A stretch of 64,000 nt of DNA. Origin: Candidatus Methylomirabilota bacterium. GTDB taxonomy: Bacteria; Methylomirabilota; Methylomirabilia; Methylomirabilales; 2-02-FULL-66-22. The notes under the pieces are model-generated. The model was not told the origin of the DNA and did no database searches. It saw nothing but the letters and a program-made list of their open reading frames with translations. Location: contig JACQVN010000009.1 of NCBI GenBank assembly GCA_016209735.1, positions 30,381-94,380 of the forward strand, read 5' to 3'. This document shows, piece by piece, positions 1 through 64,000 of this stretch (positions within the stretch are counted from its first letter, which is position 1; each line of letters begins with the position of its first letter). A program made the translations under genes and the position numbers.

Positions 1-22
1 GAGGGAAGACACGAGGGAAGAG

Positions 23-391
23 ATGCCGCGCATCATGGTGGTGGACGACGAGCCGGATGCCGTGGAGTTGCTGCAGGAGTTCCTGGTGGCCAAGGGCTAC
101 GAGGTCCTGACGGCGACCGCGGGCGAGGAGGCCTTGCAGAAGGTCCGCGAGGAGCGACCGCACCTGATCCTGCTGGACGTGCGGATGCCCGGGATGAACG
201 GGCTGGAGGTTCTCCGCCGAGTGCGACAGATCGATCAGGAGGTCGGGGTCATCATGGTCACTGCGGTCAACGAAGAGGAAACCGGCCGGGAGGCTCTGGC
301 CCTCGGGGCCTTCGATTACGTGGTGAAACCTCTGGATCTTGCCTACCTGGAACGCAGCCTCTGGTACAAAATCACCACCATGCTGTTGTAA
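23..391 (+). CDS. Stand-alone response regulator receiver (CheY-like REC) protein
   Basis: 122-aa ORF. It has the MVVDDEP acidic pocket, the phospho-acceptor context LILLDVRMPGMNG and the conserved Lys in VVKPLD. There is no output domain. Confidence 0.9.
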   Translation: MPRIMVVDDEPDAVELLQEFLVAKGYEVLTATAGEEALQKVREERPHLILLDVRMPGMNGLEVLRRVRQIDQEVGVIMVTAVNEEETGREALALGAFDYVVKPLDLAYLERSLWYKITTMLL

Positions 392-415
392 GAGCAGTCA
401 GCATTCAGCAGTCAG

Positions 416-642
416 CTGGTTTTTGCGCTGAGCGCGCAAAAACCAAACTGGTGGGGCAAAGAACTTTTTGCACGGGGCTTCCGAACAGTCTCATCAAGGG
501 CACGCGTGATGGGAGGTGCCCCCTGCGATTCGGGTCGTGTTCCATTGTGCGTGAACCACGGGGGGACCTCCTTCTGGAATGGTCGGTGTTTACTCCCAGC
601 GAATCCCACAGGGGTTCCCTGAAGCCTTCGGCGAACACCAGG
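416..642 (+). mobile_element. MITE/PATE-like element, copy 1 (left-end hairpin GGTTTTTGCGC-N5-GCGCAAAAACC; right end degenerate)
   Basis: Aligns end to end with the reverse complement of 15537-15788 and with both ends of 33680-33818. It begins 25 nt after the REC gene stop. Confidence 0.7.
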
Positions 643-743
643 AGACGGTAGTGCTCTAGGCCGCCGGTGCCCTGGGAGCGGTGGGGCTGAGCGGGGATGC
701 CGTCGCGGGGCCTGTTTATCCCCCCGGCGACACGTGAAGCGGC

Positions 744-1118
744 TTGCGGCATGCCTATTGTGGGTTGACAATGGTGCGTGCTATCATCCGGGGTATCCAC
801 GACCACCCGCAGGGGCGGGAGTACCATGTTGCCGCTGGCTCGTCCGTTCTCCGGGTCCTCCTCACGTTCCACGCGCTAGACAGGATGGGAAGGTGGGGGT
901 TGACGGATCGCAAGGTGGTTCAGGCTCTGCTTGGCCCCGAGGAAGTTCTCCGCGGGCACCGGGGTCGGTTCATTGCCCACCGCCGATCCGGGGAACACGT
1001 CGTTCGGGTAGTCGATGAGTACCAGGCGCGGATGCCTGTGGTGATTACGGTGTACTGCCCCTACGCGGAGCGGTACTTCCGGGGGGGAGGGACCTATGAG
1101 GATCGCGTATGCTCCTGA
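744..1118 (+). CDS. DUF4258-like putative toxin (start uncertain; ATG at 771 is an alternative)
   Basis: Motifs TFHALDRM...GLTDRKVV and HVVRVV...VVITVYCP match the DUF4258 pattern. It overlaps the downstream DUF2283 gene by 23 nt. Confidence 0.6.
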   Translation: MRHAYCGLTMVRAIIRGIHDHPQGREYHVAAGSSVLRVLLTFHALDRMGRWGLTDRKVVQALLGPEEVLRGHRGRFIAHRRSGEHVVRVVDEYQARMPVVITVYCPYAERYFRGGGTYEDRVCS

Positions 1119-1305
1119 GGCGGATGTCATGACAATTCAGCTCCGCGAGGGAAAACCCGCCGACTCTCACGATCTGGCGGAGGGGATCATTGTGCATCTG
1201 TCGGCGAGTGGGCAACCACTAGAGATCGAGATTCTGGACGCGTCGAAGGTGGTGCAGAAGAAGGGAATCGAAATCTCCATGGAGGCCCTCTTCTCCGCGG
1301 CATAG
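1096..1305 (+). CDS. DUF2283 family protein (putative antitoxin partner)
   Basis: 69 aa. MRIAYAPEADVMTIQL...GIIVHL...GQPLEIEILDASK is the typical DUF2283 signature. [11 protein letters not shown] lies upstream. Confidence 0.75.
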   Translation: MRIAYAPEADVMTIQLREGKPADSHDLAEGIIVHLSASGQPLEIEILDASKVVQKKGIEISMEALFSAA

Positions 1306-1412
1306 ACTGCCTTCGTTCAATCCCGACCGGTCGCCGATAGCTCCGATTCATGCTTGTTTTGTACTCGTGGTTCCTGGAGCGTGGCGGTTCGAGGGGTGGG
1401 GGAATTGGCACT

Positions 1413-3266
1413 ATGATGCTGAACATGCGCTACAGAGTGGTCGGCTTGCTGGCACTCCTCTTGGCGCTCGGCCCGAGCATGGCCGGTGCGCAGGAGGCCG
1501 CGTACGGCAGCGCGGCGGCGGAGATCGCGGAGAAAGTCGCCCAGGCTTTCCCCAAGGTGGAGGGCCGGGTCATCGGCCTGGAGAAGGAGCGGGTCCTCCT
1601 CGACCTCGGCCAAAAAGAGCGGGTCATCCCCGGTCTGGAGCTGCAGGTCTTCCGGGAAGGGCAGGAGTTCAAGCATCCCTACACCGGCCAGGTGCTGGGG
1701 AAGTTGGATCGGGACGTCGGGCGGGTGCGCATCGTGGAGGTGCGGCCCAATTTCTCCCTGGCCGAGGTCATCCAGCAGTCCGAAGGGACCATGGTCCAGC
1801 AGGGGGATCACGTCCGCGTCACCTCGGCCCGGGTGATCCTGGCCCTGCCCAACGTGGACGTGAGCGACGTGGCCGGGGCCAACACGCGCGCGGTCACCCG
1901 CGACCTCACCAACGCCCTCGTCAAGACCAACCGCTTCGAGGTGATGACCGACCAGCGCATCCGGGGCGCCCTGCAGGAAGAGAAGGTGGCCGCCCCCGAC
2001 CAGTTCACGGATCCCGTTGCGCTCCAGGCCCTGTGGAAGCGGCTGCGAGTCTCGGCGGTCCTGCTGGGAAAGCTCAGCCTGATGGAGAAGGGAGTCCAGT
2101 GGGACGTCCAGGTGATCTCCACCGTGCGGGGGGATTCGGTCACGCTGGCCAGCGCCGAGGTGCGGGGGGCGGCTCCGCGACCGGCCCCCGAGCGGTCGGG
2201 GGCAATGGGCCCCGATCGACCCGCCGACCGGTTCGGGCAGGTCGTGATGCGCTCCCAGGATCTGCCGTATCGCGGGCAGGCCATGGCGGCGGGCGATCTG
2301 ACCGGCGACGGGTCGGTGACGCTGGCCATCTCCGACGGCCAGGACGTGTACCTCTATGCCATCGGGAAGGCGGGCCTGAAGGAGCTGGCCAAGATCTCCG
2401 GCTATCCGACTGACAGCATCATCGCGCTGGACGCCGCCGACATCAACAAGAATGGGGTGGCGGAGATCTTCGTCACCAACACCACCGACCAGGGCCTCCG
2501 GTCCTATGTGCTGGAGTATCTGCAGGGGAAGTTCACCAAGATTCTGACGGATCTCCCGCTCAATTTCCGGGTGCTGACGGGGACCGACGGGGTCCCGCGA
2601 CTCTACGGCCAGGAAGGAGCGCGGGACGAGCCGTTCCGCGGCGACGTGCGGGAGTACACGTGGCAGGGGAAGGCGTACGTGCCGGGCCAGGCGGCGGTCC
2701 GGCTTCCCAAGGAGCACAAGCTGCTGTACGGCTTCGCCGTGGCCGATCTGGACGGGGACGGCGTAGAGGAGATCCTGGTCCTGGACCAGCAAGATCGCCT
2801 CAGCATCTACGATCGCGGGGGGACCGAAGTGTACCGCACCACAGACCGCTACGGCGGCTCGGAGACCGTTGTGGAGTACTATCCACGGGGGACGGCACCG
2901 CACACCAGGAGCGGCCTGGAGCCCATCCGGATCATGGTGCAGGGACGGATCATGGTCCATGACATCTTCGGCGATGGCAAGCGCAGCATCGTGCTGCCGC
3001 AAAACACGGCGTCGACCGGCTACATGTTTCGTACCCGCCTGTACAACAAGGGGAAGGTTTTCGGCATCGCCTGGGACGGGGTCGGCGTGTTGCCGATGTG
3101 GGAAAGCCGGGAGTTCCCCGGCTACCTCGCCGACTTCGCCCTGGTGGATTTCGACGGGAGCGGACAATGGCGCCTGGTGGGGCTGTCCGTGAGGAACACG
3201 CTGTTCGGTGTCGCCCGGATCCAGAGCATGGTTGTCGTTTTCGACCTCAAGGCGCCAGGGAAGTAG
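1413..3266 (+). CDS. Secreted FG-GAP/VCBS-repeat protein with an N-terminal LpoB/CsgG-like domain
   Basis: Signal peptide MMLNMRYRVVGLLALLLALGPSMAGA. Repeated GDLTGDG, DINKNGVAEI, DLDGDGVEEI, FGDGKRS and DFDGSG motifs. The stop TAG is part of a GTAG REP element. Confidence 0.75.
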   Translation: MMLNMRYRVVGLLALLLALGPSMAGAQEAAYGSAAAEIAEKVAQAFPKVEGRVIGLEKERVLLDLGQKERVIPGLELQVFREGQEFKHPYTGQVLGKLDRDVGRVRIVEVRPNFSLAEVIQQSEGTMVQQGDHVRVTSARVILALPNVDVSDVAGANTRAVTRDLTNALVKTNRFEVMTDQRIRGALQEEKVAAPDQFTDPVALQALWKRLRVSAVLLGKLSLMEKGVQWDVQVISTVRGDSVTLASAEVRGAAPRPAPERSGAMGPDRPADRFGQVVMRSQDLPYRGQAMAAGDLTGDGSVTLAISDGQDVYLYAIGKAGLKELAKISGYPTDSIIALDAADINKNGVAEIFVTNTTDQGLRSYVLEYLQGKFTKILTDLPLNFRVLTGTDGVPRLYGQEGARDEPFRGDVREYTWQGKAYVPGQAAVRLPKEHKLLYGFAVADLDGDGVEEILVLDQQDRLSIYDRGGTEVYRTTDRYGGSETVVEYYPRGTAPHTRSGLEPIRIMVQGRIMVHDIFGDGKRSIVLPQNTASTGYMFRTRLYNKGKVFGIAWDGVGVLPMWESREFPGYLADFALVDFDGSGQWRLVGLSVRNTLFGVARIQSMVVVFDLKAPGK

Positions 3267-3290
3267 GGGCGGCCCTGTGTGGCCGCCCGG
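3263..3290 (+). repeat. GTAG-REP hairpin (GTAGGGGCGGCC-N6-GGCCGCCC), copy 1
   Basis: GTAG followed by the inverted repeat GGGCGGCC/GGCCGCCC. Its TAG is the stop codon of the upstream CDS. Confidence 0.8.
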
Positions 3291-3372
3291 CACAGGGCAC
3301 AGCGCACAGGGCACAGCGCACAGGGCACAGCGCACAGGGCACAGCGCACAGGGCACGGGGCACAGCGCACGG
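3290..3372 (+). repeat. Octamer tandem array (GCACAGSG)n
   Basis: About ten consecutive GCACAGGG/GCACAGCG units read directly. Confidence 0.9.
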
Positions 3373-3377
3373 GGTTG

Positions 3378-3408
3378 GGTGTAGGGGCGGCCCCATGTGG
3401 CCGCCCGG
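3378..3408 (+). repeat. GTAG-REP hairpin, copy 2
   Basis: GGTGTAGGGGCGGCCCCATGTGGCCGCCCGG. Confidence 0.85.
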
Positions 3409-3431
3409 CAGCAGGCAGAAGTCAGCGTTCG

Positions 3432-3462
3432 GGTGTAGGGGCGGCCCCATGTGGCCGCCCGG
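3432..3462 (+). repeat. GTAG-REP hairpin, copy 3
   Basis: Identical 31-mer to copy 2, in direct orientation 54 nt downstream. Confidence 0.85.
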
Positions 3463-3760
3463 CAGCAGGCTGGGGAACAGACTGTGGACCATGGACAATG
3501 GACAGCAGGGCGCGGTGAACGTGAAACGTGGAACGTTGAACGTGCGAAGGGCCCCGAACCCCCGAACCCGCCTGCGGCGGATCTCCGTCCCGCCACAGGC
3601 GGGACTCCGACCCGTACTGCCGTACCGTCGCACTCCCGAACCCGTTCCTGTTCCTGTATCGTCCTACCCCCGTACCCCCGTACGGTCTTTACCATGCGCT
3701 TTGCGCCATGCGCCTTGCGCTTTGCGCCACGCGCCACCTGTGGCGGGGGTGCGATAGGTG
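3463..3760. repeat. Composite spacer of short repeat modules
   Basis: Module order is GGACCAT units, AACGTGR units, a CCCGCC...GGCGGG hairpin, CCGTACC units, then CATGCGC/TTGCGCC units. The same order is seen at 6937-7215 and 34716-34810. Confidence 0.8.
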
Positions 3761-4252
3761 CTGTGGCGGGGAGGCCACGCGGGGGGCGGGTGACAGGGTG
3801 GGGCGCCTGCGGGATCCCTTGATTTGGCGCGATATTCCTGATTCCGATGGCCGTGGCATGGCCGGTGCATCTTGCTCGAAGGCCCAGGGAGACTACAGCC
3901 TGTTGACAACGGCAACTTGTTGGACGTTCCAACGGAAAAAAAGTGTTGACAAAGCCGCGGAGTAGTTGGTAAGGTCGCGCCCGTTATCGGGATTATCCCT
4001 GTCCGTGGATTTTCGGCAGGGGCTTTTCATACAGTCGCCGGGGCGGCGTCTGAGACTGTGAAGACAGGAAACACGGGCTTCTATTCGGTTCGTCGGAAGT
4101 GGGTAACGCCTCGGCTGTGGCGAGGGCGACAGCAACAGGGAAAAGGGGGGATGTGAAACCGCGAGAGACGATGAGAGACTTGCACAAGGGCTTTACCCAG
4201 AAGGTCCGCAAAACGTCCGAAAAGGGTTGACTTCTGAATGGAGGGTGACCTG

Positions 4253-5611
4253 ATGAGAAAGTTCTTGCAGGTAGTGGGCATCGCGGCTCTCGCGATCCTC
4301 GTTGCCGCACCGGCTATGGCGATCGATTTCCAGATGAGGGGGTCGTACCGGGTGCGCCTTTACAGTGCCGATGCGTACGGGACTGAGACGGCCACCGTGG
4401 CAACCAGCCCGTTCGTGAAGAGCACCCCGAACGCGCGGAACCAGGCCGATATCCGCTTCCGGCCGTGGTTCATTGCCCGGGATGACAAGGGGAACCTCGA
4501 GAGCGGCGTCCGCTTCGAGATCGGCGACATCAACTTCGGGTCAGCCGGCGGCGGCGGGACGGGCACTGACGGCATCAACGTCGAGACCAAGTGGGCCTAT
4601 ATCGACTTCCAGCTTCCCTTTGGCCTGCCGGCCCGGCTGCGCGGCGGCCTTCAGGGCTTCTACCTGCCCAAGGGCATGATCCTGGACGACGACGCGGGCG
4701 GCCTCCGGCTCTACGGCAAGTCCGGGATGGTCGGCTACGAGGCTTTCTGGTTTGTCGTCAACGATATCGTGAACGGCGGCACGCAGGCCGTCGGCGGGAC
4801 CCTCGTCGGTCCGGCCAACGACGACATCGATGTGTACGGGGCGAAGGTCGATCTGGCGCTGGGCCCGGCCTTCAACCCCTACGTCTATGGCGTCTATCGC
4901 CACGGTAGCGTGGTGCAGGCGGTGAATATCGGCACGACCCCGAATACCGCCTCGTCCGACGGCTACTGGCTTGGGGCCGGGGCCACGGGCAAGCTGGGCA
5001 TGGTTGTCTACGATATCGACGTGGTCTACGGCTACGACGAGCCGCACCTGGCGGATGGCGTCGGGGCTGCTGCCAAGCGCAGGGGCTGGCAGATGGACGG
5101 CGGCGTGGAGTTCCCGATCGGTCCGGCGGCGATCGGCCTCCGCGGCACGTATGCCAGCGGCGACAACGCCGCCACGGCGACCACGAACGAGGACCTCCCC
5201 AGCCTCCGGAACACGCCCGGCACCGGCAGCATGGGCAGCTACACGCCCAAGGGCGTCCAGGTCTTCTGGAACTCGAATGGCAGCGCCTACTGGCGCGGCG
5301 GCTACGCGTCCACCGCCGGCAACATCTGGGGTATCGGCGGCTACGTGCAGTACTACCCGGTGAAGGCGTTGCTGACGCGCATCGCCTACTTCTATGCGGG
5401 CGCATCGAAGTCGAACACCAACTTCTTCACCGGCAAGGCGACCTACGGCCAAGAGATCAACCTGCTGGGTGAATACACGATTTGGACCGGCATGAAGGTG
5501 TGGGGTTTTGCCGGCGTGTTCCTCGTCCCCAGCAAGGGCCGGGCGCCGGGTGCCGAAGTTGACCTGAAGGATGCGGTGGTATTCTCCACTGGTGTCCAGC
5601 ACGACTTCTAA
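4253..5611 (+). CDS. Outer-membrane porin-like beta-barrel protein
   Basis: Signal peptide MRKFLQVVGIAALAILVAAPAMA. Alternating Gly/aromatic-rich strands and a C-terminal ...GVQHDF ending in Phe. A GGAGGG RBS lies 7 nt upstream of ATG 4253. Confidence 0.7.
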   Translation: MRKFLQVVGIAALAILVAAPAMAIDFQMRGSYRVRLYSADAYGTETATVATSPFVKSTPNARNQADIRFRPWFIARDDKGNLESGVRFEIGDINFGSAGGGGTGTDGINVETKWAYIDFQLPFGLPARLRGGLQGFYLPKGMILDDDAGGLRLYGKSGMVGYEAFWFVVNDIVNGGTQAVGGTLVGPANDDIDVYGAKVDLALGPAFNPYVYGVYRHGSVVQAVNIGTTPNTASSDGYWLGAGATGKLGMVVYDIDVVYGYDEPHLADGVGAAAKRRGWQMDGGVEFPIGPAAIGLRGTYASGDNAATATTNEDLPSLRNTPGTGSMGSYTPKGVQVFWNSNGSAYWRGGYASTAGNIWGIGGYVQYYPVKALLTRIAYFYAGASKSNTNFFTGKATYGQEINLLGEYTIWTGMKVWGFAGVFLVPSKGRAPGAEVDLKDAVVFSTGVQHDF

Positions 5612-5640
5612 CCCAGGCCCGCGAGCTTCAGCCTTCAAGA

Positions 5641-5674
5641 GCCCCAGGGGAGCGATCCCCTGGGGCTTTCTTTT
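5641..5674 (+). terminator. Rho-independent terminator of the porin gene
   Basis: GCCCCAGGGG-agcgat-CCCCTGGGGC followed by TTTCTTTT. Confidence 0.85.
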
Positions 5675-5780
5675 ATTGGCGAGCGTTCACCAAAAATAGG
5701 GGACGTTGCGCTACAAGTTCTATAACTCCTCCCCCCTCACTCGAGGCATTGAGAACCTTCGGCTCGGGGCCTCATGGCCT

Positions 5781-5857
5781 TATCAGCGATCAGCGATCGG
5801 CTTTCAGCGAAGGGCTAGAGATGCGGGCTGATAGCTGAATACTGAACGCTGATAGCC
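5781..5857. repeat. Heptamer (ATCAGCG)n with a partially inverted partner (GCTGATA)n
   Basis: tatcagcgatcagcgatcgg ... gctgatagctgaatactgaacgctgatagcc. Confidence 0.6.
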
Positions 5858-5921
5858 TTCCTTTTCCCTTGCGGCGCCGTTTCGCGGCGTGGTAGACTCG
5901 CTTTGCGACGAGGGAAAAGGC

Positions 5922-6317
5922 ATGAGCGTTTACGATCAGATCAAGCAAGCCTTTCAGGATATCGTTGCGCCGGAAATCCGGACCCTCCAGTCCGAGATTC
6001 GGCGTCTCGACGAGAAGATCGACTCGGGGTTGAAGCATCTCGACGAGAAGATCGACTCGGGATTGAAGCGCCTCGATGAGAAGATGGACACAGGCTTCAA
6101 GGCGCTGGACGGAAAACTGGACGCCAGGTTTGCGCACCTCGACGAGAAGATCGGCATCACGTCCCAAAGCCTGGACGGCAAGCTCACTTCGTTTCGGGGG
6201 GAGATCCTCTCCGAGATTCGCCGATTGGACGGGCGGCTCGACTCGCTGGAGCGAGAACTGAAGCTGGCCATCGAGATTCGGGAGCGTCTGGCGCTGTTGG
6301 AGGGGAAGATTCGCTGA
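5922..6317 (+). CDS. Small coiled-coil protein built of 11-residue repeats (function unknown)
   Basis: LDEKIDSGLKH / LDEKIDSGLKR / LDEKMDTGFKA / LDGKLDARFAH / LDEKIGITSQS / LDGKLTSFRGE. ATG 5922 is preceded by GAGGGAAAAGG. Confidence 0.6.
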   Translation: MSVYDQIKQAFQDIVAPEIRTLQSEIRRLDEKIDSGLKHLDEKIDSGLKRLDEKMDTGFKALDGKLDARFAHLDEKIGITSQSLDGKLTSFRGEILSEIRRLDGRLDSLERELKLAIEIRERLALLEGKIR

Positions 6318-6340
6318 GGCCGGATATCGTTCGTCTCGTC

Positions 6341-6958
6341 TTGCGCGTTGGACTGTTCGGCGGCCTCCTCGTCCTGCCGTGGGTATCTTTGCTCGAATCG
6401 AGCCTTCCGGCTCTCCCACCCGCTTTCCGGCAATCGCCGGCCATCCAAACAGCCATGCAGGCGATCACCCATCTCGGCCTCGGGTGGGTGGACATCGGCC
6501 TGTTCGTAGCCCTCCTGACTGCTGGCTGGTGGCGGCGGTGGCCGGAAGGTCGCAGGATCGGCCTGTACGGCGCGCTGGCGGTGTCCGGCGCGGGGCTTCT
6601 GGATCAGCTTCTCAAACAGTTCTCCTGCCGCGCACGTCCCAACGCAGCCGAAGCCGGTCTTTTCTTCGCCAAGTTTCCGTGTGTTTTCGATGGCTATGCC
6701 TATTCCTCTTTTCCGTCCGGTCATGCGACCACGGCCTTCGCAGCAGCCGCGTTCCTGGCGCTCTGGAGGCCCCGGCTGGCGATCCCGGCCTTCCTGCTGG
6801 CCGCGCTGGTCGCCCTGTCCCGCGTCTATCTCGGCGCGCACTTCCCGTCCGACGTCCTGGCGGGGGCGCTCCTGGGGACCAGCGCGGCCATGGCGGGATG
6901 GCGGTGGGTCGAGCGGAAGGGAGGAGGGGAGCAGAGAACGTTGAACGTGGAACGTTGA
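6341..6958 (+). CDS. PAP2-family phosphatase (type 2 phosphatidic acid / undecaprenyl-diphosphate phosphatase family)
   Basis: Has the PAP2 motifs SFPSGHAT and SRVYLGAHFPSDV plus multiple TM segments. The C-terminal residues and the stop are encoded by the AACGTG repeat. Confidence 0.8.
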   Translation: MRVGLFGGLLVLPWVSLLESSLPALPPAFRQSPAIQTAMQAITHLGLGWVDIGLFVALLTAGWWRRWPEGRRIGLYGALAVSGAGLLDQLLKQFSCRARPNAAEAGLFFAKFPCVFDGYAYSSFPSGHATTAFAAAAFLALWRPRLAIPAFLLAALVALSRVYLGAHFPSDVLAGALLGTSAAMAGWRWVERKGGGEQRTLNVER

Positions 6959-7215
6959 ACGTGCGAAGGCCGCCGTACCGCCGTACCGCCGTACTGCTTT
7001 TACCATGAGCTATGAGCCATGAGCCCGGTCCAGGGAAGCAGGGAGCAGAGGGGCACGGGAGCTGGGGGAGCGGAGGGGCGAAGGAGCAGGGAGGGACGGA
7101 CCGTGGACCATGGACGATAGACCACGGACAATGGGAACGCATAGGGGCAGAGGGGCTCAGAGGAACGGATCATGGACCATAGACCATGGACCATGGATGA
7201 TGGACGATGGACCGC
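6937..7215. repeat. Composite spacer: AACGTGR units, CCGTACCG units, CATGAGC units, G-rich stretch, GGACCAT units
   Basis: Tandem units read directly. The module order matches 3516-3735. Confidence 0.8.
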
Positions 7216-7419
7216 CGGCGAACCTTTGGCCGCCCGCGGCGGTTATGCATTGAGAGGGACTGGCGAACCAGAGGCAATGCAAAACTGGCAACCGGCAGAG
7301 GAAGTGCCGACAACGGACCACTGACTGCTTAGAGGCTGTGGAAGAATCCCAGGAGCAACCAGTGGTGCGATGGCTCGCATCTGCCTGGACACGACATCGC
7401 CGTACAGCTAACCCGGGTT

Positions 7420-7583
7420 AAATCCCCCTAACCCCCCTTTACAAAAGGGGGGCGGAGGGGGGATTGCGAAAGGGGGGCGGAGGCCTGTGTGCGCCAAGCG
7501 AAGCGCCTGCCTGCCCCGCCCGCGGCGCAGGCAGATCGCACGCAGACAGGCGATGCAGACAGGCGGCAGGCAGGGGGGATTTC
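7420..7583. repeat. AATCCCCC...CCCCCTTT-N-AAAGGGGG...GGGGGATT palindrome carrying a nested CCTGCCTG/CAGGCAGG element (7484-7574)
   Basis: The right arm ...GCGGAGG / GGGGATTT is interrupted by about 90 nt. The same architecture occurs at 33535-33623. Confidence 0.75.
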
Positions 7584-7734
7584 GGGTGGTTGAGATGGTC
7601 TGAGCAACGAGCCTTTGCTTCCCACGGCTGCCGCAAGCGGTGACCGCCGGTCCAGCGATCGGTCTTGTCGTGCGGACGGGGGGAGTGGCTTTACCTGAAT
7701 CTTCCACCGCTGTCCGTTTTACCCCCCCAGATAG

Positions 7735-7939
7735 TGCAAAGATATCTTTCTACGGCGCTTTCGAGCAGTTCCACCGAGTGAACGCGTGGTGGGGCGCGAA
7801 ATTCGGGTCTCCTGCGGTCGCGCGTAACCGTCGGGGTTACCTGCTCTCGGGTTGGCCGTTGGTTGCTCCCGATCGATCTAACGGAGGTTCCCCGAGGTCT
7901 TTCACTCCTGATTTTTTGCGCGCTCAGCGCAAGAACCAG
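7735..7939 (+). mobile_element. MITE/PATE-like element, copy 4 (diverged; only the right-end hairpin is retained)
   Basis: Collinear similarity to the core of copy 1/2. Ends in TTTTTTGCGCGCTCAGCGCAAGAACCAG. Confidence 0.5.
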
Positions 7940-8010
7940 ATTTTTACATTTTGCATTCTCCGTTGTCTGTCTTTCCATAGGGCCGCATGCCATGCGGCTT
8001 GGAGGGTGAG

Positions 8011-8547
8011 ATGTCCACGAAGGTTCTCTCACTGGCGGCGGGGATCCTCCTTCTGGCGGGTTGCGCGGGGATGGGGGCGGGAGGGAGCAGTAGCTCTGTC
8101 TTTGCCCCGTATCCTCCGCCGGGCATGGACCATCAAGTGGGCGCAGAACACGTCGAGCTGTTCTGGCGCTGCCTTCGGCCGGAGCCGGGACTGCTCAGGC
8201 TGGACGGGCTGGCGATGAATCGCAGTTCGCCACATCCGGTGCAATTCTTCAAGGCGGAGCTCGTCGGCGTGGATGCTGGTGAGCGGACACGCTCCTCCGG
8301 CCGAGCGGAGGCGCGGGACATCGTGATCCGCACCTACGAGGCGTCCCCCTTCGAGATCGTGCTCAGGGAGGGTGGGGACGAGGTGCGCTTTGACCTTTAC
8401 TACGATTACCAGGCTCAGATCCCGGATCATATTATCCTCTCTGCTGGTGCGCGGTTTCGCATGTTCGCTTACTATCAGCGCTACCTAGCGAGGGATGCCT
8501 GCAATCCCGCAGCGCACCGGTCAGGTCCCAGTTCGATCACGCAGTGA
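8011..8547 (+). CDS. Lipoprotein of unknown function
   Basis: MSTKVLSLAAGILLLAGC lipobox. A GGAGGG RBS lies 5 nt upstream of ATG 8011. The stop overlaps the ATG of the PAP2 fragment. Confidence 0.6.
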   Translation: MSTKVLSLAAGILLLAGCAGMGAGGSSSSVFAPYPPPGMDHQVGAEHVELFWRCLRPEPGLLRLDGLAMNRSSPHPVQFFKAELVGVDAGERTRSSGRAEARDIVIRTYEASPFEIVLREGGDEVRFDLYYDYQAQIPDHIILSAGARFRMFAYYQRYLARDACNPAAHRSGPSSITQ

Positions 8548-8804
8548 TGCAGGCGATCACCCGGCTCGGCCTCGGCTGGGTGGACATCGGCCTGTTCGTA
8601 GCCCTCCTGACCGCTGGCTGGTGTCGGCGGTGGGCGGAAGGTCGCCGGATCGGCCTGTATGACGCGCTGGCGGTGTCGGGCGCGGGGCTTCTCGATCAGC
8701 TTCTCAAACAGCTCTCCTGCCACGCGCGTCCCAGCGCGCCCGAAGCCGGTCTCTTCCTCGCCAAGTTCCCTTGCGTCTTCGATGGCTATGCCCATTCCTC
8801 GTGA
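8544..8804 (+). pseudogene. Truncated paralogous copy of the PAP2 gene N-terminal half (lacks the catalytic motifs)
   Basis: 8547-8800 is about 90% identical at the nucleotide level to 6456-6712. The reading frame stops just before the SGH motif. Confidence 0.65.
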
Positions 8805-8847
8805 GTTGACCGCAGTGCCGGCAGAAGGGCACGGACCATGAACGACT

Positions 8848-9040
8848 GGCTCGTGGCTGATGGCTGATGGCTGATGGCTCATGGGGGACCGGTCTCTACC
8901 ATGAGCTATGAGCCATGAGCCCCATCCGGGGAAGTAGGGAGCAGGGGCGCAGGGGAGCGGAGGGTAACGGACGATGGATGGGGGACCAGGGACGATGGGC
9001 GATGGACCAGGGACGATGGACCGTGGACGTGGCAGCCTGG
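8848..9040. repeat. (GGCTGAT)n / (CATGAGC)n imperfect foldback, followed by GGACSAT-type units
   Basis: ggctgatggctgatggctgatggctcatgg ... ccatgagctatgagccatgagcc. The downstream flank parallels 7003-7215. Confidence 0.7.
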
Positions 9041-9334
9041 CACAACGGGAAACGGCTACCCTCGTGAGCCTGGCGGTAATCCTTCTCTTTTATTCTTCAG
9101 TTGATCCCACCGCCGCGGCGTTTGCGGTTGAACGCCCAGCCCCGCTGTGATAAGAAATGGACAGCTCCGCGAGCGACGAGGAATACGCCGAGGAGGGGCG
9201 GCCACTGCCACCGGACGTCTGAACCTTGGTCGATCATGCCAACCATGCGAAAGGTTGCCGCCATTCTTCAACAGGCCGGTATCGATGAAGAGGTATTTAG
9301 AAATCTGACTCGCCAGGAGGCTGGTGAAAAGCAT

Positions 9335-9470
9335 CCGCTCACCCTTCGACGGGCTCAGGGTGAACGGGTTCGGCTCTGACCAGGTCGAGGTGAGCGGGCC
9401 CCGACGGGCTCACCCTTCGATCCCGCCTGGGCGGGACTCAGGGTGAGCGGGTCGAGATTCGTCGCCGAGA
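9335..9470. repeat. GCTCACCCTTCGAC...CTCAGGGTGAGCGG palindromic repeat family
   Basis: Two to three copies here. The same family occurs at 11600-11915 and 17790-17860. Confidence 0.7.
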
Positions 9471-9627
9471 TCATGGCTCACCGTACCAAGCACTCTTGGT
9501 CGCAATTCCGGTGGCGTATTCTGAAGCGGAAGAGTCATGAGAGATCCGGTTTACCTCCCGCATTGTCCCTTACAGCATGGGGGGAGCAGTAACGTGACCT
9601 GTTGGCCGTTCAGACCCGTGGAACTCT

Positions 9628-11535
9628 TTGGCTGCTAAGCGCACGACCCTCATCCTGCTCGTCGTCTCGGGCACACTCTTCTTCACGCAACTGGGCGGGA
9701 CCGGCCTCTTTGACGCGGACGAGCCGGCCTACGCCCAGGCGGCGCGGGAGATGCTCGCACGCGGGGACTGGATCACGCCGACCTTCAACGGGGCCCCCCG
9801 CTTCGACAAGCCCGTCCTATTCTACTGGCTGATCATGGGAAGCTACGCGGGCTTCGGGGTGAGCGAGTTTGCCGTGCGCCTTTGGTCGGCGCTGGCCGGG
9901 ATGGCCCTGGTCCTGCTGACGGCCTGGGCGGCTCGGCGCTGGCTTCCGCCATCGGCGGACTTCTGGGCAGGCGTGGCCCTGGCCACCTGCTTTCTCACCG
10001 CGCTCCTGGCGCGGGCCGCGGTGACGGACATGCTCCTTGCCCTCTGCGTCACGGCAGCCATCCTGGCGGGAGTCGCGGCCCTGGAGGTGCCAGACCGCGC
10101 AGAGCGCATGGCGCACAGGGCACAGGGCACAGGGCATGGCGCACAGGGCATGGCGCACGGCGCAGAGCGCACGGCTTACGACGCACAGGGCACAGTGCTC
10201 GACGCACAGGGCACAGCGCTCGGCGCACAGCGCACGGCGCACGGTGCACAGCGCTCGGCGCGCGGCGCTGGAAGCTGGGCTCTCTTCGCCTGGGCCGCCA
10301 TGGCGTTGGCCGTCCTGGTGAAGGGCCCCATCGGTCTTGTGATCCCCGCGATCACCTTCGGCCTCTCCCTGCCGGCAACCCGGGAGGTCCGCTTCGGCCT
10401 CCGGCGGCTCGTCCCCTGGCAGGGTCTGTTGCTCTTCCTGTGTCTCACCTTGCCCTGGTACCTTCTGGTCCTCCGGGCCAACGGCTGGGCCTTCGTCGAG
10501 GGTTTCGTCATCAAGCACCATTTCACCAGGTACACGGGGGTGGTCTCCAGCCACGCGGGGCCGTTCTGGTTCTACCTTCCCGTGCTCCTGATCGGCTTCT
10601 TTCCGTGGAGCGGGTACCTGCCGTCGGCCGGCTGGCGGGCCTGGCAGATCCTGCGGCGGCGGAGGGCCGAGCGGCATGGAGATCGGTTGATCGTTGTCTG
10701 CGCCTGCTGGGCGGCGGCGGTGTTCGTCTTCTTCTCGCTGGCCGGGACCAAGCTTCCGAGCTACCTGTTCCCCGCCTTCCCCGCCCTCGCCCTGCTGGTT
10801 GCGGGGCTCGGAATTTCAAATGAAAAATGCAAAATGAAAAACCGGCCAACGGAACAGACGGTTGCCCGGTTTTCCATTCTCAATTTTTCGTTTTCCATTG
10901 ACCAGCCGCGCATCGACGCGCGCCTGGTTCGCCTGGCGCCGTGGCTCATCGGCGGCGTCGGCGCGGCGCTGGCCATCGGCTTCGCCCTGCTTCCGTGGAT
11001 CCTGGAATTGGCGCGACCGGCCGCCCGGGGGATCCTGGATGGAGTCGAGGCGCCCACCGCCCTGGCCTTCGGGCTGGCGGGGCTTCTGGGTGTGGGCACG
11101 ACTACAGGCCTTTGTGCGTCGGGCTGGCGGCGCCCGTCCATCCTGGCAGCCATGATGGTCGGAGTGATTCTGGCGGCCGCGCTGCTGGCGGCGCCCAAGG
11201 CGCATGCCATCTTGCAGGGTGCGCTCAGGGAGTTTAGCGACGATGCTCGCCGCCTGGTGCCGCCGGACGGCACGGTGGTCGCGTATGGACTGAATGCCCC
11301 AAGCATAGTATTCTACGCGGAACGCCGGGTTCTCCCGTTGGGGCCCGGCACCCCGGACGGTCTCGATCGGATCCAGCGCCTGCTCGCCGAAGGCCGGCCC
11401 ATCGTGGTCATCTCCCGCAGCGCGCACGCCCCGATCCTGGATCGCGTTCCCGGGCTGATTCGCGGGAAAGCCCGTAGCGGGTTCGCGATATATTGGCCTC
11501 GGGCGGCTAGTCAGATTTCCGCTGCCCCACGGTAA
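9628..11535 (+). CDS. GT39/ArnT-like (PMT_2) membrane glycosyltransferase with two in-frame repeat insertions
   Basis: N-terminal LFDADEPAYAQAAREM...GDWITPTFNG.PRFDKPVLFYWL is characteristic of ArnT/PMT-family enzymes, and the protein has many TM segments. At 635 aa it is about 85 aa longer than expected, matching the two inserts. Confidence 0.8.
   Translation: MAAKRTTLILLVVSGTLFFTQLGGTGLFDADEPAYAQAAREMLARGDWITPTFNGAPRFDKPVLFYWLIMGSYAGFGVSEFAVRLWSALAGMALVLLTAWAARRWLPPSADFWAGVALATCFLTALLARAAVTDMLLALCVTAAILAGVAALEVPDRAERMAHRAQGTGHGAQGMAHGAERTAYDAQGTVLDAQGTALGAQRTAHGAQRSARGAGSWALFAWAAMALAVLVKGPIGLVIPAITFGLSLPATREVRFGLRRLVPWQGLLLFLCLTLPWYLLVLRANGWAFVEGFVIKHHFTRYTGVVSSHAGPFWFYLPVLLIGFFPWSGYLPSAGWRAWQILRRRRAERHGDRLIVVCACWAAAVFVFFSLAGTKLPSYLFPAFPALALLVAGLGISNEKCKMKNRPTEQTVARFSILNFSFSIDQPRIDARLVRLAPWLIGGVGAALAIGFALLPWILELARPAARGILDGVEAPTALAFGLAGLLGVGTTTGLCASGWRRPSILAAMMVGVILAAALLAAPKAHAILQGALREFSDDARRLVPPDGTVVAYGLNAPSIVFYAERRVLPLGPGTPDGLDRIQRLLAEGRPIVVISRSAHAPILDRVPGLIRGKARSGFAIYWPRAASQISAAPR
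10096..10265 (+). repeat. (GCACAGSG)n-type array inside the ArnT-like CDS, in frame
   Basis: Encodes AHRAQGTGHGAQGMAHGAERTAYDAQGTVLDAQGTALGAQRTAHGAQRSARG. The units are the same as in the intergenic arrays at 3290-3372 and 34444-34650. Confidence 0.85.
10812..10900 (+). repeat. AT-rich AAATGCAAAA-type hairpin inside the ArnT-like CDS, in frame
   Basis: aaatgaaaaatgcaaaatgaaaaaccgg ... ccggttttccattctcaatttttcgttttccatt. Same family as 36141-36230 and 38596-38688. Confidence 0.85.
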
Positions 11536-11599
11536 GTGGAGAAGCGCCCCGTGACATGGATTGCTGGAATTGCGGTCGAGAACACTTGGCGGTCCGCTG

Positions 11600-11915
11600 A
11601 AGAGAGGTTGTCGATATTTCGACGGGCTCACGCTTCGACGGGCTCATGCTTCGACGGGCTCATGCTTCGACGGGCTCAGCATGAGCGGATGGTGCGTCAA
11701 GCCCGCTCACCCTGAGCCTGTCGAAGGGCGACGGGCTCATGCTTCGCCCCTTCGACCCTTCGACAAGCTCAGGACTCAGGGCTCAGCATGAGCGGAAATA
11801 CATCGGCGCAGTCAAGGTTTCCCCCGCTCACCCTTCGGCCCTTCGACGAGCTCAGGACTCAGGGCATGCCCTGAGTCTCGCGCAGGCGGGATCGAAGGGT
11901 GAGCGGAGGGTTTTC
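11600..11915. repeat. Cluster of GCTCA(C/T)GCTTCGACGGG / CTCAGGGTGAGCGG-type repeats
   Basis: Tandem cgacgggctca(c/t)gctt units are followed by inverted copies, filling the spacer between the ArnT-like gene and ispB. Confidence 0.75.
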
Positions 11916-11968
11916 GGCATCCTGCGAGGAACGCAGGGTGGCACCGGCAGCAGGTTCACACACACGCC

Positions 11969-12955
11969 ATGACCGAGCTTGCACAACAGAACGGTCTCTT
12001 CGGCCTCGTCGCCGAGGAGCTCCGGGCCGTCGAGACGTGCCTCCAGGCGCCGGTGGGGGGGAACGGTCTCCTGTCTAGCGTGGCCCGCTACGCCATCGCT
12101 TCCGGGGGCAAGCGAGTCCGCCCGGCCCTGGTCCTCCTGGCGGCCCGGGCCTGCGGCGCAAAGGAGGCCACCCGGATGGTGATGCTGGCCTCAGTGGCAG
12201 AGATGATGCATGCTGCCACGTTGATCCACGACGACATCGTGGATCGCTCCCCCACCCGCCGGGGCCGGCCGTCCACCATGGCCCGCTGGGGGGCGGAGGT
12301 GTCCGTGCTGGTCGGGGATTTCCTCTACTCCCGGGCCGTGCAGATGCTGGTGGCAGACGAGGACCTCCGGATCATGCGGGGTTTCGCGGATGCCACCGTG
12401 GCCATGACCGAGGCGGAGGTGCTCCAGTTACAGCACCTCTGGAACCTCACGATGCCCGAGCCGGACTACCTCAAGATCGTGCGCGGGAAGACGGCGGCCC
12501 TCATGTCCGCCTCCTGCCGCGGCGGGGCGCAGGTGGCGGGGGCCCCCGAGGCGGTCATCGAGGCCCTGGCCGCCTATGGCCTGCAGCTCGGCATCGGCTT
12601 TCAGTTGGTGGACGACGCCCTGGACTATGCCGCCCGGGAGGAGCGACTAGGCAAGCCCGTCGCCAGCGATTTCCGCGAGGGGAAGATCACGTACCCGATC
12701 CTTCACGTCATGGCCGTGGCCTCGGAGGCGGATCGTGCCGCCTTGGTGCGGCTGGCGGGACAGCAGTCGATCGAGGAGGGGGATGTGGCCTTCCTCCGCG
12801 CGCTGGTCGAGCGGTACGCTGCGATCCCGGCCACGATGCGCCTGGTGGATGGCTACCTGGCGCGGGCGCGGGCGTCCCTGGGAGCCCTCCCCGACTCCCC
12901 CGCCCGGGAGAGCCTGCTCCGACTGGTGGACTTTGTGCGGGAACGCGATTGGTGA
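11969..12955 (+). CDS. ispB: Long-chain polyprenyl diphosphate synthase (IspB-type)
   Basis: First DDxxD motif in LIHDDIVDRSPTRRGRPS and second in GFQLVDDALDY. 328 aa. Confidence 0.85.
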   Translation: MTELAQQNGLFGLVAEELRAVETCLQAPVGGNGLLSSVARYAIASGGKRVRPALVLLAARACGAKEATRMVMLASVAEMMHAATLIHDDIVDRSPTRRGRPSTMARWGAEVSVLVGDFLYSRAVQMLVADEDLRIMRGFADATVAMTEAEVLQLQHLWNLTMPEPDYLKIVRGKTAALMSASCRGGAQVAGAPEAVIEALAAYGLQLGIGFQLVDDALDYAAREERLGKPVASDFREGKITYPILHVMAVASEADRAALVRLAGQQSIEEGDVAFLRALVERYAAIPATMRLVDGYLARARASLGALPDSPARESLLRLVDFVRERDW

Positions 12956-12964
12956 ATGCTGTTG

Positions 12965-13148
12965 CGGTTCACGGTGCGGCGGTTCACGGTGCGGCGGTTG
13001 GGGCTCCAGCGGTTCACGGTGCGGCGGTTCAAGCCTCGAAGTGTCAACCTTGAACCTTGAACCTCGAACCGTCAGCCTCGAACCCTGAACCTCGAACCTT
13101 CAACCGTGAACCGTCAACCTCGAACCTTGAACCGGAAACCTTGAACCC
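12965..13148. repeat. (GGTTCACGGTGCGGC)n followed by (GAACCTYG)n arrays
   Basis: Three 15-mers, then about 12 GAACC-containing octamers, running up to the lepA start. Confidence 0.85.
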
Positions 13149-13152
13149 CCGT

Positions 13153-14955
13153 ATGGATCACATCCGCAACTTTTCCATCATCGCCCACATCGACCATGGC
13201 AAATCCACGCTGGCGGACCGCCTGCTGGAACAGACGGGGACCCTCAACTCCCGCCAGATGGCGGACCAGGTCCTGGACAGCATGGATCTGGAGCGGGAGC
13301 GGGGGATCACCATCAAGGCCAAGGCGGTCCGCCTGCACCACAGAGGATCCGACGGCCAGGAATACCTGCTGAACCTGATCGACACCCCGGGTCACGTGGA
13401 CTTCAGCTACGAGGTCTCCCGAAGTCTCTCGGCGTGCGAGGGGGCGCTGCTAGTGGTGGACGCCGCCCAGGGGGTGGAGGCGCAGACGCTGGCCAACGTC
13501 CACCTGGCCATGCAGAATAACCTGGCCATCCTCCCAGTCATCAACAAGATCGATCTCCCCAGCGCCGACGTGGAGCGGGTCAAGGGTCAACTGGAGGAGA
13601 TCCTGGCCCTAGACAGCCGGGAGGCCGTCCTGGTCAGCGCCAAGTACGGCACGGGCACGGCGGAGACGCTGGAGGCCATCGTCCGGCAGATCCCGCCGCC
13701 GAGGGGCTCCGTGGCCGCGCCGCTCAAGGGGCTGATCTTCGACTCCTGGTTCGACAGCTACCAGGGGGTCATCGTCTACGTGCGTCTCTTCGACGGCGTG
13801 GTGGCGCCGGGGATGCGAATCCTGTTGATGTCCAGCGGCGCCGTATACGAGGTGACGCAGGTCGGGGTATTCACGCCGGCGATGCGGCCGGTGGATCGCC
13901 TGTCGGCCGGCGAGGTGGGCTACGTCATCGCGGGGATCCGGGACGTCCGGCAGAGCCGGGTGGGCGACACTATCACCGAGGCGAATCGCGCCACGGCGCG
14001 ACCGCTGCCCGGGTTTCGGGAGGTGCTGCCCATGGTCTTCGCCGGCCTCTATCCGGTGGAGAGCGCCGACTATCTGAGCCTCAAGGGGGCCCTGGAGAAA
14101 CTCCAACTCAACGACGCCTCCTTCTCCTTCGAACCCGAGACGTCCCTGGCCCTGGGGTTCGGCTTCCGCTGCGGCTTCCTGGGCCTCCTGCACCTGGAGA
14201 TTGTCCAGGAGCGGCTGGAGCGGGAGTTCGGCCTGACGCTCCTCACCACGGCGCCCACCGTGGTCTACCGGGTCACCACGACGGACGGAAGGGTGCTGGA
14301 GGTGGAAAACCCCAGCAAGCTTCCGCCGCCCCAGGAGATGCTTCGCATCGAGGAGCCTTTCATCACGGCCTCCATCATGTCCCCGACCGAGTACGTCGGG
14401 CCGATCCTCTCCCTCTGCCAGGAGAAACGGGGGGTGCACAAGGGGATCGAATACCTGAAGGACGCCCGGGTCGTCGTCGCGTACGAGCTGCCCCTCAACG
14501 AAATCGTGCTGGATTTCTACGACCGGCTGAAGTCGGTGAGCCGCGGCTATGCCTCTTTCGACTACGACTTCCTGGAGTACCGGGAGAGCCCCCTGGTCAA
14601 GCTGGACATTCTGGTGAACGGGGAGCCGGTGGACGCCCTCTCCTTCATCGTCCATCACCATCACTCCCAGGCCCGCGGCCGTCTCCTGGCCGAGAAGATG
14701 CGGGAATTGATTCCGCGCCAGCTCTTTGAGGTGGTCATCCAGGCGGCGATCGGCAGCAAGGTGATTGCGCGCGAGCGCATCGCCCCGCTGCGCAAGGCGG
14801 TCACGGCCAAGTGCTACGGAGGGGACATCACGCGCAAGCGGAAACTTCTGGAGAAGCAGGCCGCGGGCAAACGGCGGATGAAACAGGTGGGTCGCGTCGA
14901 GATCCCCCAGGAAGCCTTCATGGCCGTCCTCGCGGTGGGGAAAGAGTCAAGTTAG
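13153..14955 (+). CDS. lepA: Translation elongation factor 4 (LepA)
   Basis: [25 protein letters not shown]..., [13 protein letters not shown] and the C-terminal LepA_C region. The annotated upstream 32 codons are encoded by the tandem repeat. Confidence 0.95.
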
Positions 14956-15092
14956 AATGCAAAACCGACAACCGACAAGTTAAAATGCAAAACGGACAAC
15001 CGGCAAGTTAAAATGCAAAACCGGCCTGCCTGCGCCGCGGGCGCGGCAGGCAGGCAACCGACAAGTTAAAACCGACAAGGGACGACCGGCGA
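14956..15092 (+). repeat. Left arm of an AT-rich foldback (AAAACCGACAACCGACAAGTTAAAA units, with an embedded CCTGCCTGCGCCGCGGGCGCGGCAGGCAGG palindrome)
   Basis: Starts at the lepA stop codon. A 25-nt identity to the reverse complement of 15787-15837. Confidence 0.85.
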
Positions 15093-15486
15093 ATGGTTGG
15101 ACGACAGCCGCTCGATGAGCAAGACAGGAAACGCGGGGACGAGCTTGCCGAGCGCTTGCTCGATTTCTCCGATCAAAATCATCGCCTTGGCGTCCCGCCT
15201 TCCCGGTGATCCAGTTGGCCGGCACATCTCCAACCAGATGGTCAGGGCCGGGACATCGGTCGGCGCTCACTACGAGGAAGCGCGGGGAGCCGAAAGCCGA
15301 GCCGATTTCGTCCACAAGCTTGGCGTGGCACTGAAAGAATGCCGGGAGGCGCGGTACTGGCTCAGGGTTGTCCACCGCGCCAAGATGATTCCGGACGATC
15401 TTCCCGGGGCCCTCATCTTGAAGGCCAACGAGCTGTGCGCGATCCTCGGACAGTGTATCCTCACCGCGAAGTCTCGACAGGACTGA
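15093..15486 (+). pseudogene. Four-helix-bundle protein (23S rRNA IVS protein / Avd-like, PF05635 type) with an apparent 1-nt frameshift near 15168-15176
   Basis: Frame A from ATG 15093 gives ...DELAERLLDFSDQ. The frame of ORF 15097 gives IIALASRLPGDPVGRHISNQMVRAGTSVGAHYEEARGAESRADFVHKLGVALKECREARYWL. Together they reproduce the family pattern ER.IDF..RII.L...LP. The shift lies in gatcaaaatcatc. Confidence 0.65.
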
Positions 15487-15536
15487 AGGTTCGCAGTGTG
15501 CCTGTGACTCCATCGCGCAGTCGGATATCGGTTTTA

Positions 15537-15788
15537 CCTGGTTTTTGTGCTGGCGCGCAAAAACCATAACTGAAAGGCATCAGGGAACCCCTCCGGGATT
15601 GGCTGGGAGGAAACAACGACCATCCCGGAAGGAGGTAACCCCGAGGGGTACGCGCCTTGGAACACGGGCCGAATCGCAGGGGCGACCTCTCATCACGCGT
15701 TCCCTTGATGAGACTCTACGGAAGCCCCGTGCAAAGAATTCTTTGCTCCACCAAGTTTGGTTTTTGCGCACCCAGCGCAAAAACCAGG
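15537..15788 (-). mobile_element. MITE/PATE-like element, copy 2 (full length, hairpins at both ends)
   Basis: CCTGGTTTTTGTGCtggcGCGCAAAAACC ... TGGTTTTTGCGCacccaGCGCAAAAACCAGG. The core is the reverse complement of 445-630. Confidence 0.75.
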
Positions 15789-15850
15789 TTTTAACTTGTC
15801 GGTTGTCGGTTTTGACTTTTAACTTGTCCGTTGTCTGTTTTTCGTTGACG
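15785..15850 (-). repeat. Right arm of the AT-rich foldback
   Basis: ggttttaacttgtcggttgtcggttttgacttttaacttgtccgttgtctg is the reverse complement of the left-arm units. Confidence 0.85.
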
Positions 15851-15883
15851 GGTGCGTTCAGGAAGCAGAGGATAAGCACGGAC

Positions 15884-16552
15884 ATGGCACCGAAGACAAA
15901 GGAAAACGAAGTAGCGGTTGGGACGCGGCCGGTGGCCACGCCGAAGTCGGTCCTCCGGGAGTACGCGGAGGCGCTGATCATCGCGGTCCTGCTGGCCTTG
16001 GTGATCCGGACCTTCGTGGTCCAGGCGTTCAAGATCCCCTCTGGGTCCATGCTCCCCACCCTCCAGATCGGCGATCACATCCTGGTCAACAAGTTCCTGT
16101 ATCACTTCCGCCCCATTCAGAGGGGCGACATCATCGTCTTCAAATTCCCGCAGGACGAGAGCCGAGATTTCATCAAGCGGGTGATCGGTCTGCCGGGGGA
16201 AACGCTGGAGGTGCGCGGGACGCAGATCCTCATCAACGGCCAGCCCGTGAAAGAGCCCTACGCGGTGTTCAGCGATGGAGCCTTGGGATCATCCGGCGAA
16301 CGGGACCGGATGGGGCCCATCACGATTCCGCCGAACCGACTGTTCATGATGGGGGACAACCGGGATCACAGCATGGACAGCAGGTACTGGGGTCTCTTGG
16401 ATGAGGCCAAGGTCAAAGGCAAGGCCTTCCTGATCTACTTCTCGGTGCGGAGTGATGATATTCCCACCGACTCCTCGCTGGGGAGCGTCGCCTACGTCCT
16501 TGTGCATCCATCCTTGATCCGCTGGGGACGGTTCGGCCACCTGGTGGAATGA
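15884..16552 (+). CDS. lepB: Signal peptidase I
   Basis: IPSGSMLPTL (catalytic Ser), GDHILVNKF, KRVIGLPGE (catalytic Lys box) and GDNRDHSMDSRYWG. Confidence 0.9.
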   Translation: MAPKTKENEVAVGTRPVATPKSVLREYAEALIIAVLLALVIRTFVVQAFKIPSGSMLPTLQIGDHILVNKFLYHFRPIQRGDIIVFKFPQDESRDFIKRVIGLPGETLEVRGTQILINGQPVKEPYAVFSDGALGSSGERDRMGPITIPPNRLFMMGDNRDHSMDSRYWGLLDEAKVKGKAFLIYFSVRSDDIPTDSSLGSVAYVLVHPSLIRWGRFGHLVE

Positions 16553-16554
16553 GA

Positions 16555-16628
16555 TCAATGCAAAACGGACAATGAAAAATGCAAAACCGGCCATTGACGG
16601 AGGGATGGCTGTCGCTTTTTCATTAGCC
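16555..16628. repeat. AAATGCAAAA-type AT-rich repeat directly after the lepB stop
   Basis: atcaatgcaaaacggacaatgaaaaatgcaaaaccggccattgacgg... Confidence 0.7.
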
Positions 16629-16658
16629 CTGCCCGCCGCGTTTTGGCGGGCAAGGCTG

Positions 16659-16687
16659 TTGACAACCCGAGGGCCCTTGATTATATT
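16659..16687 (+). promoter_or_regulatory. Sigma-70-like promoter of hrcA (TTGACA-17 nt-TATATT)
   Basis: The -35 TTGACA is at 16659-16664 and the -10 TATATT at 16682-16687. Confidence 0.6.
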
Positions 16688-16695
16688 GGAAGGAG

Positions 16696-16722
16696 TTAGC
16701 ACTCTGGGCATTGGAGTGCCAA
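16696..16722 (+). promoter_or_regulatory. CIRCE operator (HrcA binding site)
   Basis: TTAGCACTC-tgggcattg-GAGTGCcAA versus the consensus TTAGCACTC-N9-GAGTGCTAA. It lies between the promoter and the hrcA start. Confidence 0.85.
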
Positions 16723-17772
16723 GTGATTGAAGATATTGATCTTTTGTCGGGGAGACAGCGAAGCGTTCTGCGGGCCATTATTCAGGATTACATCCGGACG
16801 GCAGAACCGGTTGGCTCCCGGACGGTGGTAAAGCGGTACGGATTCTCGCTGAGTCCGGCCAGCATCCGGACTATCATGTCCGATTTGGAGGAGCTTGGCT
16901 ACGTGGCCCAGCCCCACACCTCGGCGGGGCGCATTCCCACGGATAAGGGGTATCGGGCTTTCGTGGATGCCCTCATGGAACGCGCCCCTCTGAGCCAGGA
17001 AGAGGTTGAGCGGATCGAGCAGGGGATGGCTCCCTCCACGGCGGATCCGGGGGATCTCTTGAAGGAGACGGGCAGGCTATTGGCCGCTCTGTCGGCCTAT
17101 GTTGCCGTGGCCCTGTCCCCGCGCTTTCAGACCATGCACTTCCGGCGGGTAGAATTGGTATCGCTCAGCCGGGAACGCGTCATGGTGATCCTCCTGGCGG
17201 ATTCGGGGTTGGTGCACCACAGGGCCGTGGCGGTTCGCGAGCCGATGAGCCAGGAGGATCTGGACCGCGGCGCCCGCTACCTCACGGAGTTGATGCGCGG
17301 CAAGACGCTGACCGAGGTGCGCGACCTCCTCATCGCCCAGATGGCCGAGGAGAAAGAGCAGTACGACCGGATGCTGGCAGAGGCATTGCGCCTTGGCGCC
17401 CAGGCCCTGGAGGGAGAGGCGGAAGCCGAGGTGGTGGTGACCGGCGCTGCCCACATCGCCGATCAGCCCGAGTTCGCCAACATCACCAAGATGAAGGCCC
17501 TCTTCTCCGCCTTCGAGGAGAAGTCGAAGCTCGTGCAGATCCTCAACGAGTGCCTGCGCGGGGAGGGCTGCCGGGTCTTCATCGGGCGCGAGCTGTCTCT
17601 CAGCGACATGCAGGACCTGAGCCTCATCGCCTCCCCGTATCGGCGCAAGGACCAGGTGCTGGGCGTGGTCGGGATCATGGGGCCGACCCGCATGGATTAC
17701 GGGCGGGCGCTGGCACTGGTGGAAACCACCGCCAGCCTGCTGACCCGAACGCTGACCGACCAAGCGGTTTAG
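16723..17772 (+). CDS. hrcA: Heat-inducible transcription repressor HrcA
   Basis: LSGRQRSVLRAIIQDYIRTAEPVGSRTVV...SPASIRTIMSDLEELGY...HTSAGRIPTDKGYR. GTG 16723 has a GGAG 7 nt upstream; the ORF track starts at TTG 16711, inside CIRCE. Confidence 0.9.
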   Translation: MIEDIDLLSGRQRSVLRAIIQDYIRTAEPVGSRTVVKRYGFSLSPASIRTIMSDLEELGYVAQPHTSAGRIPTDKGYRAFVDALMERAPLSQEEVERIEQGMAPSTADPGDLLKETGRLLAALSAYVAVALSPRFQTMHFRRVELVSLSRERVMVILLADSGLVHHRAVAVREPMSQEDLDRGARYLTELMRGKTLTEVRDLLIAQMAEEKEQYDRMLAEALRLGAQALEGEAEAEVVVTGAAHIADQPEFANITKMKALFSAFEEKSKLVQILNECLRGEGCRVFIGRELSLSDMQDLSLIASPYRRKDQVLGVVGIMGPTRMDYGRALALVETTASLLTRTLTDQAV

Positions 17773-17951
17773 TACTGCGTGGCACCAATAGGATGAGGCT
17801 TTCCCATCCGTTCGTGGTGAGCCTGTCGAACCATCCGCCGGTCCGCATCCCGCCGAGCGGGACGGACGCCTTCGGGGCGGCGGACCGTCATTGTCCCACA
17901 TCACGTGAACGGTACGAGGGCTAGACCCTCCCGTTCCGTCTGTCAGGAGCG

Positions 17952-18557
17952 ATGGAACCATATAGCGATTCGATCCCCGTCAAATCCGACACTGGGCCGG
18001 TGCAGCCCGGCGAAGCGGCCGCCACCGCTCCGGCTGCTTCTGGAGAGGCCCCGGCCGCCCCCCTGGAAGAGGCCCTGGCGGCCAAGGCCCTAGAGGTGGA
18101 GCGGCTGCAGGACCGCCTGCTGCGCCTTCAGGCCGAATTCGAGAATTACAAGCGGCGGACCGCCCGCGAGAAGGCGGAGTTCGTGAAGTTCGCCAACGAG
18201 GGGCTGCTGCTCAACGTCCTCCCCGTCCTCGACAGCCTGGAGCGTGCCCGCGCCTCGGCTCCAGCCGATCCGGCGATGCTCCCGTTCCTGGACGGGGTCG
18301 ACATGATCATCCGCCTGTTTCGGATGAGTTTGGAGAAGGTGGGAGTCACGCCCGTGGAGGCACTGGGCCAGCCCTTCGACCCCGATCTCCACCAGGCGGT
18401 GGCCCAGGTGGAAAGGCCGGACGGGGAGGACCATCAGGTCGTGGAAGTGGTGCAGCGCGGCTACCTCCTGGAGGGCCGCGTCCTGCGCCCGGCCATGGTC
18501 AAGGTGTCCCGCAAGCTGGCCGGGGTCGATCCGGCAGGTGAGGGCGAGCCGGCGTGA
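17952..18557 (+). CDS. grpE: Nucleotide exchange factor GrpE
   Basis: [18 protein letters not shown]..., [11 protein letters not shown] and the C-terminal ...[16 protein letters not shown]. Confidence 0.9.
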
Positions 18558-19663
18558 AGCAGAAGCGGGACTACTATCAGGTTCTCGGAGTCTCACGCGA
18601 GGCGACCCCTGAGGAGGTCAAGAAGGCCTACCGAAAGCTCGCCCACCAGTACCACCCGGACAAGAATCCCGGCGACCGGAACGCCGAGGAGCGCTTCAAG
18701 GACATCGGCGAGGCCTACGACGTCCTGAGCAATCCGGAGAAGCGGGAGGCCTACGACCGCTTCGGCACGGCCGGACCAGGGACGCGCTTCGAAGGCTTCG
18801 GCGATTTCGAGCCGGGATTCGGCAATATCTTCGACGACATCTTCGAAGGCTTCTTCGGTGGGCGCGCCGGACGCGGCGGGAGAACCAGCCACCGGGGCGC
18901 CGATCTCCGCTACAATCTGGAGATCGGGTTCGAGGAGGCGGCCACCGGCGTCGAGAAGGAGATCGTCATCCCGCGCCTGGAGCCGTGCGGCACCTGCCGG
19001 GGCAGCGGCGCTACGGCGGGGAGCCAGCCGGTGGTGTGCCGGGCCTGCCGCGGGACCGGCCAGGTCCGCTATTCCCAGGGCTTCCTGACCGTGAGTCAAA
19101 CCTGCGGCCAGTGCCGGGGAGAGGGGCGAACGATCGAGCATCCCTGCCAAGCCTGCCGCGGGCTCGGGCAGGTGAAGGCAGAGCGTACGCTCACGGTGAA
19201 GATTCCCGCGGGTGTCGAGACCGGAACGCGTCTCAGGCTGGGGGGCGAGGGCGAGGCCGGGGTGCGCGGGGGTCCGCCGGGCGACCTGTACGTGGTCGTG
19301 GCGGTGAAGGAACACCCCATCTTCGTTCGTCACGGTGACGACATCTACTGCGAGGTGCCGATCAATTTCACGCAAGCCGCCTTGGGGGCGCAAATCGAGA
19401 TTCCCACCATCGCGGCGCGGACGACCCTGAAGATCCCGGCAGGCTCGCAGACCGGAGCCGAGTTCCGAATGAAGGGGAAGGGCTTCCCGAATGCCCGCGG
19501 GTACGGGCAGGGGGATCTGGTCGCCCGGATCTTCGTTGAGGTTCCGACCCATCTCTCCGCCAAGCAGCGCGACCTGCTGGAGCAGTTCGCCCGACTCGAG
19601 GACGGGGCCGGCAGCCCGCTGGTCCAGGGGTTCTGGGACAAGGTCAAGTCTCTGTTCAACTGA
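18554..19663 (+). CDS. dnaJ: Molecular chaperone DnaJ
   Basis: J domain DYYQVLGV...YHPDKNP, a G/F region, and four CxxCxGxG zinc motifs ([32 protein letters not shown]). Confidence 0.95.
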
Positions 19664-19664
19664 C

Positions 19665-19700
19665 CTGGATTCTTCACGGACAAGACCGTGAAGAATCCAG
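19665..19700 (+). terminator. Strong hairpin after dnaJ (15-bp stem; no clear U tract)
   Basis: CTGGATTCTTCACGG-acaaga-CCGTGAAGAATCCAG. Confidence 0.5.
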
Positions 19701-19784
19701 AATTATCATACCAATTTCACGTTCCGAGCCTTGGAGACCTTTGGCCACAAGATGTCTTGGTCACTTTGCCCACCCGCGCCGCAT

Positions 19785-19840
19785 GAAAATCCCCCCTCGC
19801 CCCCGCGCCGGGGGAGAGGGCCAGGCTGAGGGGGATTTTC
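19785..19840. repeat. GAAAATCCCCCTC...GAGGGGGATTTTC palindromic repeat
   Basis: Inverted 13-mers flank gcccccgcgccgggggagagggccaggct. Related to 35948-36023. Confidence 0.65.
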
Positions 19841-20043
19841 TGAGCAGATGCACAAGAGGCGCGAATGTTCCGGAGTCACGAACTCATGGGGAAACACGGG
19901 TCTGAGCCCAGCGACTCCTTGTGCCTCTCTTGTGCTTTTTGTGGCTAATCCCGTTCCCAGCGGTGCCCAGGTGTCTTGGCGGTTAAGAGTTTTGGGTGGA
20001 GGTTAGGTCGCGATCCCCCCGGATCGCGATCCGGTAAAGGCGG

Positions 20044-20811
20044 ATGGGCCGGACGCACCACCACCGTTTCTTCGTTCCCCCGGCGGAGATCCGGGACGGC
20101 CTGGTGAGGTTCTCCCCGGCGCAGACGCACCAGATCGCGCGGGTCCTCCGCCTCCGTCCGGGAGATCCCGTGCAGGTCTTCGACGGGACGGGACGGGAGC
20201 TGTCGGGGGAGCTGGTGACGGTGGCGCCCATGCAGACCGCCGCCCGCGTGAAAGCGATGAGCCGGCGGCCGACCCAGAGGGTGCGCATCAGCCTGGCTCA
20301 GGTGGTGCCGCGAGGGCTCCACATGGACCTGATCGTGGCGAAGGCCACGGAGCTGGGCGTCGGCCGGATCGTGCTCCTGGAGAGCGGGCACAGCGTCCGC
20401 CGGGGGACGGAGGGCCTGGCGCGCTGGTGGAGAATCGCCGTCGAGGCCGCGGAGCAGAGCGGGCGCGGCGAGGTGCCGGAACTGGTGAGCCTGGGCGCGC
20501 TGGACGGCTTCCTGGCCGGCCACCCCCCGAACGAGCCGCTGATCCTCTGCCACGACGGGAGCGGGGCGGCTCCTCTCTCCGAGTTGTGCACGAGCTTCAC
20601 AGGGGTCAGCGCCCTCAGCCTGCTGGTCGGAGGCGAAGGGGGCTTCAGCCCGGACGAGGTGGCCCGTTGCCGGGCGGCGGGAAGCTGTCTGGCCTGGCTG
20701 GGGCCGCGCCGGCTCCGCGCTGAGACGGCGGCCCTGGCGGCACTGGCCGTCGTGCAGGCCTCCCTGGGGGATTGGCGGCGGCCGGACGAGCAGCAGGCAG
20801 CAGGCAGCTAG
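20044..20811 (+). CDS. rsmE: 16S rRNA (uracil1498-N3)-methyltransferase RsmE
   Basis: HRFFVPP...L..Q.HQIARVLRLRPGD.V.VFDG, and the C-terminal LLVGGEGGFSPDEV...LGPRRLRAETAALAAL. Confidence 0.85.
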   Translation: MGRTHHHRFFVPPAEIRDGLVRFSPAQTHQIARVLRLRPGDPVQVFDGTGRELSGELVTVAPMQTAARVKAMSRRPTQRVRISLAQVVPRGLHMDLIVAKATELGVGRIVLLESGHSVRRGTEGLARWWRIAVEAAEQSGRGEVPELVSLGALDGFLAGHPPNEPLILCHDGSGAAPLSELCTSFTGVSALSLLVGGEGGFSPDEVARCRAAGSCLAWLGPRRLRAETAALAALAVVQASLGDWRRPDEQQAAGS

Positions 20812-20841
20812 CAGCGGGCACAGGGCACAGGGCAGTGGTCG

Positions 20842-20872
20842 GGTGTAGGGGCGGCCCTATGTGGCCGACCGG
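20842..20872 (+). repeat. GTAG-REP hairpin, copy 4
   Basis: GGTGTAGGGGCGGCCCTATGTGGCCGACCGG. Confidence 0.8.
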
Positions 20873-20910
20873 GCAGAGGTCCAAGGTCAGAGGGCACAGG
20901 GCAGGGATTG

Positions 20911-20942
20911 GGTGTAGGGGCGGCCCCATGTGGCCGGCCCGG
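20911..20942 (+). repeat. GTAG-REP hairpin, copy 5
   Basis: GGTGTAGGGGCGGCCCCATGTGGCCGGCCCGG. Confidence 0.8.
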
Positions 20943-21329
20943 CGGGCGAGCTGGCAGCTGGCAACGGGCCGAGCCGCAGCGGGCAGGGGAACAGACCATG
21001 GACCGTGGACCATGGACCGTGGACCATGGACGATGGACCGTGGACCATGGACCACGGGAGAGCAGGGGAGCAGAGGAGCGGGGGGCCGAGGGGCGTAGCG
21101 CACAGGGCAGCGGGCAGAAAGCAGAAGGCAGCGGGCGACAGGTGATCCGGAGGCGGTGACGCGTAGCACGTAACGCGTAAGACGTAAAGCGTGAAACGTG
21201 AAACGTAATACGTAAAACGTAAATCGTAAAACGTGAGAGGCAGCGATGCTTCCTGCGGGTGTTCGTTCGCTGCCTGCTGCCCGCTGTATCGTGCTGCCGG
21301 CTGCCTGCTGATTTCCGCTGGGAGAACGG

Positions 21330-22445
21330 ATGCCGAGCATCTTGATCGTGGACGACGAAGAAGGCCTCCTGAACTCCCTGGCGGCGGCCTTCCGCTTCCA
21401 GGGCTATCGAGTGGAGGCCGCGGAGACGGCGCAGGCCGCCCTGGAGGTGCTGGGACGGGAACCCTTCGACGTTCTCTTGACGGACGTGGTCATGCCGGGC
21501 ATGGACGGCCTGGCGCTCATGGAGCGCAGCCAGTCCCGCTTCCCCCGCATGCCTGTGGTCCTGATGACCGGCGGCACCACAGTGGAGACGGCCGTCCAGG
21601 CCTTGAAGGGCGGGGCCGCGGATTACGTCCTCAAGCCGTTCACCCTCACGGAGATCTTCCATGTCGTCGAGCAGGCCCTGGAGCAGGACCGCCTGCGACG
21701 GGAAAACCTGGAGCTCAGTGAGCTGAACCGCCGCCTAGGGGAGCTGGACCAGGTCAAGTCGAACCTCCTGTCGGCGATGACGCACGAGTTTCGCACCCCC
21801 TTGACCGTCATCCAGGGCTGGCTGGACCATCTCATGGGGGCCGAGGCCGAGGCGCTGACCCAGGGGCAGCGGGAGAGCCTGACCGCCATCCGCCAGAGCG
21901 TGCTCCGGCTGAGCCGGCTCATCGCCAACCTGCTGGCCTTGGTGGAGAGCCATGCCGGGCAGGGAACCGAGGGGGCCGGCCCGGTCAGCCTCTGGGAGCT
22001 CCTGCGGTCCGCCGCGGAGTTGGTCTCCGCCGAAGCCGCGAAGCGCGGCGTGGCGGTTTCCATCGGCGAGGCGGAGGGGATGTACGCGGTGGTCGGTGAC
22101 GGGGCGCGGCTCGGCCTCCTCTTCCTGAACCTGCTGGAGAACGCGGTCAAGTTCAGCGAACGGGGCGGAGCCGTCCGGGTCGCCGTCTCGAAGAGCGAGC
22201 GGGAGCTGGAGGCCTGCATCACCAACACCTCGGGCGAGATCCCGGCGGACCAGATCCCGCGCCTCCTCCAGCCTTTCACCCAAGGAGATATGGGGCTCAC
22301 GCGGGCCGCGGGGGGCCTGGGTCTGGGTCTGGCCGTGGTGCGCGCCATTGTGCACCGTCACGGCGGGGCGCTCTTCGTCGAGACGGGAAAGGGGCGGGGG
22401 ACCACGGTCCGGGTGCGCCTCCCGAGGGCGCCCCGGGAGGGATGA
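21330..22445 (+). CDS. Hybrid response regulator / histidine kinase (REC-HisKA-HATPase_c)
   Basis: N-terminal ILIVDDEE...LLTDVVMPGMDG...LKPF. H-box SAMTHEFRTPLT. N, G1 and G2 boxes LLENAVKF, ...GLGLGLAVVRAIV. Confidence 0.85.
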   Translation: MPSILIVDDEEGLLNSLAAAFRFQGYRVEAAETAQAALEVLGREPFDVLLTDVVMPGMDGLALMERSQSRFPRMPVVLMTGGTTVETAVQALKGGAADYVLKPFTLTEIFHVVEQALEQDRLRRENLELSELNRRLGELDQVKSNLLSAMTHEFRTPLTVIQGWLDHLMGAEAEALTQGQRESLTAIRQSVLRLSRLIANLLALVESHAGQGTEGAGPVSLWELLRSAAELVSAEAAKRGVAVSIGEAEGMYAVVGDGARLGLLFLNLLENAVKFSERGGAVRVAVSKSERELEACITNTSGEIPADQIPRLLQPFTQGDMGLTRAAGGLGLGLAVVRAIVHRHGGALFVETGKGRGTTVRVRLPRAPREG

Positions 22446-23362
22446 CCGTGCCCCCGGCTTCCCGACTCGTGCTGGTGGACGGGACCGGCTCGGCCTACCG
22501 GGCCTTTTACGCCCTTCCGCCCCTGACAGCGTCGTCGGGAGTTCCGACCAATGCGGTGTTGGGGTTCGCCACCATGCTCCTCAAGCTTCTTCGGGAGGAG
22601 GCGCCGGAGGCGGTGGCCGTGGCCTTCGATGGCCCCGGCCCGACCACCCGCCACCGGGAGTTCGCGGCCTACAAGGCCAATCGTCCGGAGACGCCGGTGG
22701 CTTTGGTGGAGCAACTGCCCTACATCCTCCGCTTCCTGGAAGGGCTGCGCATCCCTGCCCTGCGCCTCCCGGGGGAGGAGGCGGACGACATCCTGGGCAG
22801 CGTGGCCGTCCAGGCCGCAGCCCAGGGAGTCCTCGTCACGCTGATCACCGGCGACAAGGACCTCCTGCAGTTGGTGGGCGAGCAGGTAACGGTGCGCGAT
22901 CCGGTCAAGGGTCGGCGCACCGGCCCGGCCGAGGTGCGGGAGAAGTTCGGCGTGCCTCCTGCGGGAGTCCCGGACTTCCTGGCCCTGATGGGGGACAGTG
23001 TGGACAACATCCCGGGGGTGCCGGGGGTCGGGGAGAAGACCGCTCGGGAGCTCCTGGAGCGGTTCGGGAGCCTGGAGGCCGTGCTGGACCGCGCCGCGGA
23101 GATCCCGAAGGCCAAGCTCCGCGAAGCCATTCGCTCCCACGCGGAGCAGGCCCGCCTCAGCAAGCGGCTGGCAGTGATCCGGACCGACTTGCCCTTGCCC
23201 TGGTCGCTGGCCGACTTCGCCCGCCGCGATCCGGACACCGGCCTCGTCCTGGACCTCTGCCGGGAGCTCACGCTCACGCGGCTGGCGGCGCAGTTCGTCC
23301 AGCCCTCGCTGGAGGAGGGGCGGCCAGCAAGCGGTCCGCCTTCTGCGGGGGGAAGCCCATGA
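22442..23362 (+). CDS. Stand-alone 5'-3' exonuclease (Pol I N-terminal-domain-like, FEN family)
   Basis: LVLVDG...YRAFYA, AFD....FRHE.F..YKA.R, GEEADD, TGDKDLLQLV, and the H3TH motif GDSVDNIPGVPGVGEKTA. Confidence 0.85.
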   Translation: MTVPPASRLVLVDGTGSAYRAFYALPPLTASSGVPTNAVLGFATMLLKLLREEAPEAVAVAFDGPGPTTRHREFAAYKANRPETPVALVEQLPYILRFLEGLRIPALRLPGEEADDILGSVAVQAAAQGVLVTLITGDKDLLQLVGEQVTVRDPVKGRRTGPAEVREKFGVPPAGVPDFLALMGDSVDNIPGVPGVGEKTARELLERFGSLEAVLDRAAEIPKAKLREAIRSHAEQARLSKRLAVIRTDLPLPWSLADFARRDPDTGLVLDLCRELTLTRLAAQFVQPSLEEGRPASGPPSAGGSP

Positions 23363-23991
23363 TCGTGGTCGGCCTCACCGGGGGCATCGCCACGGGGAAG
23401 TCCACGGTCGCCGCCATGCTCGCCGCCCGCGGTGCGGCCGTGGTGGACGCGGATCGGATCGCCCGCACGCTCCAGGAGCCCGGACAGCCTTGCCTCCGAC
23501 AGATAGTGGAGGCCTTCGGGACGGAGGTGGTGGGCGCCGACGGCCGGTTGGATCGCTTACGGCTGGCAGGCCTGGTCTTCGGCGACGCGGCTGCCCGGCG
23601 GCGACTGGAGGCCATCATGCACCCCGCCATCCGCCAGACGGTGTCCGCCGAGCTATGGCGGGCCGAGGCGGCGGGCGCGTCCGTCGGCGTGGTCGAGGCC
23701 GCGCTAATCCTGGAAGCAGGCCAGCGGGAGCGCTACGATTGCCTGGTGGTGGTGGCCGCGCCGGCCGAGGTGCAATTGGAGCGCCTGATGCGGCAGCGGG
23801 GCCTGGGGGAGGCGGAGGCGCGTCGGCGCATCGCGGCCCAGTGGACGACCGAGAGGAAGGCCGCCCTGGCCGATTATGTCATCGACAACGGCGGGGAGCC
23901 AGCGGCGACTGCTGCCCAGGTGGACGCCCTCCTGGCGGCGCTGGCCGGGCGGATGTCCGCCCCCGCCGACGGCGGGGCAAAAAGGGCTTGA
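23359..23991 (+). CDS. coaE: Dephospho-CoA kinase
   Basis: MIVVGLTGGIATGKSTV P-loop and DADRIAR. ATGA overlap with the upstream stop. Confidence 0.9.
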   Translation: MIVVGLTGGIATGKSTVAAMLAARGAAVVDADRIARTLQEPGQPCLRQIVEAFGTEVVGADGRLDRLRLAGLVFGDAAARRRLEAIMHPAIRQTVSAELWRAEAAGASVGVVEAALILEAGQRERYDCLVVVAAPAEVQLERLMRQRGLGEAEARRRIAAQWTTERKAALADYVIDNGGEPAATAAQVDALLAALAGRMSAPADGGAKRA

Positions 23992-24016
23992 CAACGAGTG
24001 GAGCCCTCTTTATGCT
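23988..24016 (+). promoter_or_regulatory. Candidate sigma-70 promoter upstream of rho (TTGACA-17 nt-TATGCT), giving a leader of about 215 nt
   Basis: The -35 is at 23988-23993 and the -10 at 24011-24016. Confidence 0.4.
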
Positions 24017-24231
24017 TTCCCCAACTTCGAGACGTCCTCGCATCACCCCACTGACGGTTTCCACTCTAGAGGCTTCGAAGGTCAAGAATAGCCGCAACAG
24101 TGTCGGTGCCCAGTCGTGAGTTTTGGACCGTCCGACAATCATTCGTGCATCCCATGACGTGCGGCCCCCGGCGGTTTCCCGGCGCGGGCCGGGGCCGGTG
24201 GGTCGCCTCTCAACCCTTAGAGTAGCCGAGG

Positions 24232-25563
24232 ATGGTTATGCCAGCCAATGGTGCGGAAAAGCCCTCCCGTGTCGTGCGCGAGCGTGAACAGCCGGAGGCC
24301 TCCTCCGGGTCGGCCATGAATCTGGCCGAGCTGAAAGAGAAGACCATCGCCGAGCTGAATGCCATTTCCAGGAACCTGGGCCTCACCGGCATGAGCGGCC
24401 TCCGGAAGCAAGAGGTCATCTTCAAGATCCTGGAGGGTCAGACCGAGAAGAACGGCCTGATCTTCGCCGAGGGGGTGCTGGAGATCCTGCCGGACGGCTT
24501 CGGGTTCCTGCGGGCCCCGAACTACAACTACCTGCCGGGCCCGGACGACATCTACGTCTCCCCGTCCCAGATCCGCCGGTTCGATCTGCGGACCGGCGAC
24601 ACGGTGTCGGGGCAGGTGCGACCGCCCAAGGAAGGGGAGCGTTACTTCGCCTTGCTCAAGGTGGAGGCGGTCAACTTCGAAAACCCGGAGTTGATCAAGG
24701 ACAAGGTCCTCTTCGACAATCTGACGCCGCTCTTCCCCAACCAGCGGTTCCACCTGGAGACCGCGGGGGACGAGATCTCCATGCGCATCATGGACCTCAT
24801 CACCCCCCTGGGGAAAGGGCAGCGCGGCCTCATCGTCTCGCCCCCCCGGACCGGAAAGACGGTGCTCCTGCAGAAGATCGCCAACAGCATCACCCGGAAC
24901 CACCCGGAAGTGATCCTGATCGTGCTCCTGATCGACGAGCGGCCGGAAGAGGTGACCGACTTCCAGCGCTCGGTCAAGGCGGAAGTGGTCAGCTCCACCT
25001 TCGACGAGCCGGCCACCCGCCACGTGCAGGTCGCCGAGATGGTCATCGAGAAGGCCAAGCGACTGACCGAGCACAAGCGGGACGTGGTCATCCTCCTGGA
25101 TTCCATCACCCGCTTGGGCCGGGCCTACAACACCATCGTTCCCCCCAGCGGCAAGGTCCTCTCGGGCGGCGTGGACAGCAACGCCCTGCAGCGGCCCAAG
25201 CGCTTCTTCGGGGCGGCGCGGAATATCGAGGAGGGCGGGAGCTTGACCATCATTGCCACCGCCCTGATCGATACCGGCAGCCGGATGGACGACGTGATCT
25301 TCGAGGAGTTCGAGGGCACCGGCAACATGGAACTCCACCTCGACCGGCGGCTGGTGGACAAGCGCCTCTTCCCGGCCATCGACATCTTCCGCTCCGGCAC
25401 CCGGCGGGAGGAGCTGCTGCTGAGCTCGACCGAGTTGAACAAGATGTGGGTTCTGCGCAAGGTCCTGGGGACCATGGGGGTGGTCGAGGCCATGGAGCTT
25501 TTGCAGGAGAAGATGAAAGAGACCAAGAGCAACGAGGACTTTCTGCGCGCCATGAACCAGTAG
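24232..25563 (+). CDS. rho: Transcription termination factor Rho
   Basis: N-terminal [15 protein letters not shown]-like GFGFLR, Walker [17 protein letters not shown] and the C-terminal [11 protein letters not shown]. Start could be ATG 24238 or 24316. Confidence 0.95.
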
Positions 25564-25668
25564 GTCCGCACCCCGGGCGCCGGCGGTGGTCCGCAGTTTT
25601 CTGTTGTGGGTTCCGGCCTGCTTGGCTATTATTTCCGGCTGATACCGTTGCATCATCGGAGGGCATCC

Positions 25669-25902
25669 ATGAAATCGGGAATCCACCCGCAGTACGGTCC
25701 GGCCACCGTCAGTTGCGCGTGCGGCGAGACGTTCCTCACCCGCTCGACGCTCCCGGTCCTCAAGGTCGAGATCTGCTCCAAGTGTCACCCGCTGTTCACC
25801 GGGCGCCAGAAGCTGATCGATCCCGAAGGTCGTGTCGAGCGGTTCCAGCGGAAGTATGGGCGAAAGCCACTGGTGACCGGCCCGACGCCGACCCAAGGGT
25901 AA
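25669..25902 (+). CDS. rpmE: 50S ribosomal protein L31
   Basis: MKSGIHPQY....V.CACG..F.T.ST......[21 protein letters not shown] upstream. Confidence 0.9.
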
Positions 25903-26105
25903 GCCGTAAGGGTCCACCCCCGCGCGGCGGCGTGGGGGTGGATCGGGAACACGCCAAGATGGTTGCCTCTGCCCTCGCCGTCGTCCTGCCCCGCCATCCC
26001 GCGCACCCCGACCCGGCCGCGCGCCGTCACCACCATTAGCGCGCAGGCTAAAGCGTCCCGTCTCTCGTCCGGCCGACTCCGTTCCCTGTATCGAAGGGTA
26101 GACCG

Positions 26106-27178
<1,073 letters not shown>

Positions 27179-27182
<4 letters not shown>

Positions 27183-28333
27183 AGGTGCGGGGCTATTTCT
27201 CCCGGAGGGCGGGCTTCGCTGCCGATCGCGTGACCCTGCCGTCGACCCCTCCGCCCACCGTGGAAGAGGCCCTCGGCAGCGGCGCGTTTCTCCTGGAGCA
27301 GGCCGGCATCGAGAGCGCTCGCCTGGATGCCGAGTGCCTGTTGGGGCATGCCCTCAGCCTGCCGCGCTGGAGGCTGGCCGCGGCCCCGCAGCGCCGCCTC
27401 AGCCCCGAGGCGTTCGTGGCCTACCTCAGCCTGCTGGAGCGGCGCGAGCGGCGGGAGCCCCTGGCCTACCTGGTGGGTGGGCGGGAGTTCTGGTCGTTGC
27501 CCCTGGCGGTGAGCCGGAATGTCCTGGTGCCGCGTCCGGAGACCGAAACCGTGGTGGAAGTCGCCCTGGCGGTCTGCTACGGGACAGACCCGCTGGGGCT
27601 CGAGCCGAGCGCCGAGCGCCGAGCGCCAAGCGCCAAGCGCCAAGCGCCGAGCGCCGAGCGCCGAGCGCCGGGGACCGGGGACGGCGGGCGGCCGTCACCC
27701 TCGAACCGCGAATCCCGCCTGGCGGCGGGATCTGCGTCCCGCCGAGGCGGGACTTCGACCGCGAACCTGGAACCTCGAACTTGGAACCTGAAACCTGAAA
27801 CCTCGAATCTCTTGATCGTGGACCTGTGCACGGGGAGCGGGGCCATCGCCATTGCCCTGGCCCGCGAGCTCCCCTCGGCCACGGTGCTGGCCTCCGATAT
27901 CTCCTGGCGGGCGCTCCGCGTGGCGCGCGCCAACGCCGCCGAGCAAGGGGTTGCGGAGCGGATCACGTTCCTGCGGGGGAGCGTCTGGCGGGCGGTGGCC
28001 GGGGCCCTGGGGGACCGGCAGGCAGACGTGGTGGCCGCCAATCCTCCCTACATTCCCAGCGGCCGGATCCCGGCCTTGATGCCCGAGGTGCGCTGGGAGC
28101 CGCGGCGGGCCCTGGACGGCGGCCCCGACGGCCTGGCGATCATCCGGGACATCGTGGCGGGGGCCCCGCAGCACCTCCGGCCGGGCGGCGTGCTGCTCCT
28201 GGAGGTCGGGGCAGATCAGGGGAACGCGGTCACCGCGATGCTGGGGATCGCGGGCGCGTTCGAGGCCTGGCGCGTCGTGCCGGACCTGGCAGGGCTTGAC
28301 CGCGTCGTCGTGGCGCGACGACGCGGCAAGTGA
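27179..28333 (+). CDS. prmC: Release-factor glutamine N5-methyltransferase PrmC, with a roughly 70-aa in-frame repeat insertion
   Basis: LAYL.GGREFW...L.V...VLVPRPETE, then the insertion, then [15 protein letters not shown] and ANPPY (NPPY motif). ATGA overlap with prfA. Confidence 0.85.
27601..27808 (+). repeat. Three repeat modules inside prmC: (GCCGAGC/GCCAAGC)n, a CCCGCC..GGCGGG hairpin, and (GAACCTSG)n
   Basis: Units identical to the intergenic families at 37551-37590, 3575-3615 and 13040-13148. Confidence 0.85.
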
Positions 28334-28680
28334 AAAGTTAAAACCGACAACCGACAAGTTAAAACCGACCTGCCGGCGCCGCTGGCGCGGCAGGCAGGCA
28401 ACCGACAAGTAAAGCCGACAACCGACGAGGCAAGAGTGACTAAAGACAAGGCAAGAGGCAAGATGGACAACCGATCCTGCGGTCCGCAAGGCAAACCGAT
28501 GAATGGATTGCTGTCGTAGATGCTCCCGCCTTCGCCGGACTGCTCTTACATTTTAACTTGTCGGTTGTCGGTTTTGCATTTTAACTTGTCCACCCGGGGC
28601 GGATCGGCTTTTCATTTTGCCTTGTCGGTTGTCGGTTTTAACTTTTGACTTGTCGGTAGTCCGTTTTGCATTCCGCCGGA
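28331..28680. repeat. AT-rich foldback filling the prmC-murA spacer
   Basis: 28331-28359 (gtgaaaagttaaaaccgacaaccgacaag) pairs with 28621-28649 (cttgtcggttgtcggttttaacttttgac) at 28 of 29 positions. Further inverted units lie inside, plus a CCTGCC..GGCAGG palindrome. Confidence 0.85.
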
Positions 28681-28687
28681 GGCGTGA

Positions 28688-29944
28688 GTGGATCAGCTAG
28701 TCATCCGCGGCGGGCGGCCCCTTGCCGGGACAGTGACGGCCAGCGGCGCAAAAAATGCGGCGCTGCCTTTGATGGCGTCCTGTCTCCTCACGTCCGAACC
28801 GCTCAGGCTGGAGAACGTTCCGCGCCTGATGGATGTGCGAACCATGGCCAGGCTGCTGCGCCATGTGGGGGCGGAGGTGACCGAGGAAGGGCCCGCCAGC
28901 CTGCGCCTGCAGGCTGAAGCCCCGGGCTGCCCGGAGGCGCCCTACGATCTGGTCAAGACCATGCGGGCCTCCGTGCTGGTCCTGGGGCCTCTGGTGGCAC
29001 GCCTGGGGCGGGCCCGGGTCTCGCTCCCGGGCGGCTGCGCCATCGGGCCCCGGCCCATCAATTTACACCTCATGGGTTTGGAGCGGCTGGGCGCGCGCAT
29101 CCGCCTTAGTCACGGCTACGTCGAGGCGGAGACGGACGGGCTGACGGGGGCGCGCATTGCCTTCGATCTCCAGACGGTCACGGGCACCGAGAATCTGATG
29201 ATGGCGGCAGCGCTGGCCCGCGGCACGACGACCCTGGAGCACGCGGCCTGCGAGCCGGAGGTGGCCGACCTGGCAAGCCTGCTCAACGCCATGGGAGCGA
29301 AGATCGAGGGGGCCGGCTCCGCCACCATCACGATCCACGGCGTCCCCGCGTTGCGGGGCGCGACGCACCGGACCATCCCCGACCGGATCGAGACGGGCAC
29401 CCTGGCCGTCGCCGCGGCCATCACCGGCGGCACGGTGACGATCGAGGAGTGCCGGCCCGTGCACCTGGAGGCGGTGCTGGTCAAACTGGAGGAGAGCGGC
29501 GCCGCCCTCACCACCGGCCCGGGGACGCTCACGGTGCGAGGGGCGAGCCGGTCCCGGGCGGTGAACGTGCGCACGCAGCCGTTCCCCGGATTCGCCACCG
29601 ACATGCAGGCCCAGATGATGGCCCTCATGGCCGTGGCCTCCGGGCGGAGCGTCATCACCGAGGCGGTCTTCGAGAATCGGTTCATGCACGTCAACGAACT
29701 GTTGCGCATGGGGGCGGACATCACGACCGCCGGCAACACGGCCGTAGTGCAAGGGGTGCCGGGGCTCCTGGGCGCCCCGGTGATGGCCACGGACCTTCGC
29801 GCCAGCGCCTCCTTGGTGCTGGCCGCCCTGGCGGCGCGCGGGACCACCACGGTCTCTCGAATCTACCACCTGGACCGCGGCTACGAGGCCCTCGAGGAGA
29901 AGCTGCGCCTCCTGGGCGCAGATATCGAGCGGGTGAAAGCGTGA
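28688..29944 (+). CDS. murA: UDP-N-acetylglucosamine 1-carboxyvinyltransferase
   Basis: L.IRGG.PL.G.V..SGAKNAALP, LPGGCAIG.RPI (active-site Cys), and the C-terminal IYHLDRGYE. Confidence 0.95.
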   Translation: MDQLVIRGGRPLAGTVTASGAKNAALPLMASCLLTSEPLRLENVPRLMDVRTMARLLRHVGAEVTEEGPASLRLQAEAPGCPEAPYDLVKTMRASVLVLGPLVARLGRARVSLPGGCAIGPRPINLHLMGLERLGARIRLSHGYVEAETDGLTGARIAFDLQTVTGTENLMMAAALARGTTTLEHAACEPEVADLASLLNAMGAKIEGAGSATITIHGVPALRGATHRTIPDRIETGTLAVAAAITGGTVTIEECRPVHLEAVLVKLEESGAALTTGPGTLTVRGASRSRAVNVRTQPFPGFATDMQAQMMALMAVASGRSVITEAVFENRFMHVNELLRMGADITTAGNTAVVQGVPGLLGAPVMATDLRASASLVLAALAARGTTTVSRIYHLDRGYEALEEKLRLLGADIERVKA

Positions 29945-30428
29945 CATGTTAAAATGCAAAACCGACAACGGACAAGTCAAAAGTTAAAACCGACAACCGA
30001 CAAGTGAAAAATTGAGGCCGCAACCGACAACGGACAAGTGAAAAGTTAAAGCCGAGAATGGACAGCGGTGTCGTGTCTCCCTGCAGAATTGCCCGACATA
30101 TCCAGGGCGTATCCTCCCGGCGTCATTCCCGCGCAAGCGGGAATCCAGATTTGGGCCATCCCCGAGTGAGGCATTCGGAGACGGGTGGGCTTCCGCTCCC
30201 CGATAGGGGCTTTCTGGGACAGGCTTCACGGGAGCGATGAGAGTTTTCATGACCGCACTCGTGCAAACGCAGAGATGTTGCCGGATATATCGAGGAGTGC
30301 TGCTATCAGACACCAGTCCTACTCCTTCGGCTGGTATCACTTTTGACTTGTCGGTTGTCGGTTTGAACTTGTCGGTTCGCACTTGTCGGATTTGACTTGT
30401 CGGTTGTCGGTTTTGCATTTTAACTTGA
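29945..30428. repeat. AT-rich foldback filling the murA-hisG spacer, with a unique core of about 270 bp
   Basis: 29948-29978 (gttaaaatgcaaaaccgacaacggacaagtc) pairs with 30394-30424 at 30 of 31 positions. The core contains a GTCATTCCCGCGCAAGCGGGAATCCAG hairpin. Confidence 0.85.
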
Positions 30429-30437
30429 GTGCTGTCC

Positions 30438-31097
30438 ATGACTTCTGATCGGATTGCCATTGCCCTCCCCAAGGGCCGCCTGTTCGACGAGACGACCGGT
30501 CTCTTCATTCGCCTGGGGATAGGCGGGGTGGAGACCTTGGCGGATACGCGGCGGTTGACCTACGAGGATGCCGACGGCCGGTTTCGCTTCCTGAACTTGA
30601 AGCCCGTGGACATCCCGGTTTACGTGGAGCACGGCGCAGCGGATCTGGGGATCGTGGGCAAGGACCTTTTGCTGGAACAGGGGCGAGACGTGTACGAGCC
30701 GCTGGACCTGGGCTTCGGCCGCTGCCGGTTGGTGGTGGCGGAGCCGGTGGATCTCTCCCGACGGGACGACCCCGCCTCCTGGGCCTGCCTCCGGGTGGCC
30801 ACCAAGTACCCCCGGCTGGCCGAGCGGCACTTCAACCAGAAGGGAGTTCAGGTGGAAATCGTCCACCTCTCCGGCTCCGTAGAGCTGGCCCCGGCCATGG
30901 GGCTGGCCGAGCGGATCGTGGATCTGGTGGACAGCGGGCGGACCCTCCGGGAAAACGGCCTGGTGGAGGTGGAAGAGATCCTCAGGACCTCGGCCCGGCT
31001 CATCGTGAACCGGGCCAGCCTGAAGACCCGCTATGGCGCGGTGCAGGAGCTGATCGACGGCCTGCGGAAAGAGACGGCGGGGAGGATGGCGGCATGA
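30438..31097 (+). CDS. hisG: ATP phosphoribosyltransferase, short form
   Basis: IAIALPKGRL..., DIPVYVEHGAADLGIVGKD, and LVDSGRTLRENGL. Confidence 0.9.
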   Translation: MTSDRIAIALPKGRLFDETTGLFIRLGIGGVETLADTRRLTYEDADGRFRFLNLKPVDIPVYVEHGAADLGIVGKDLLLEQGRDVYEPLDLGFGRCRLVVAEPVDLSRRDDPASWACLRVATKYPRLAERHFNQKGVQVEIVHLSGSVELAPAMGLAERIVDLVDSGRTLRENGLVEVEEILRTSARLIVNRASLKTRYGAVQELIDGLRKETAGRMAA

Positions 31098-32389
31098 GGC
31101 TTCTGATGGCGGATTCGGAGGATTGCCGGAGATTCCTGGCCGCCCTGGCCGCCCGCGCCCAGGCGCCGGATCCCGAGGTGGAGGCGTCGGTCCGGCGCAT
31201 CCTGGAGGCTGTGCGGCAGCGGGGGGATGCCGCCCTCTTCGAGTACTGCGAGAAGTTCGACGGCCTGCGCCTGACCGCCGAGACCGTTCGCGTGCCAGAC
31301 GCGGAGATGACGGCCGCGGCGGCGGCCCAGCCGGCGCCGCTCCTCGCGGCCCTGCGCCTGGCGGCGGATCGCATCGCGGCCTTCCACCGGCGGCAGCTCC
31401 GGCAGTCCTGGCTTTCCGAGGAGGGCGGGATCGGTCTCACCGGCCAACTGGTCCGGCCCCTGGCGCGCGTCGGTCTCTACGTTCCCGGCGGCACCGCGGC
31501 CTATCCCTCGTCGGTGCTCATGAACGCCATCCCCGCGGTCGTGGCGGGTGTCGCCGAGATTGCCGTGTGCACACCGGCCGGCCGAGACGGGCGCATCCCG
31601 AGCGCGGTCCTGGCGGCGGCCCAGCTTGCCGGGATCCGCGAGGTCTACCGCGTCGGCGGGGCGCAGGCCATCGCGGCGCTGGCCTTCGGAACGAGAAGCA
31701 TCCCGCGCGTGGACAAGATCGTCGGCCCGGGGAACATCTACGTGGTGACGGCCAAGCGTCTGCTCTTCGGGGTGGTGGGCATCGACATGGTGGCCGGGCC
31801 GAGTGAGGTGCTGGTCATCGCCGACGAGACGGCCGTCCCCTCCTTCGTGGCTGCGGACCTCCTGGCGCAGGCCGAGCACGACCCGCTGGCCTCCGCGGTC
31901 TGTCTGACCCCGTCCCGCAGGCAGGCCGAGGCGGTGCGGGCCGAAGTCCTCCGCCAGCTTGCGGACTTGCCTCGACGCGAGACGGCGCAGCGCGCCCTGG
32001 CGCAGTACGGGGCGGTGGTGCTGGTGCCCGATCTCCCGGCGGCGGCGGCGCTGGCCAACCGCATCGCTCCCGAGCACCTGGAGCTCTTGGTGGCGGATCC
32101 GTGGGGGCTCCTCCCCGCGCTGCGCGCGGCCGGCGCCCTGTTCCTGGGGGCCCATAGCCCGGAGGTGGCCGGCGACTATCTGGCGGGACCCAACCACGTG
32201 CTGCCCACGGCCGGCTCCGCCCGCTGGGGCTCGCCCCTGTCGGCGGAGGATTTCCAGAAGCGCTCCTCGCTGGTCTGCCTCCGGCCCGAGGCGCTCAGGG
32301 ACTGGCGGGAGCCGCTCCTCCAACTGGCGCGACAGGAAGGGCTGGAGGCCCACGCCCGCTCCATCGCGATCCGGACGGAAGCCCCATGA
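31094..32389 (+). CDS. hisD: Histidinol dehydrogenase
   Basis: YVPGG.AAYPSSVLM, AGPSEVLVIAD, AQAEHD, and GDY.AGPNHVLPT. Confidence 0.95.
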   Translation: MRLLMADSEDCRRFLAALAARAQAPDPEVEASVRRILEAVRQRGDAALFEYCEKFDGLRLTAETVRVPDAEMTAAAAAQPAPLLAALRLAADRIAAFHRRQLRQSWLSEEGGIGLTGQLVRPLARVGLYVPGGTAAYPSSVLMNAIPAVVAGVAEIAVCTPAGRDGRIPSAVLAAAQLAGIREVYRVGGAQAIAALAFGTRSIPRVDKIVGPGNIYVVTAKRLLFGVVGIDMVAGPSEVLVIADETAVPSFVAADLLAQAEHDPLASAVCLTPSRRQAEAVRAEVLRQLADLPRRETAQRALAQYGAVVLVPDLPAAAALANRIAPEHLELLVADPWGLLPALRAAGALFLGAHSPEVAGDYLAGPNHVLPTAGSARWGSPLSAEDFQKRSSLVCLRPEALRDWREPLLQLARQEGLEAHARSIAIRTEAP

Positions 32390-33486
32390 GCTTCGATCTC
32401 ACGCGCGCCCTCCGCCCGGAGGTGCGGGCCCTGACGGCCTACCACGCGGGTCCGGGTCCGAGCGGGCGGCCGGTGAAGCTGGACGCCAACGAGAGCCCGT
32501 TCCTCCTGGGGGAGGCCATCCGCGGCGAGCTGGCGGCGGAGCTGGCGGCGGCCCTGGGAAGCGTCGAGCTGCACCGCTACCCGGATCCCGAGGCGCGCGA
32601 GCTGAAGGCGCTGCTCGCCCGCGAGCTCCGCGTCCCCGCGGAACAGCTCCTGGCGACGAACGGCTCGGACGAAGGGATCCATCTCCTCCTCTCGGCGGCG
32701 GTGGGACCGGTGCTGGCGCCGGTGCCGACCTTCGTCATGTACGAGCTGGGGGCGCGGGCCCTGGCCCGGGGTTTCGTGGGGGTGCCGCTCATGGCGGACT
32801 TCCGCTTCGATCTGCCGGGCTTCCTGAAGGGGCTGGAACAGGCGCGGCCCACGCTGGTCTTCCTGGCCTGGCCCAACAACCCCACGGGGGGGCTCATCGA
32901 GGAGGAGGCGCTGGAGGCCATCTTGCGGGCCTGCGCCGGATCCGTCTGCCACGCCCTGGTGGTGGTGGACGAGGCCTACACAGAGTATTCCGGGCGGACC
33001 GTCCTCTCCTGGCTCGGCCGCCATCCCAATCTGGTCATCCTGCGGACCCTCTCGAAGATCGGACTGGCGGGGATTCGCCTCGGCATGCTGATCGCCGCGC
33101 CGGCCCTGGTGGTGGAGATCGACAAGATTCGCCCGCCATACAACGTCAACGCCCTCAGCCAGGCGGCGGCACGCGTGGTGCTGGCCTATGGGGAGGTGGT
33201 GGCCCGCCATGCCGCCACCATCGTTGCCGAGCGGGAGCGCATTCTTGCCGCCCTGGCGGAATTGGCGGGCGCCACGGCCTTCCCCAGCCGCGCCAATTTC
33301 TTTCTCCTGCGCACGGCTCGGCCGGGCGATCGCGTCTTTCAGGGGCTCTTGGAGCGCGGGATCCTGGTGCGGAACTTTTCCCGGGCGCCCTACCTGGCAG
33401 ACTGCCTCCGCGTGACCGTCGGCACGCCCGAAGAGAACGACGCCTTCCTGGCGGCGCTTCGCGCCGTGCTGGAAGCGGAGAGGTGA
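32386..33486 (+). CDS. hisC: Histidinol-phosphate aminotransferase
   Basis: KLDANESP, NNPTG, VVDEAY.EY, and TLSKIGLAGIRLG (PLP Lys). Confidence 0.9.
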   Translation: MSFDLTRALRPEVRALTAYHAGPGPSGRPVKLDANESPFLLGEAIRGELAAELAAALGSVELHRYPDPEARELKALLARELRVPAEQLLATNGSDEGIHLLLSAAVGPVLAPVPTFVMYELGARALARGFVGVPLMADFRFDLPGFLKGLEQARPTLVFLAWPNNPTGGLIEEEALEAILRACAGSVCHALVVVDEAYTEYSGRTVLSWLGRHPNLVILRTLSKIGLAGIRLGMLIAAPALVVEIDKIRPPYNVNALSQAAARVVLAYGEVVARHAATIVAERERILAALAELAGATAFPSRANFFLLRTARPGDRVFQGLLERGILVRNFSRAPYLADCLRVTVGTPEENDAFLAALRAVLEAER

Positions 33487-33534
33487 TCTCAATACGGTTT
33501 CCTTTACCGCACGGCACGACGCCACCGTTAGAGC

Positions 33535-33623
33535 AAATCCCCCCAACCCCCCTTTGCCAAAGGGGGGCGAGGCCTGCCTGCGCCAGGCGAAGCGCCTGCC
33601 TGTGCGTGCCGCACGCAGCCAGG
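33535..33623. repeat. AAATCCCCCC...GGGGGGATTT palindrome with a nested CCTGCCTG...CAGGCAGG element (33573-33614)
   Basis: The interruption is at the same position (GCGAGG / GGGGATTT) as in 7420-7583. Confidence 0.75.
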
Positions 33624-33679
33624 CGGCAGGCAGGGGGGATTTCGCCGGGTGATGGCCTACGCGAGCTGAATTGGGGGTA

Positions 33680-33818
33680 CCTGGTTTTTGCGCTCGGCGC
33701 GCAAGAACCAAACAGGGTGGAGCAGAGAATTTTGGTCGGTGTTCACTGCCGGCGAGTCCCCCAAGGGTTCCCTGATGTGTTTCAATTATGGTTTTTGCGT
33801 GCCAGCGCAAAAACCAGG
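33680..33818 (+). mobile_element. MITE/PATE-like element, copy 3 (internal-deletion derivative, both terminal hairpins intact)
   Basis: Shares the first 55 nt and the last 70 nt with copy 1/2 and lacks about 115 nt of core. Its right end ...AAAACCAGG runs into AGGTAGC-ATG of hisB. Confidence 0.75.
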
Positions 33819-33825
33819 AGGTAGC

Positions 33826-34422
33826 ATGGGCCGCTCCGCGAGTATCGTCCGGACCACCTCGGAAACCGACATTCGCATCCAGCTCGAGCTCGACGGCCGC
33901 GGAGAGCACCAGATCGCCACGGGCATCCCCTTCCTGGATCACATGCTGGCCCAGGTGGCGCGCCACGGCCGGTTCGACCTTCGGGTGCAGGCGGCCGGCG
34001 ATCTGCCCGTGGACCTGCACCACACCGTGGAGGACGTGGGGATCGCCCTGGGCGACGCCTTCACCTCTGCGCTGGGGGACAAGGCGGGCATCGTCCGCTA
34101 CGGCGCCGCGCGCGTTCCCATGGACGAGGCTTTGGCCGGCTGCGTCCTCGACCTGTCCGGCCGGCCCTACCTGGCGTTCCAGGCTCCCCAGATCCGGGGC
34201 GGCCGCATCGGGGGGTTCGACGCCGACCTGGTGCGGGAATTTTTTCAGGGGCTGACCAATCACCTGCGGGCCAACCTGCATCTCCAGGTAGAGTACGGGG
34301 GCAACCTCCACCACATGGTGGAGGCGGCCTTCAAGGCGCTGGGCCGGGCCCTGGACCAGGCCACCCGGCTGGATCCGCGGATGGAGGGGGTTGTTCCCTC
34401 TACCAAAGGGAGCCTCGGGTAA
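33826..34422 (+). CDS. hisB: Imidazoleglycerol-phosphate dehydratase
   Basis: R.T.ETDI...L.LDG......[23 protein letters not shown], and HHMVEA.FKA. Confidence 0.9.
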
Positions 34423-34531
34423 GGATTTGCGATTGCCGATTGGGGCACAGCGCAAAGCGCACGGAGCACAGCGCACAGCGCGCGGGGCACAGAGCACAGG
34501 GCAGCGATTACGGGGCAGCGAGCAGCTGGCA

Positions 34532-34562
34532 GGTGTAGGGGCGGCCCTGTGTGGCCGCCCGA
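34532..34562 (+). repeat. GTAG-REP hairpin, copy 6
   Basis: GGTGTAGGGGCGGCCCTGTGTGGCCGCCCGA. Confidence 0.8.
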
Positions 34563-34949
34563 CACCGGGCGCGGGGGACGGGGCAGCGGTTAGCTGGCAG
34601 CGGGTAGCGGGCACAGCGCACGGGGCACGGCGCACAGCGCACAGGGCATAGGGTAGCTGGCAGAAGTCAGGGGTCAGTAGTCAGCGGGCAGCGGGCGGTG
34701 GAGCGGGGGGAACGGACCATGGACCATGGATAGCAGGGCGCGTTGAACGTGGAACGTGGAACGTTGAACGTTTAACGTGCGAAGCAGGCCGTACCGTTCT
34801 TATCATGAGTGGGCGGGCATGAAGCCCACCCCTACGCAACCACAACCGATCACGGCCCACGGGAGTCGTCGTAGGGGAGGAGTGTATCCCCTCCCGACGG
34901 GTTGCGCGTTCATGGCGTAGGGATGTGGGTGGAAGCCGGCAGCGGGCCA

Positions 34950-34981
34950 GGTGTAGGGGCGGCCCCATGTGGCCGGCCCGG
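34950..34981 (+). repeat. GTAG-REP hairpin, copy 7
   Basis: GGTGTAGGGGCGGCCCCATGTGGCCGGCCCGG. Confidence 0.8.
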
Positions 34982-35267
34982 CACAGGGCACGGGGCAGCG
35001 GGCAGGAGGGCGAGCCGCAGCGAGATCCCGCCGGGAGGCGGGACAGCGGGCAGCCGGCAGGAAGGCAGGGGGCAATCGGGTAACCCATGATCCGAAGGCG
35101 GCGATGCGTAACGCGTAACACGTAACACGTGAAACGTGAAGCGGTAAAACGGGAAAGGCGGAGATACTGCCTGCGGTTATTCGTTCGCTGCCTGTTGCGA
35201 GCTGCCTGTTGCCTGCTGGAACGGATGCCCCTCTTGCGACTCTGGTTGTTTTCGTGCGAGGTATTTG

Positions 35268-35903
35268 ATGATCGCTATCATCGACTCGGGGATCGCCAAC
35301 CTGCGGAGCGTGGAGAAGGGCTTCGCCCGGCTGGGCGTACCGGCGGAGATCGTGGAGGCGCCCGAGCGTCTGGCGGAGGCTGCCGGGATCGTCCTCCCCG
35401 GCGTGGGGGCCTTCGCCGACGGGATCGCCAAGCTCCGCGGCCACGGCTTCATCGAGCCCCTCCAGCGCGCCATCGAAAAGGGGACGCCGGTCTTGGGAAT
35501 CTGCCTCGGCCTCCACTTCCTCTTCTCCGAGAGCGAGGAGTTCGGCCGGCACCGGGGCCTCGACCTACTGTCGGGACGGGTGCGTCGCTTCGGCGACGCC
35601 ATGCCCGACCCGCGCGTGCCGGCAGCGCGGCTCAAGGTGCCCCACATGGGCTGGAACCGGGTGCGGATCGAGCGAGACGCTCCCATTTTCCGGGGGCTGC
35701 CCGAGGAGCCGTTCTTTTACTTTGTTCACTCCTACTATGTCGAGCCGGCGGATCCGGAGGTCACGGCGGCGACCGCCGAGTACGGGCTGCGCTTCACCGC
35801 GGCGATCTGGCGGGACAACCTCTTCGCCACGCAGTTCCATCCGGAGAAGAGCCAGGCGCTGGGCCTCAAGCTGCTGGAGAACTTCGCGGCGCTGGCCCGG
35901 TAG
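35268..35903 (+). CDS. hisH: Imidazole glycerol phosphate synthase, glutamine amidotransferase subunit
   Basis: IAIIDSG.ANLRSV, LPGVGAF, GICLGLH (catalytic Cys), and QFHPEKS. Confidence 0.9.
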   Translation: MIAIIDSGIANLRSVEKGFARLGVPAEIVEAPERLAEAAGIVLPGVGAFADGIAKLRGHGFIEPLQRAIEKGTPVLGICLGLHFLFSESEEFGRHRGLDLLSGRVRRFGDAMPDPRVPAARLKVPHMGWNRVRIERDAPIFRGLPEEPFFYFVHSYYVEPADPEVTAATAEYGLRFTAAIWRDNLFATQFHPEKSQALGLKLLENFAALAR

Positions 35904-35947
35904 TGTCGTGCTGCGCGATGGCCTTGCCGGTCTCCCGCCGGCCGGTT

Positions 35948-36023
35948 TCCCCTCACCCCAGCCCTCTCCCCCGCCCCGCCTCTGGCGGGGTACCCGGCGG
36001 GGAGAGGGAGAGAGGGTGAGGGG
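35948..36023. repeat. CCCCTCACCCC...CTCTCCCC-N-GGGGAGAG...GGGTGAGGGG palindromic repeat
   Basis: Inverted arms around gccccgcctctggcggggtacccggc. Confidence 0.65.
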
Positions 36024-36140
36024 CGAAGAACGAGCGGAAAGCTCCTTGGGGCACACTATTTTACTGGGCCACGGGAATCCGGCGATTCGGCAATTCGCCC
36101 GGGCCCGAGGGAACCGGTTCATCGCTTCGGATCGTGGCAA

Positions 36141-36230
36141 TGTAAAATTGAGAATGCAAAATGGAAAACCGGCCAACGGAGGCCGGCCATTGGACGGTTT
36201 TGAATTGTCAGTTTTACCTTTTGCATTTCG
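36141..36230. repeat. AAATGCAAAA-type AT-rich hairpin
   Basis: tgtaaaattgagaatgcaaaatggaaaaccggcc ... ggccattggacggttttgaattgtcagttttaccttttgcatt. Confidence 0.75.
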
Positions 36231-36332
36231 CATGGGTGGCGTCCTGGCGGTTTCGCCGTGTTGAATCGGAGTCAGCGCCAATACTGTTCACATAGCTCGC
36301 ATAGCGTCGGACACTGGCGCTTGCGTTCGAGC

Positions 36333-36380
36333 AAATCCCCCTGTCCCCCCCTTTGTCAAAGGGGGGCGAGGGGGGATTTC
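36333..36380. repeat. AAATCCCCC...CCCCCTTTGTCAAAGGGGGG...GGGGGGATTT palindrome, uninterrupted copy
   Basis: Compare 7420-7583, 33535-33623 and 40400-40446. Confidence 0.75.
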
Positions 36381-36422
36381 ATCCGGCGGACGTGTTAAGT
36401 AAACCGCGTTGGGGTTAGCGCC

Positions 36423-37148
36423 ATGGAGATCATCCCGGCGATCGATGTCAGGGGTGGGCGGGTTGTTCGCCTCGTGCAGGGCGATCCCGCCCGGGAAACC
36501 CGCTACGGCGATGACGCGGCGGCCGCGGCTTGCGAGTGGGAGCGGCGCGGGGCCAGGCGGCTCCACGTGGTGGACCTGGACGGGGCCTTGGCCGGGGCGC
36601 CGGCGAATCGCCAGGCCGTGCGGGCCATCCTGGCGTCGGTGCAGATTCCCATCCAGGTCGGCGGCGGCCTGCGCAGTCTCGAGGCAGTACGGGATCTTCT
36701 GGGATCGGGCGTGACGACGGCTGTCCTGGGAACGGCGGCAATACGGGACCCCGCATTTCTGGCGGCGGCCTGCGCCGCCTTTCCGGGGCGGGTCGCCCTG
36801 GGGCTGGACGCCCGTGCCGGCATCGTGGCCGTGTCGGGCTGGGCCGAGACAACCTCCGTCCTGGCGGCCGACCTGGCGCGGCAGGCCAGCGGGCTTCCCC
36901 TGGCGGCCATCATCTATACCGACATCAGCCGCGACGGCATGCTCTCGGGGCCGGACCTGGACGGGCTCCGTGCCATCGCGGAGGCGGCCCGGCTCCCGGT
37001 CATCGCCTCCGGCGGAATCGCTTCCGCGGCAGACATTGCCGCGCTCCGCAGCCTGGTGCCCTTGGGGCTCCGCGGGGCTATCATCGGCAAGGCCCTGTAC
37101 GACGGCCGCCTGAGTCTGGAGGCGGCGCTGGCGGCGGGAGGGGGCTGA
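36423..37148 (+). CDS. hisA: 1-(5-phosphoribosyl)-5-[(5-phosphoribosylamino)methylideneamino]imidazole-4-carboxamide isomerase
   Basis: [31 protein letters not shown], and ASGGI. Confidence 0.9.
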
Positions 37149-37972
37149 TGCTGGCCAAGCGAATCATTCCGTGTCTGGATGTGAAGGATGGCCGGGTGGT
37201 GAAGGGTACTCGCTTCGTGAACCTGCGGGATGCGGGCGACCCGGTCGAGGTGGCGGCGCTCTACGATGCGCAGGGGGCCGACGAGCTGGTCTTCCTGGAC
37301 ATCACGGCCTCCCACGAGCGCCGCCGGATCATGATCGACGTAGTCGCGCGGACGGCCGACCAGGCTTTCATGCCCCTCACGGTGGGGGGCGGGATTCGCT
37401 CCCTGGAGGACATCCGGGATCTCCTGAAGGCCGGCGCCGACAAGGTGTCGCTGAACACGGCGGCGGTGGAGCAGCGGGAGCTGATCCGACGGGCCGCCGA
37501 GCGGTTCGGCAGCCAGTGCATCGTTCTGGCCATCGACGCCAAGCGGCGCGGAGAGCCGAGAGCCGAGCGCCGAGCGCCGAGCGCCGGGGAGGAGTCTCGG
37601 CGCCCGGTGCCCGGTGCCCGGTGCTCGTGGGAGGTGTTCGTTCACGGGGGGCGGACGCCCACGGGAAAGGATGCCGTGGCCTGGGCCGTGGAAGGGGAGC
37701 GGTTCGGCGCGGGGGAGATCCTCCTGACCAGCATGGATCGGGACGGGACCAAGAGCGGATACGACCTGGATCTCACCCGTGCCATTGCCGAGGCCGTGGG
37801 CATTCCCGTGATCGCCTCGGGCGGGGCGGGGACGCTGGCCCACCTCTACGACGGCCTGACGGCAGGCAAGGCGGACGCGGCGCTGGCGGCATCTATGTTC
37901 CACTATCGCGAGGTCACGGTCGCGGAGGTGAAGCGGTATCTGGCAGAACGCGGCGTGCCGGTGAGGCTCTGA
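37148..37972 (+). CDS. hisF: Imidazole glycerol phosphate synthase cyclase subunit, with a roughly 25-aa in-frame repeat insertion
   Basis: [54 protein letters not shown], and IASGGAG. ATGA-type overlap with hisA. Confidence 0.9.
37551..37627 (+). repeat. (GCCGAGM)4 plus (GCCCGGT)3 heptamers inside hisF
   Basis: gagagccgagagccgagcgccgagcgccgagcgccgg...cgcccggtgcccggtgcccggtgctcg. Encodes [24 protein letters not shown]. Confidence 0.85.
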
Positions 37973-37983
37973 CCACGGACGGC

Positions 37984-38089
37984 AGACCATGGACCATGGA
38001 CGATGGACCATGGACGGGGGACCGCGGACCATGGGACCCGCGGTTAATCCGATGTGCTCCTATGGTCCATCGTCCATGGTCCATGGTCG
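37984..38089. repeat. Long hairpin whose arms are (GGACCAT)n tandem repeats
   Basis: 37984-38013 (agaccatggaccatggacgatggaccatgg) matches the reverse complement of 38060-38089 at 28 of 30 positions. The loop is about 46 nt. It lies directly after the hisF stop. Confidence 0.85.
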
Positions 38090-38110
38090 CTTCTCGGAAG
38101 GAGGTCGCTC

Positions 38111-38593
38111 ATGGAATTCCAGGCGGTGAAGATCGAGACTCCGGAGGGGGCCAACGTCATCCTGGGGCACAGCCACTTCATCAAGACCGTCGAGGACCTT
38201 TACGAGATCCTTGTCACCACGCTGCCCGGGGGCAAGTTCGGCCTGGCTTTTTCCGAGGCCTCGAGTCCCTGTCTCATCCGATCTGCGGGAAACGACGAGA
38301 CCCTGCGCGAAGTCGCGGTGCGCAACACCCAAGCGGTTGCGGCAGGCCACTTCTTCGCGGTGGTTCTCAAGCAGGCCTTCCCCATCAACGTGCTGAACGC
38401 TCTCAAACAGTGTCAGGAGGTCTGCAGTATCTTCTGTGCATCGGCCAATCCGGTGGAGGTCATCGTGGCGGTCACGTCCCAGGGACGGGGGGTCATGGGG
38501 GTGGTGGACGGCTTCCCGCCGAAGGGGGCAGAGTCCCCCGCGGATGTCGCGGCTCGGAAGGAGTTCTTGCGGAAGATCGGATACAAGATGTAA
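38111..38593 (+). CDS. Adenosine-specific kinase family protein (PF04008-like)
   Basis: GHSHFIKTVEDLYE, FGLAFSEAS.P.LIR..GND, AFPINVLNALK, NPVEVIV...QGRGVMGVVDG, and FLRKIGYKM match the archaeal/bacterial PF04008 pattern as I recall it. Confidence 0.7.
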   Translation: MEFQAVKIETPEGANVILGHSHFIKTVEDLYEILVTTLPGGKFGLAFSEASSPCLIRSAGNDETLREVAVRNTQAVAAGHFFAVVLKQAFPINVLNALKQCQEVCSIFCASANPVEVIVAVTSQGRGVMGVVDGFPPKGAESPADVAARKEFLRKIGYKM

Positions 38594-38595
38594 GA

Positions 38596-38688
38596 GCAAT
38601 GCAAAATGAAAAATGCAAAATGAAAAACCGGTCAATGCTGCTGGCCATTGCTCGGTTTGCAATTTTTCATTGTCCGTTTTGCATTGAT
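38596..38688. repeat. AAATGCAAAA-type AT-rich hairpin directly after the stop codon
   Basis: gcaatgcaaaatgaaaaatgcaaaatgaaaaaccgg ... ggtttgcaatttttcattgtccgttttgcattg. Confidence 0.8.
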
Positions 38689-38708
38689 TGTCTTGCCCAG
38701 AGGGGCAG

Positions 38709-39440
38709 ATGGAGAGCGCTGTGAGCGTACAACTGTCGGAGGTGCTCAAGTATGACGCGAATGGGCTCATCCCGGCCATTGCCCAGGATGCGGAGAATGG
38801 GGACGTCTTGATGCATGCCTACATGAACGCCGAAGCGGTCGCGCGCACGCTGGAGACCGGCCTGGCGCATTACTACAGCCGGTCCCGCGGCCGCATCTGG
38901 CGCAAGGGGGAGGAGTCAGGCCACGTGCAGCGCATCCGGGAAATCCGCTACGACTGCGATGCGGACACGCTCCTCCTCCGCGTGGACCAGGAGGTCGCCG
39001 CCTGCCACACCGGAAACCGCTCGTGCTTCTACCGATCGCTCGGCTCGGAGAGGCGCGACGGGACCGGGCCGGCGGACCGGCGTTTCGATCCCGCGGAGGT
39101 CTATCGCGGCCTCGGCATCCTGGCGAGCCTCTTCGCCGTCATCGAGGAGCGCCGCCGGGAGCGGCCGGCCGGATCCTACGTGGCCTCGCTCTTCGCCAAA
39201 GGCGGGGATCAGGTCATGAAAAAGGTGGCGGAAGAAGCCGCCGAGGTGCTGCTGGCGGCAAAAGGCGGGGATCGGACGCAGGTGGTTTACGAGATGGCAG
39301 ACCTCTGGTTTCACTGCCTGGTCCTCCTGGCGCAACACGGCATTCGCCCGGAGGAGATTGCCGGCGAGCTGGGCCACCGCTACGGAAAGCAGAAGGCGGA
39401 CTACGGAGGACCACCGCCTCGGGATGAGACCGGCCACTGA
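38709..39440 (+). CDS. hisIE: Bifunctional phosphoribosyl-AMP cyclohydrolase / phosphoribosyl-ATP pyrophosphatase
   Basis: GLIPAIAQD...G.VLM.AYMN, YYSRSR...W.KGE.SG, DCD.D.LL..V.....ACHTG..SCF, then the HisE part SY...L...G.D.V.KK..EEA.E. Confidence 0.9.
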
Positions 39441-39446
39441 GTTTGC

Positions 39447-39476
39447 TTGACAGAGGGTTACGGGCTGAAGTAATAT
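39447..39476 (+). promoter_or_regulatory. Sigma-70-like promoter of the rpsU operon (TTGACA-18 nt-TAATAT)
   Basis: The -35 is at 39447-39452 and the -10 at 39471-39476. Confidence 0.6.
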
Positions 39477-39560
39477 CAAAGCTTAATTTTCAGCTAATTA
39501 CCGCTCTCCCGGCGGCAGGGAGCGGGGGGACTCTTGCGGCGTAAAGGGGGTGTAGAGCTC

Positions 39561-39761
39561 ATGCCGAGCGTAACCATCAAGGAGGACGAATCCTTCGAGA
39601 GCGCGTTGCGCCGTTTCAAGAAGCAGTGTGAGAAGGCAGGCATCCTGTCCGAGCTGCGCAAGCGGGAGCACTACGAGAAGCCCAGCGTCCGGCGGAAGAA
39701 GAAGATGCTGGCGGCCCGGAAGAAGGCCATGAAGCGGCTGCGAATTCACTCGCGGGACTAG
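39561..39761 (+). CDS. rpsU: 30S ribosomal protein S21
   Basis: [48 protein letters not shown]. Confidence 0.9.
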
Positions 39762-39762
39762 G

Positions 39763-40215
39763 ATGGGCGACCTCAGGAGCCAACTGAACGACGACCTGAA
39801 GTCGGCGCTCCGCTCCGGGGACAAGCTCCGGCTGTCGGTAGTGCGGCTCCTCTCCGCCGTGATCAAGAACCGTGAGGTGGAGAAGCGTGGCCCGCTCAGC
39901 GATGCGGAGGTGCTCCAGGCCATCGTTGCCTCCTGCAAGCAGCGGCAGGAATCCATCGAGCAATTCCAGCAGGGAGGACGTGCGGATCTGGTCGAGAAGG
40001 AGAGCGCCGAGCTCAGCATCCTGCGATCCTACCTCCCGACGCCGCTCACGGGGGAGGAATTGCGGGCACTGATCGGGCAGACGATCCGGGACGTCCAGGC
40101 CGCCTCACCCAAGGACATGGGGAAGGTCATGGCGGCTCTCATGCCCAAGGTAACCGGACGGGCCGATGGCAAGGCGGTGAGCGCCTTGGTGCGGGAAATG
40201 CTGGCTGCGACCTGA
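39763..40215 (+). CDS. yqeY: GatB/YqeY domain protein
   Basis: L..DLK.A.R.GDK.RL.V.RLL.A.IKN.E, with LSILRSYLP and PKDMGKVM..L. Confidence 0.85.
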   Translation: MGDLRSQLNDDLKSALRSGDKLRLSVVRLLSAVIKNREVEKRGPLSDAEVLQAIVASCKQRQESIEQFQQGGRADLVEKESAELSILRSYLPTPLTGEELRALIGQTIRDVQAASPKDMGKVMAALMPKVTGRADGKAVSALVREMLAAT

Positions 40216-40399
40216 GTGGCGGTGAGGCAGGGGGGATGGCCGCCGGCAGCGACCGGGACCCATCGGGACGGCGGCGCGAGCAGTCGTGGCAAGGGACTCG
40301 ATGCACGGGTCCCTTGCTTTTTTCTTCTGGAACACCGCGCGGGGCAAGGCCCCCGACATTTCACCACGGAGGCACGGAGGCCACGGTGCGATGCTTTGG

Positions 40400-40446
40400 A
40401 AATTCCCCCTCCGCCCCCTTTGACAAAGGGGGGGACGGGGGGATTT
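40400..40446. repeat. AATTCCCCC...CCCCCTTTGACAAAGGGGG...GGGGGGATTT palindrome
   Basis: Same family as 36333-36380. Confidence 0.7.
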
Positions 40447-40521
40447 GGTGGACAGACTCCTTCGGAGAGGCGCACCACCATTGTCCAACGTGATGTGAAC
40501 GGTACTCGGGTTACGTAGCAC

Positions 40522-42945
40522 ATGGATGGGCATTCGTTAGGGGTGTTGGAGTTTCCGGCTGTCTTGGACCTCTTGGCGGCCGAGGCGGCCTCGGTCCTGG
40601 GGCGACAGCGTGCCGCCTCCCTCCGACCGACGAGCGTCGCGGAGGAGGTCGGTCGTCGGCTGGCCGAAACTCGCGAGTGCCGGAGCCTTCTCCGGCGCGG
40701 ACCTTTCGCCGGCCTGGAGCGGGCCGCCGACATCCGGCCGGCCTTGGCCCGGGCGGCCATCGCCGGGGCGCGGCTCGCCCCCGCGGATCTTCTGGCCATC
40801 GCCGACACGGTGGAGGCCGCCGTGACGCTCCGCCGGCAACTCCGTCAGGGAGACCTGCCGCTTCCGACGCTCCTGCGATACGCGGAGCGTCTGCGCCCGC
40901 CCGCCGAGGTGGGTGGGCGGATTCGCCAGTGCATCCTCCCGGACGGGACGGTGGCGGATGCGGCCAGCCCCACGCTTCTCCGGCTGCGCGGTCGGGCCCG
41001 GCAGCTCAGGGAGGGGGCGCGGGAGATCCTGCAGGGGCTTCTTTCGGCCCCGCGCCTCGCCGGGGTCATCGCGGAGCCCGTGATCACCTTGCGGAACGAC
41101 CGCTACGTCATCCCGGTGACGCCCGCCTACCATGGGCTCCTGCCGGGGGTGGTGCAGGATCAGTCGGGCAGCGGGCAGACTCTCTTCCTGGAGCCGATGG
41201 CGGTCGTGGAGGCGAACAACCTCATCCGGCGAGTGGAGCGGGAGGCCGAGGCGGAGGTGGATCGGCTCTTGGCCGAGCTGACGGAGCTGGTGCGGTCCCA
41301 CGGGGAGGCCGTGGCAGAAACGGTAGAAGCCGTGGCCGACCTCGATCTGGCCCAGGCCAAGGCGCGACTGGCCGAGCGCTGGGACGCGGCGGAGCCGACG
41401 GTGGCTCCCGGCGCCCGGCTGCAACTCTTCCGGATCCGCCACCCGCTCTTGCTGGAGGCCCGGCGGGCCAAGGGAGCGCTGGCAGAGCCGGTCGTTCCCA
41501 TCGATGTGGTGTTGCCGCCGGATGTGCGGGTCCTGGTGATCACCGGGCCGAATACGGGGGGCAAGACCGTGACCCTCAAGACCGTGGGGCTGACCGCCCT
41601 CATGGCCCAGGCAGGGATGCACCTTCCGGCTTCTGCCGATTCCGTCCTCCCGCTCGTCTCGGCGGTGTACGCCGATATCGGCGACGAGCAGAGCATTGCC
41701 CAGGACCTCAGCACCTTCTCGGCGCACGTCCTGCGGCTTAAGAGCGTGCTCGCGCAGTCGGATGCCACCAGCCTGGTGTTGATGGACGAACTGGGGGCGG
41801 GCACGGATCCCGGGGAGGGCGCGGCCCTGGGGGCCGCGGTGCTGGAGGAATTGGCCGAACAGGGATGCCATGTGCTGGCCACCACCCACCTGGACGGCCT
41901 CAAGCTTTTCGTGACCCAGGACCCCCGCATGGTCAATGGGGCGGTGGAATTCGATCTTGACAGGTTCCAACCAGGGTATAAATTACATATAGGGATCCCG
42001 GGTCGCAGTTTTGCCTTGGACATCGCCTCCCGCCTCGGCATTTCTCCCACGACCATCGCGCGCGCCCGACAACTGGTGGGAGAAACCTCTGCGGGGATCG
42101 CCGCGCTCTTGGATCGCCTGCACGTCTTGGAGCGAGAGCGATCGGCAGATGCCGAGGCGGCGGCGCGGGAACGGGAGGCCTCGCAGGCGTCCCGATTGGC
42201 GGTGGAGGCACTGCTGGCCGACCTGCGGGACCAGCGGGATAGTCTCAAGACCCGGGCGGAGCGGCTGGTGGCGCAAATCGCCGCGGAGGCCAGGCGGCGG
42301 GCGGAGGCGGCCGTGGCCGGGCTCAGGCAGGGGCAGCCCATCCAAGCGGCTCGCCAAGCCATTGCGGACATTCGTGGGGTGGCGGAAGAAATCCTCGCCG
42401 ATCTCCCCGAACTGTCCGAGGCGCCGGAAAAGGGGGGGAGCCTCGACGCCGTGGTGTCTGGGCAGCGGGTTTGGGTCCGCCACCTCAACCAAGCGGGGAC
42501 CGTGCTCACGCCGCCCGGTCCGCAGGGCCTGGTCGAAGTCCAATTGGGCGTGGGGCGAACCCGCGTGCCCCTGGAGAAGCTCGCCTCTGCTTCTCCGTCC
42601 CCTGTCAAGCGCGAGACGGTGATCAGTTGGAGAGCGGGGGCGGGTGATGCCCTCCAGGCCGAGATCAATGTGATCGGTTGCACCGTCGAGGAGGCCTCGG
42701 GGCGCGTGGGCCGCTATCTCGAGGACGCGATGCTGGGGGGGCTCACGCGGGTACGGATCATTCACGGCAAGGGCACCGGGCGGCTGCGGCGCGGGCTGGC
42801 TGCATTCTTGCACACGCACCCCCTGGTAGCGAGTTTCCAGTTGGCCTCCTTCGAAGCAGGGGGTGCCGGGGCCACCGTCGTGGATTTGGGGAGCAAGCCG
42901 GCCCCGGCCGGGGAGGCCGCGACCGGCGAGGCGGGGGTCGCATGA
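40522..42945 (+). CDS. mutS2: Endonuclease MutS2 (MutS ATPase domain plus C-terminal Smr domain)
   Basis: Walker A ITGPNTGGKTV, DELGAGTDP.EGAAL, coiled-coil middle region, and the C-terminal Smr domain (IIHGKGTGRLR). Confidence 0.9.
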   Translation: MDGHSLGVLEFPAVLDLLAAEAASVLGRQRAASLRPTSVAEEVGRRLAETRECRSLLRRGPFAGLERAADIRPALARAAIAGARLAPADLLAIADTVEAAVTLRRQLRQGDLPLPTLLRYAERLRPPAEVGGRIRQCILPDGTVADAASPTLLRLRGRARQLREGAREILQGLLSAPRLAGVIAEPVITLRNDRYVIPVTPAYHGLLPGVVQDQSGSGQTLFLEPMAVVEANNLIRRVEREAEAEVDRLLAELTELVRSHGEAVAETVEAVADLDLAQAKARLAERWDAAEPTVAPGARLQLFRIRHPLLLEARRAKGALAEPVVPIDVVLPPDVRVLVITGPNTGGKTVTLKTVGLTALMAQAGMHLPASADSVLPLVSAVYADIGDEQSIAQDLSTFSAHVLRLKSVLAQSDATSLVLMDELGAGTDPGEGAALGAAVLEELAEQGCHVLATTHLDGLKLFVTQDPRMVNGAVEFDLDRFQPGYKLHIGIPGRSFALDIASRLGISPTTIARARQLVGETSAGIAALLDRLHVLERERSADAEAAAREREASQASRLAVEALLADLRDQRDSLKTRAERLVAQIAAEARRRAEAAVAGLRQGQPIQAARQAIADIRGVAEEILADLPELSEAPEKGGSLDAVVSGQRVWVRHLNQAGTVLTPPGPQGLVEVQLGVGRTRVPLEKLASASPSPVKRETVISWRAGAGDALQAEINVIGCTVEEASGRVGRYLEDAMLGGLTRVRIIHGKGTGRLRRGLAAFLHTHPLVASFQLASFEAGGAGATVVDLGSKPAPAGEAATGEAGVA

Positions 42946-44897
42946 TCCCGGAAGACGTGGTCGCCGAGATCCTCCAGCGCACCGATATCGTGGAGCTGAT
43001 CGGGAGCTACTTGCCCCTGCGGGCGGCCGGGAAGGCCCACAAGGCGCTCTGCCCATTCCACACCGAGAAGACGCCGTCCTTCGTCGTGAACCCGGAGCGG
43101 CAGATCTTCCATTGCTTCGGCTGTGGAGAGGGGGGGGACGCCATCGCCTTCCTGGTCAAGCACGAGCGATTCACCTTCCCCGATGCGGTACGTTTCCTGG
43201 CGGAGCGGGCCGGCGTGCCCCTCCGGCTCGAGCGGGGAGCGGCGGGACCGGACCGGGACGGCCGGCTCTTGCTCTTCGAGGTCCAGCGGGAAGCCGCCGC
43301 CCATTTCCGGGCGAACTTGCTGGGTTCCGAGGGCGCCGGGGCTCGCAACTATCTGGCCAACCGTGGCCTCACGCCGGAGGTGGCCGACCGGTTCCAGTTG
43401 GGCTATGCTCTGCCGCGCTGGGACGGGCTGCTTCGCGCCCTGCGCTCCCGGACCTACTCGGAGAAGGTTCTCGAGGCCGCCGGCCTGATCGTGCCCCGGC
43501 AGAACGGCTCCGGCCATTATGACCGGTTTCGACACCGGGTCATGATTCCCATCTGGGATGTGAGCGGGAAGGTGGTGGCCTTCGGGGGTCGGGCGCTGCC
43601 GCCTGCCGCCACCCTGTCGCCGGGCCAGCCTGGCGCGGGGCAGACCGGCGACCTGTCTGCGCCTGCCTGTCCCGCTCCGGAGCGGGACGCAGACAGGTGC
43701 AATGCACAGGCAGGCGGCAGACAGGAGGCGCGGGCAGGCCTGCCTGGCCGCGGGACGCAGGCAGGGGACGTCCAGGAGGTCAAGTACCTCAACTCCCCCG
43801 AGACGGCCATCTACCGGAAGGGGACGCACCTGTACGGCTTGAACCTGGCCGCCCGCGCCATCCGCGAGCGCAAGCAGGCGATCGTGGTGGAGGGCTACTT
43901 CGACGCCATCGCGCTGCATGCCGCGGGCGTCGAACAGGCCGTGGCAACCCTCGGCACCGCGCTGACGCCGGAGCAGGCGCGCCTCTTGGGCCGCTACACG
44001 GGGACGATCATCCTGCTCTTCGATCCCGACGCGCCGGGCATTGGCGCGGCCCGCCGGAACCTGGAGCAATTGATCAACGTCGAGTTGGACTGGCGGATTG
44101 TCCTCCTGCCGGACGGGCTCGACCCGGACGAATTCATCCGCAGAAACGGCGCGGAATCCTTCGCGGAGGCGCTAGGGCACGGGCAGGATCTGGTGGAGTT
44201 CTTCCTGGACCAACGCGTGTCCGGTTTGGATCTCAAAGATCCGGTCCAGCGGGCACGGGCCACCGACCGGTTGATCGAGGTCGTGGCCCTCATCGACAAC
44301 CCGATCCGCCGCCAGGGGTATCTCCAGCGCATTGCGCAGAAGACCGGCATGCCCGATCGGGTGCTGGGCGAGGCCGTGGGGCGGCAGCGAGGACGGGCCG
44401 GCCGCCAAGATGCGGCACTGCCCCCGGCTCCGCCGCCGGCCATGCCGCCGACGGCGGAGGAACAGTTGATCTTCATCGCGCTTAGTTATCCGGAGTGGCG
44501 AGCCCGGATCGCCGCGGCTCTCAAGCCGGAGGACGTGGAGGAGCCGATGCTGCGGCGGATCTTCACCGAGTATGTGCTGCAGCCTGCCACCGGAGCGGGG
44601 CCGCGCCCCACCAGCCTCCTGCCGCCGGAGGTGGAGCGTCGGCTGGCCTCGTTGTGGCTCCGCGACGCGCACCTGGGCGGAGAGGAGCCGCCCCAGGAGG
44701 CGGCGGAAACGACCGTTGCCCGCACCGTCGGGGACTGCATGGCCAAGATAGCCCAACGCTCGATCCGGGCTGCGCAACAGTCGCGCCAGCAAGCGCTGCA
44801 GGCGGCGGCCCGTGCTGGGGACAACGAGCGCGCGCTCGCCTTGCTACAAGAGCAACTTTCGGCTCGAAGCCGCGACAAGACCCAAGAGGGGGGATGA
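42942..44897 (+). CDS. dnaG: DNA primase DnaG, with a roughly 57-aa in-frame repeat insertion
   Basis: Zinc ribbon CPFH.EKTPSF.V......FHCFGCG..GD, DRFR.R.M.PI.D..G.V.AFGGR, then the insertion, then [14 protein letters not shown] and the TOPRIM motif VVEGY.D. Confidence 0.9.
43598..43772 (+). repeat. CCTGCCTG/CAGGCAGG-type palindromic repeats inside dnaG
   Basis: gcgcctgcctgtcccgctccggagcgggacgcagacagg...cacaggcaggcggcagacagg...gggcaggcctgcctggccgcgggacgcaggcagg. Same family as 15020-15055, 28365-28400, 7484-7574 and 33573-33614. Confidence 0.8.
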
Positions 44898-44901
44898 CCA
44901 T

Positions 44902-46974
<2,073 letters not shown>

Positions 46975-46984
46975 CGGTACAATC

Positions 46985-47069
46985 ACCAAGGACCAAGGAC
47001 CAAGGACCAAGGACCAAGAACAGGGGCACCTTCGGGTCCGTCTCCATTGGGATTTGGTCATTGGTCATT
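46985..47069. repeat. (CAAGGAC)n and (TTGGTCA)n heptamers after the rpoD stop, forming an imperfect foldback
   Basis: caaggaccaaggaccaaggaccaaggaccaag ... gatttggtcattggtcattg. Confidence 0.7.
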
Positions 47070-47088
47070 GAGAATTCGCACAGCGATT

Positions 47089-47165
47089 GGGCCCATAGCT
47101 CAGTTGGTTAGAGCCACCGGCTCATAACCGGACGGTCGCAGGTTCGAGTCCTGCTGGGCCCACCA
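47089..47165 (+). tRNA. tRNA with CAT anticodon (elongator Met, or Ile2 if lysidine-modified), CCA encoded
   Basis: Hand-folded cloverleaf: acceptor GGGCCCA/TGGGCCC, D arm GCTC-AGTTGGTTA-GAGC, anticodon arm CCGG-CTCATAA-CCGG, T arm GCAGG-TTCGAGT-CCTGC, then A-CCA. Confidence 0.9.
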
Positions 47166-47179
47166 CCAAAATCCCCAAG

Positions 47180-47214
47180 AAAAGCCCGTCTGACGCCATG
47201 TTAGACGGGCTTTT
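47180..47214 (+). terminator. Rho-independent terminator just after the tRNA
   Basis: AAAAGCCCGTCT-gacgccatgtt-AGACGGGCTTTT. Confidence 0.8.
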
Positions 47215-47421
47215 GCATTCAGGAGAAGTGGGGTGCCGTTATGCGCGTTCTTGCACTTTCTTGCCGTTTTTCTGTAGCGAACCGGCACCTGTACCGGCAC
47301 TTGAGGCCATACCCCTGGGGAGTATACATGGGGGCACCTACCCCCCCGGCAAGGCCAGGGGGGCATAGGCAGGGACAGGTGGTCTTCGGTATCGAAAGGC
47401 TGAAACGCCTGGAGGTGTAAC

Positions 47422-47658
47422 GTGCGGCTATTCGGGCGGGTTGCCATCATGCGGTATCTCGGCTACAGCGGGACTTGCCATCACACCTGGGCGAGCATCC
47501 GCCAGCGGTTCTCCGGCGCGATCTACCGTGACGTGGACAATGGCCGGGTGTGGGCAGAGGGGGAACATCTAGATGCTTTGCGGTCTGCCGGCGATCCTGC
47601 GGCGGCCCTGCGGCGACTCCAGCGCCAAGTTGAGCGGTTCGAGACGCGGAGATCGTGA
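47422..47658 (+). CDS. Hypothetical small protein (island-borne)
   Basis: 78-aa ORF with a GTG start. No recognisable motif. Confidence 0.3.
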   Translation: MRLFGRVAIMRYLGYSGTCHHTWASIRQRFSGAIYRDVDNGRVWAEGEHLDALRSAGDPAAALRRLQRQVERFETRRS

Positions 47659-47832
47659 CGGGGACCTGTTTACGCCGTCTTGCGGACTATCGAAACGCCA
47701 CGGGCTTGCAAGCATCGCAGACAAAGTGTAGCGTGTGAAGCACTCCCCTGGCCTAGGGTAGCTCCCGAAAAGCCGCTTCCCGAGCGGCCTGGCCGGGGAA
47801 CCTCTCGGGGCTCTGCATCAGGGAGGAGCATC

Positions 47833-48453
47833 ATGCCACGTCGCCCTGACCGGCCGCTGCCCCCGCCACACTTGGTTTTCCCCGCGCTTTTTGGTGAAGC
47901 TGCTCAAGATGAGCGGCCGATGGATGCAGGCACGCGTGAAAGATTCTCCGACGCCTGCATAGAGGGCCTGCTGTCCCGCCTGGAAGCCAAGGATGACAAG
48001 GAGAAATTCCTCCGGGAGCTGATACCTGAGTTGCAACGGAGATTTGAACGGGGAATCACCGGGGGGGCGGTTTACCGTATTCTTCGACACGCAAAGCCCG
48101 CCCGCAAGAACGAACGCCCTAGCTGCAAGCCTGGCCTGCTACTCTATCACTACGCCCTAGCGGAGAAATTGCTGAGGGGCATTCTCGTTTCAAATCGGCA
48201 AGCAGCAAAACGCGCAGACGCTCTAGTGAAATACGCCGATGCACTCAATACACGCCTGAATGAGGAGTATCGCTGCGACGACTGCGGACGCAAAACCATT
48301 CCTCCAGACGACTTCAGAGAATGGGCTCTCAGGAAACATACAGAGCGGGAGATAATCCTGAAGCTCTTGGCCTACCACCACCACGGCTTTTCTCCCGACA
48401 GCCTGCGCCGGCTACTCGACAAGGCCGCTCAACAGAATCGGCCTCTCCGCTGA
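47833..48453 (+). CDS. Hypothetical protein (island-borne)
   Basis: ATG preceded by GGGAGGAG. 206 aa, with a CDDCGRK motif. GC is lower than the chromosome in its 3' half. Confidence 0.4.
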   Translation: MPRRPDRPLPPPHLVFPALFGEAAQDERPMDAGTRERFSDACIEGLLSRLEAKDDKEKFLRELIPELQRRFERGITGGAVYRILRHAKPARKNERPSCKPGLLLYHYALAEKLLRGILVSNRQAAKRADALVKYADALNTRLNEEYRCDDCGRKTIPPDDFREWALRKHTEREIILKLLAYHHHGFSPDSLRRLLDKAAQQNRPLR

Positions 48454-48582
48454 CAATCTCGCTACTTATTTGATACGCGAAGCTTCCTGAAAAAGTCGCC
48501 AAACCTGGTTTGTGCGCCACGTACCCTTCGTGCAGGCACCATTTGCAGATTATCACGGTTTGCCGCATGGAGGAGACAAGCG

Positions 48583-48783
48583 ATGGATTACATCACGGTT
48601 GACGAGGCTGCTGAACTGACGGGATGGACACGGGCCACATTGTATTCGAAAGCGAGCAGAAGGCAGATCCCGAGCTACCGGATAGGACGGTCCTTGCGTT
48701 TTCGTCGGCAGGACATGCTAAACCTGTTCAGGCCCCGCCCCGCCCTGCGCCCGCTGGCCGACAAGGAAGGGGGCGAGTCATGA
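48583..48783 (+). CDS. Excisionase-family / MerR-like helix-turn-helix DNA-binding protein
   Basis: ITVDEAAELTGWTRATLYSKASRRQIPSYRIGRSLRFRRQDM matches the excisionase-type HTH pattern. GGAGGAG RBS. The stop overlaps the next start. Confidence 0.7.
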   Translation: MDYITVDEAAELTGWTRATLYSKASRRQIPSYRIGRSLRFRRQDMLNLFRPRPALRPLADKEGGES

Positions 48784-50843
48784 GCGCCCCCACCATTGCC
48801 CCCACGAAGACCAAGACGCACCTTGACGCGGCTCTTGACTATCATGCACTCGACTGGACCGTCATTCCGGTGAGTGCCGACAAGAAACCCCTAGACTTCA
48901 TAAAGTGGGGACGCTGGCGCAACCAGCGCCAAACCGAGGCCGAGGTGCGGGCCCTGCCGTGGCATCGGGCCTATGGTATCGCCCTACTTACCTGGCCCGT
49001 CTCCGACTTGGTGGTGGCGGACTTCGACGGTCCGCACGCCGAGGAAGCGTGGCAGGTGAAAGGCAAGCCGCTCCCCGACACGGCGCGGACCCGCACTAGG
49101 AGCGGGGGGAAGCACCTGGTTTATCATCCCCCCGCTGGCATCGAGCAGTTCACGGACGACAACGGCGGAAAGCCCAAGCGCAAAATACGACTGATCGAGG
49201 CCGACTGCGACTGCATGAAGGACGGCCACCCGAAACCGTGCGGGGTGGATGTTCTGGTCAACGGCTATTTCATTGTTCCGCCGTCTCCGGGGTATGTGGA
49301 GGACCCTGACTGGCCCCTTGAACCCACGAACATTGTCACCATCCCGCACGAAGTCTTAGACCTTGCCCGTGGGACTCAGGGTTCGCCCAGGAAAGCGGAG
49401 GTGTCATCCGAGCCTAATTGGTACGGGGAGGCCATGCGGGGGCCCGTCCCGCAGGGTCAGCGGAACGAAACTGCCACCCGGCTGGCAGGACTGCTACTTG
49501 CGAAGGGGTTGAGCGCCGACTATGTGACGGACACCTTGACCCCGTGGGCTGAGCGAACATGCGCCCCGCCGATGGACCTGCGCGAGCTGCGGGCCACGGT
49601 GCAGAGCGTGGCGCGGCGGGAAGCCACCAAGCCCACGTTTGCCGATGAGCCCGACCCGGAGCCGAGCGACACGGTGCTAGGGCGGTTCCCTGAGAAAGCA
49701 TGGCGCGGCATCTTTGCCACCTACCGCGAGGCCATGCGGGAGGCCACCCACGCGCCCGAGGTGGCGATCTTCACCGGGTTGTGGGCAGCGGCAGCGGCAA
49801 GCCTGGCCCGCCGTGTCCACTTCTACCTCGGCATGGAGATATTTCCCAATGTGGCCCTCGCGGTGTACGGCGACACAGGCGACGGCAAGACGACCGGGAC
49901 ACGCCACGGGGTAGACCGGCTGCGCCTCCTGGGCGATCACGTCGGCGTGCTGCGTGGAAGCGGTAGCGGCGAGGCGGTGGTGGACTGGCTGCGCGGCGAA
50001 AAGGACGCTCACTTGTGGTACGCCGAAGAATACTCCGAGATCCTGATCCGGGCCGGGTGGGACGGGGCCACGATCAAGAGCACGATCACCACCCTGTACG
50101 ACTGCCCTGAGACGTTCGAGTTGAAATTCCGGCGCGACAAAGACGCTACGCCACTCACTAGGCCGACGCTCAACCTGTTGGTCTGCACGACGCCGGCGAC
50201 GTTCTGGAAATACCTGCGGGACGACGATATAGAAAGCGGGTTCGGCAACCGCTGGCTGTACCTGGCAGGGGACCAGCGCCCGACCATCCCACGGCCCGCC
50301 CGCCCGGATGAAAAATTGCTGGCCGTGGTGGAAGAGGCCCTGGCGCGGCTCACCGGGTTGACCCCGACCGAGTGCGCCCTGGCGCCCGACGCGGAACCGC
50401 TTTGGGATGAATTCTACCGGGCGTGGGAAGCGGAGAAGCTGCAACCATTGACCCGCATGGCAGCCAAGCGGGTGCCGCAGTATGTCCTGAAACTGGCCAT
50501 GCTGTACGCGGCCCTTGAGGGGACGGTGCCCACCCTGACGGCCGAGCAATTGGTGGCGGCGATCATGGTAGGGAAGTATGCGACCGACTGCGCGGACCGG
50601 CTCATGCGGGACCTAAAGCCTGGGGGGTTTCGGAACCGGCTGGAGATCCGCGTTCAGGAGATCCTGAAACACGATCCACTGCCCATGTACAAGATCCAGC
50701 GTCAGGTGGGGGGCAACGTGGCGGTGGAAGATCTTGACCGGACGATCCGGGCGCTGGACCGGGCGGGAATGATCGAGGTGATAGGCAAAACACCGAAGCA
50801 ACTGCCCGTCTGGGGCCGGGTGGGGGTGGACTATGGGAAATAG
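48780..50843 (+). CDS. Bifunctional primase-polymerase (Prim-Pol) with PriCT-like and P-loop helicase (DUF3987-like) domains
   Basis: W.VIPV...KKP...W, VVADFDG (DxD), SGGKHLVY, GQRNETATRLAGLLLAKG (PriCT-like), and the Walker A-like GDTGDGKTT. Confidence 0.8.
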   Translation: MSAPTIAPTKTKTHLDAALDYHALDWTVIPVSADKKPLDFIKWGRWRNQRQTEAEVRALPWHRAYGIALLTWPVSDLVVADFDGPHAEEAWQVKGKPLPDTARTRTRSGGKHLVYHPPAGIEQFTDDNGGKPKRKIRLIEADCDCMKDGHPKPCGVDVLVNGYFIVPPSPGYVEDPDWPLEPTNIVTIPHEVLDLARGTQGSPRKAEVSSEPNWYGEAMRGPVPQGQRNETATRLAGLLLAKGLSADYVTDTLTPWAERTCAPPMDLRELRATVQSVARREATKPTFADEPDPEPSDTVLGRFPEKAWRGIFATYREAMREATHAPEVAIFTGLWAAAAASLARRVHFYLGMEIFPNVALAVYGDTGDGKTTGTRHGVDRLRLLGDHVGVLRGSGSGEAVVDWLRGEKDAHLWYAEEYSEILIRAGWDGATIKSTITTLYDCPETFELKFRRDKDATPLTRPTLNLLVCTTPATFWKYLRDDDIESGFGNRWLYLAGDQRPTIPRPARPDEKLLAVVEEALARLTGLTPTECALAPDAEPLWDEFYRAWEAEKLQPLTRMAAKRVPQYVLKLAMLYAALEGTVPTLTAEQLVAAIMVGKYATDCADRLMRDLKPGGFRNRLEIRVQEILKHDPLPMYKIQRQVGGNVAVEDLDRTIRALDRAGMIEVIGKTPKQLPVWGRVGVDYGK

Positions 50844-51255
50844 GCTACCAACCTACCAACCTGTAAGTGTGGTTGCCAACCGGGGTTCCGGGGTTGGCAG
50901 GTTGGCAACCATATCTCCGTTGCAAGCCCTGGTGGACCGATTGGAGAATGCGCCACCACCGGAAAGAGGATCGGGCGACCCCCTGGCCCTTCTCCTGGTG
51001 ACCCGACTTGACCATTTGGCCGAGCCGCTGGCGGTGGTGTCGTCTGTCCTGCGTGAGACCATATACCTGGTGGCGAATGATCGGCAGGCAGCGGCGGTCA
51101 GGGCGAAGGGCGGGACCCCGTACACCCCGCCCGAGGTGGCGATCCTGCGGGACCTGTACGCGGCGGTACGCCCCGAGGTGTGGGCCGAACGGTTGCGGCT
51201 GATCCACCAGGCCAAGCGCACATTTGATGGCGACGTGCGCGGGAGCGCGGCATGA
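50833..51255 (+). CDS. Hypothetical protein (start uncertain; the 5' end overlaps a cluster of CCAACC iterons)
   Basis: 140-aa ORF with no motif recognised. Confidence 0.3.
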   Translation: MGNRLPTYQPVSVVANRGSGVGRLATISPLQALVDRLENAPPPERGSGDPLALLLVTRLDHLAEPLAVVSSVLRETIYLVANDRQAAAVRAKGGTPYTPPEVAILRDLYAAVRPEVWAERLRLIHQAKRTFDGDVRGSAA

Positions 51256-51301
51256 GAAGCGAGGCGCGTCCACCCCCTCCGGGAGCGAAATGGTGAGCAA
51301 C

Positions 51302-52363
51302 CTACCTCAGAAGGTTTGGGAAAAAGCGGATGAGCAGCAACAAAAGGACACCCATTCCAATTGTGATGACCCAGACCCGAAGCGAGCGGAGAGCCCATGA
51401 CACGCTTTGAAGCTCACTCTGCACTTCGTCTCGAAACTCTACGAGGTTCTCATCTGCTGGAGGCTTTCGTGGCTCCCGCGACGTGGAAATAGCGGCTTCA
51501 CGGCATGCACTATCAGAATCTTCCCTCCCCAGTTTTAGGGTTTCCTTGTCGCGGAAGTCGCAGCTATAAAGGATTACCTGCCGGAGATCGGGGTCTTTCT
51601 GGGCTCGGTAGACCTTGGCCTTTGTCGAATCGGGCGCAACAACGGTTTCATAAATCGCACATGGTATCCCACTCTTGGCCGGCCACGTTCCGGCAAGCTC
51701 CCAGAGGCGCAAGAGGTATTGTTCGACCCCCCCGGCATAATCAATCAGGTGCTCGTCATAGCCGGTCTCGTCAATGAGCGTTTTCCTTCTTCGTTGAAAC
51801 TTGTTCTGTTTCACCAGGCTCTCGTTCGTGAGGTAGGCAACAATCAACCCCGTACGCTCTTTAGTGCTGATGCCAAGCTCTTTCTTCTGGTAGTCAAAGA
51901 GTTTCTCGATGAATAGTTCAGGTACTTCTGGATTCCGAACTAACGCGAGACGTTCCAAGGGGCTGGATCTCTGAAACCGCTCCCCGAAGTCCGACCAGAG
52001 CGCTGACAGGCCAGGGCAAATGACTTTGTTCTCAAGCAAACAAGCACGAACGAATGGGTCCGGATCGTTCTGAAGACGCCCCTCTAGGTTCCGTTCCGGG
52101 AGGCTGTATGTCAGCTTATCACCGTCGGAGTGACACTCACGGAAATCGAGGATCTTGCCATGGCGGGCGATCCATGCCCTAAGCTGTGGGTTTGGATCTT
52201 CGACGGCACGGAGCACGATCTCGTAAGGGGGCCCAATCAGAGGAGTTCTGTAGACCTTTCGTAACAGACGAATGCGGCCCACAACGTCAGACGCTTCGTA
52301 CTCCCGCCGCACTTCCTCCAGAGTGTAGGCATCATAGATTGAGTACCTCGTCAGCCTGTTCAT
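51302..52363 (-). CDS. HEAT/LRV-like repeat protein with a C-terminal transmembrane anchor (island cargo)
   Basis: Repeats EDPNPQLRAWIARH, NDPDPFVRACLLEN, VRNPEVPELFIE and KDPDLRQVILYS. C-terminal VWVITIGMGVLLLLLIRFF. Visibly lower GC than its surroundings. It is the only intact minus-strand gene in the window. Confidence 0.6.
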   Translation of the reverse strand: MNRLTRYSIYDAYTLEEVRREYEASDVVGRIRLLRKVYRTPLIGPPYEIVLRAVEDPNPQLRAWIARHGKILDFRECHSDGDKLTYSLPERNLEGRLQNDPDPFVRACLLENKVICPGLSALWSDFGERFQRSSPLERLALVRNPEVPELFIEKLFDYQKKELGISTKERTGLIVAYLTNESLVKQNKFQRRRKTLIDETGYDEHLIDYAGGVEQYLLRLWELAGTWPAKSGIPCAIYETVVAPDSTKAKVYRAQKDPDLRQVILYSCDFRDKETLKLGREDSDSACREAAISTSREPRKPPADENLVEFRDEVQSELQSVSWALRSLRVWVITIGMGVLLLLLIRFFPNLLR

Positions 52364-52519
52364 GGTCGCACCTCTCGGTGGATGGGAGTGAAGATGCGGC
52401 AGGTAATTCGGACCACGGTTACGGCCGGGACGTTATCAGGAGGCGGATGCCATGTCAAATATCCCCCTGGGGCAAGTTACCCCTTGACAGCGCAATAGAG
52501 AGTGCTTATGATAATAATC

Positions 52520-52771
52520 ATGCCACTCAAGACGATAGCGCAGCAAGTGCAAACCTGGCGGGAACACCGAGAGTTGAGTCAGCGGGCGCTGGCGAAAGCG
52601 GCGGGCGTGGCCCCGGTGTTGGTGCAGAAGATCGAGGCCGGGGCCATCGTTGACCCCCGCCTGTCCAGCCTGCGCAAGCTGGCGGGGGCCCTGGGCGTGA
52701 CGGTGGGCGAGTTGGTGGACGGGAGCCCGGCGAAGGCCAAGAAGCGGCCCACGAAGCGGGCCGGGAGGTAG
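52520..52771 (+). CDS. XRE-family helix-turn-helix transcriptional regulator
   Basis: WREHRELSQRALAKAAGVAPVLVQKIEAG...PRLSSLRKLAGALGVTVGELV. Lies immediately upstream of int and diverges from the cargo gene. Confidence 0.75.
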   Translation: MPLKTIAQQVQTWREHRELSQRALAKAAGVAPVLVQKIEAGAIVDPRLSSLRKLAGALGVTVGELVDGSPAKAKKRPTKRAGR

Positions 52772-54040
52772 GTGAACATGGACGCGAAGGCCGAGCACGT
52801 GATCGTGATCCCGGAAGCGTGGGCCGAGGCCCAAGTCAACGCCGTCGCCGTCGAAGTGGAGAAGCGGACGAAGCGGAAGGGGAAGAAGGAGGAGCCCCCC
52901 GCCAAGGTGCGCGGGGTGTTCTTCCGACCGAACGCGAACGGCCAAGTCAAGGACCATCTCGGCCGACTCGGAGACTGGTGGTGCCGCTACACCGACCTGG
53001 CTGGCATGGAGCATCGGGAGAAGGCCGGAAGCCGACCTGCAGCCATTGACTTGTACGGGCGGCGACGGTCGGAGGTACGCCAGGGGAAGCAATTCCCCGA
53101 GAGCCTGCGGAACCTGCGGAAAGCCTCACTGGCCGAAGTCTGCCACGACTACCTTGTGTCGCTGGCGGCGAACGGGCGGGACGCCAGGGGCCAAGCGGCG
53201 TTTCGACTATCCGAGGTGCAGAGCATTCTCGGTGCGGTTGCGGCGGAGACGGTGACGCCCCAGGAGATCGAGAAGCTGAAGGCGAAGTTGGCCGAGACTC
53301 CGGCCCGTGGGCGGAAGGATCCCCAGGACCCGAAGAAAGAGCGCCCCCGAGCCCCAGGCAGCGCAAACCGCTACCTGCAAGACCTCCGGGCGGCGTTCAA
53401 CGTGGCCCGACGCAACGGGAAGGTGGAGAAGAACCCCGTGGGTGACGTGCGGCTGCTGCGGGAGAACAACAAGCGCGTGCGGGAGATCACAGCCGACGAA
53501 GAAAAGGCCATCCTGACGGCGCTGGACCCCCAAGAGCGGCGGTTTCATACCGATCTGCGCCCGATGGTAAAGCTTCTGCTGGAGACCGGCCTACGGGCCG
53601 GCGAGGCGTGCCGCCTGCGCTGGCCTGACGTGGACTGGCGGGCCGAGGTGGCGACCCTGCCCAAGACGAAGGCCGGGGCGGCGCAGCATGCGGCCCTGAA
53701 CGCCGCTGCCCTGGCGATCCTCCGGGCCCTCGGCCCCCAGGGTGACGGTTACGTGTTCGCGTGGAAGGGCGGGCGGCCGTGGACGGTGGGCTACCTGACT
53801 CACGCCTTCCACAAGGCGGCCCTCAAGGCGGCCGTGGTGGACGTTCACCCTCACGACTGCCGCCACACGTTCGCCTGTCGGCGTCTGCGGGCCGGCGTGG
53901 ACATCTTCGCCGTGTCGAAGCTGCTCCGGCATGCATCGGTGACGATGAGTGAGCGGTACGCGCACCTTTCGCAAGCGGACCTGAAGGCGGCGGTTGAGCG
54001 TGCATCTCCGACGCCGACCGGCACTCCAACCGGCACCTGA
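52772..54040 (+). CDS. int: Tyrosine-type site-specific recombinase / integrase
   Basis: C-terminal catalytic region ...LLLETGLRAGEA (Arg I), HDCRHTFA (HxxR), and LLRHASVTMSERYAHL (catalytic Tyr). ATG 52778 is the more likely start. Confidence 0.9.
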   Translation: MNMDAKAEHVIVIPEAWAEAQVNAVAVEVEKRTKRKGKKEEPPAKVRGVFFRPNANGQVKDHLGRLGDWWCRYTDLAGMEHREKAGSRPAAIDLYGRRRSEVRQGKQFPESLRNLRKASLAEVCHDYLVSLAANGRDARGQAAFRLSEVQSILGAVAAETVTPQEIEKLKAKLAETPARGRKDPQDPKKERPRAPGSANRYLQDLRAAFNVARRNGKVEKNPVGDVRLLRENNKRVREITADEEKAILTALDPQERRFHTDLRPMVKLLLETGLRAGEACRLRWPDVDWRAEVATLPKTKAGAAQHAALNAAALAILRALGPQGDGYVFAWKGGRPWTVGYLTHAFHKAALKAAVVDVHPHDCRHTFACRRLRAGVDIFAVSKLLRHASVTMSERYAHLSQADLKAAVERASPTPTGTPTGT

Positions 54041-54094
54041 AAAACGGGGCGGCTGTAAATGCTTGCCATTGCGACGGTTCAAGAGATAGACCAT

Positions 54095-54143
54095 CCGGCT
54101 CATAACCGGACGGTCCCAGGTTCGAGTCCTGGTGGACCCACCA
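54095..54143 (+). repeat. attR: duplicated 3' half of tRNA(CAT)
   Basis: CCGGCTCATAACCGGACGGTCcCAGGTTCGAGTCCTGgTGGaCCCACCA. It has three differences from the tRNA, two of which are a compensatory T-stem pair swap. Confidence 0.85.
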
Positions 54144-54203
54144 CAGTCGCGTAAAATATGTACTTATGCTACCTTGCTCCTCAACGAACAAGTGGAGGTG
54201 CGT

Positions 54204-55208
54204 ATGCCCCGTGGCCCGCGACTGGATGCCCCCGGCGTTCTGCACCATGTCATGGTGCGAGGCCTGGATCGGCAGGTCATTTTCCGAGATGACCGGGACC
54301 GGGACGACTTTGTCGCGCGCCTCGCCGGTCTTGTTGAGGCAGGCGCGTGGACGATTTATGCCTGGACGCTTCTCCCAAATCACGCCCACCTGCTCGTGCG
54401 GACGGCCCGGCGTCCACTGGCACGTACCATGCGCTCGCTCCTCACCGGGTATGCGGGCACCTTCAATCGGCGGCATAAGCGGAGCGGACACCTCTTCCAG
54501 AACCGCTACAGATCCATCGTGGTCGAGGAAGATCCATACTTTCTCGAACTCGTCCGCTACCTCCACCTCAATCCATTGCGGGCCGCTATCGTCACTGACT
54601 GGCGGGCATTGGAGCGTTATCCGTATTGTGGGCACGGAGCGATCCTCGGGAAGCAGGAGGTTGACTGGCAGGAAACAAGTGCGGTCCTCCGCCAGTTCGC
54701 AGAGCGCCTGCCCACCGCGCGGGCACGATACCGGACCTTCGTGGCGGAGGGTGTCTCTCGCGGGCGACGGCATGATCTGATGGGGGGCGGCCTCATTCGT
54801 AGCGCTGGAGGGTGGGCCGCCGTAGCCGTCCTTCGCCGCGGGCGTGAGCGGTATGCAGGCGACGAACGGATTCTGGGCAGCAGTGAATTCGTCGAGACGT
54901 TGCGTGGGGAGATCGAGCGGACGGAAGCCGGGCGCCTGCACGCGAGGTGGCGCAAGCTCACCGCAGCTGCTCTGATAGCACGGATAGCTACTGCCGAGAA
55001 GGTCCCTGTGGAGCGTCTTCTGGGCTCGGGCAGGCCCCGGACAGTCTCTCGGATCCGTCGGGGCCTCGCCTACCTTTGGGTCGAGGAACTGGGCAGGAGC
55101 GGCCGGGCCCTTGCCCGGGAGCTTGGAATCTGTCCGGAAGCAATCTACCACGCGGCAGTGCGGGGACGGAAGGAAGCCGTGTATTGGCAAGCAATGCTGG
55201 AATCGTAA
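54204..55208 (+). CDS. IS200-like Y1/HUH transposase of the REP-associated (RAYT) type, with a C-terminal DnaA_C-like HTH
   Basis: HVM.RG..R..IF.DD.DR..F, the HUH motif LLPNHAHLLV, GHLFQNRY.S, and the catalytic Tyr region YFLELVRYLHLNP. The C-terminal RIRRGLAYLWVEELGRSGRALARELGI is HTH-like. GGAGG RBS. Confidence 0.75.
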   Translation: MPRGPRLDAPGVLHHVMVRGLDRQVIFRDDRDRDDFVARLAGLVEAGAWTIYAWTLLPNHAHLLVRTARRPLARTMRSLLTGYAGTFNRRHKRSGHLFQNRYRSIVVEEDPYFLELVRYLHLNPLRAAIVTDWRALERYPYCGHGAILGKQEVDWQETSAVLRQFAERLPTARARYRTFVAEGVSRGRRHDLMGGGLIRSAGGWAAVAVLRRGRERYAGDERILGSSEFVETLRGEIERTEAGRLHARWRKLTAAALIARIATAEKVPVERLLGSGRPRTVSRIRRGLAYLWVEELGRSGRALARELGICPEAIYHAAVRGRKEAVYWQAMLES

Positions 55209-55233
55209 AAGTACACATTGTACGCAACGTCCC

Positions 55234-55800
55234 CTATCCTCTGGCCGGCGCTCCGACTCGACTCCGGGGTCCGCGCCGCTCCCCGTACGTTCCCCAGCGC
55301 GGTTCCCGCACGAACGCGCGCTGCCACCTCTTGCAGGTCGCGCCGTCACCGAGGTGGTCCAACTCCTGCGCGGCGGCCACCTTGGGCTTGAGGTCGGCCG
55401 GGGGCGGCGCCGCCCTAGGCGGATGGCCCTGCGGCAGGATGCGGGCGCCGCGCACGGCGAGATCTTCTCGCCTGCGGGTTGGGGCCGCCGTGTACCGATC
55501 CGCGATGCCGCGGCCGCGGGTGTCGGTCGTTCCCACCGCTGGACCGTTCGAGCCAGGCGCCGTCCGGCCGTTCCCGGAAGACCCACGGGCTGGAGTTCTC
55601 GCCCCGGGGAAAGTCGAAGGCGTCGTCCGTCACCTCCGGGCCGGTCAACGCGGATTGGCACTCGACGGCCGCCTTGACGCCCCGGCCGCCGACGTGGTCG
55701 CCGGCGAATGCGGCGACACCCATTGCGGTCCCCTCGCGGGCGGAGGCGTATTCGCGATCGGCGGCGACGCGCCCCGAGCCGCGCACGATGACCGTCGCCG
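55234..55800 (-). pseudogene. Possible frameshifted remnant of a minus-strand gene (unknown family)
   Basis: Two abutting minus-strand frames (55415-55786 and 55234-55536) both show the high third-position GC typical of coding sequence here, and they switch near 55530. Confidence 0.3.
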
Positions 55801-55931
55801 GCTGGCGACCCGGGATTCCTCATGGCGCGATCGGCTTGACAGCTCTCACCGCGGATGGTAGCGTCCCCGCCGACATGCCATCGCGCGCCGCTGCTGGCCC
55901 CGTTTTTCGGACACCGGTGAGGGAGTGTGCT

Positions 55932-56909
55932 ATGCAACAGGCTGCCAGGTGTTTCGCTTCCGTCGCGTGCGCCATCCTCGTGTGGGTTCCGGCCGCCGCT
56001 TCCGCGCAGGGAACCGACGAGCTCTGGCAGATCACCACCAAGGTAGAGATGCCGGGCATGCCCATGGCCATGCCGGAGCAGATGCAGACCGTCTGCCTGC
56101 CCAGGGGCCACCAGGGAGAGGCGGAGAGGGTCCCGAAGGACAAGAACTGCCGGATGACCGATGTCAAGCAATCCGGAAACCAGATGACGTTCACCATCGT
56201 CTGCGAGGGGAAGGACCGGATGACGGGCACGGGTGACATCGTCTCCACGCCCGACAGCTACCGGGGCAGCATGCGGCTGCAAGGCACCATGGAGGGCCAG
56301 CCTGTGAGCATGACCCAGGCTTTTTCCGGCCGGCGCACAGGCACCTGTACCTACGAGGCGCCCGAGAAGCGAGTGCAGCAGCAGATGGCCGCCACCTGTC
56401 AGCAGGGATTGGACCAACTCGCCAGCGCGATGTTCGTCGGCGACCAGGCCATCTGCAAGGACAGGCGAGAGGCGTTCTGCGGGCGCGTGAGCGGCCTGGC
56501 CCAGGAGATGCGCGAGCCGGCCCGCTACCAGGAGACGGTGAGCCGGCGGGGCGACTGGCGGCAACTCCTGGGGGCCTGCGGCCAGGACGCGCAGGCCGTC
56601 ACGCGGGACGCCTGCAGCCGAGCCATCGGCGGGAAGTCCTGGGATTTCGCCGTGCGGTACTGCGAGGAAGAGGCCAAGGCCGTGGCCAGGCAGCAGTGCG
56701 AGGGCCGGACCTACACGGCTGCCCTGTCGGCCGAGTACGGCCCGCTCTGCCAACGCTACGCCGCGAGACCGGGCCGGGAGTATACCGCCTCGCCGGCGAT
56801 CCGGGCCACCACGCCGGCTCCCCCTGCGGCCACCGCGCCCCCGCCGCCGACGGCAACCGATGTGCTCAAGGAGGGCACGCAGAAGCTCCGGAAGTTCCTG
56901 GGCTTCTGA
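55932..56909 (+). CDS. DUF3617-like secreted protein with a Cys-rich C-terminal extension
   Basis: Signal peptide ...VWVPAAASAQG. LWQITTKVEMPGMPMAMPEQMQTVCL, KNCRMTDVKQSGNQMTFTIVCEG and G.G......Y.G match the DUF3617 pattern. Confidence 0.65.
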   Translation: MQQAARCFASVACAILVWVPAAASAQGTDELWQITTKVEMPGMPMAMPEQMQTVCLPRGHQGEAERVPKDKNCRMTDVKQSGNQMTFTIVCEGKDRMTGTGDIVSTPDSYRGSMRLQGTMEGQPVSMTQAFSGRRTGTCTYEAPEKRVQQQMAATCQQGLDQLASAMFVGDQAICKDRREAFCGRVSGLAQEMREPARYQETVSRRGDWRQLLGACGQDAQAVTRDACSRAIGGKSWDFAVRYCEEEAKAVARQQCEGRTYTAALSAEYGPLCQRYAARPGREYTASPAIRATTPAPPAATAPPPPTATDVLKEGTQKLRKFLGF

Positions 56910-56911
56910 GC

Positions 56912-57730
56912 GTGCGGTGGTTGCAGGTGGTTCCGGTTCGGTTGCTGGCGGCATTCCTCTTGGCGGGCGCGACAGCGCATGCCGCCGAGGACCGCTTTCC
57001 CGACGTCGCCTCCGCCTATCTGGTGCGCGTCCGGGAGCAGGTCCTGTGGGCGGGCCATCCCACGAAACGCCTCCCGCCCGCCAGCCTCACCAAGCTCATG
57101 ACGGCCCTCCTCGTCCTGGAAAACTACCGGCCCGAGGCGGTGGTCAGCGTCGGCAGGGCGGCGGCCGCCGAGACCGGCGCCCGCCTCGGGCTCAAGGCGG
57201 GCGAGCGGATGCGGGTGAAGGATCTGCTCGCCGCAACCCTTGTGCGCTCCGCCAACGACGCCTGCCACGCCCTCGCGGCCTGGCGGGCGGGGAGCCAGGC
57301 CCGCTTCGTGACGTGGATGAATCGCCGCGCGGCCGAGCTTGGTCTCACGGATACCTGGTTCGCCAACGCCTGCGGCCTGGACGCGCCGGGCCACTACTCC
57401 TCCGTCCAGGACCTGGCCGTTCTCGCCGACGCCGCCATGCGCCATGCCACGCTCGCCGACCTGGTCGCCCGGACGGAGGCCGTGGTCCGGACCGCGGATG
57501 GCCGGCGCACGTTCCGGTTCAAGAATCGGAACGCGCTCATCGGCCGGCTTCCCGGCGCCATCGGGGTGAAATCCGGATACACCCGAAAGGCGGGGCCTTG
57601 TGTGGTGGCCCTGGCGGAGCGGGAGGGGGTCCGGGTGCTCTTGATCATGCTCAACGCGTCGAACCGCTGGTGGGACGCCCACGGGATGATCGAGCGGGCC
57701 TTCGCCGAGGCGGGGCGGCGGCGTGAGTGA
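56912..57730 (+). CDS. D-alanyl-D-alanine carboxypeptidase (S11, DacA-like)
   Basis: SxxK motif PPASLTKLMT, SxN motif VRSANDA, and KTG-like KSGYT. Signal peptide after GTG 56912. Confidence 0.85.
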   Translation: MRWLQVVPVRLLAAFLLAGATAHAAEDRFPDVASAYLVRVREQVLWAGHPTKRLPPASLTKLMTALLVLENYRPEAVVSVGRAAAAETGARLGLKAGERMRVKDLLAATLVRSANDACHALAAWRAGSQARFVTWMNRRAAELGLTDTWFANACGLDAPGHYSSVQDLAVLADAAMRHATLADLVARTEAVVRTADGRRTFRFKNRNALIGRLPGAIGVKSGYTRKAGPCVVALAEREGVRVLLIMLNASNRWWDAHGMIERAFAEAGRRRE

Positions 57731-57793
57731 CCGCGGGGGCTGAGCCATCCTCCTGATTTTCGACAGGATGAACAGGAGGGGCAGGATTATCGC

Positions 57794-59128
57794 GTGAGTG
57801 ACCGCCGGGCCGTCGCCATCCTCCTGACCGCGGTCGGCATCGCCTACCTGAATGCGCTTCGCGGCGTCTTCCAGTTCGACGACTTCAACGTCATCGTGCA
57901 CAATCCCGCGGTGCATTCCTGGGGGGCCTGGCTCCACTCCATGCCGGGCATCCGGCCGCTGCTCAAGTTGTCGTACACGCTGAGCTGGACGCTGGACCGC
58001 GGCGCCGCAGGGTTCCTGCTGGTGAATGTGCTCTGCCACGGAACAAACACGCTCCTGGTGTACGCGCTGGCCGTGCGCTGGGCGGGGGCGCAGGCTCCGC
58101 GAAGCGCCGCCCCCCACGCCGTGGGTCTCGCCGCCGCGCTCCTCTTTGCCCTGCACCCTGCCAACAGCGAGGCAGTGACCTACATCTCGGGACGATCGGT
58201 GTCCCTGATGGCCACGTGCTACCTCGGCAGCCTGCTGGCCTACCTCCGGGGGTGGGAGCGCGAATCGCATGCCCTGACGAACCTGGCCTCACCGGTCTTG
58301 TTCCTGGCCGCCCTGGCCGTGAAGGAGACCGCCTGGACGCTGCCGCTTGCCCTCCTGCTCTGGGAGGCGGGCCGACCCGGCGGCGGATGGGAGGCGGGAC
58401 TTCGCCGGACATGGCTGCACTGGGCGGCGCTCGGCCTGGGAGCGACCGCCATCCTGGCTCTGCCGGTCTATCGCAGGCTCCTGGAGGTGAGCCTCGCCAC
58501 GCGCAGTCTGACGGAGAATCTGCTCACCCAGATCGGAGGGCAATTCTATCTGTTGACGCGGCCCCTCCTCCTGCTCTGGCTCAACATCGACCCGGACCTC
58601 CCCGTCCACACGGCCCCCAGCGCCGGACTGATCTTGCAGGGAACGGTCCTGGCAGGGCTGGTCGCCCTGGGATTGGCACAGCTCCGCCGCCGGTCCTGGT
58701 TCGGGGTCGGACTGCTCTGGTTCTTCCTCCACCTGCTCCCCACCAATGCCATCCTCCCGCGGCTGGACGTGGCCAACGACCGGCAGCTCTACCTGGCGAT
58801 GATCGGCCCGGGATTCCTCGTCGCTGCGGCCCTGGTCCGCCTCCCGGGATGGTATGCGCGAGTGGCCGTAGCCGCCCTGGTGGTTGTCCTCGGCGGGGCG
58901 ACGGTCCTACGCAACCACGAATATCGCAGCGAGGTGGCGCTCTGGGAGGCAACGGTCAAGGCTTCCCCGGGAAAGGCTCGGGCCTGGAACAACCTGGGCT
59001 ATGCCCACCAGCTCGCCGGCAATCCCGAGCTGGCGCGCCAGGGGTACCTGAGGGCCCTGGCCCTCCAGCCCGACCACCCCAAGGCGCGCGCCAATCTGGA
59101 GGCCCTTCCACCGCAACAGGCCCCCTGA
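57794..59128 (+). CDS. Polytopic membrane protein with C-terminal TPR repeats (TMTC/PMT-like putative glycosyltransferase)
   Basis: N-terminal YLNALRGVFQFDDFNVIV.NP, about 9 TM segments, and the C-terminal AWNNLGYAHQLAGNPELARQGYLRALALQPDH.KA. Confidence 0.7.
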   Translation: MSDRRAVAILLTAVGIAYLNALRGVFQFDDFNVIVHNPAVHSWGAWLHSMPGIRPLLKLSYTLSWTLDRGAAGFLLVNVLCHGTNTLLVYALAVRWAGAQAPRSAAPHAVGLAAALLFALHPANSEAVTYISGRSVSLMATCYLGSLLAYLRGWERESHALTNLASPVLFLAALAVKETAWTLPLALLLWEAGRPGGGWEAGLRRTWLHWAALGLGATAILALPVYRRLLEVSLATRSLTENLLTQIGGQFYLLTRPLLLLWLNIDPDLPVHTAPSAGLILQGTVLAGLVALGLAQLRRRSWFGVGLLWFFLHLLPTNAILPRLDVANDRQLYLAMIGPGFLVAAALVRLPGWYARVAVAALVVVLGGATVLRNHEYRSEVALWEATVKASPGKARAWNNLGYAHQLAGNPELARQGYLRALALQPDHPKARANLEALPPQQAP

Positions 59129-59317
59129 GGCGCGGGGGAGGGGGCCGCGAGCGATCGCCCTCGGAGCGCGATTTCTCCCATGGCTCTCCCGACAATATCC
59201 CTCCTCGCAGACACGCTTCGCCTTGTCCTTGACAGGTCTGTCGCGGTCTGGGTAATCTGCCGAGGACTCCCCACAGGCTACACGCCTTTCACCCGTCACG
59301 TACAGGAGGAGGCTCCC

Positions 59318-60331
59318 ATGGAGTACCGGCCGTTCGGCCGAACCGGGGTCATGGTCTCGCCGTTTTGCCTGGGGACGCTGAACTTCGGCGGGCCCACCGA
59401 CGAAGGGGCGTCGATGGCCATCATCGAGCGGGCCGTTGCAGGTGGCATCAATTTCATCGACGTGGCCAATTCGTACAACAAAGGGGAGAGCGAGCGGATT
59501 GTCGGCCGCGCCCTCAAGCAGATGGGGAACAGGGATCAGATCTTCCTGGCCACCAAGGTGTTCAATGCCATGGGGGGCGGGCCCAACGACCGAGGCCTCT
59601 CGCGGCTCCACATCCTGCGCGAGTGCGAGAACTCGCTCCGCCGCCTCCAGGTGGACCACGTGGATCTCTACCAGCTCCATCGCGTAAGCTTCGAAGTGCC
59701 CCAGGACGAGACACTCCGCGCCCTGGACGACTTGGTCCGCGCCGGCAAAGTGCGCTACTTCGGGAGCTCCACCTTTCCCGCCTGGAAGGTGATGGAAGGC
59801 CTTGCCATCAGCGAGCGGCTGGGACTCAACCGCTACGTGTCGGAGCAGCCTCCCTACAACCTGCTGGATCGCCGGATCGAGAACGAGCTGATCCCGCTGG
59901 CCCAGGCCCATGGGCTGGCGATCATGAGCTGGTCGCCCCTGGCCGCCGGCGTCCTGACCGGCCGCTACCCGGTCGAAGGGCCGATGCCCGAGGACAGCCG
60001 GGGCGCCCGAGGTGCCCGGGTCTGGGTGGAGCGCATCAGCCGCTCCGGCAGGCAGGTGGGAGAGAAGCTGGCGGAGCATGCCGAACGCCGCGGCATGACG
60101 GCAGCCCAGCTCGCGCTCCTCTGGGTCAAGGAGCAGCCGGGGATCACCGCGCCCATCATCGGGCCACGGACCCAGGAGCACCTGGAGGCGGCGCTGTCGG
60201 TGATCGACAAGAAGCTGGAGCACGAGGACGCCGCCTTCTGCGACAGCCTGGTGCCGCCCGGCTCCGCCGTGGTGGACTACCACAACACCTCTCGCTGGAT
60301 GAAGATGCGACTGGGCGGGGAGGAAAGCTGA
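59318..60331 (+). CDS. Aldo/keto reductase
   Basis: MEYRPFGRTG..VS.FCLGT..FGG, INFIDVANSYN.GESE, VDLYQLHR, VRYFG.S, and IIGPRT.EHL. Confidence 0.9.
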   Translation: MEYRPFGRTGVMVSPFCLGTLNFGGPTDEGASMAIIERAVAGGINFIDVANSYNKGESERIVGRALKQMGNRDQIFLATKVFNAMGGGPNDRGLSRLHILRECENSLRRLQVDHVDLYQLHRVSFEVPQDETLRALDDLVRAGKVRYFGSSTFPAWKVMEGLAISERLGLNRYVSEQPPYNLLDRRIENELIPLAQAHGLAIMSWSPLAAGVLTGRYPVEGPMPEDSRGARGARVWVERISRSGRQVGEKLAEHAERRGMTAAQLALLWVKEQPGITAPIIGPRTQEHLEAALSVIDKKLEHEDAAFCDSLVPPGSAVVDYHNTSRWMKMRLGGEES

Positions 60332-60659
60332 GTTTGAGGCTGTTCACTGCTGCAACGGTGGCGCCGTGTCGTGCGGTGCGGTGAACAGATTGTAGCCGAA
60401 GGCCGCCGAGATCGGACGCCCGGCGGGTCGTGGACAGACCCGTCCTGCCGAGCGCGGCGCGGCCAGGGGCCCCCGGGCTTTTGGCTTGACAAGACGAAAG
60501 GCGTCCGGCTAGCGTGATCCCGTCGGCGAGATGCGAGCCGGCTTCGCATGGTGTCTGGCAGTCCTCTCGTTCAGTGAATGCCTTGGAGGTGTCGGTCCGG
60601 ACGGACTCCGTTAGGACGTGGGACGATCGAGGCAGCCCACGGAGGCGAAGGAGGGGATC

Positions 60660-61058
60660 GTGGCGGGAGAGAAGGCACGGATCGAGGTTGTCAAAACGGA
60701 CAAGGCGGGACCGCCGGTGGGGCCGTACAATCAGGGGATCAGGGCCGGCGGGTTTGTCTTCGTGGCGGGGGAGAAGGGGATCGATCCGGCAACCGGGAGG
60801 ATCGTGTCGGGGGGGATCGAGGCCGAGACCCGGCGCACGCTGGAGAACATCAAGGCCATCCTGGAGGCGGCCGGCTCCAGGATGGATCTGGTGGTGAGCA
60901 CGTTCGTCTTCATGACGGACCTGGCCGAGTTTCCCCGCATGAACGCCATCTACGCCGAGTATTTCACCGCCAATCCGCCGGGCCGGACGACCGTGGAAGT
61001 GAAGGCGCTCCCCGCCGGAGCCCACATCGAGATCACCGGTACCGCGCTGGCCGGATAG
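60660..61058 (+). CDS. ridA: RidA/YjgF-family reactive-intermediate deaminase
   Basis: PVGPYNQGIRAG.FVFVAGE.G.DP.TG, ET...L.NIKAILEAAG, F..D...F..MN.IY.EYF...PPGRTTVEV..LP.GA.IEI. GTG 60660 follows an AGGAGGGG RBS. Confidence 0.85.
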   Translation: MAGEKARIEVVKTDKAGPPVGPYNQGIRAGGFVFVAGEKGIDPATGRIVSGGIEAETRRTLENIKAILEAAGSRMDLVVSTFVFMTDLAEFPRMNAIYAEYFTANPPGRTTVEVKALPAGAHIEITGTALAG

Positions 61059-61070
61059 GCGAGGCACCCC

Positions 61071-61418
61071 GTGAGGCGCCTGCGGCGACTGCGGGACCTG
61101 GATGCGAGCCTGGCCCAGGGTATCGCGGTGTGGGTGGGCTGGATCCTGTTCGGCATCACGTTGCTGAATACCCTGGCCCTGGCGTTTAGCGGCTGGGCGG
61201 TGAGCGCCCGGGCGCTGGGCGTCCGGGACATGGGACGCGGCCTCTTCTTTGCCGGCTTTTATGCAGCAACTCTGACCGCCTCCGTCAACCTCGCTCTCTT
61301 CTGCACGGTCCTGGCCGCGGGAGCCTGGTTCTTCAGCGGCCGGGCTGCCCTGTGGCTCCTCGCCGCCGCCCTGATGAGCGGCCTTCCCCTCGGCCTCCTG
61401 ACCCTGCTGGGGCGCTGA
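61071..61418 (+). CDS. Hypothetical small membrane protein (3-4 TM segments)
   Basis: Hydrophobic stretches WVGWILFGITLLNTLALAF, LFFAGFYAATLTASVNLALF and AALWLLAAALMSGLPLGLL. Confidence 0.45.
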   Translation: MRRLRRLRDLDASLAQGIAVWVGWILFGITLLNTLALAFSGWAVSARALGVRDMGRGLFFAGFYAATLTASVNLALFCTVLAAGAWFFSGRAALWLLAAALMSGLPLGLLTLLGR

Positions 61419-61534
61419 CCCGGATCATTCGCGAAGGCGTTCGCGTACGATAACAGGAATGTCGGTGGGCGCGTGGAACGCCCCGTTAGGGGACTCGTCA
61501 GGCAATCCCCTCAACCCCCCTTGTCGGGGTTGCA

Positions 61535-62566
61535 ATGGAAAAGGAGCTGGCCATGTCCGAGCCGCTGAAGCCCTCCGCTCCTCCGTTTCAGCGCATTCTG
61601 GAGACAGCCTCGGCCTTCCAGGCCAGCCGGGTATTGCTCACCGCCGTCGAACTTGACCTCTTCACGCTGCTGGATGTGGCGCCCCGCGCCTCGGCCGAGG
61701 CGGCCCCCGTCATCAACGCAGACCCCCGGGGGCTGGATCGTCTCATGAACGCCCTCGCCGCTCTGGGATTCTTGGTGAAGCGGGAGGGGCGATTCGCCAA
61801 CGCCCCCGAGGCCTCCCGGTTCCTGGTCCGCGGGAAACCCGGCTACATCGCGAGCCTGATGCACTGGGTGCACCTGTGGGAGACGTGGGGCACGCTCACG
61901 GCGGCCGTGCGCAGGGGGGGGCCCGTCGACCGGGCGGCCGTGGGCGAGCGGGGAGAGGCCTGGCTGGAGGCCTTCATCGCGGCCATGCACTGGCGGGGGA
62001 CGCAGCACGCTCCCGGGGTCGTGGGCAGCCTGGACCTCACGGGGGTTGCCCGTGTGCTGGACGTGGGCGGAGGATCCGGCGCCTACGCCATGGCATTCGT
62101 CCGGGCAAAGGCGGGGCTCCGGGCCACTGTCTTCGACCTGCCGGGCGTCCTTCCCCTCACACGACGCTATGTCGCCGAGGCGAACCTGACGGGGGCCATC
62201 GAGTTCGCGGCGGGCGATTACGGCACGGATCCCTTCGGCCCGGGCTTCGACCTCGTCTTCCTGTCGGCGATCGTGCACAGCAACTCGCCGGACGAGAACC
62301 GGCACCTCCTGCGACGCTGTGCGGCAGCCCTGGCACCCGGCGGGCAGATGGTGATCCAGGACTTCCTCATCGACGAGGCCCGATCCGGGCCGGTCTTTCC
62401 CGCCCTCTTCGCCCTCAACATGCTGGTCGGCACACTGGCCGGGGACACCTACACGGAGACCGAGATCCGGACGTGGATGGCGGAGGCCTCCATCGAGGCG
62501 ATCAGCCGCCGCGACACGCCCTTCGGGACGAGCCTGCTGGTCGGACGCAGAGGCAGAAGTGCTTAG
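61535..62566 (+). CDS. Class I SAM-dependent O-methyltransferase (PF00891-like, with N-terminal dimerisation/winged-helix domain)
   Basis: A..VLL.AVELDLFT.L, the SAM motif VLDVGGGSGAYA, and DL.FLS.I.H. An alternative start is ATG 61553, after AAGGAG. Confidence 0.8.
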   Translation: MEKELAMSEPLKPSAPPFQRILETASAFQASRVLLTAVELDLFTLLDVAPRASAEAAPVINADPRGLDRLMNALAALGFLVKREGRFANAPEASRFLVRGKPGYIASLMHWVHLWETWGTLTAAVRRGGPVDRAAVGERGEAWLEAFIAAMHWRGTQHAPGVVGSLDLTGVARVLDVGGGSGAYAMAFVRAKAGLRATVFDLPGVLPLTRRYVAEANLTGAIEFAAGDYGTDPFGPGFDLVFLSAIVHSNSPDENRHLLRRCAAALAPGGQMVIQDFLIDEARSGPVFPALFALNMLVGTLAGDTYTETEIRTWMAEASIEAISRRDTPFGTSLLVGRRGRSA

Positions 62567-62604
62567 GTCTGCTTTTCGCAATTACGGTCACGTGAGCCGG
62601 ATAA

Positions 62605-62640
62605 CCGTTCGCCCTCAGTAGGGGCGACGCATGCGTCGCC
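62605..62640. repeat. Perfect palindrome GTAGGGGCGACGCATGCGTCGCCCCTAC (GTAG-REP variant)
   Basis: 28-nt perfect inverted repeat with GTAG/CTAC at both ends. Confidence 0.8.
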
Positions 62641-62786
62641 CCTACATGTCGAAGGGCGACGCGACGTTCGTGGTTCGATCCCGCCCGGGCGGGGCTCGCC
62701 ACGAACGGGTGGAATACCTTAGCGTAATAACGACCGAGAGCGCTTACTGCTCCCGGACGAAACCTGCGGCGAACCGCACGGGGAAA

Positions 62787-62815
62787 TTGACCCGACCGCC
62801 GAGCTGTGCGATACT
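62787..62815 (+). promoter_or_regulatory. Candidate sigma-70 promoter (TTGACC-17 nt-GATACT)
   Basis: The -35 is at 62787-62792 and the -10 at 62810-62815, about 40 nt upstream of ATG 62854. Confidence 0.45.
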
Positions 62816-62853
62816 CACACCCCTCGGCCTCGTCGTAGCCCTGGAATGGTGGA

Positions 62854-63555
62854 ATGTGGAACGGATTCGACAAACTGCTTGAACTCCAGAAGCTGGACGT
62901 GGCCATCGCCAAGCTGGAGGCGGAAGCTCAGGCCCTCCCCCGAGCCATCCAGGCGCTGGAGGCGAGGCTCACCCAGGCCCGATCCGGATTGGACGCCGCC
63001 ACGGCCAGCGCCGACCAGCTCCAGAAGGAGCGGCGGAGCAAGGAACGGGAGCTGGAGGAGGCCGCCCAGGGTGTCAGAAAGAAGCAAGCGCGCCTCTACG
63101 AGATCAAGACCAACGAGGAATACAGCGCCGTCCTGAAGGAGATCGCGGTCCTCAAGGAGAAGTCCTCCGGCCTGGAGACCGAGATCCTCGAGCTCCTGGA
63201 GAAGAGCGACGGGGTTGCCAAGGTTGTGGGCCAGGCCGAGACCGTGTTCCAGTCTGCCGAGGCCTTGCACCGGAAGGAGCGCGGCGAAAAGCAGGCCCAG
63301 CTCGACGGCGTCAAGCGCGAGCTGGAGCGGATCCGGGAGGCGCGCAAGGGCCAGGCCAGTCGGCTGGATGCCGAACAGCTGCAACAGTACACCCGCCTGA
63401 TGCGATCGCGGGGCCTCGTCGTGGTGCCCGTGAAGGATGGCTCGTGCGGAGGCTGCGGCGTGTCCCTGCCTCCCCAGACGTTCGTCGAGGTCCGCCGGAA
63501 CGACCGCATGTACACTTGCCCCTCCTGCAGCCGCATTCTGTTTTACGCCGGATAG
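62854..63555 (+). CDS. Zinc-ribbon coiled-coil protein (COG1579 / DUF164 family)
   Basis: LLELQ.LD..I..LE......P..I..LE at the N-terminus, a long coiled coil, and the C-terminal V.DG.CGGCGV.LPPQ.....R......CP.C.RILFY. Confidence 0.8.
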   Translation: MWNGFDKLLELQKLDVAIAKLEAEAQALPRAIQALEARLTQARSGLDAATASADQLQKERRSKERELEEAAQGVRKKQARLYEIKTNEEYSAVLKEIAVLKEKSSGLETEILELLEKSDGVAKVVGQAETVFQSAEALHRKERGEKQAQLDGVKRELERIREARKGQASRLDAEQLQQYTRLMRSRGLVVVPVKDGSCGGCGVSLPPQTFVEVRRNDRMYTCPSCSRILFYAG

Positions 63556-63558
63556 CTC

Positions 63559-64000
63559 ATGGAGTCCACGGAACTGCTCTCCCGCCTACGCCGCCTCGTC
63601 GAGGCCGAGGCCGGCGCCGGGGTGCTGCGCCTTCCCCTGGATCTGCCGGCCGACGCCGCGCTGGAGGCGGCGCGAGCGGCCCTGGCCGCCCTGGAGGATC
63701 GAGCGGTCCGTCCGCCGCCGACGCGCCGGGGAGCGGGGAGCCGCTCGGCGATCCGCATCCACATCGACGGGGCGGCTCGGGGAAATCCGGGGCCGGCCGG
63801 TCTGGGCGTGGCCATTTTCCGGGCGGACGGCGAGGTGCTGGAGCGGCTCTCGCGATACATCGGCCGGGCCACGAACAACGTGGCGGAGTACCGGGCGCTT
63901 CTCCTGGCGCTGGAGCGGGCCGAAGCCCTCGGCCTGACGGATGTGGAGATCTACTCGGATTCGGAGTTGCTGGTCCGCCAGCTCCACGGGCGCTACCAGG
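63559..64000 (+). CDS. RNase H-domain protein (RNase HI-like), 3' end truncated by the window
   Basis: Translated by hand from ATG 63559: ...IRIHIDGAARGNPGPAGLGVAIF....GEVL...S.YIG.ATNNVAEYRALLLALERA..LG...VEIYSDSELLVRQL.G.Y. No stop before the window end, and not present in the ORF track. Confidence 0.75.
   Translation, partial: MESTELLSRLRRLVEAEAGAGVLRLPLDLPADAALEAARAALAALEDRAVRPPPTRRGAGSRSAIRIHIDGAARGNPGPAGLGVAIFRADGEVLERLSRYIGRATNNVAEYRALLLALERAEALGLTDVEIYSDSELLVRQLHGRYQ

Follow-up and report, generated by a model that had tools for sequence, protein, structure and literature searches.

In the genome of an uncultured Methylomirabilota (NC10) bacterium, the tRNA-Met(CAT) gene that follows rpoD is probably occupied by an intact integrative and self-replicating element of 6.98 kb; this element has no transfer machinery of its own and would operate by the mechanism proposed below. 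It was found in a window of 64,000 nucleotides (assembly GCA_016209735.1, contig JACQVN010000009.1, positions 30,381 to 94,380), to which all coordinates refer, and features lie on the forward strand unless stated otherwise. The element is a real and fairly ordinary addition to the small integrase/AlpA/primase islands, among which minimal phage satellites belong, and its own dependence on a helper phage is something that we infer.

Boundaries and Integration Site

The tRNA-Met(CAT) gene (47089–47165; ARAGORN, Rfam tRNA 69 bits) forms a hybrid attL, with the attL repeat copy at 47109–47166 (repeat search and pattern matches in the window), and the positions of the mismatches between the repeat copies suggest that the host contributes its 5′ part and the element the sequence 3′ of the anticodon region. 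The repeat search gave one long direct repeat, in which 47109–47166 matches 54087–54144 over 58 nt at 90% identity with six mismatches, and patterns spanning 25–31 nt of this repeat match only two sites in the window (0 expected from shuffles). The original prediction had described a tRNA-bounded element of 7 kb, and both the tRNA call and the repeat bear this out, down to the three differences in the 49-nt core (47117–47165 and 54095–54143), namely a compensatory T-stem swap of GCAGG/CCTGC versus CCAGG/CCTGG (two positions) and a G to A change in the acceptor stem. Crossover probably occurs in the 21-nt identical stretch CCGGCTCATAACCGGACGGTC (47117–47137), which covers the anticodon stem-loop and variable region. 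The attR (54087–54144) joins an element-derived left part (starting GACCATCC) to the displaced 3′ part of the host tRNA, which is the CCAGG/CCTGG allele with the A69 change. Related contigs contain full-length tRNAs with each of the two T-stem alleles, and for this stem the prediction of two functional tRNA alleles is therefore upheld; for the acceptor stem it is not. A69 is found in 0 of 24 related full tRNAs, and opposite C4 of the host 5′ strand it would form a mispair; decay of the displaced remnant is accordingly a more likely origin for it than an allele. Since no full tRNA carries this substitution, the insertion has some age, and its activity cannot be taken for granted.

Directly 3′ of the restored tRNA, the element brings a hairpin followed by a T-run (47180–47214; inverted repeat of 15 nt, 93%), which is probably the tRNA terminator. 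Alignment places the hairpin in the P′ arm of two related elements at the same site (L004 and L027), and it is similar to the native hairpin at unoccupied sites (L019). On insertion, the element substitutes its own functional copy for the tRNA 3′ part together with the terminator hairpin, and the original 3′ part of the host is displaced to attR. Arm-type integrase sites are paired on both sides of attP, with two copies of ACCGGCAC in a 12-bp register in the P′ arm (47281–47300) and two further copies in the P arm (54017–54036), the latter within the last integrase codons (PTGTPTGT); these two pairs account for four of the six ACCGGCAC matches in the window. The position of the arm sites is conserved in L027 and L004 (alignment), their sequence varies together with the integrase type, and the tandem-pair layout matches the annotated arm repeats of P4 attP. 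The locus has the features of a generic island integrated in a tRNA by a tyrosine recombinase: a bounding 3′-tRNA repeat, a tyrosine integrase, and a tRNA that is kept intact.

The GC content of the element is 62.3%, compared with at least 63.2% in each window of equal size outside it. Absence of the flanking repeat families had been read as a sign of recent arrival; the heptamer arrays are indeed absent from the element, but this does not discriminate, as they are also absent at 38.7–46.9 kb and 54.1–61.1 kb, and the lower GC content is the better argument.

Gene Content and Cargo

The element encodes an integrase, an XRE-family regulator, an HTH_17 protein, a Prim-Pol+PriCT_1+DUF3987 protein, and four proteins without an assigned function; each of the eight ORFs is intact, and no non-coding gap exceeds 261 bp. 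Searches of Pfam and PHROG found no capsid, terminase, relaxase, FtsK-type, or transfer genes in the element, in agreement with the predicted gene content and absences, and the profile searches that had been suggested for the four remaining proteins gave no significant Pfam, PHROG, or PADLOC match.

The tyrosine integrase (Phage_integrase; 52772–54040; Pfam, PHROG) has all catalytic residues (R, K, HxxR, H, Y) and is 60–68% identical to the integrases of two other rpoD-tRNA-Met elements, with 68% for L027. It is preceded by an XRE-family HTH repressor-like gene (52502–52771; Pfam HTH_3, E 4e-12), which abuts the integrase start, so that the two are probably translationally coupled; the same arrangement is found in L003, L004, and L027. 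A sigma-70-like promoter predicted from its consensus match (TTGACA-17-TATGAT, 11/12; 52484–52512) is placed for a leaderless XRE-int transcript starting from the ATG at 52520. The HTH_17 protein (48583–48783; Pfam PF12728, E 1.8e-10; PHROG excisionase families) is an AlpA/excisionase-like regulator whose stop codon overlaps the primase start (ATGA). The first gene past attL, orf78 (47422–47658), has no Pfam or PHROG match and no family assignment; it has 30% identity (E 5e-5) to the first ORF past attL in L004, and it may encode a DNA-binding or directionality factor tied to the integrase type.

The replicase (48780–50843; Pfam, PHROG) combines Prim-Pol, PriCT_1, and a DUF3987 P-loop helicase and has the Prim-Pol motifs DFD and SGGKH and a Walker A motif, GDTGDGKT. 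Experiments have identified DUF3987 as a 5′–3′ helicase that acts together with a PrimPol to replicate mobile elements (PMC11724360). At the 3′ end of the primase gene, the inverted pair GGTTGCCAACC / GGTTGGCAACC (50871–50910), the only two matches in the window, is a candidate replication origin or replicase binding site, and DNA-level conservation of the cluster at this place extends to L003 (three exact copies) and L002 (near matches). The small conserved protein orf140 (50833–51255) has no assigned family, but sequence comparison places it always after a DUF3987-type replicase, with 73% identity in L003 and 33% in L002; its single-sequence AF2 model is poor.

Two genes are regarded as cargo. 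The low-GC3 gene orf206 (47833–48453) was given its start from the GGGAGGAG ribosome-binding sequence, whereas gene callers report a 177-aa version starting at 47920, and it has about nine relatives among 1.84 billion representatives. On the reverse strand, orf353 (51302–52363) has the lowest GC of the element (GC3 0.61) and is modelled as a HEAT/ARM-like alpha-solenoid with a C-terminal membrane helix (AF2 pLDDT 89.8); its PDB matches are to generic HEAT proteins alone, and some of its 115 unannotated homologues are located in other mobile elements or variable regions. The GC3 of the cargo is 0.61–0.62, compared with 0.86–0.90 for host genes.

The int-alpA RNA

A match to the int-alpA RNA motif (Rfam RF02996; 47746–47810; 51.7 bits against a gathering score of 35.8, E 8e-8), which the original prediction had missed, ends 22 nt before the next start codon. 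The score exceeds the curated threshold, the HTH_17 gene region follows downstream, and three helices are retained with compensatory changes (covariation) across six sequences. The RNA recurs in L003 and in islands of E. coli with the order int-RNA-X-HTH-...-primase-helicase, where it occurs also with the P4-type C4 and isrK RNAs; P4 itself has no int-alpA RNA. The gene order of the excised circle here, int-(attP)-orf78-RNA-X-HTH_17-primase, is the order of the E. coli islands. To our knowledge, the taxonomic range of the motif has been Proteobacteria, and the present match may extend it well beyond that phylum; it also ties the element to satellite-type islands.

Related, Empty, and Decayed Sites

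Relatives were found in NC10/Methylomirabilota MAGs. Looking for related elements at tRNA-Met had been proposed as a check, and two sisters occupy the same rpoD-tRNA-Met site (L004, 8.6 kb; L027, 6.1 kb), while a third, L003 (8.5 kb), lies in a tRNA-Lys with a perfect 44-nt repeat. All three are built on the backbone [cargo]-HTH_17-PrimPol/helicase-small ORF-[cargo]-XRE-Int and have tRNA-derived flanking repeats. The metagenome contig L020 carries the empty site matching L027, a presence/absence difference between near-identical contigs: L020 1–617 is 100% identical to the left flank of L027, and 561–1481 is 94.7% identical to its right flank. Of the two signs proposed as a check, an empty attB is thus present for a sister; for the exact element, neither an empty attB nor a circular attP junction was found, and its only other copy is an identical 3-kb Logan contig.

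These sites bear on two alternative explanations. It is scarcely credible that the block is an ancestral chromosomal locus with a repeat produced by partial tRNA duplication rather than site-specific integration; nothing except the missing direct empty site for the source genome favors this, and it is already contradicted by relatives that share the rpoD-tRNA synteny but lack the block (L019, which has an unoccupied-looking tRNA site, L020, and others), by the different elements at the same site in L004 and L027, by a GC content below that of the surroundings, and by an arm-site architecture that favors integration. Improbable, though less so, is that a larger prophage or conjugative element has decayed here and left an immobile remnant in the chromosome. 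In favor of this, other contigs carry genuinely decayed copies at this tRNA (L005, L006, and L026), attR contains one non-tRNA substitution, and the present copy has shown no sign of activity; against these stand the intactness of eight of eight ORFs, the catalytic motifs, the presence of both att sites and both arm-site pairs, and the presence/absence polymorphism of a sister element. Small size is the norm of the family and not decay, because four independent elements of 6–9 kb share the minimal gene set.

Comparison With Known Systems

The predicted resemblance to P4-like or PICI-like satellites and small replicative islands stands for the gene content, but the markers of P4 and PICI proper place the element outside these groups; what is supported is a likeness to the minimal integrase, AlpA, and primase class. 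The search model for PICMIs (phage-inducible chromosomal minimalist islands) consists of Int (PF00589), an AlpA-type protein (PF05930/PF12728), and a primase (DUF3987 PF13148/DUF5906) (PMC10803314), and the element has all three co-located in Pfam searches (int, AlpA-type HTH, DUF3987 primase). Like the PICMIs of Vibrionaceae, it has a size of ~6–7 kb, six to eight genes, the three marker families, AlpA beside the primase, a small gene coupled to int, and few cargo genes without an assigned function, and capsid-remodelling and packaging genes are absent (PMC10803314). It differs in its site and host (rpoD-tRNA-Met, not fis; Methylomirabilota, not Vibrionaceae), in the N-terminal PrimPol and PriCT of its replicase, and in the XRE gene that precedes int, and the likeness is one of marker families and layout. 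PICMIs are also marked by excision that a helper phage induces and by their packaging as concatemers in helper capsids.

The P4-like core has seven components, int, psu, delta, sid, alpA, epsilon, and alpha (PMC10085698), of which the element has int and an AlpA-like HTH alone; its replicase is of the PrimPol type and not P4 alpha, and Psu, Sid, Delta, and epsilon have no Pfam or PHROG match in it. The five core components of PICIs and eleven of cfPICIs include packaging or capsid-redirecting genes, and elements with only int, AlpA, and primase are ‘Type C’, which the authors left out (PMC10085698). No terS, capsid, portal, or head-tail matches were found here, so that the element is at best Type C. 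Likewise, no ORF has a Pfam match to the FtsK/SpoIIIE-type Tra proteins, type IV secretion, or relaxases of AICEs, ICEs, or IMEs.

Compared with the E. coli P4-like int/alpA/primase-helicase islands (for example NZ_CP027586.1 2134869–2145030; Type C PICI, PMC10085698), the element shares an int-alpA RNA 21–24 nt upstream of the gene preceding the AlpA-like HTH, the circle order int-RNA-X-HTH-...-primase-helicase, and P4-like attP arm repeats in tandem pairs; its map is circularly permuted because attP lies on the other side of int. It lacks the C4 and isrK RNAs, Icd, and psu/delta/sid/epsilon, and its replicase is PrimPol-DUF3987 rather than toprim+DUF927 or P4 alpha. Tycheposons of marine picocyanobacteria (bioRxiv 10.1101/2020.12.28.424599) have the same architecture, with a tyrosine recombinase at the 3′ part of a tRNA, including tRNA-Met(CAT), a partial tRNA repeat at the far end, excisionase and primase/helicase hallmarks, variable cargo, and degenerate remnants that pile up at the same tRNA, but their hosts are of another phylum, and the present element has no large cargo or flanking island; the likeness is by architecture. 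The pAgo-associated integrase/AgaPP/AgaPH elements (PMC11724360) share the integrase, PrimPol, and PriCT-DUF3987 helicase, a position adjacent to a tRNA, lower GC, and defence-type cargo, whereas in the present element PrimPol and PriCT-DUF3987 are fused, Argonaute is absent, and the size is much smaller.

Proposed Mechanism and Mode of Spread

Position and analogy suggest roles for XRE, HTH_17, orf78, the origin, the promoter, and the int-alpA RNA. The XRE repressor, expressed from a strong promoter and coupled to int, would maintain quiescence; upon induction, the AlpA/Xis-like HTH_17 protein, possibly with orf78, would aid the integrase in excising a circle, which PrimPol-DUF3987 would copy, starting at the conserved cluster of GGTTGCCAACC repeats where the replicase gene ends. 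The int-alpA RNA may act on the neighboring cargo gene, either as its 5′ leader or as a small RNA. The cargo genes orf206 and orf353 would be exchangeable and possibly serve defence or exclusion.

Because capsid, packaging, and conjugation genes are absent, spread must use a helper. This would most likely be a phage, with the element as a minimal satellite of the PICMI or Type C PICI kind, and vesicles or natural competence are alternatives; no packaging signal, terS, capsid-redirecting gene, or helper phage is in view. Close relatives of the integrase or replicase are absent from IMG/VR viral contigs, cultured phages, and plasmids, so there is no sign that the element was ever packaged. A less probable but serious competitor is a plasmid-like integrative island with the same excision and replication but no use of phages, moving by vesicles, transformation, or conjugative hitching via an unrecognized oriT. 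It is consistent with the lack of any phage-related gene or packaging function and with the absence of relatives from viral contig collections; tycheposons share the module set and are found enriched in vesicles (bioRxiv 10.1101/2020.12.28.424599), competence can reportedly move satellites (PMC13376191), and plasmids commonly carry PrimPol-helicase replicases (PMC5862659). On the other hand, neither a relaxase nor an oriT can be recognized, the int/AlpA/primase set and the int-alpA RNA are tied elsewhere to P4-like and PICI-like islands, and PICMIs, which have these three markers, are proven satellites (PMC10803314).

Significance

NC10 bacteria include nitrite-dependent methane oxidisers. A literature search on Methylomirabilota and integrase found nothing on NC10 mobile elements, which appear undescribed. 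That these 6–9 kb elements are the first Methylomirabilota phage satellites, sharing the permuted int-RNA-cargo-alpA-primase plan with enterobacterial P4-like islands, is a speculative and rather unlikely extension; if it were true, the int-alpA RNA would be an ancient cross-phylum control element located 21–24 nt before an exchangeable cargo (defence) gene, and undescribed anti-phage or exclusion functions would then fall to orf206 and orf353. None of this upsets current understanding, in which small int/AlpA/primase islands already figure as a large and under-described group. The family offers a defined attB/attP system (core, arm sites, and an integrase that tracks the arm-site sequence), a compact replicon (PrimPol-DUF3987 and a candidate origin), and an integration hot spot, rpoD-tRNA-Met, with occupied, empty, and decayed examples, all of which can be used in interpreting genome plasticity in NC10 MAGs and possibly for genetic tools.

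Attachment Repeats and the Target tRNA Gene

The left end of the element lies in a tRNA-Met(CAT) gene at 47089-47165 (ARAGORN, with Rfam in agreement at 69 bits), the acceptor stem of which begins GGGCCC; the gene product could be an elongator tRNA-Met or tRNA-Ile2. The longest direct repeat within 45.5-56 kb is a 58-nt segment shared by 47109-47166 and 54087-54144 at 90% identity, and repeat patterns of 25-31 nt matched in the window at the two att copies only, where shuffles lead one to expect 0. With both copies read and the two tRNA callers agreeing, the tRNA-derived direct repeat of the original prediction is confirmed. The 49-nt core (47117-47165 and 54095-54143) contains three differing positions, two of which form a compensatory T-stem swap (GCAGG/CCTGC in the tRNA vs. 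CCAGG/CCTGG in attR), and the third is a G to A change in the 3' acceptor strand of attR. Three more mismatches lie left of the core in the D-stem/anticodon-stem region, and a 21-nt stretch identical in both att copies, CCGGCTCATAACCGGACGGTC, separates the two mismatch groups.

In standard integration, the sequence to the right of the crossover is derived from the element in attL and from the host in attR. The attR T-stem (CCAGG/CCTGG) is the common allele in NC10 MAGs and, joined to the 5' half of the window tRNA, gives the full tRNA of the seemingly unoccupied locus L019; the attL version (GCAGG/CCTGC) also occurs as a full tRNA, L020 (an empty site) being one example. Both versions of the T-stem are thus functional alleles, in agreement with the proposal. 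The acceptor-stem A69 of attR, by contrast, was present in 0 of 24 full tRNAs examined and would mispair with C4, so it is better explained by a mutation in a displaced, non-functional tRNA remnant than as an allele.

The element-derived left arm of attR is GACCATCC in both the window element and L027, another element at this tRNA, with the variant GAGCATCC in a third such element, L004. With this arm, positions 27 and 43 again form a U27-A43 pair, where the tRNA-Met(CAT) genes of the hosts carry a purine-A mismatch (A-A in the window and G-A in most NC10 relatives). The attR-specific anticodon-arm pattern gave >120 matches in viral contigs, all of them in unrelated phage tRNA-Met genes, which shows only that the element-borne arm resembles an ordinary tRNA with the U27-A43 pair. 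The Rfam tRNA model matches at full length and above the gathering score (32-36 bits) in the attR of all three rpoD-tRNA-Met elements (window 54076-54140, L027 867-933, and L004 9028-9094). A complete element-borne tRNA at attR was rejected, as most of the score is contributed by the 3' two-thirds, and hand pairing of the putative 5' acceptor strand gave only 4-5 of 7 positions in the window and L004 (in the window attR, the left arm and the 3' acceptor strand pair at 5 of 7). The tRNA-like score of these regions may have arisen by chance or may be left over from a captured tRNA.

Of the six copies of the motif ACCGGCAC in the window, four form two tandem pairs of arm-type sites with 12-bp spacing, one just inside attL (47281/47293) and the other just inside attR, in the final codons of the integrase gene (54017/54029). 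When the P and P' arms (the element sequence flanking the attP core) of the window element, L027, and L004 were aligned, such pairs were found at matching positions in all three elements targeting this tRNA. The window element and L027, whose integrases are 68% identical, have the ACCGGCAC sites in common, and the sites in L004 are ACT(A/T)GCAC; the L004 integrase shares 55-60% identity with those two. The annotated attP of phage P4 likewise contains tandem 12-bp arm repeats flanking the core on both sides. The tRNA is followed at 47180-47214 by a probable terminator consisting of a 15-bp hairpin and a T-run. L004 and L027 retain this hairpin in their P' arms, and it is similar to the post-tRNA hairpin of the seemingly unoccupied L019. 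Conservation of this hairpin behind the restored tRNA indicates that the element brings both the 3' part of the tRNA and the terminator.

Gene Content and Replication Module

Gene assignment with Pfam, PHROGs, and PADLOC identified an AlpA/excisionase-type HTH_17 gene (48583-48783), a Prim-Pol + PriCT_1 + DUF3987 replicase (48780-50843), an XRE regulator of the HTH_3 type (52502-52771), and a tyrosine integrase (52772-54040), together with four genes without a significant match: orf78 (47422-47658), orf206 (47833-48453), orf140 (50833-51255), and orf353 (51302-52363, minus strand). No capsid, terminase, relaxase, or FtsK-type match was obtained in any element ORF with these three resources, and the gaps between genes are ≤261 bp; the predicted content of integrase, XRE, HTH, replicase, and four unknowns, lacking capsid, terminase, and conjugation genes, is thus borne out. 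The catalytic motifs are intact in both the replicase (DFD, SGGKH, and Walker A GDTGDGKT) and the integrase (R, K, HxxR, H, and Y). The gene junctions point to coupling, with an ATGA common to HTH_17 and the primase, an 11-nt overlap of the primase with orf140, and int starting immediately after the XRE stop. A sigma-70-like promoter at 52484-52512, identified by a consensus match only (11/12), is so placed that it would give an XRE-int transcript without a leader, beginning at ATG 52520.

The PrimPol+PriCT N-terminal part occurs fused to DUF3987, AAA_25, or KaiC/DnaB-type helicases, and the replicase is therefore modular. DUF3987 is a proven 5'-3' helicase and the partner of a PrimPol (PMC11724360). 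Comparison of the replicase sequence with the PDB gave nothing useful. A candidate origin lies at 50871-50910 (GGTTGCCAACC / GGTTGGCAACC) and has no other match in the window. Two loci with related replicases have the same repeat cluster at the 3' end of the primase gene, as three exact copies in L003 and near matches in L002, and DNA conservation at the cluster is 81%, which exceeds what the replicase protein identity would suggest.

The int-alpA RNA

An int-alpA RNA (RF02996) was detected by Rfam at 47746-47810 (51.7 bits vs. a gathering score of 35.8) between orf78 and orf206, 22 nt before ATG 47833, which is preceded by the ribosome-binding sequence GGGAGGAG. Similarly, L003 contains an int-alpA RNA (37 bits, region 1345-1439) 21 nt before the next gene. 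Consensus-like copies are present in 177 of 5426 complete E. coli genomes, and in the four E. coli loci inspected the RNA always lies directly behind a tyrosine integrase gene, with the next gene 24-39 nt past the match, in the order int-RNA-hypothetical-HTH-...(Icd-like). The distance from the RNA end to the next gene start is 21-24 nt in the window, L003, and the E. coli locus with longer flanks (L154), and ~39 nt past the partial blastn match in the other three E. coli loci. L154 also has a toprim primase and a DUF927 helicase further downstream, and one E. coli island that was scanned carries int-alpA (64 bits) with P4-type C4 and isrK RNAs; the int-alpA RNA is absent from P4 itself. In the six sequences compared, all three helices are preserved, and 9 of the 15 pairs show compensatory changes. 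On the excised circle the gene order would read int-attP-orf78-RNA-orf206-HTH_17-primase, which is the E. coli island order with attP shifted to the opposite side of int. The proteins encoded downstream of the RNA have no detectable homology between the NC10 elements and E. coli or between the window and L003, and the four E. coli proteins are only distant relatives of one another.

Cargo Genes

A confident AF2 model of orf353 (pLDDT 89.8) shows a solenoid of the HEAT/ARM type with a long helix at the C terminus, and its PDB matches are to generic HEAT solenoids only. Its 115 homologues are unannotated and come from several phyla; one, 53% identical, has a conserved position beside XRE-AbiTii-int in L028, and others occur near toxin-antitoxin genes, a transposase, or a terS remnant. 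L028 (JGI 3300039222, Ga0436546_0001472, 4394-14400) is an integrated element adjoining thrS-infC. Besides the orf353 homologue, it contains int, AbiTii, XRE, HTH_17, and a prohead protease (Peptidase_S78), along with many genes of unknown function, and it is possibly either a small prophage or a capsid-forming satellite. For orf206, ~9 relatives were found among 1.84 billion representatives, and orf78 is similar to the first ORF past attL in L004. Position and composition allow a guess at a defense or exclusion role for orf353, orf206, and orf78. Assignments of orf140 as Cas6 (weak and partial PADLOC match, E 4.5e-5) or TfoX_N (weak Pfam match, E 0.024) were dismissed, and its single-sequence AF2 model is poor (pLDDT 59).

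Composition and Surrounding Repeats

The element has a GC content of 62.3%, while every equal-sized window outside it has ≥63.2% (mean 66.6, sd 1.8), and GC3 is 0.61-0.62 in orf206 and orf353 vs. 0.86-0.90 in rpoD and orf476. Tandem heptamer arrays fill the intergenic regions of 0-38.6 kb and recur at 46985-47018, and their absence from the element had been read as a sign of recent arrival. The absence is real, but the arrays are likewise missing from the neighboring 38.7-46.9 kb and 54.1-61.1 kb, so the argument adds little. Dozens of these arrays occupy 393-38627 (e.g., GGCACAG, GGACCAT, AACCTTG, ACGTAAA, GCCGAGC, and ACCAAGG), and related contigs have similar heptamers (TTGGTCA and GTTCGGC) flanking this tRNA-Met gene. 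A 98-nt tRNA-Thr(TGT) called by ARAGORN at 3538-3635 (minus strand) overlaps a heptamer array and is probably false, since the Rfam tRNA model detects nothing there. The left neighbor of the element is rpoD and the right neighbor is a Y1_Tnp (RAYT-like) gene by Pfam. This IS200-like Y1 transposase gene lies immediately right of attR (54132-55208, probable start ~54204) and may be linked with the REP-like palindromes GGTGTAGGGGCGGCCCCATGTGGCCGCCCGGCA, which are present in seven copies.

Related Elements and the Insertion Hot Spot

The contig that contains the window is 178 kb long, and homologues of the replicase come from NC10/Methylomirabilota-type MAGs and metagenomes. By tblastn, the replicase gave one weak match in cultured phages and no match in plasmids; single-protein scans of IMG/VR with the replicase and integrase found nothing, and profile scans returned only phage proteins of 21-32% identity, one of them on a true phage fragment (L162) with TerL and portal genes. 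L003 (GCA_040960995.1) is an 8.5-kb element in tRNA-Lys with a perfect 44-nt repeat, and it resembles the window element in the C-terminal part of the replicase (64%) and orf140 (73%), with an integrase identity of only 32%. L004 (JGI metagenome) is an 8.6-kb element at rpoD-tRNA-Met(CAT) with a 56-nt repeat, similar in integrase (60%) and XRE (59%), with a replicase at 33%. This split by module indicates that integration and replication modules are shuffled among elements. The related replicase of L002 (GCA_030157145.1) belongs to a locus adjoining tRNA-Gly, the size of which is not delimited.

When a genome collection was scanned with the 5' half of the tRNA, rpoD-tRNA-Met synteny proved to be kept in NC10, Binatia, and Acidobacteriota MAGs; tblastx comparison of the right flank with the fetched loci gave high-GC noise alone, with no sign of synteny. 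Related elements at this tRNA in other genomes are L004 and L027. L027, found together with the empty site L020 in a metagenome scan that used a degenerate att pattern, is 6.1 kb and encodes an integrase (68%), XRE (46%), and HTH_17 (56%) related to those of the window, with a PrimPol-AAA_25 replicase. L020 is the matching unoccupied site: its positions 1-617 match the L027 left flank, up to and including the tRNA, at 100% identity, and its positions 561-1481 match the L027 attR and right flank at 94.7%. A truncated element (L023) lies beside the same tRNA, as do integrase C-terminal fragments (L006 and L026) and an XRE fragment (L005). In L018 (Ga0214473_10243173), the tRNA, 128 nt resembling the L027 P' arm, and the L027 right flank follow one another within ~1.2 kb, a likely deletion remnant. 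The same metagenome scan contained no attP or attB junction of the window element itself, and its only other copy found is an identical 3-kb Logan contig. L027 with its empty counterpart, together with the truncated and decayed copies, shows that the family is mobile and that this tRNA is a hot spot.

Relation to Known Integrative Elements

The likeness to P4- or PICI-like satellites holds for the minimal int+AlpA+primase content but not for the marker definitions, as the element fails the seven-marker definition of P4 and those of PICI/cfPICI. All three marker genes in the published PICMI model (PMC10803314) are present, but insertion site and host differ from the fis site and host range of PICMI. 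Tycheposons (bioRxiv 10.1101/2020.12.28.424599) are matched by architecture, setting aside the integrase clade, and the defining Tra gene of AICEs is absent. The element corresponds to Type C (int+AlpA+primase) of PMC10085698, considered by its authors to be possibly undescribed satellites. The integrated state, att architecture, intact recombination and replication genes, and family-level mobility are demonstrated. In the proposed mechanism, XRE control would keep the element quiescent, the AlpA/Xis protein would assist excision, PrimPol-DUF3987 would replicate it from the repeat cluster, and spread would depend on a helper. The element is filed as a new member of the known small integrase/AlpA/primase integrative elements, that is, minimal satellites or hitchers.
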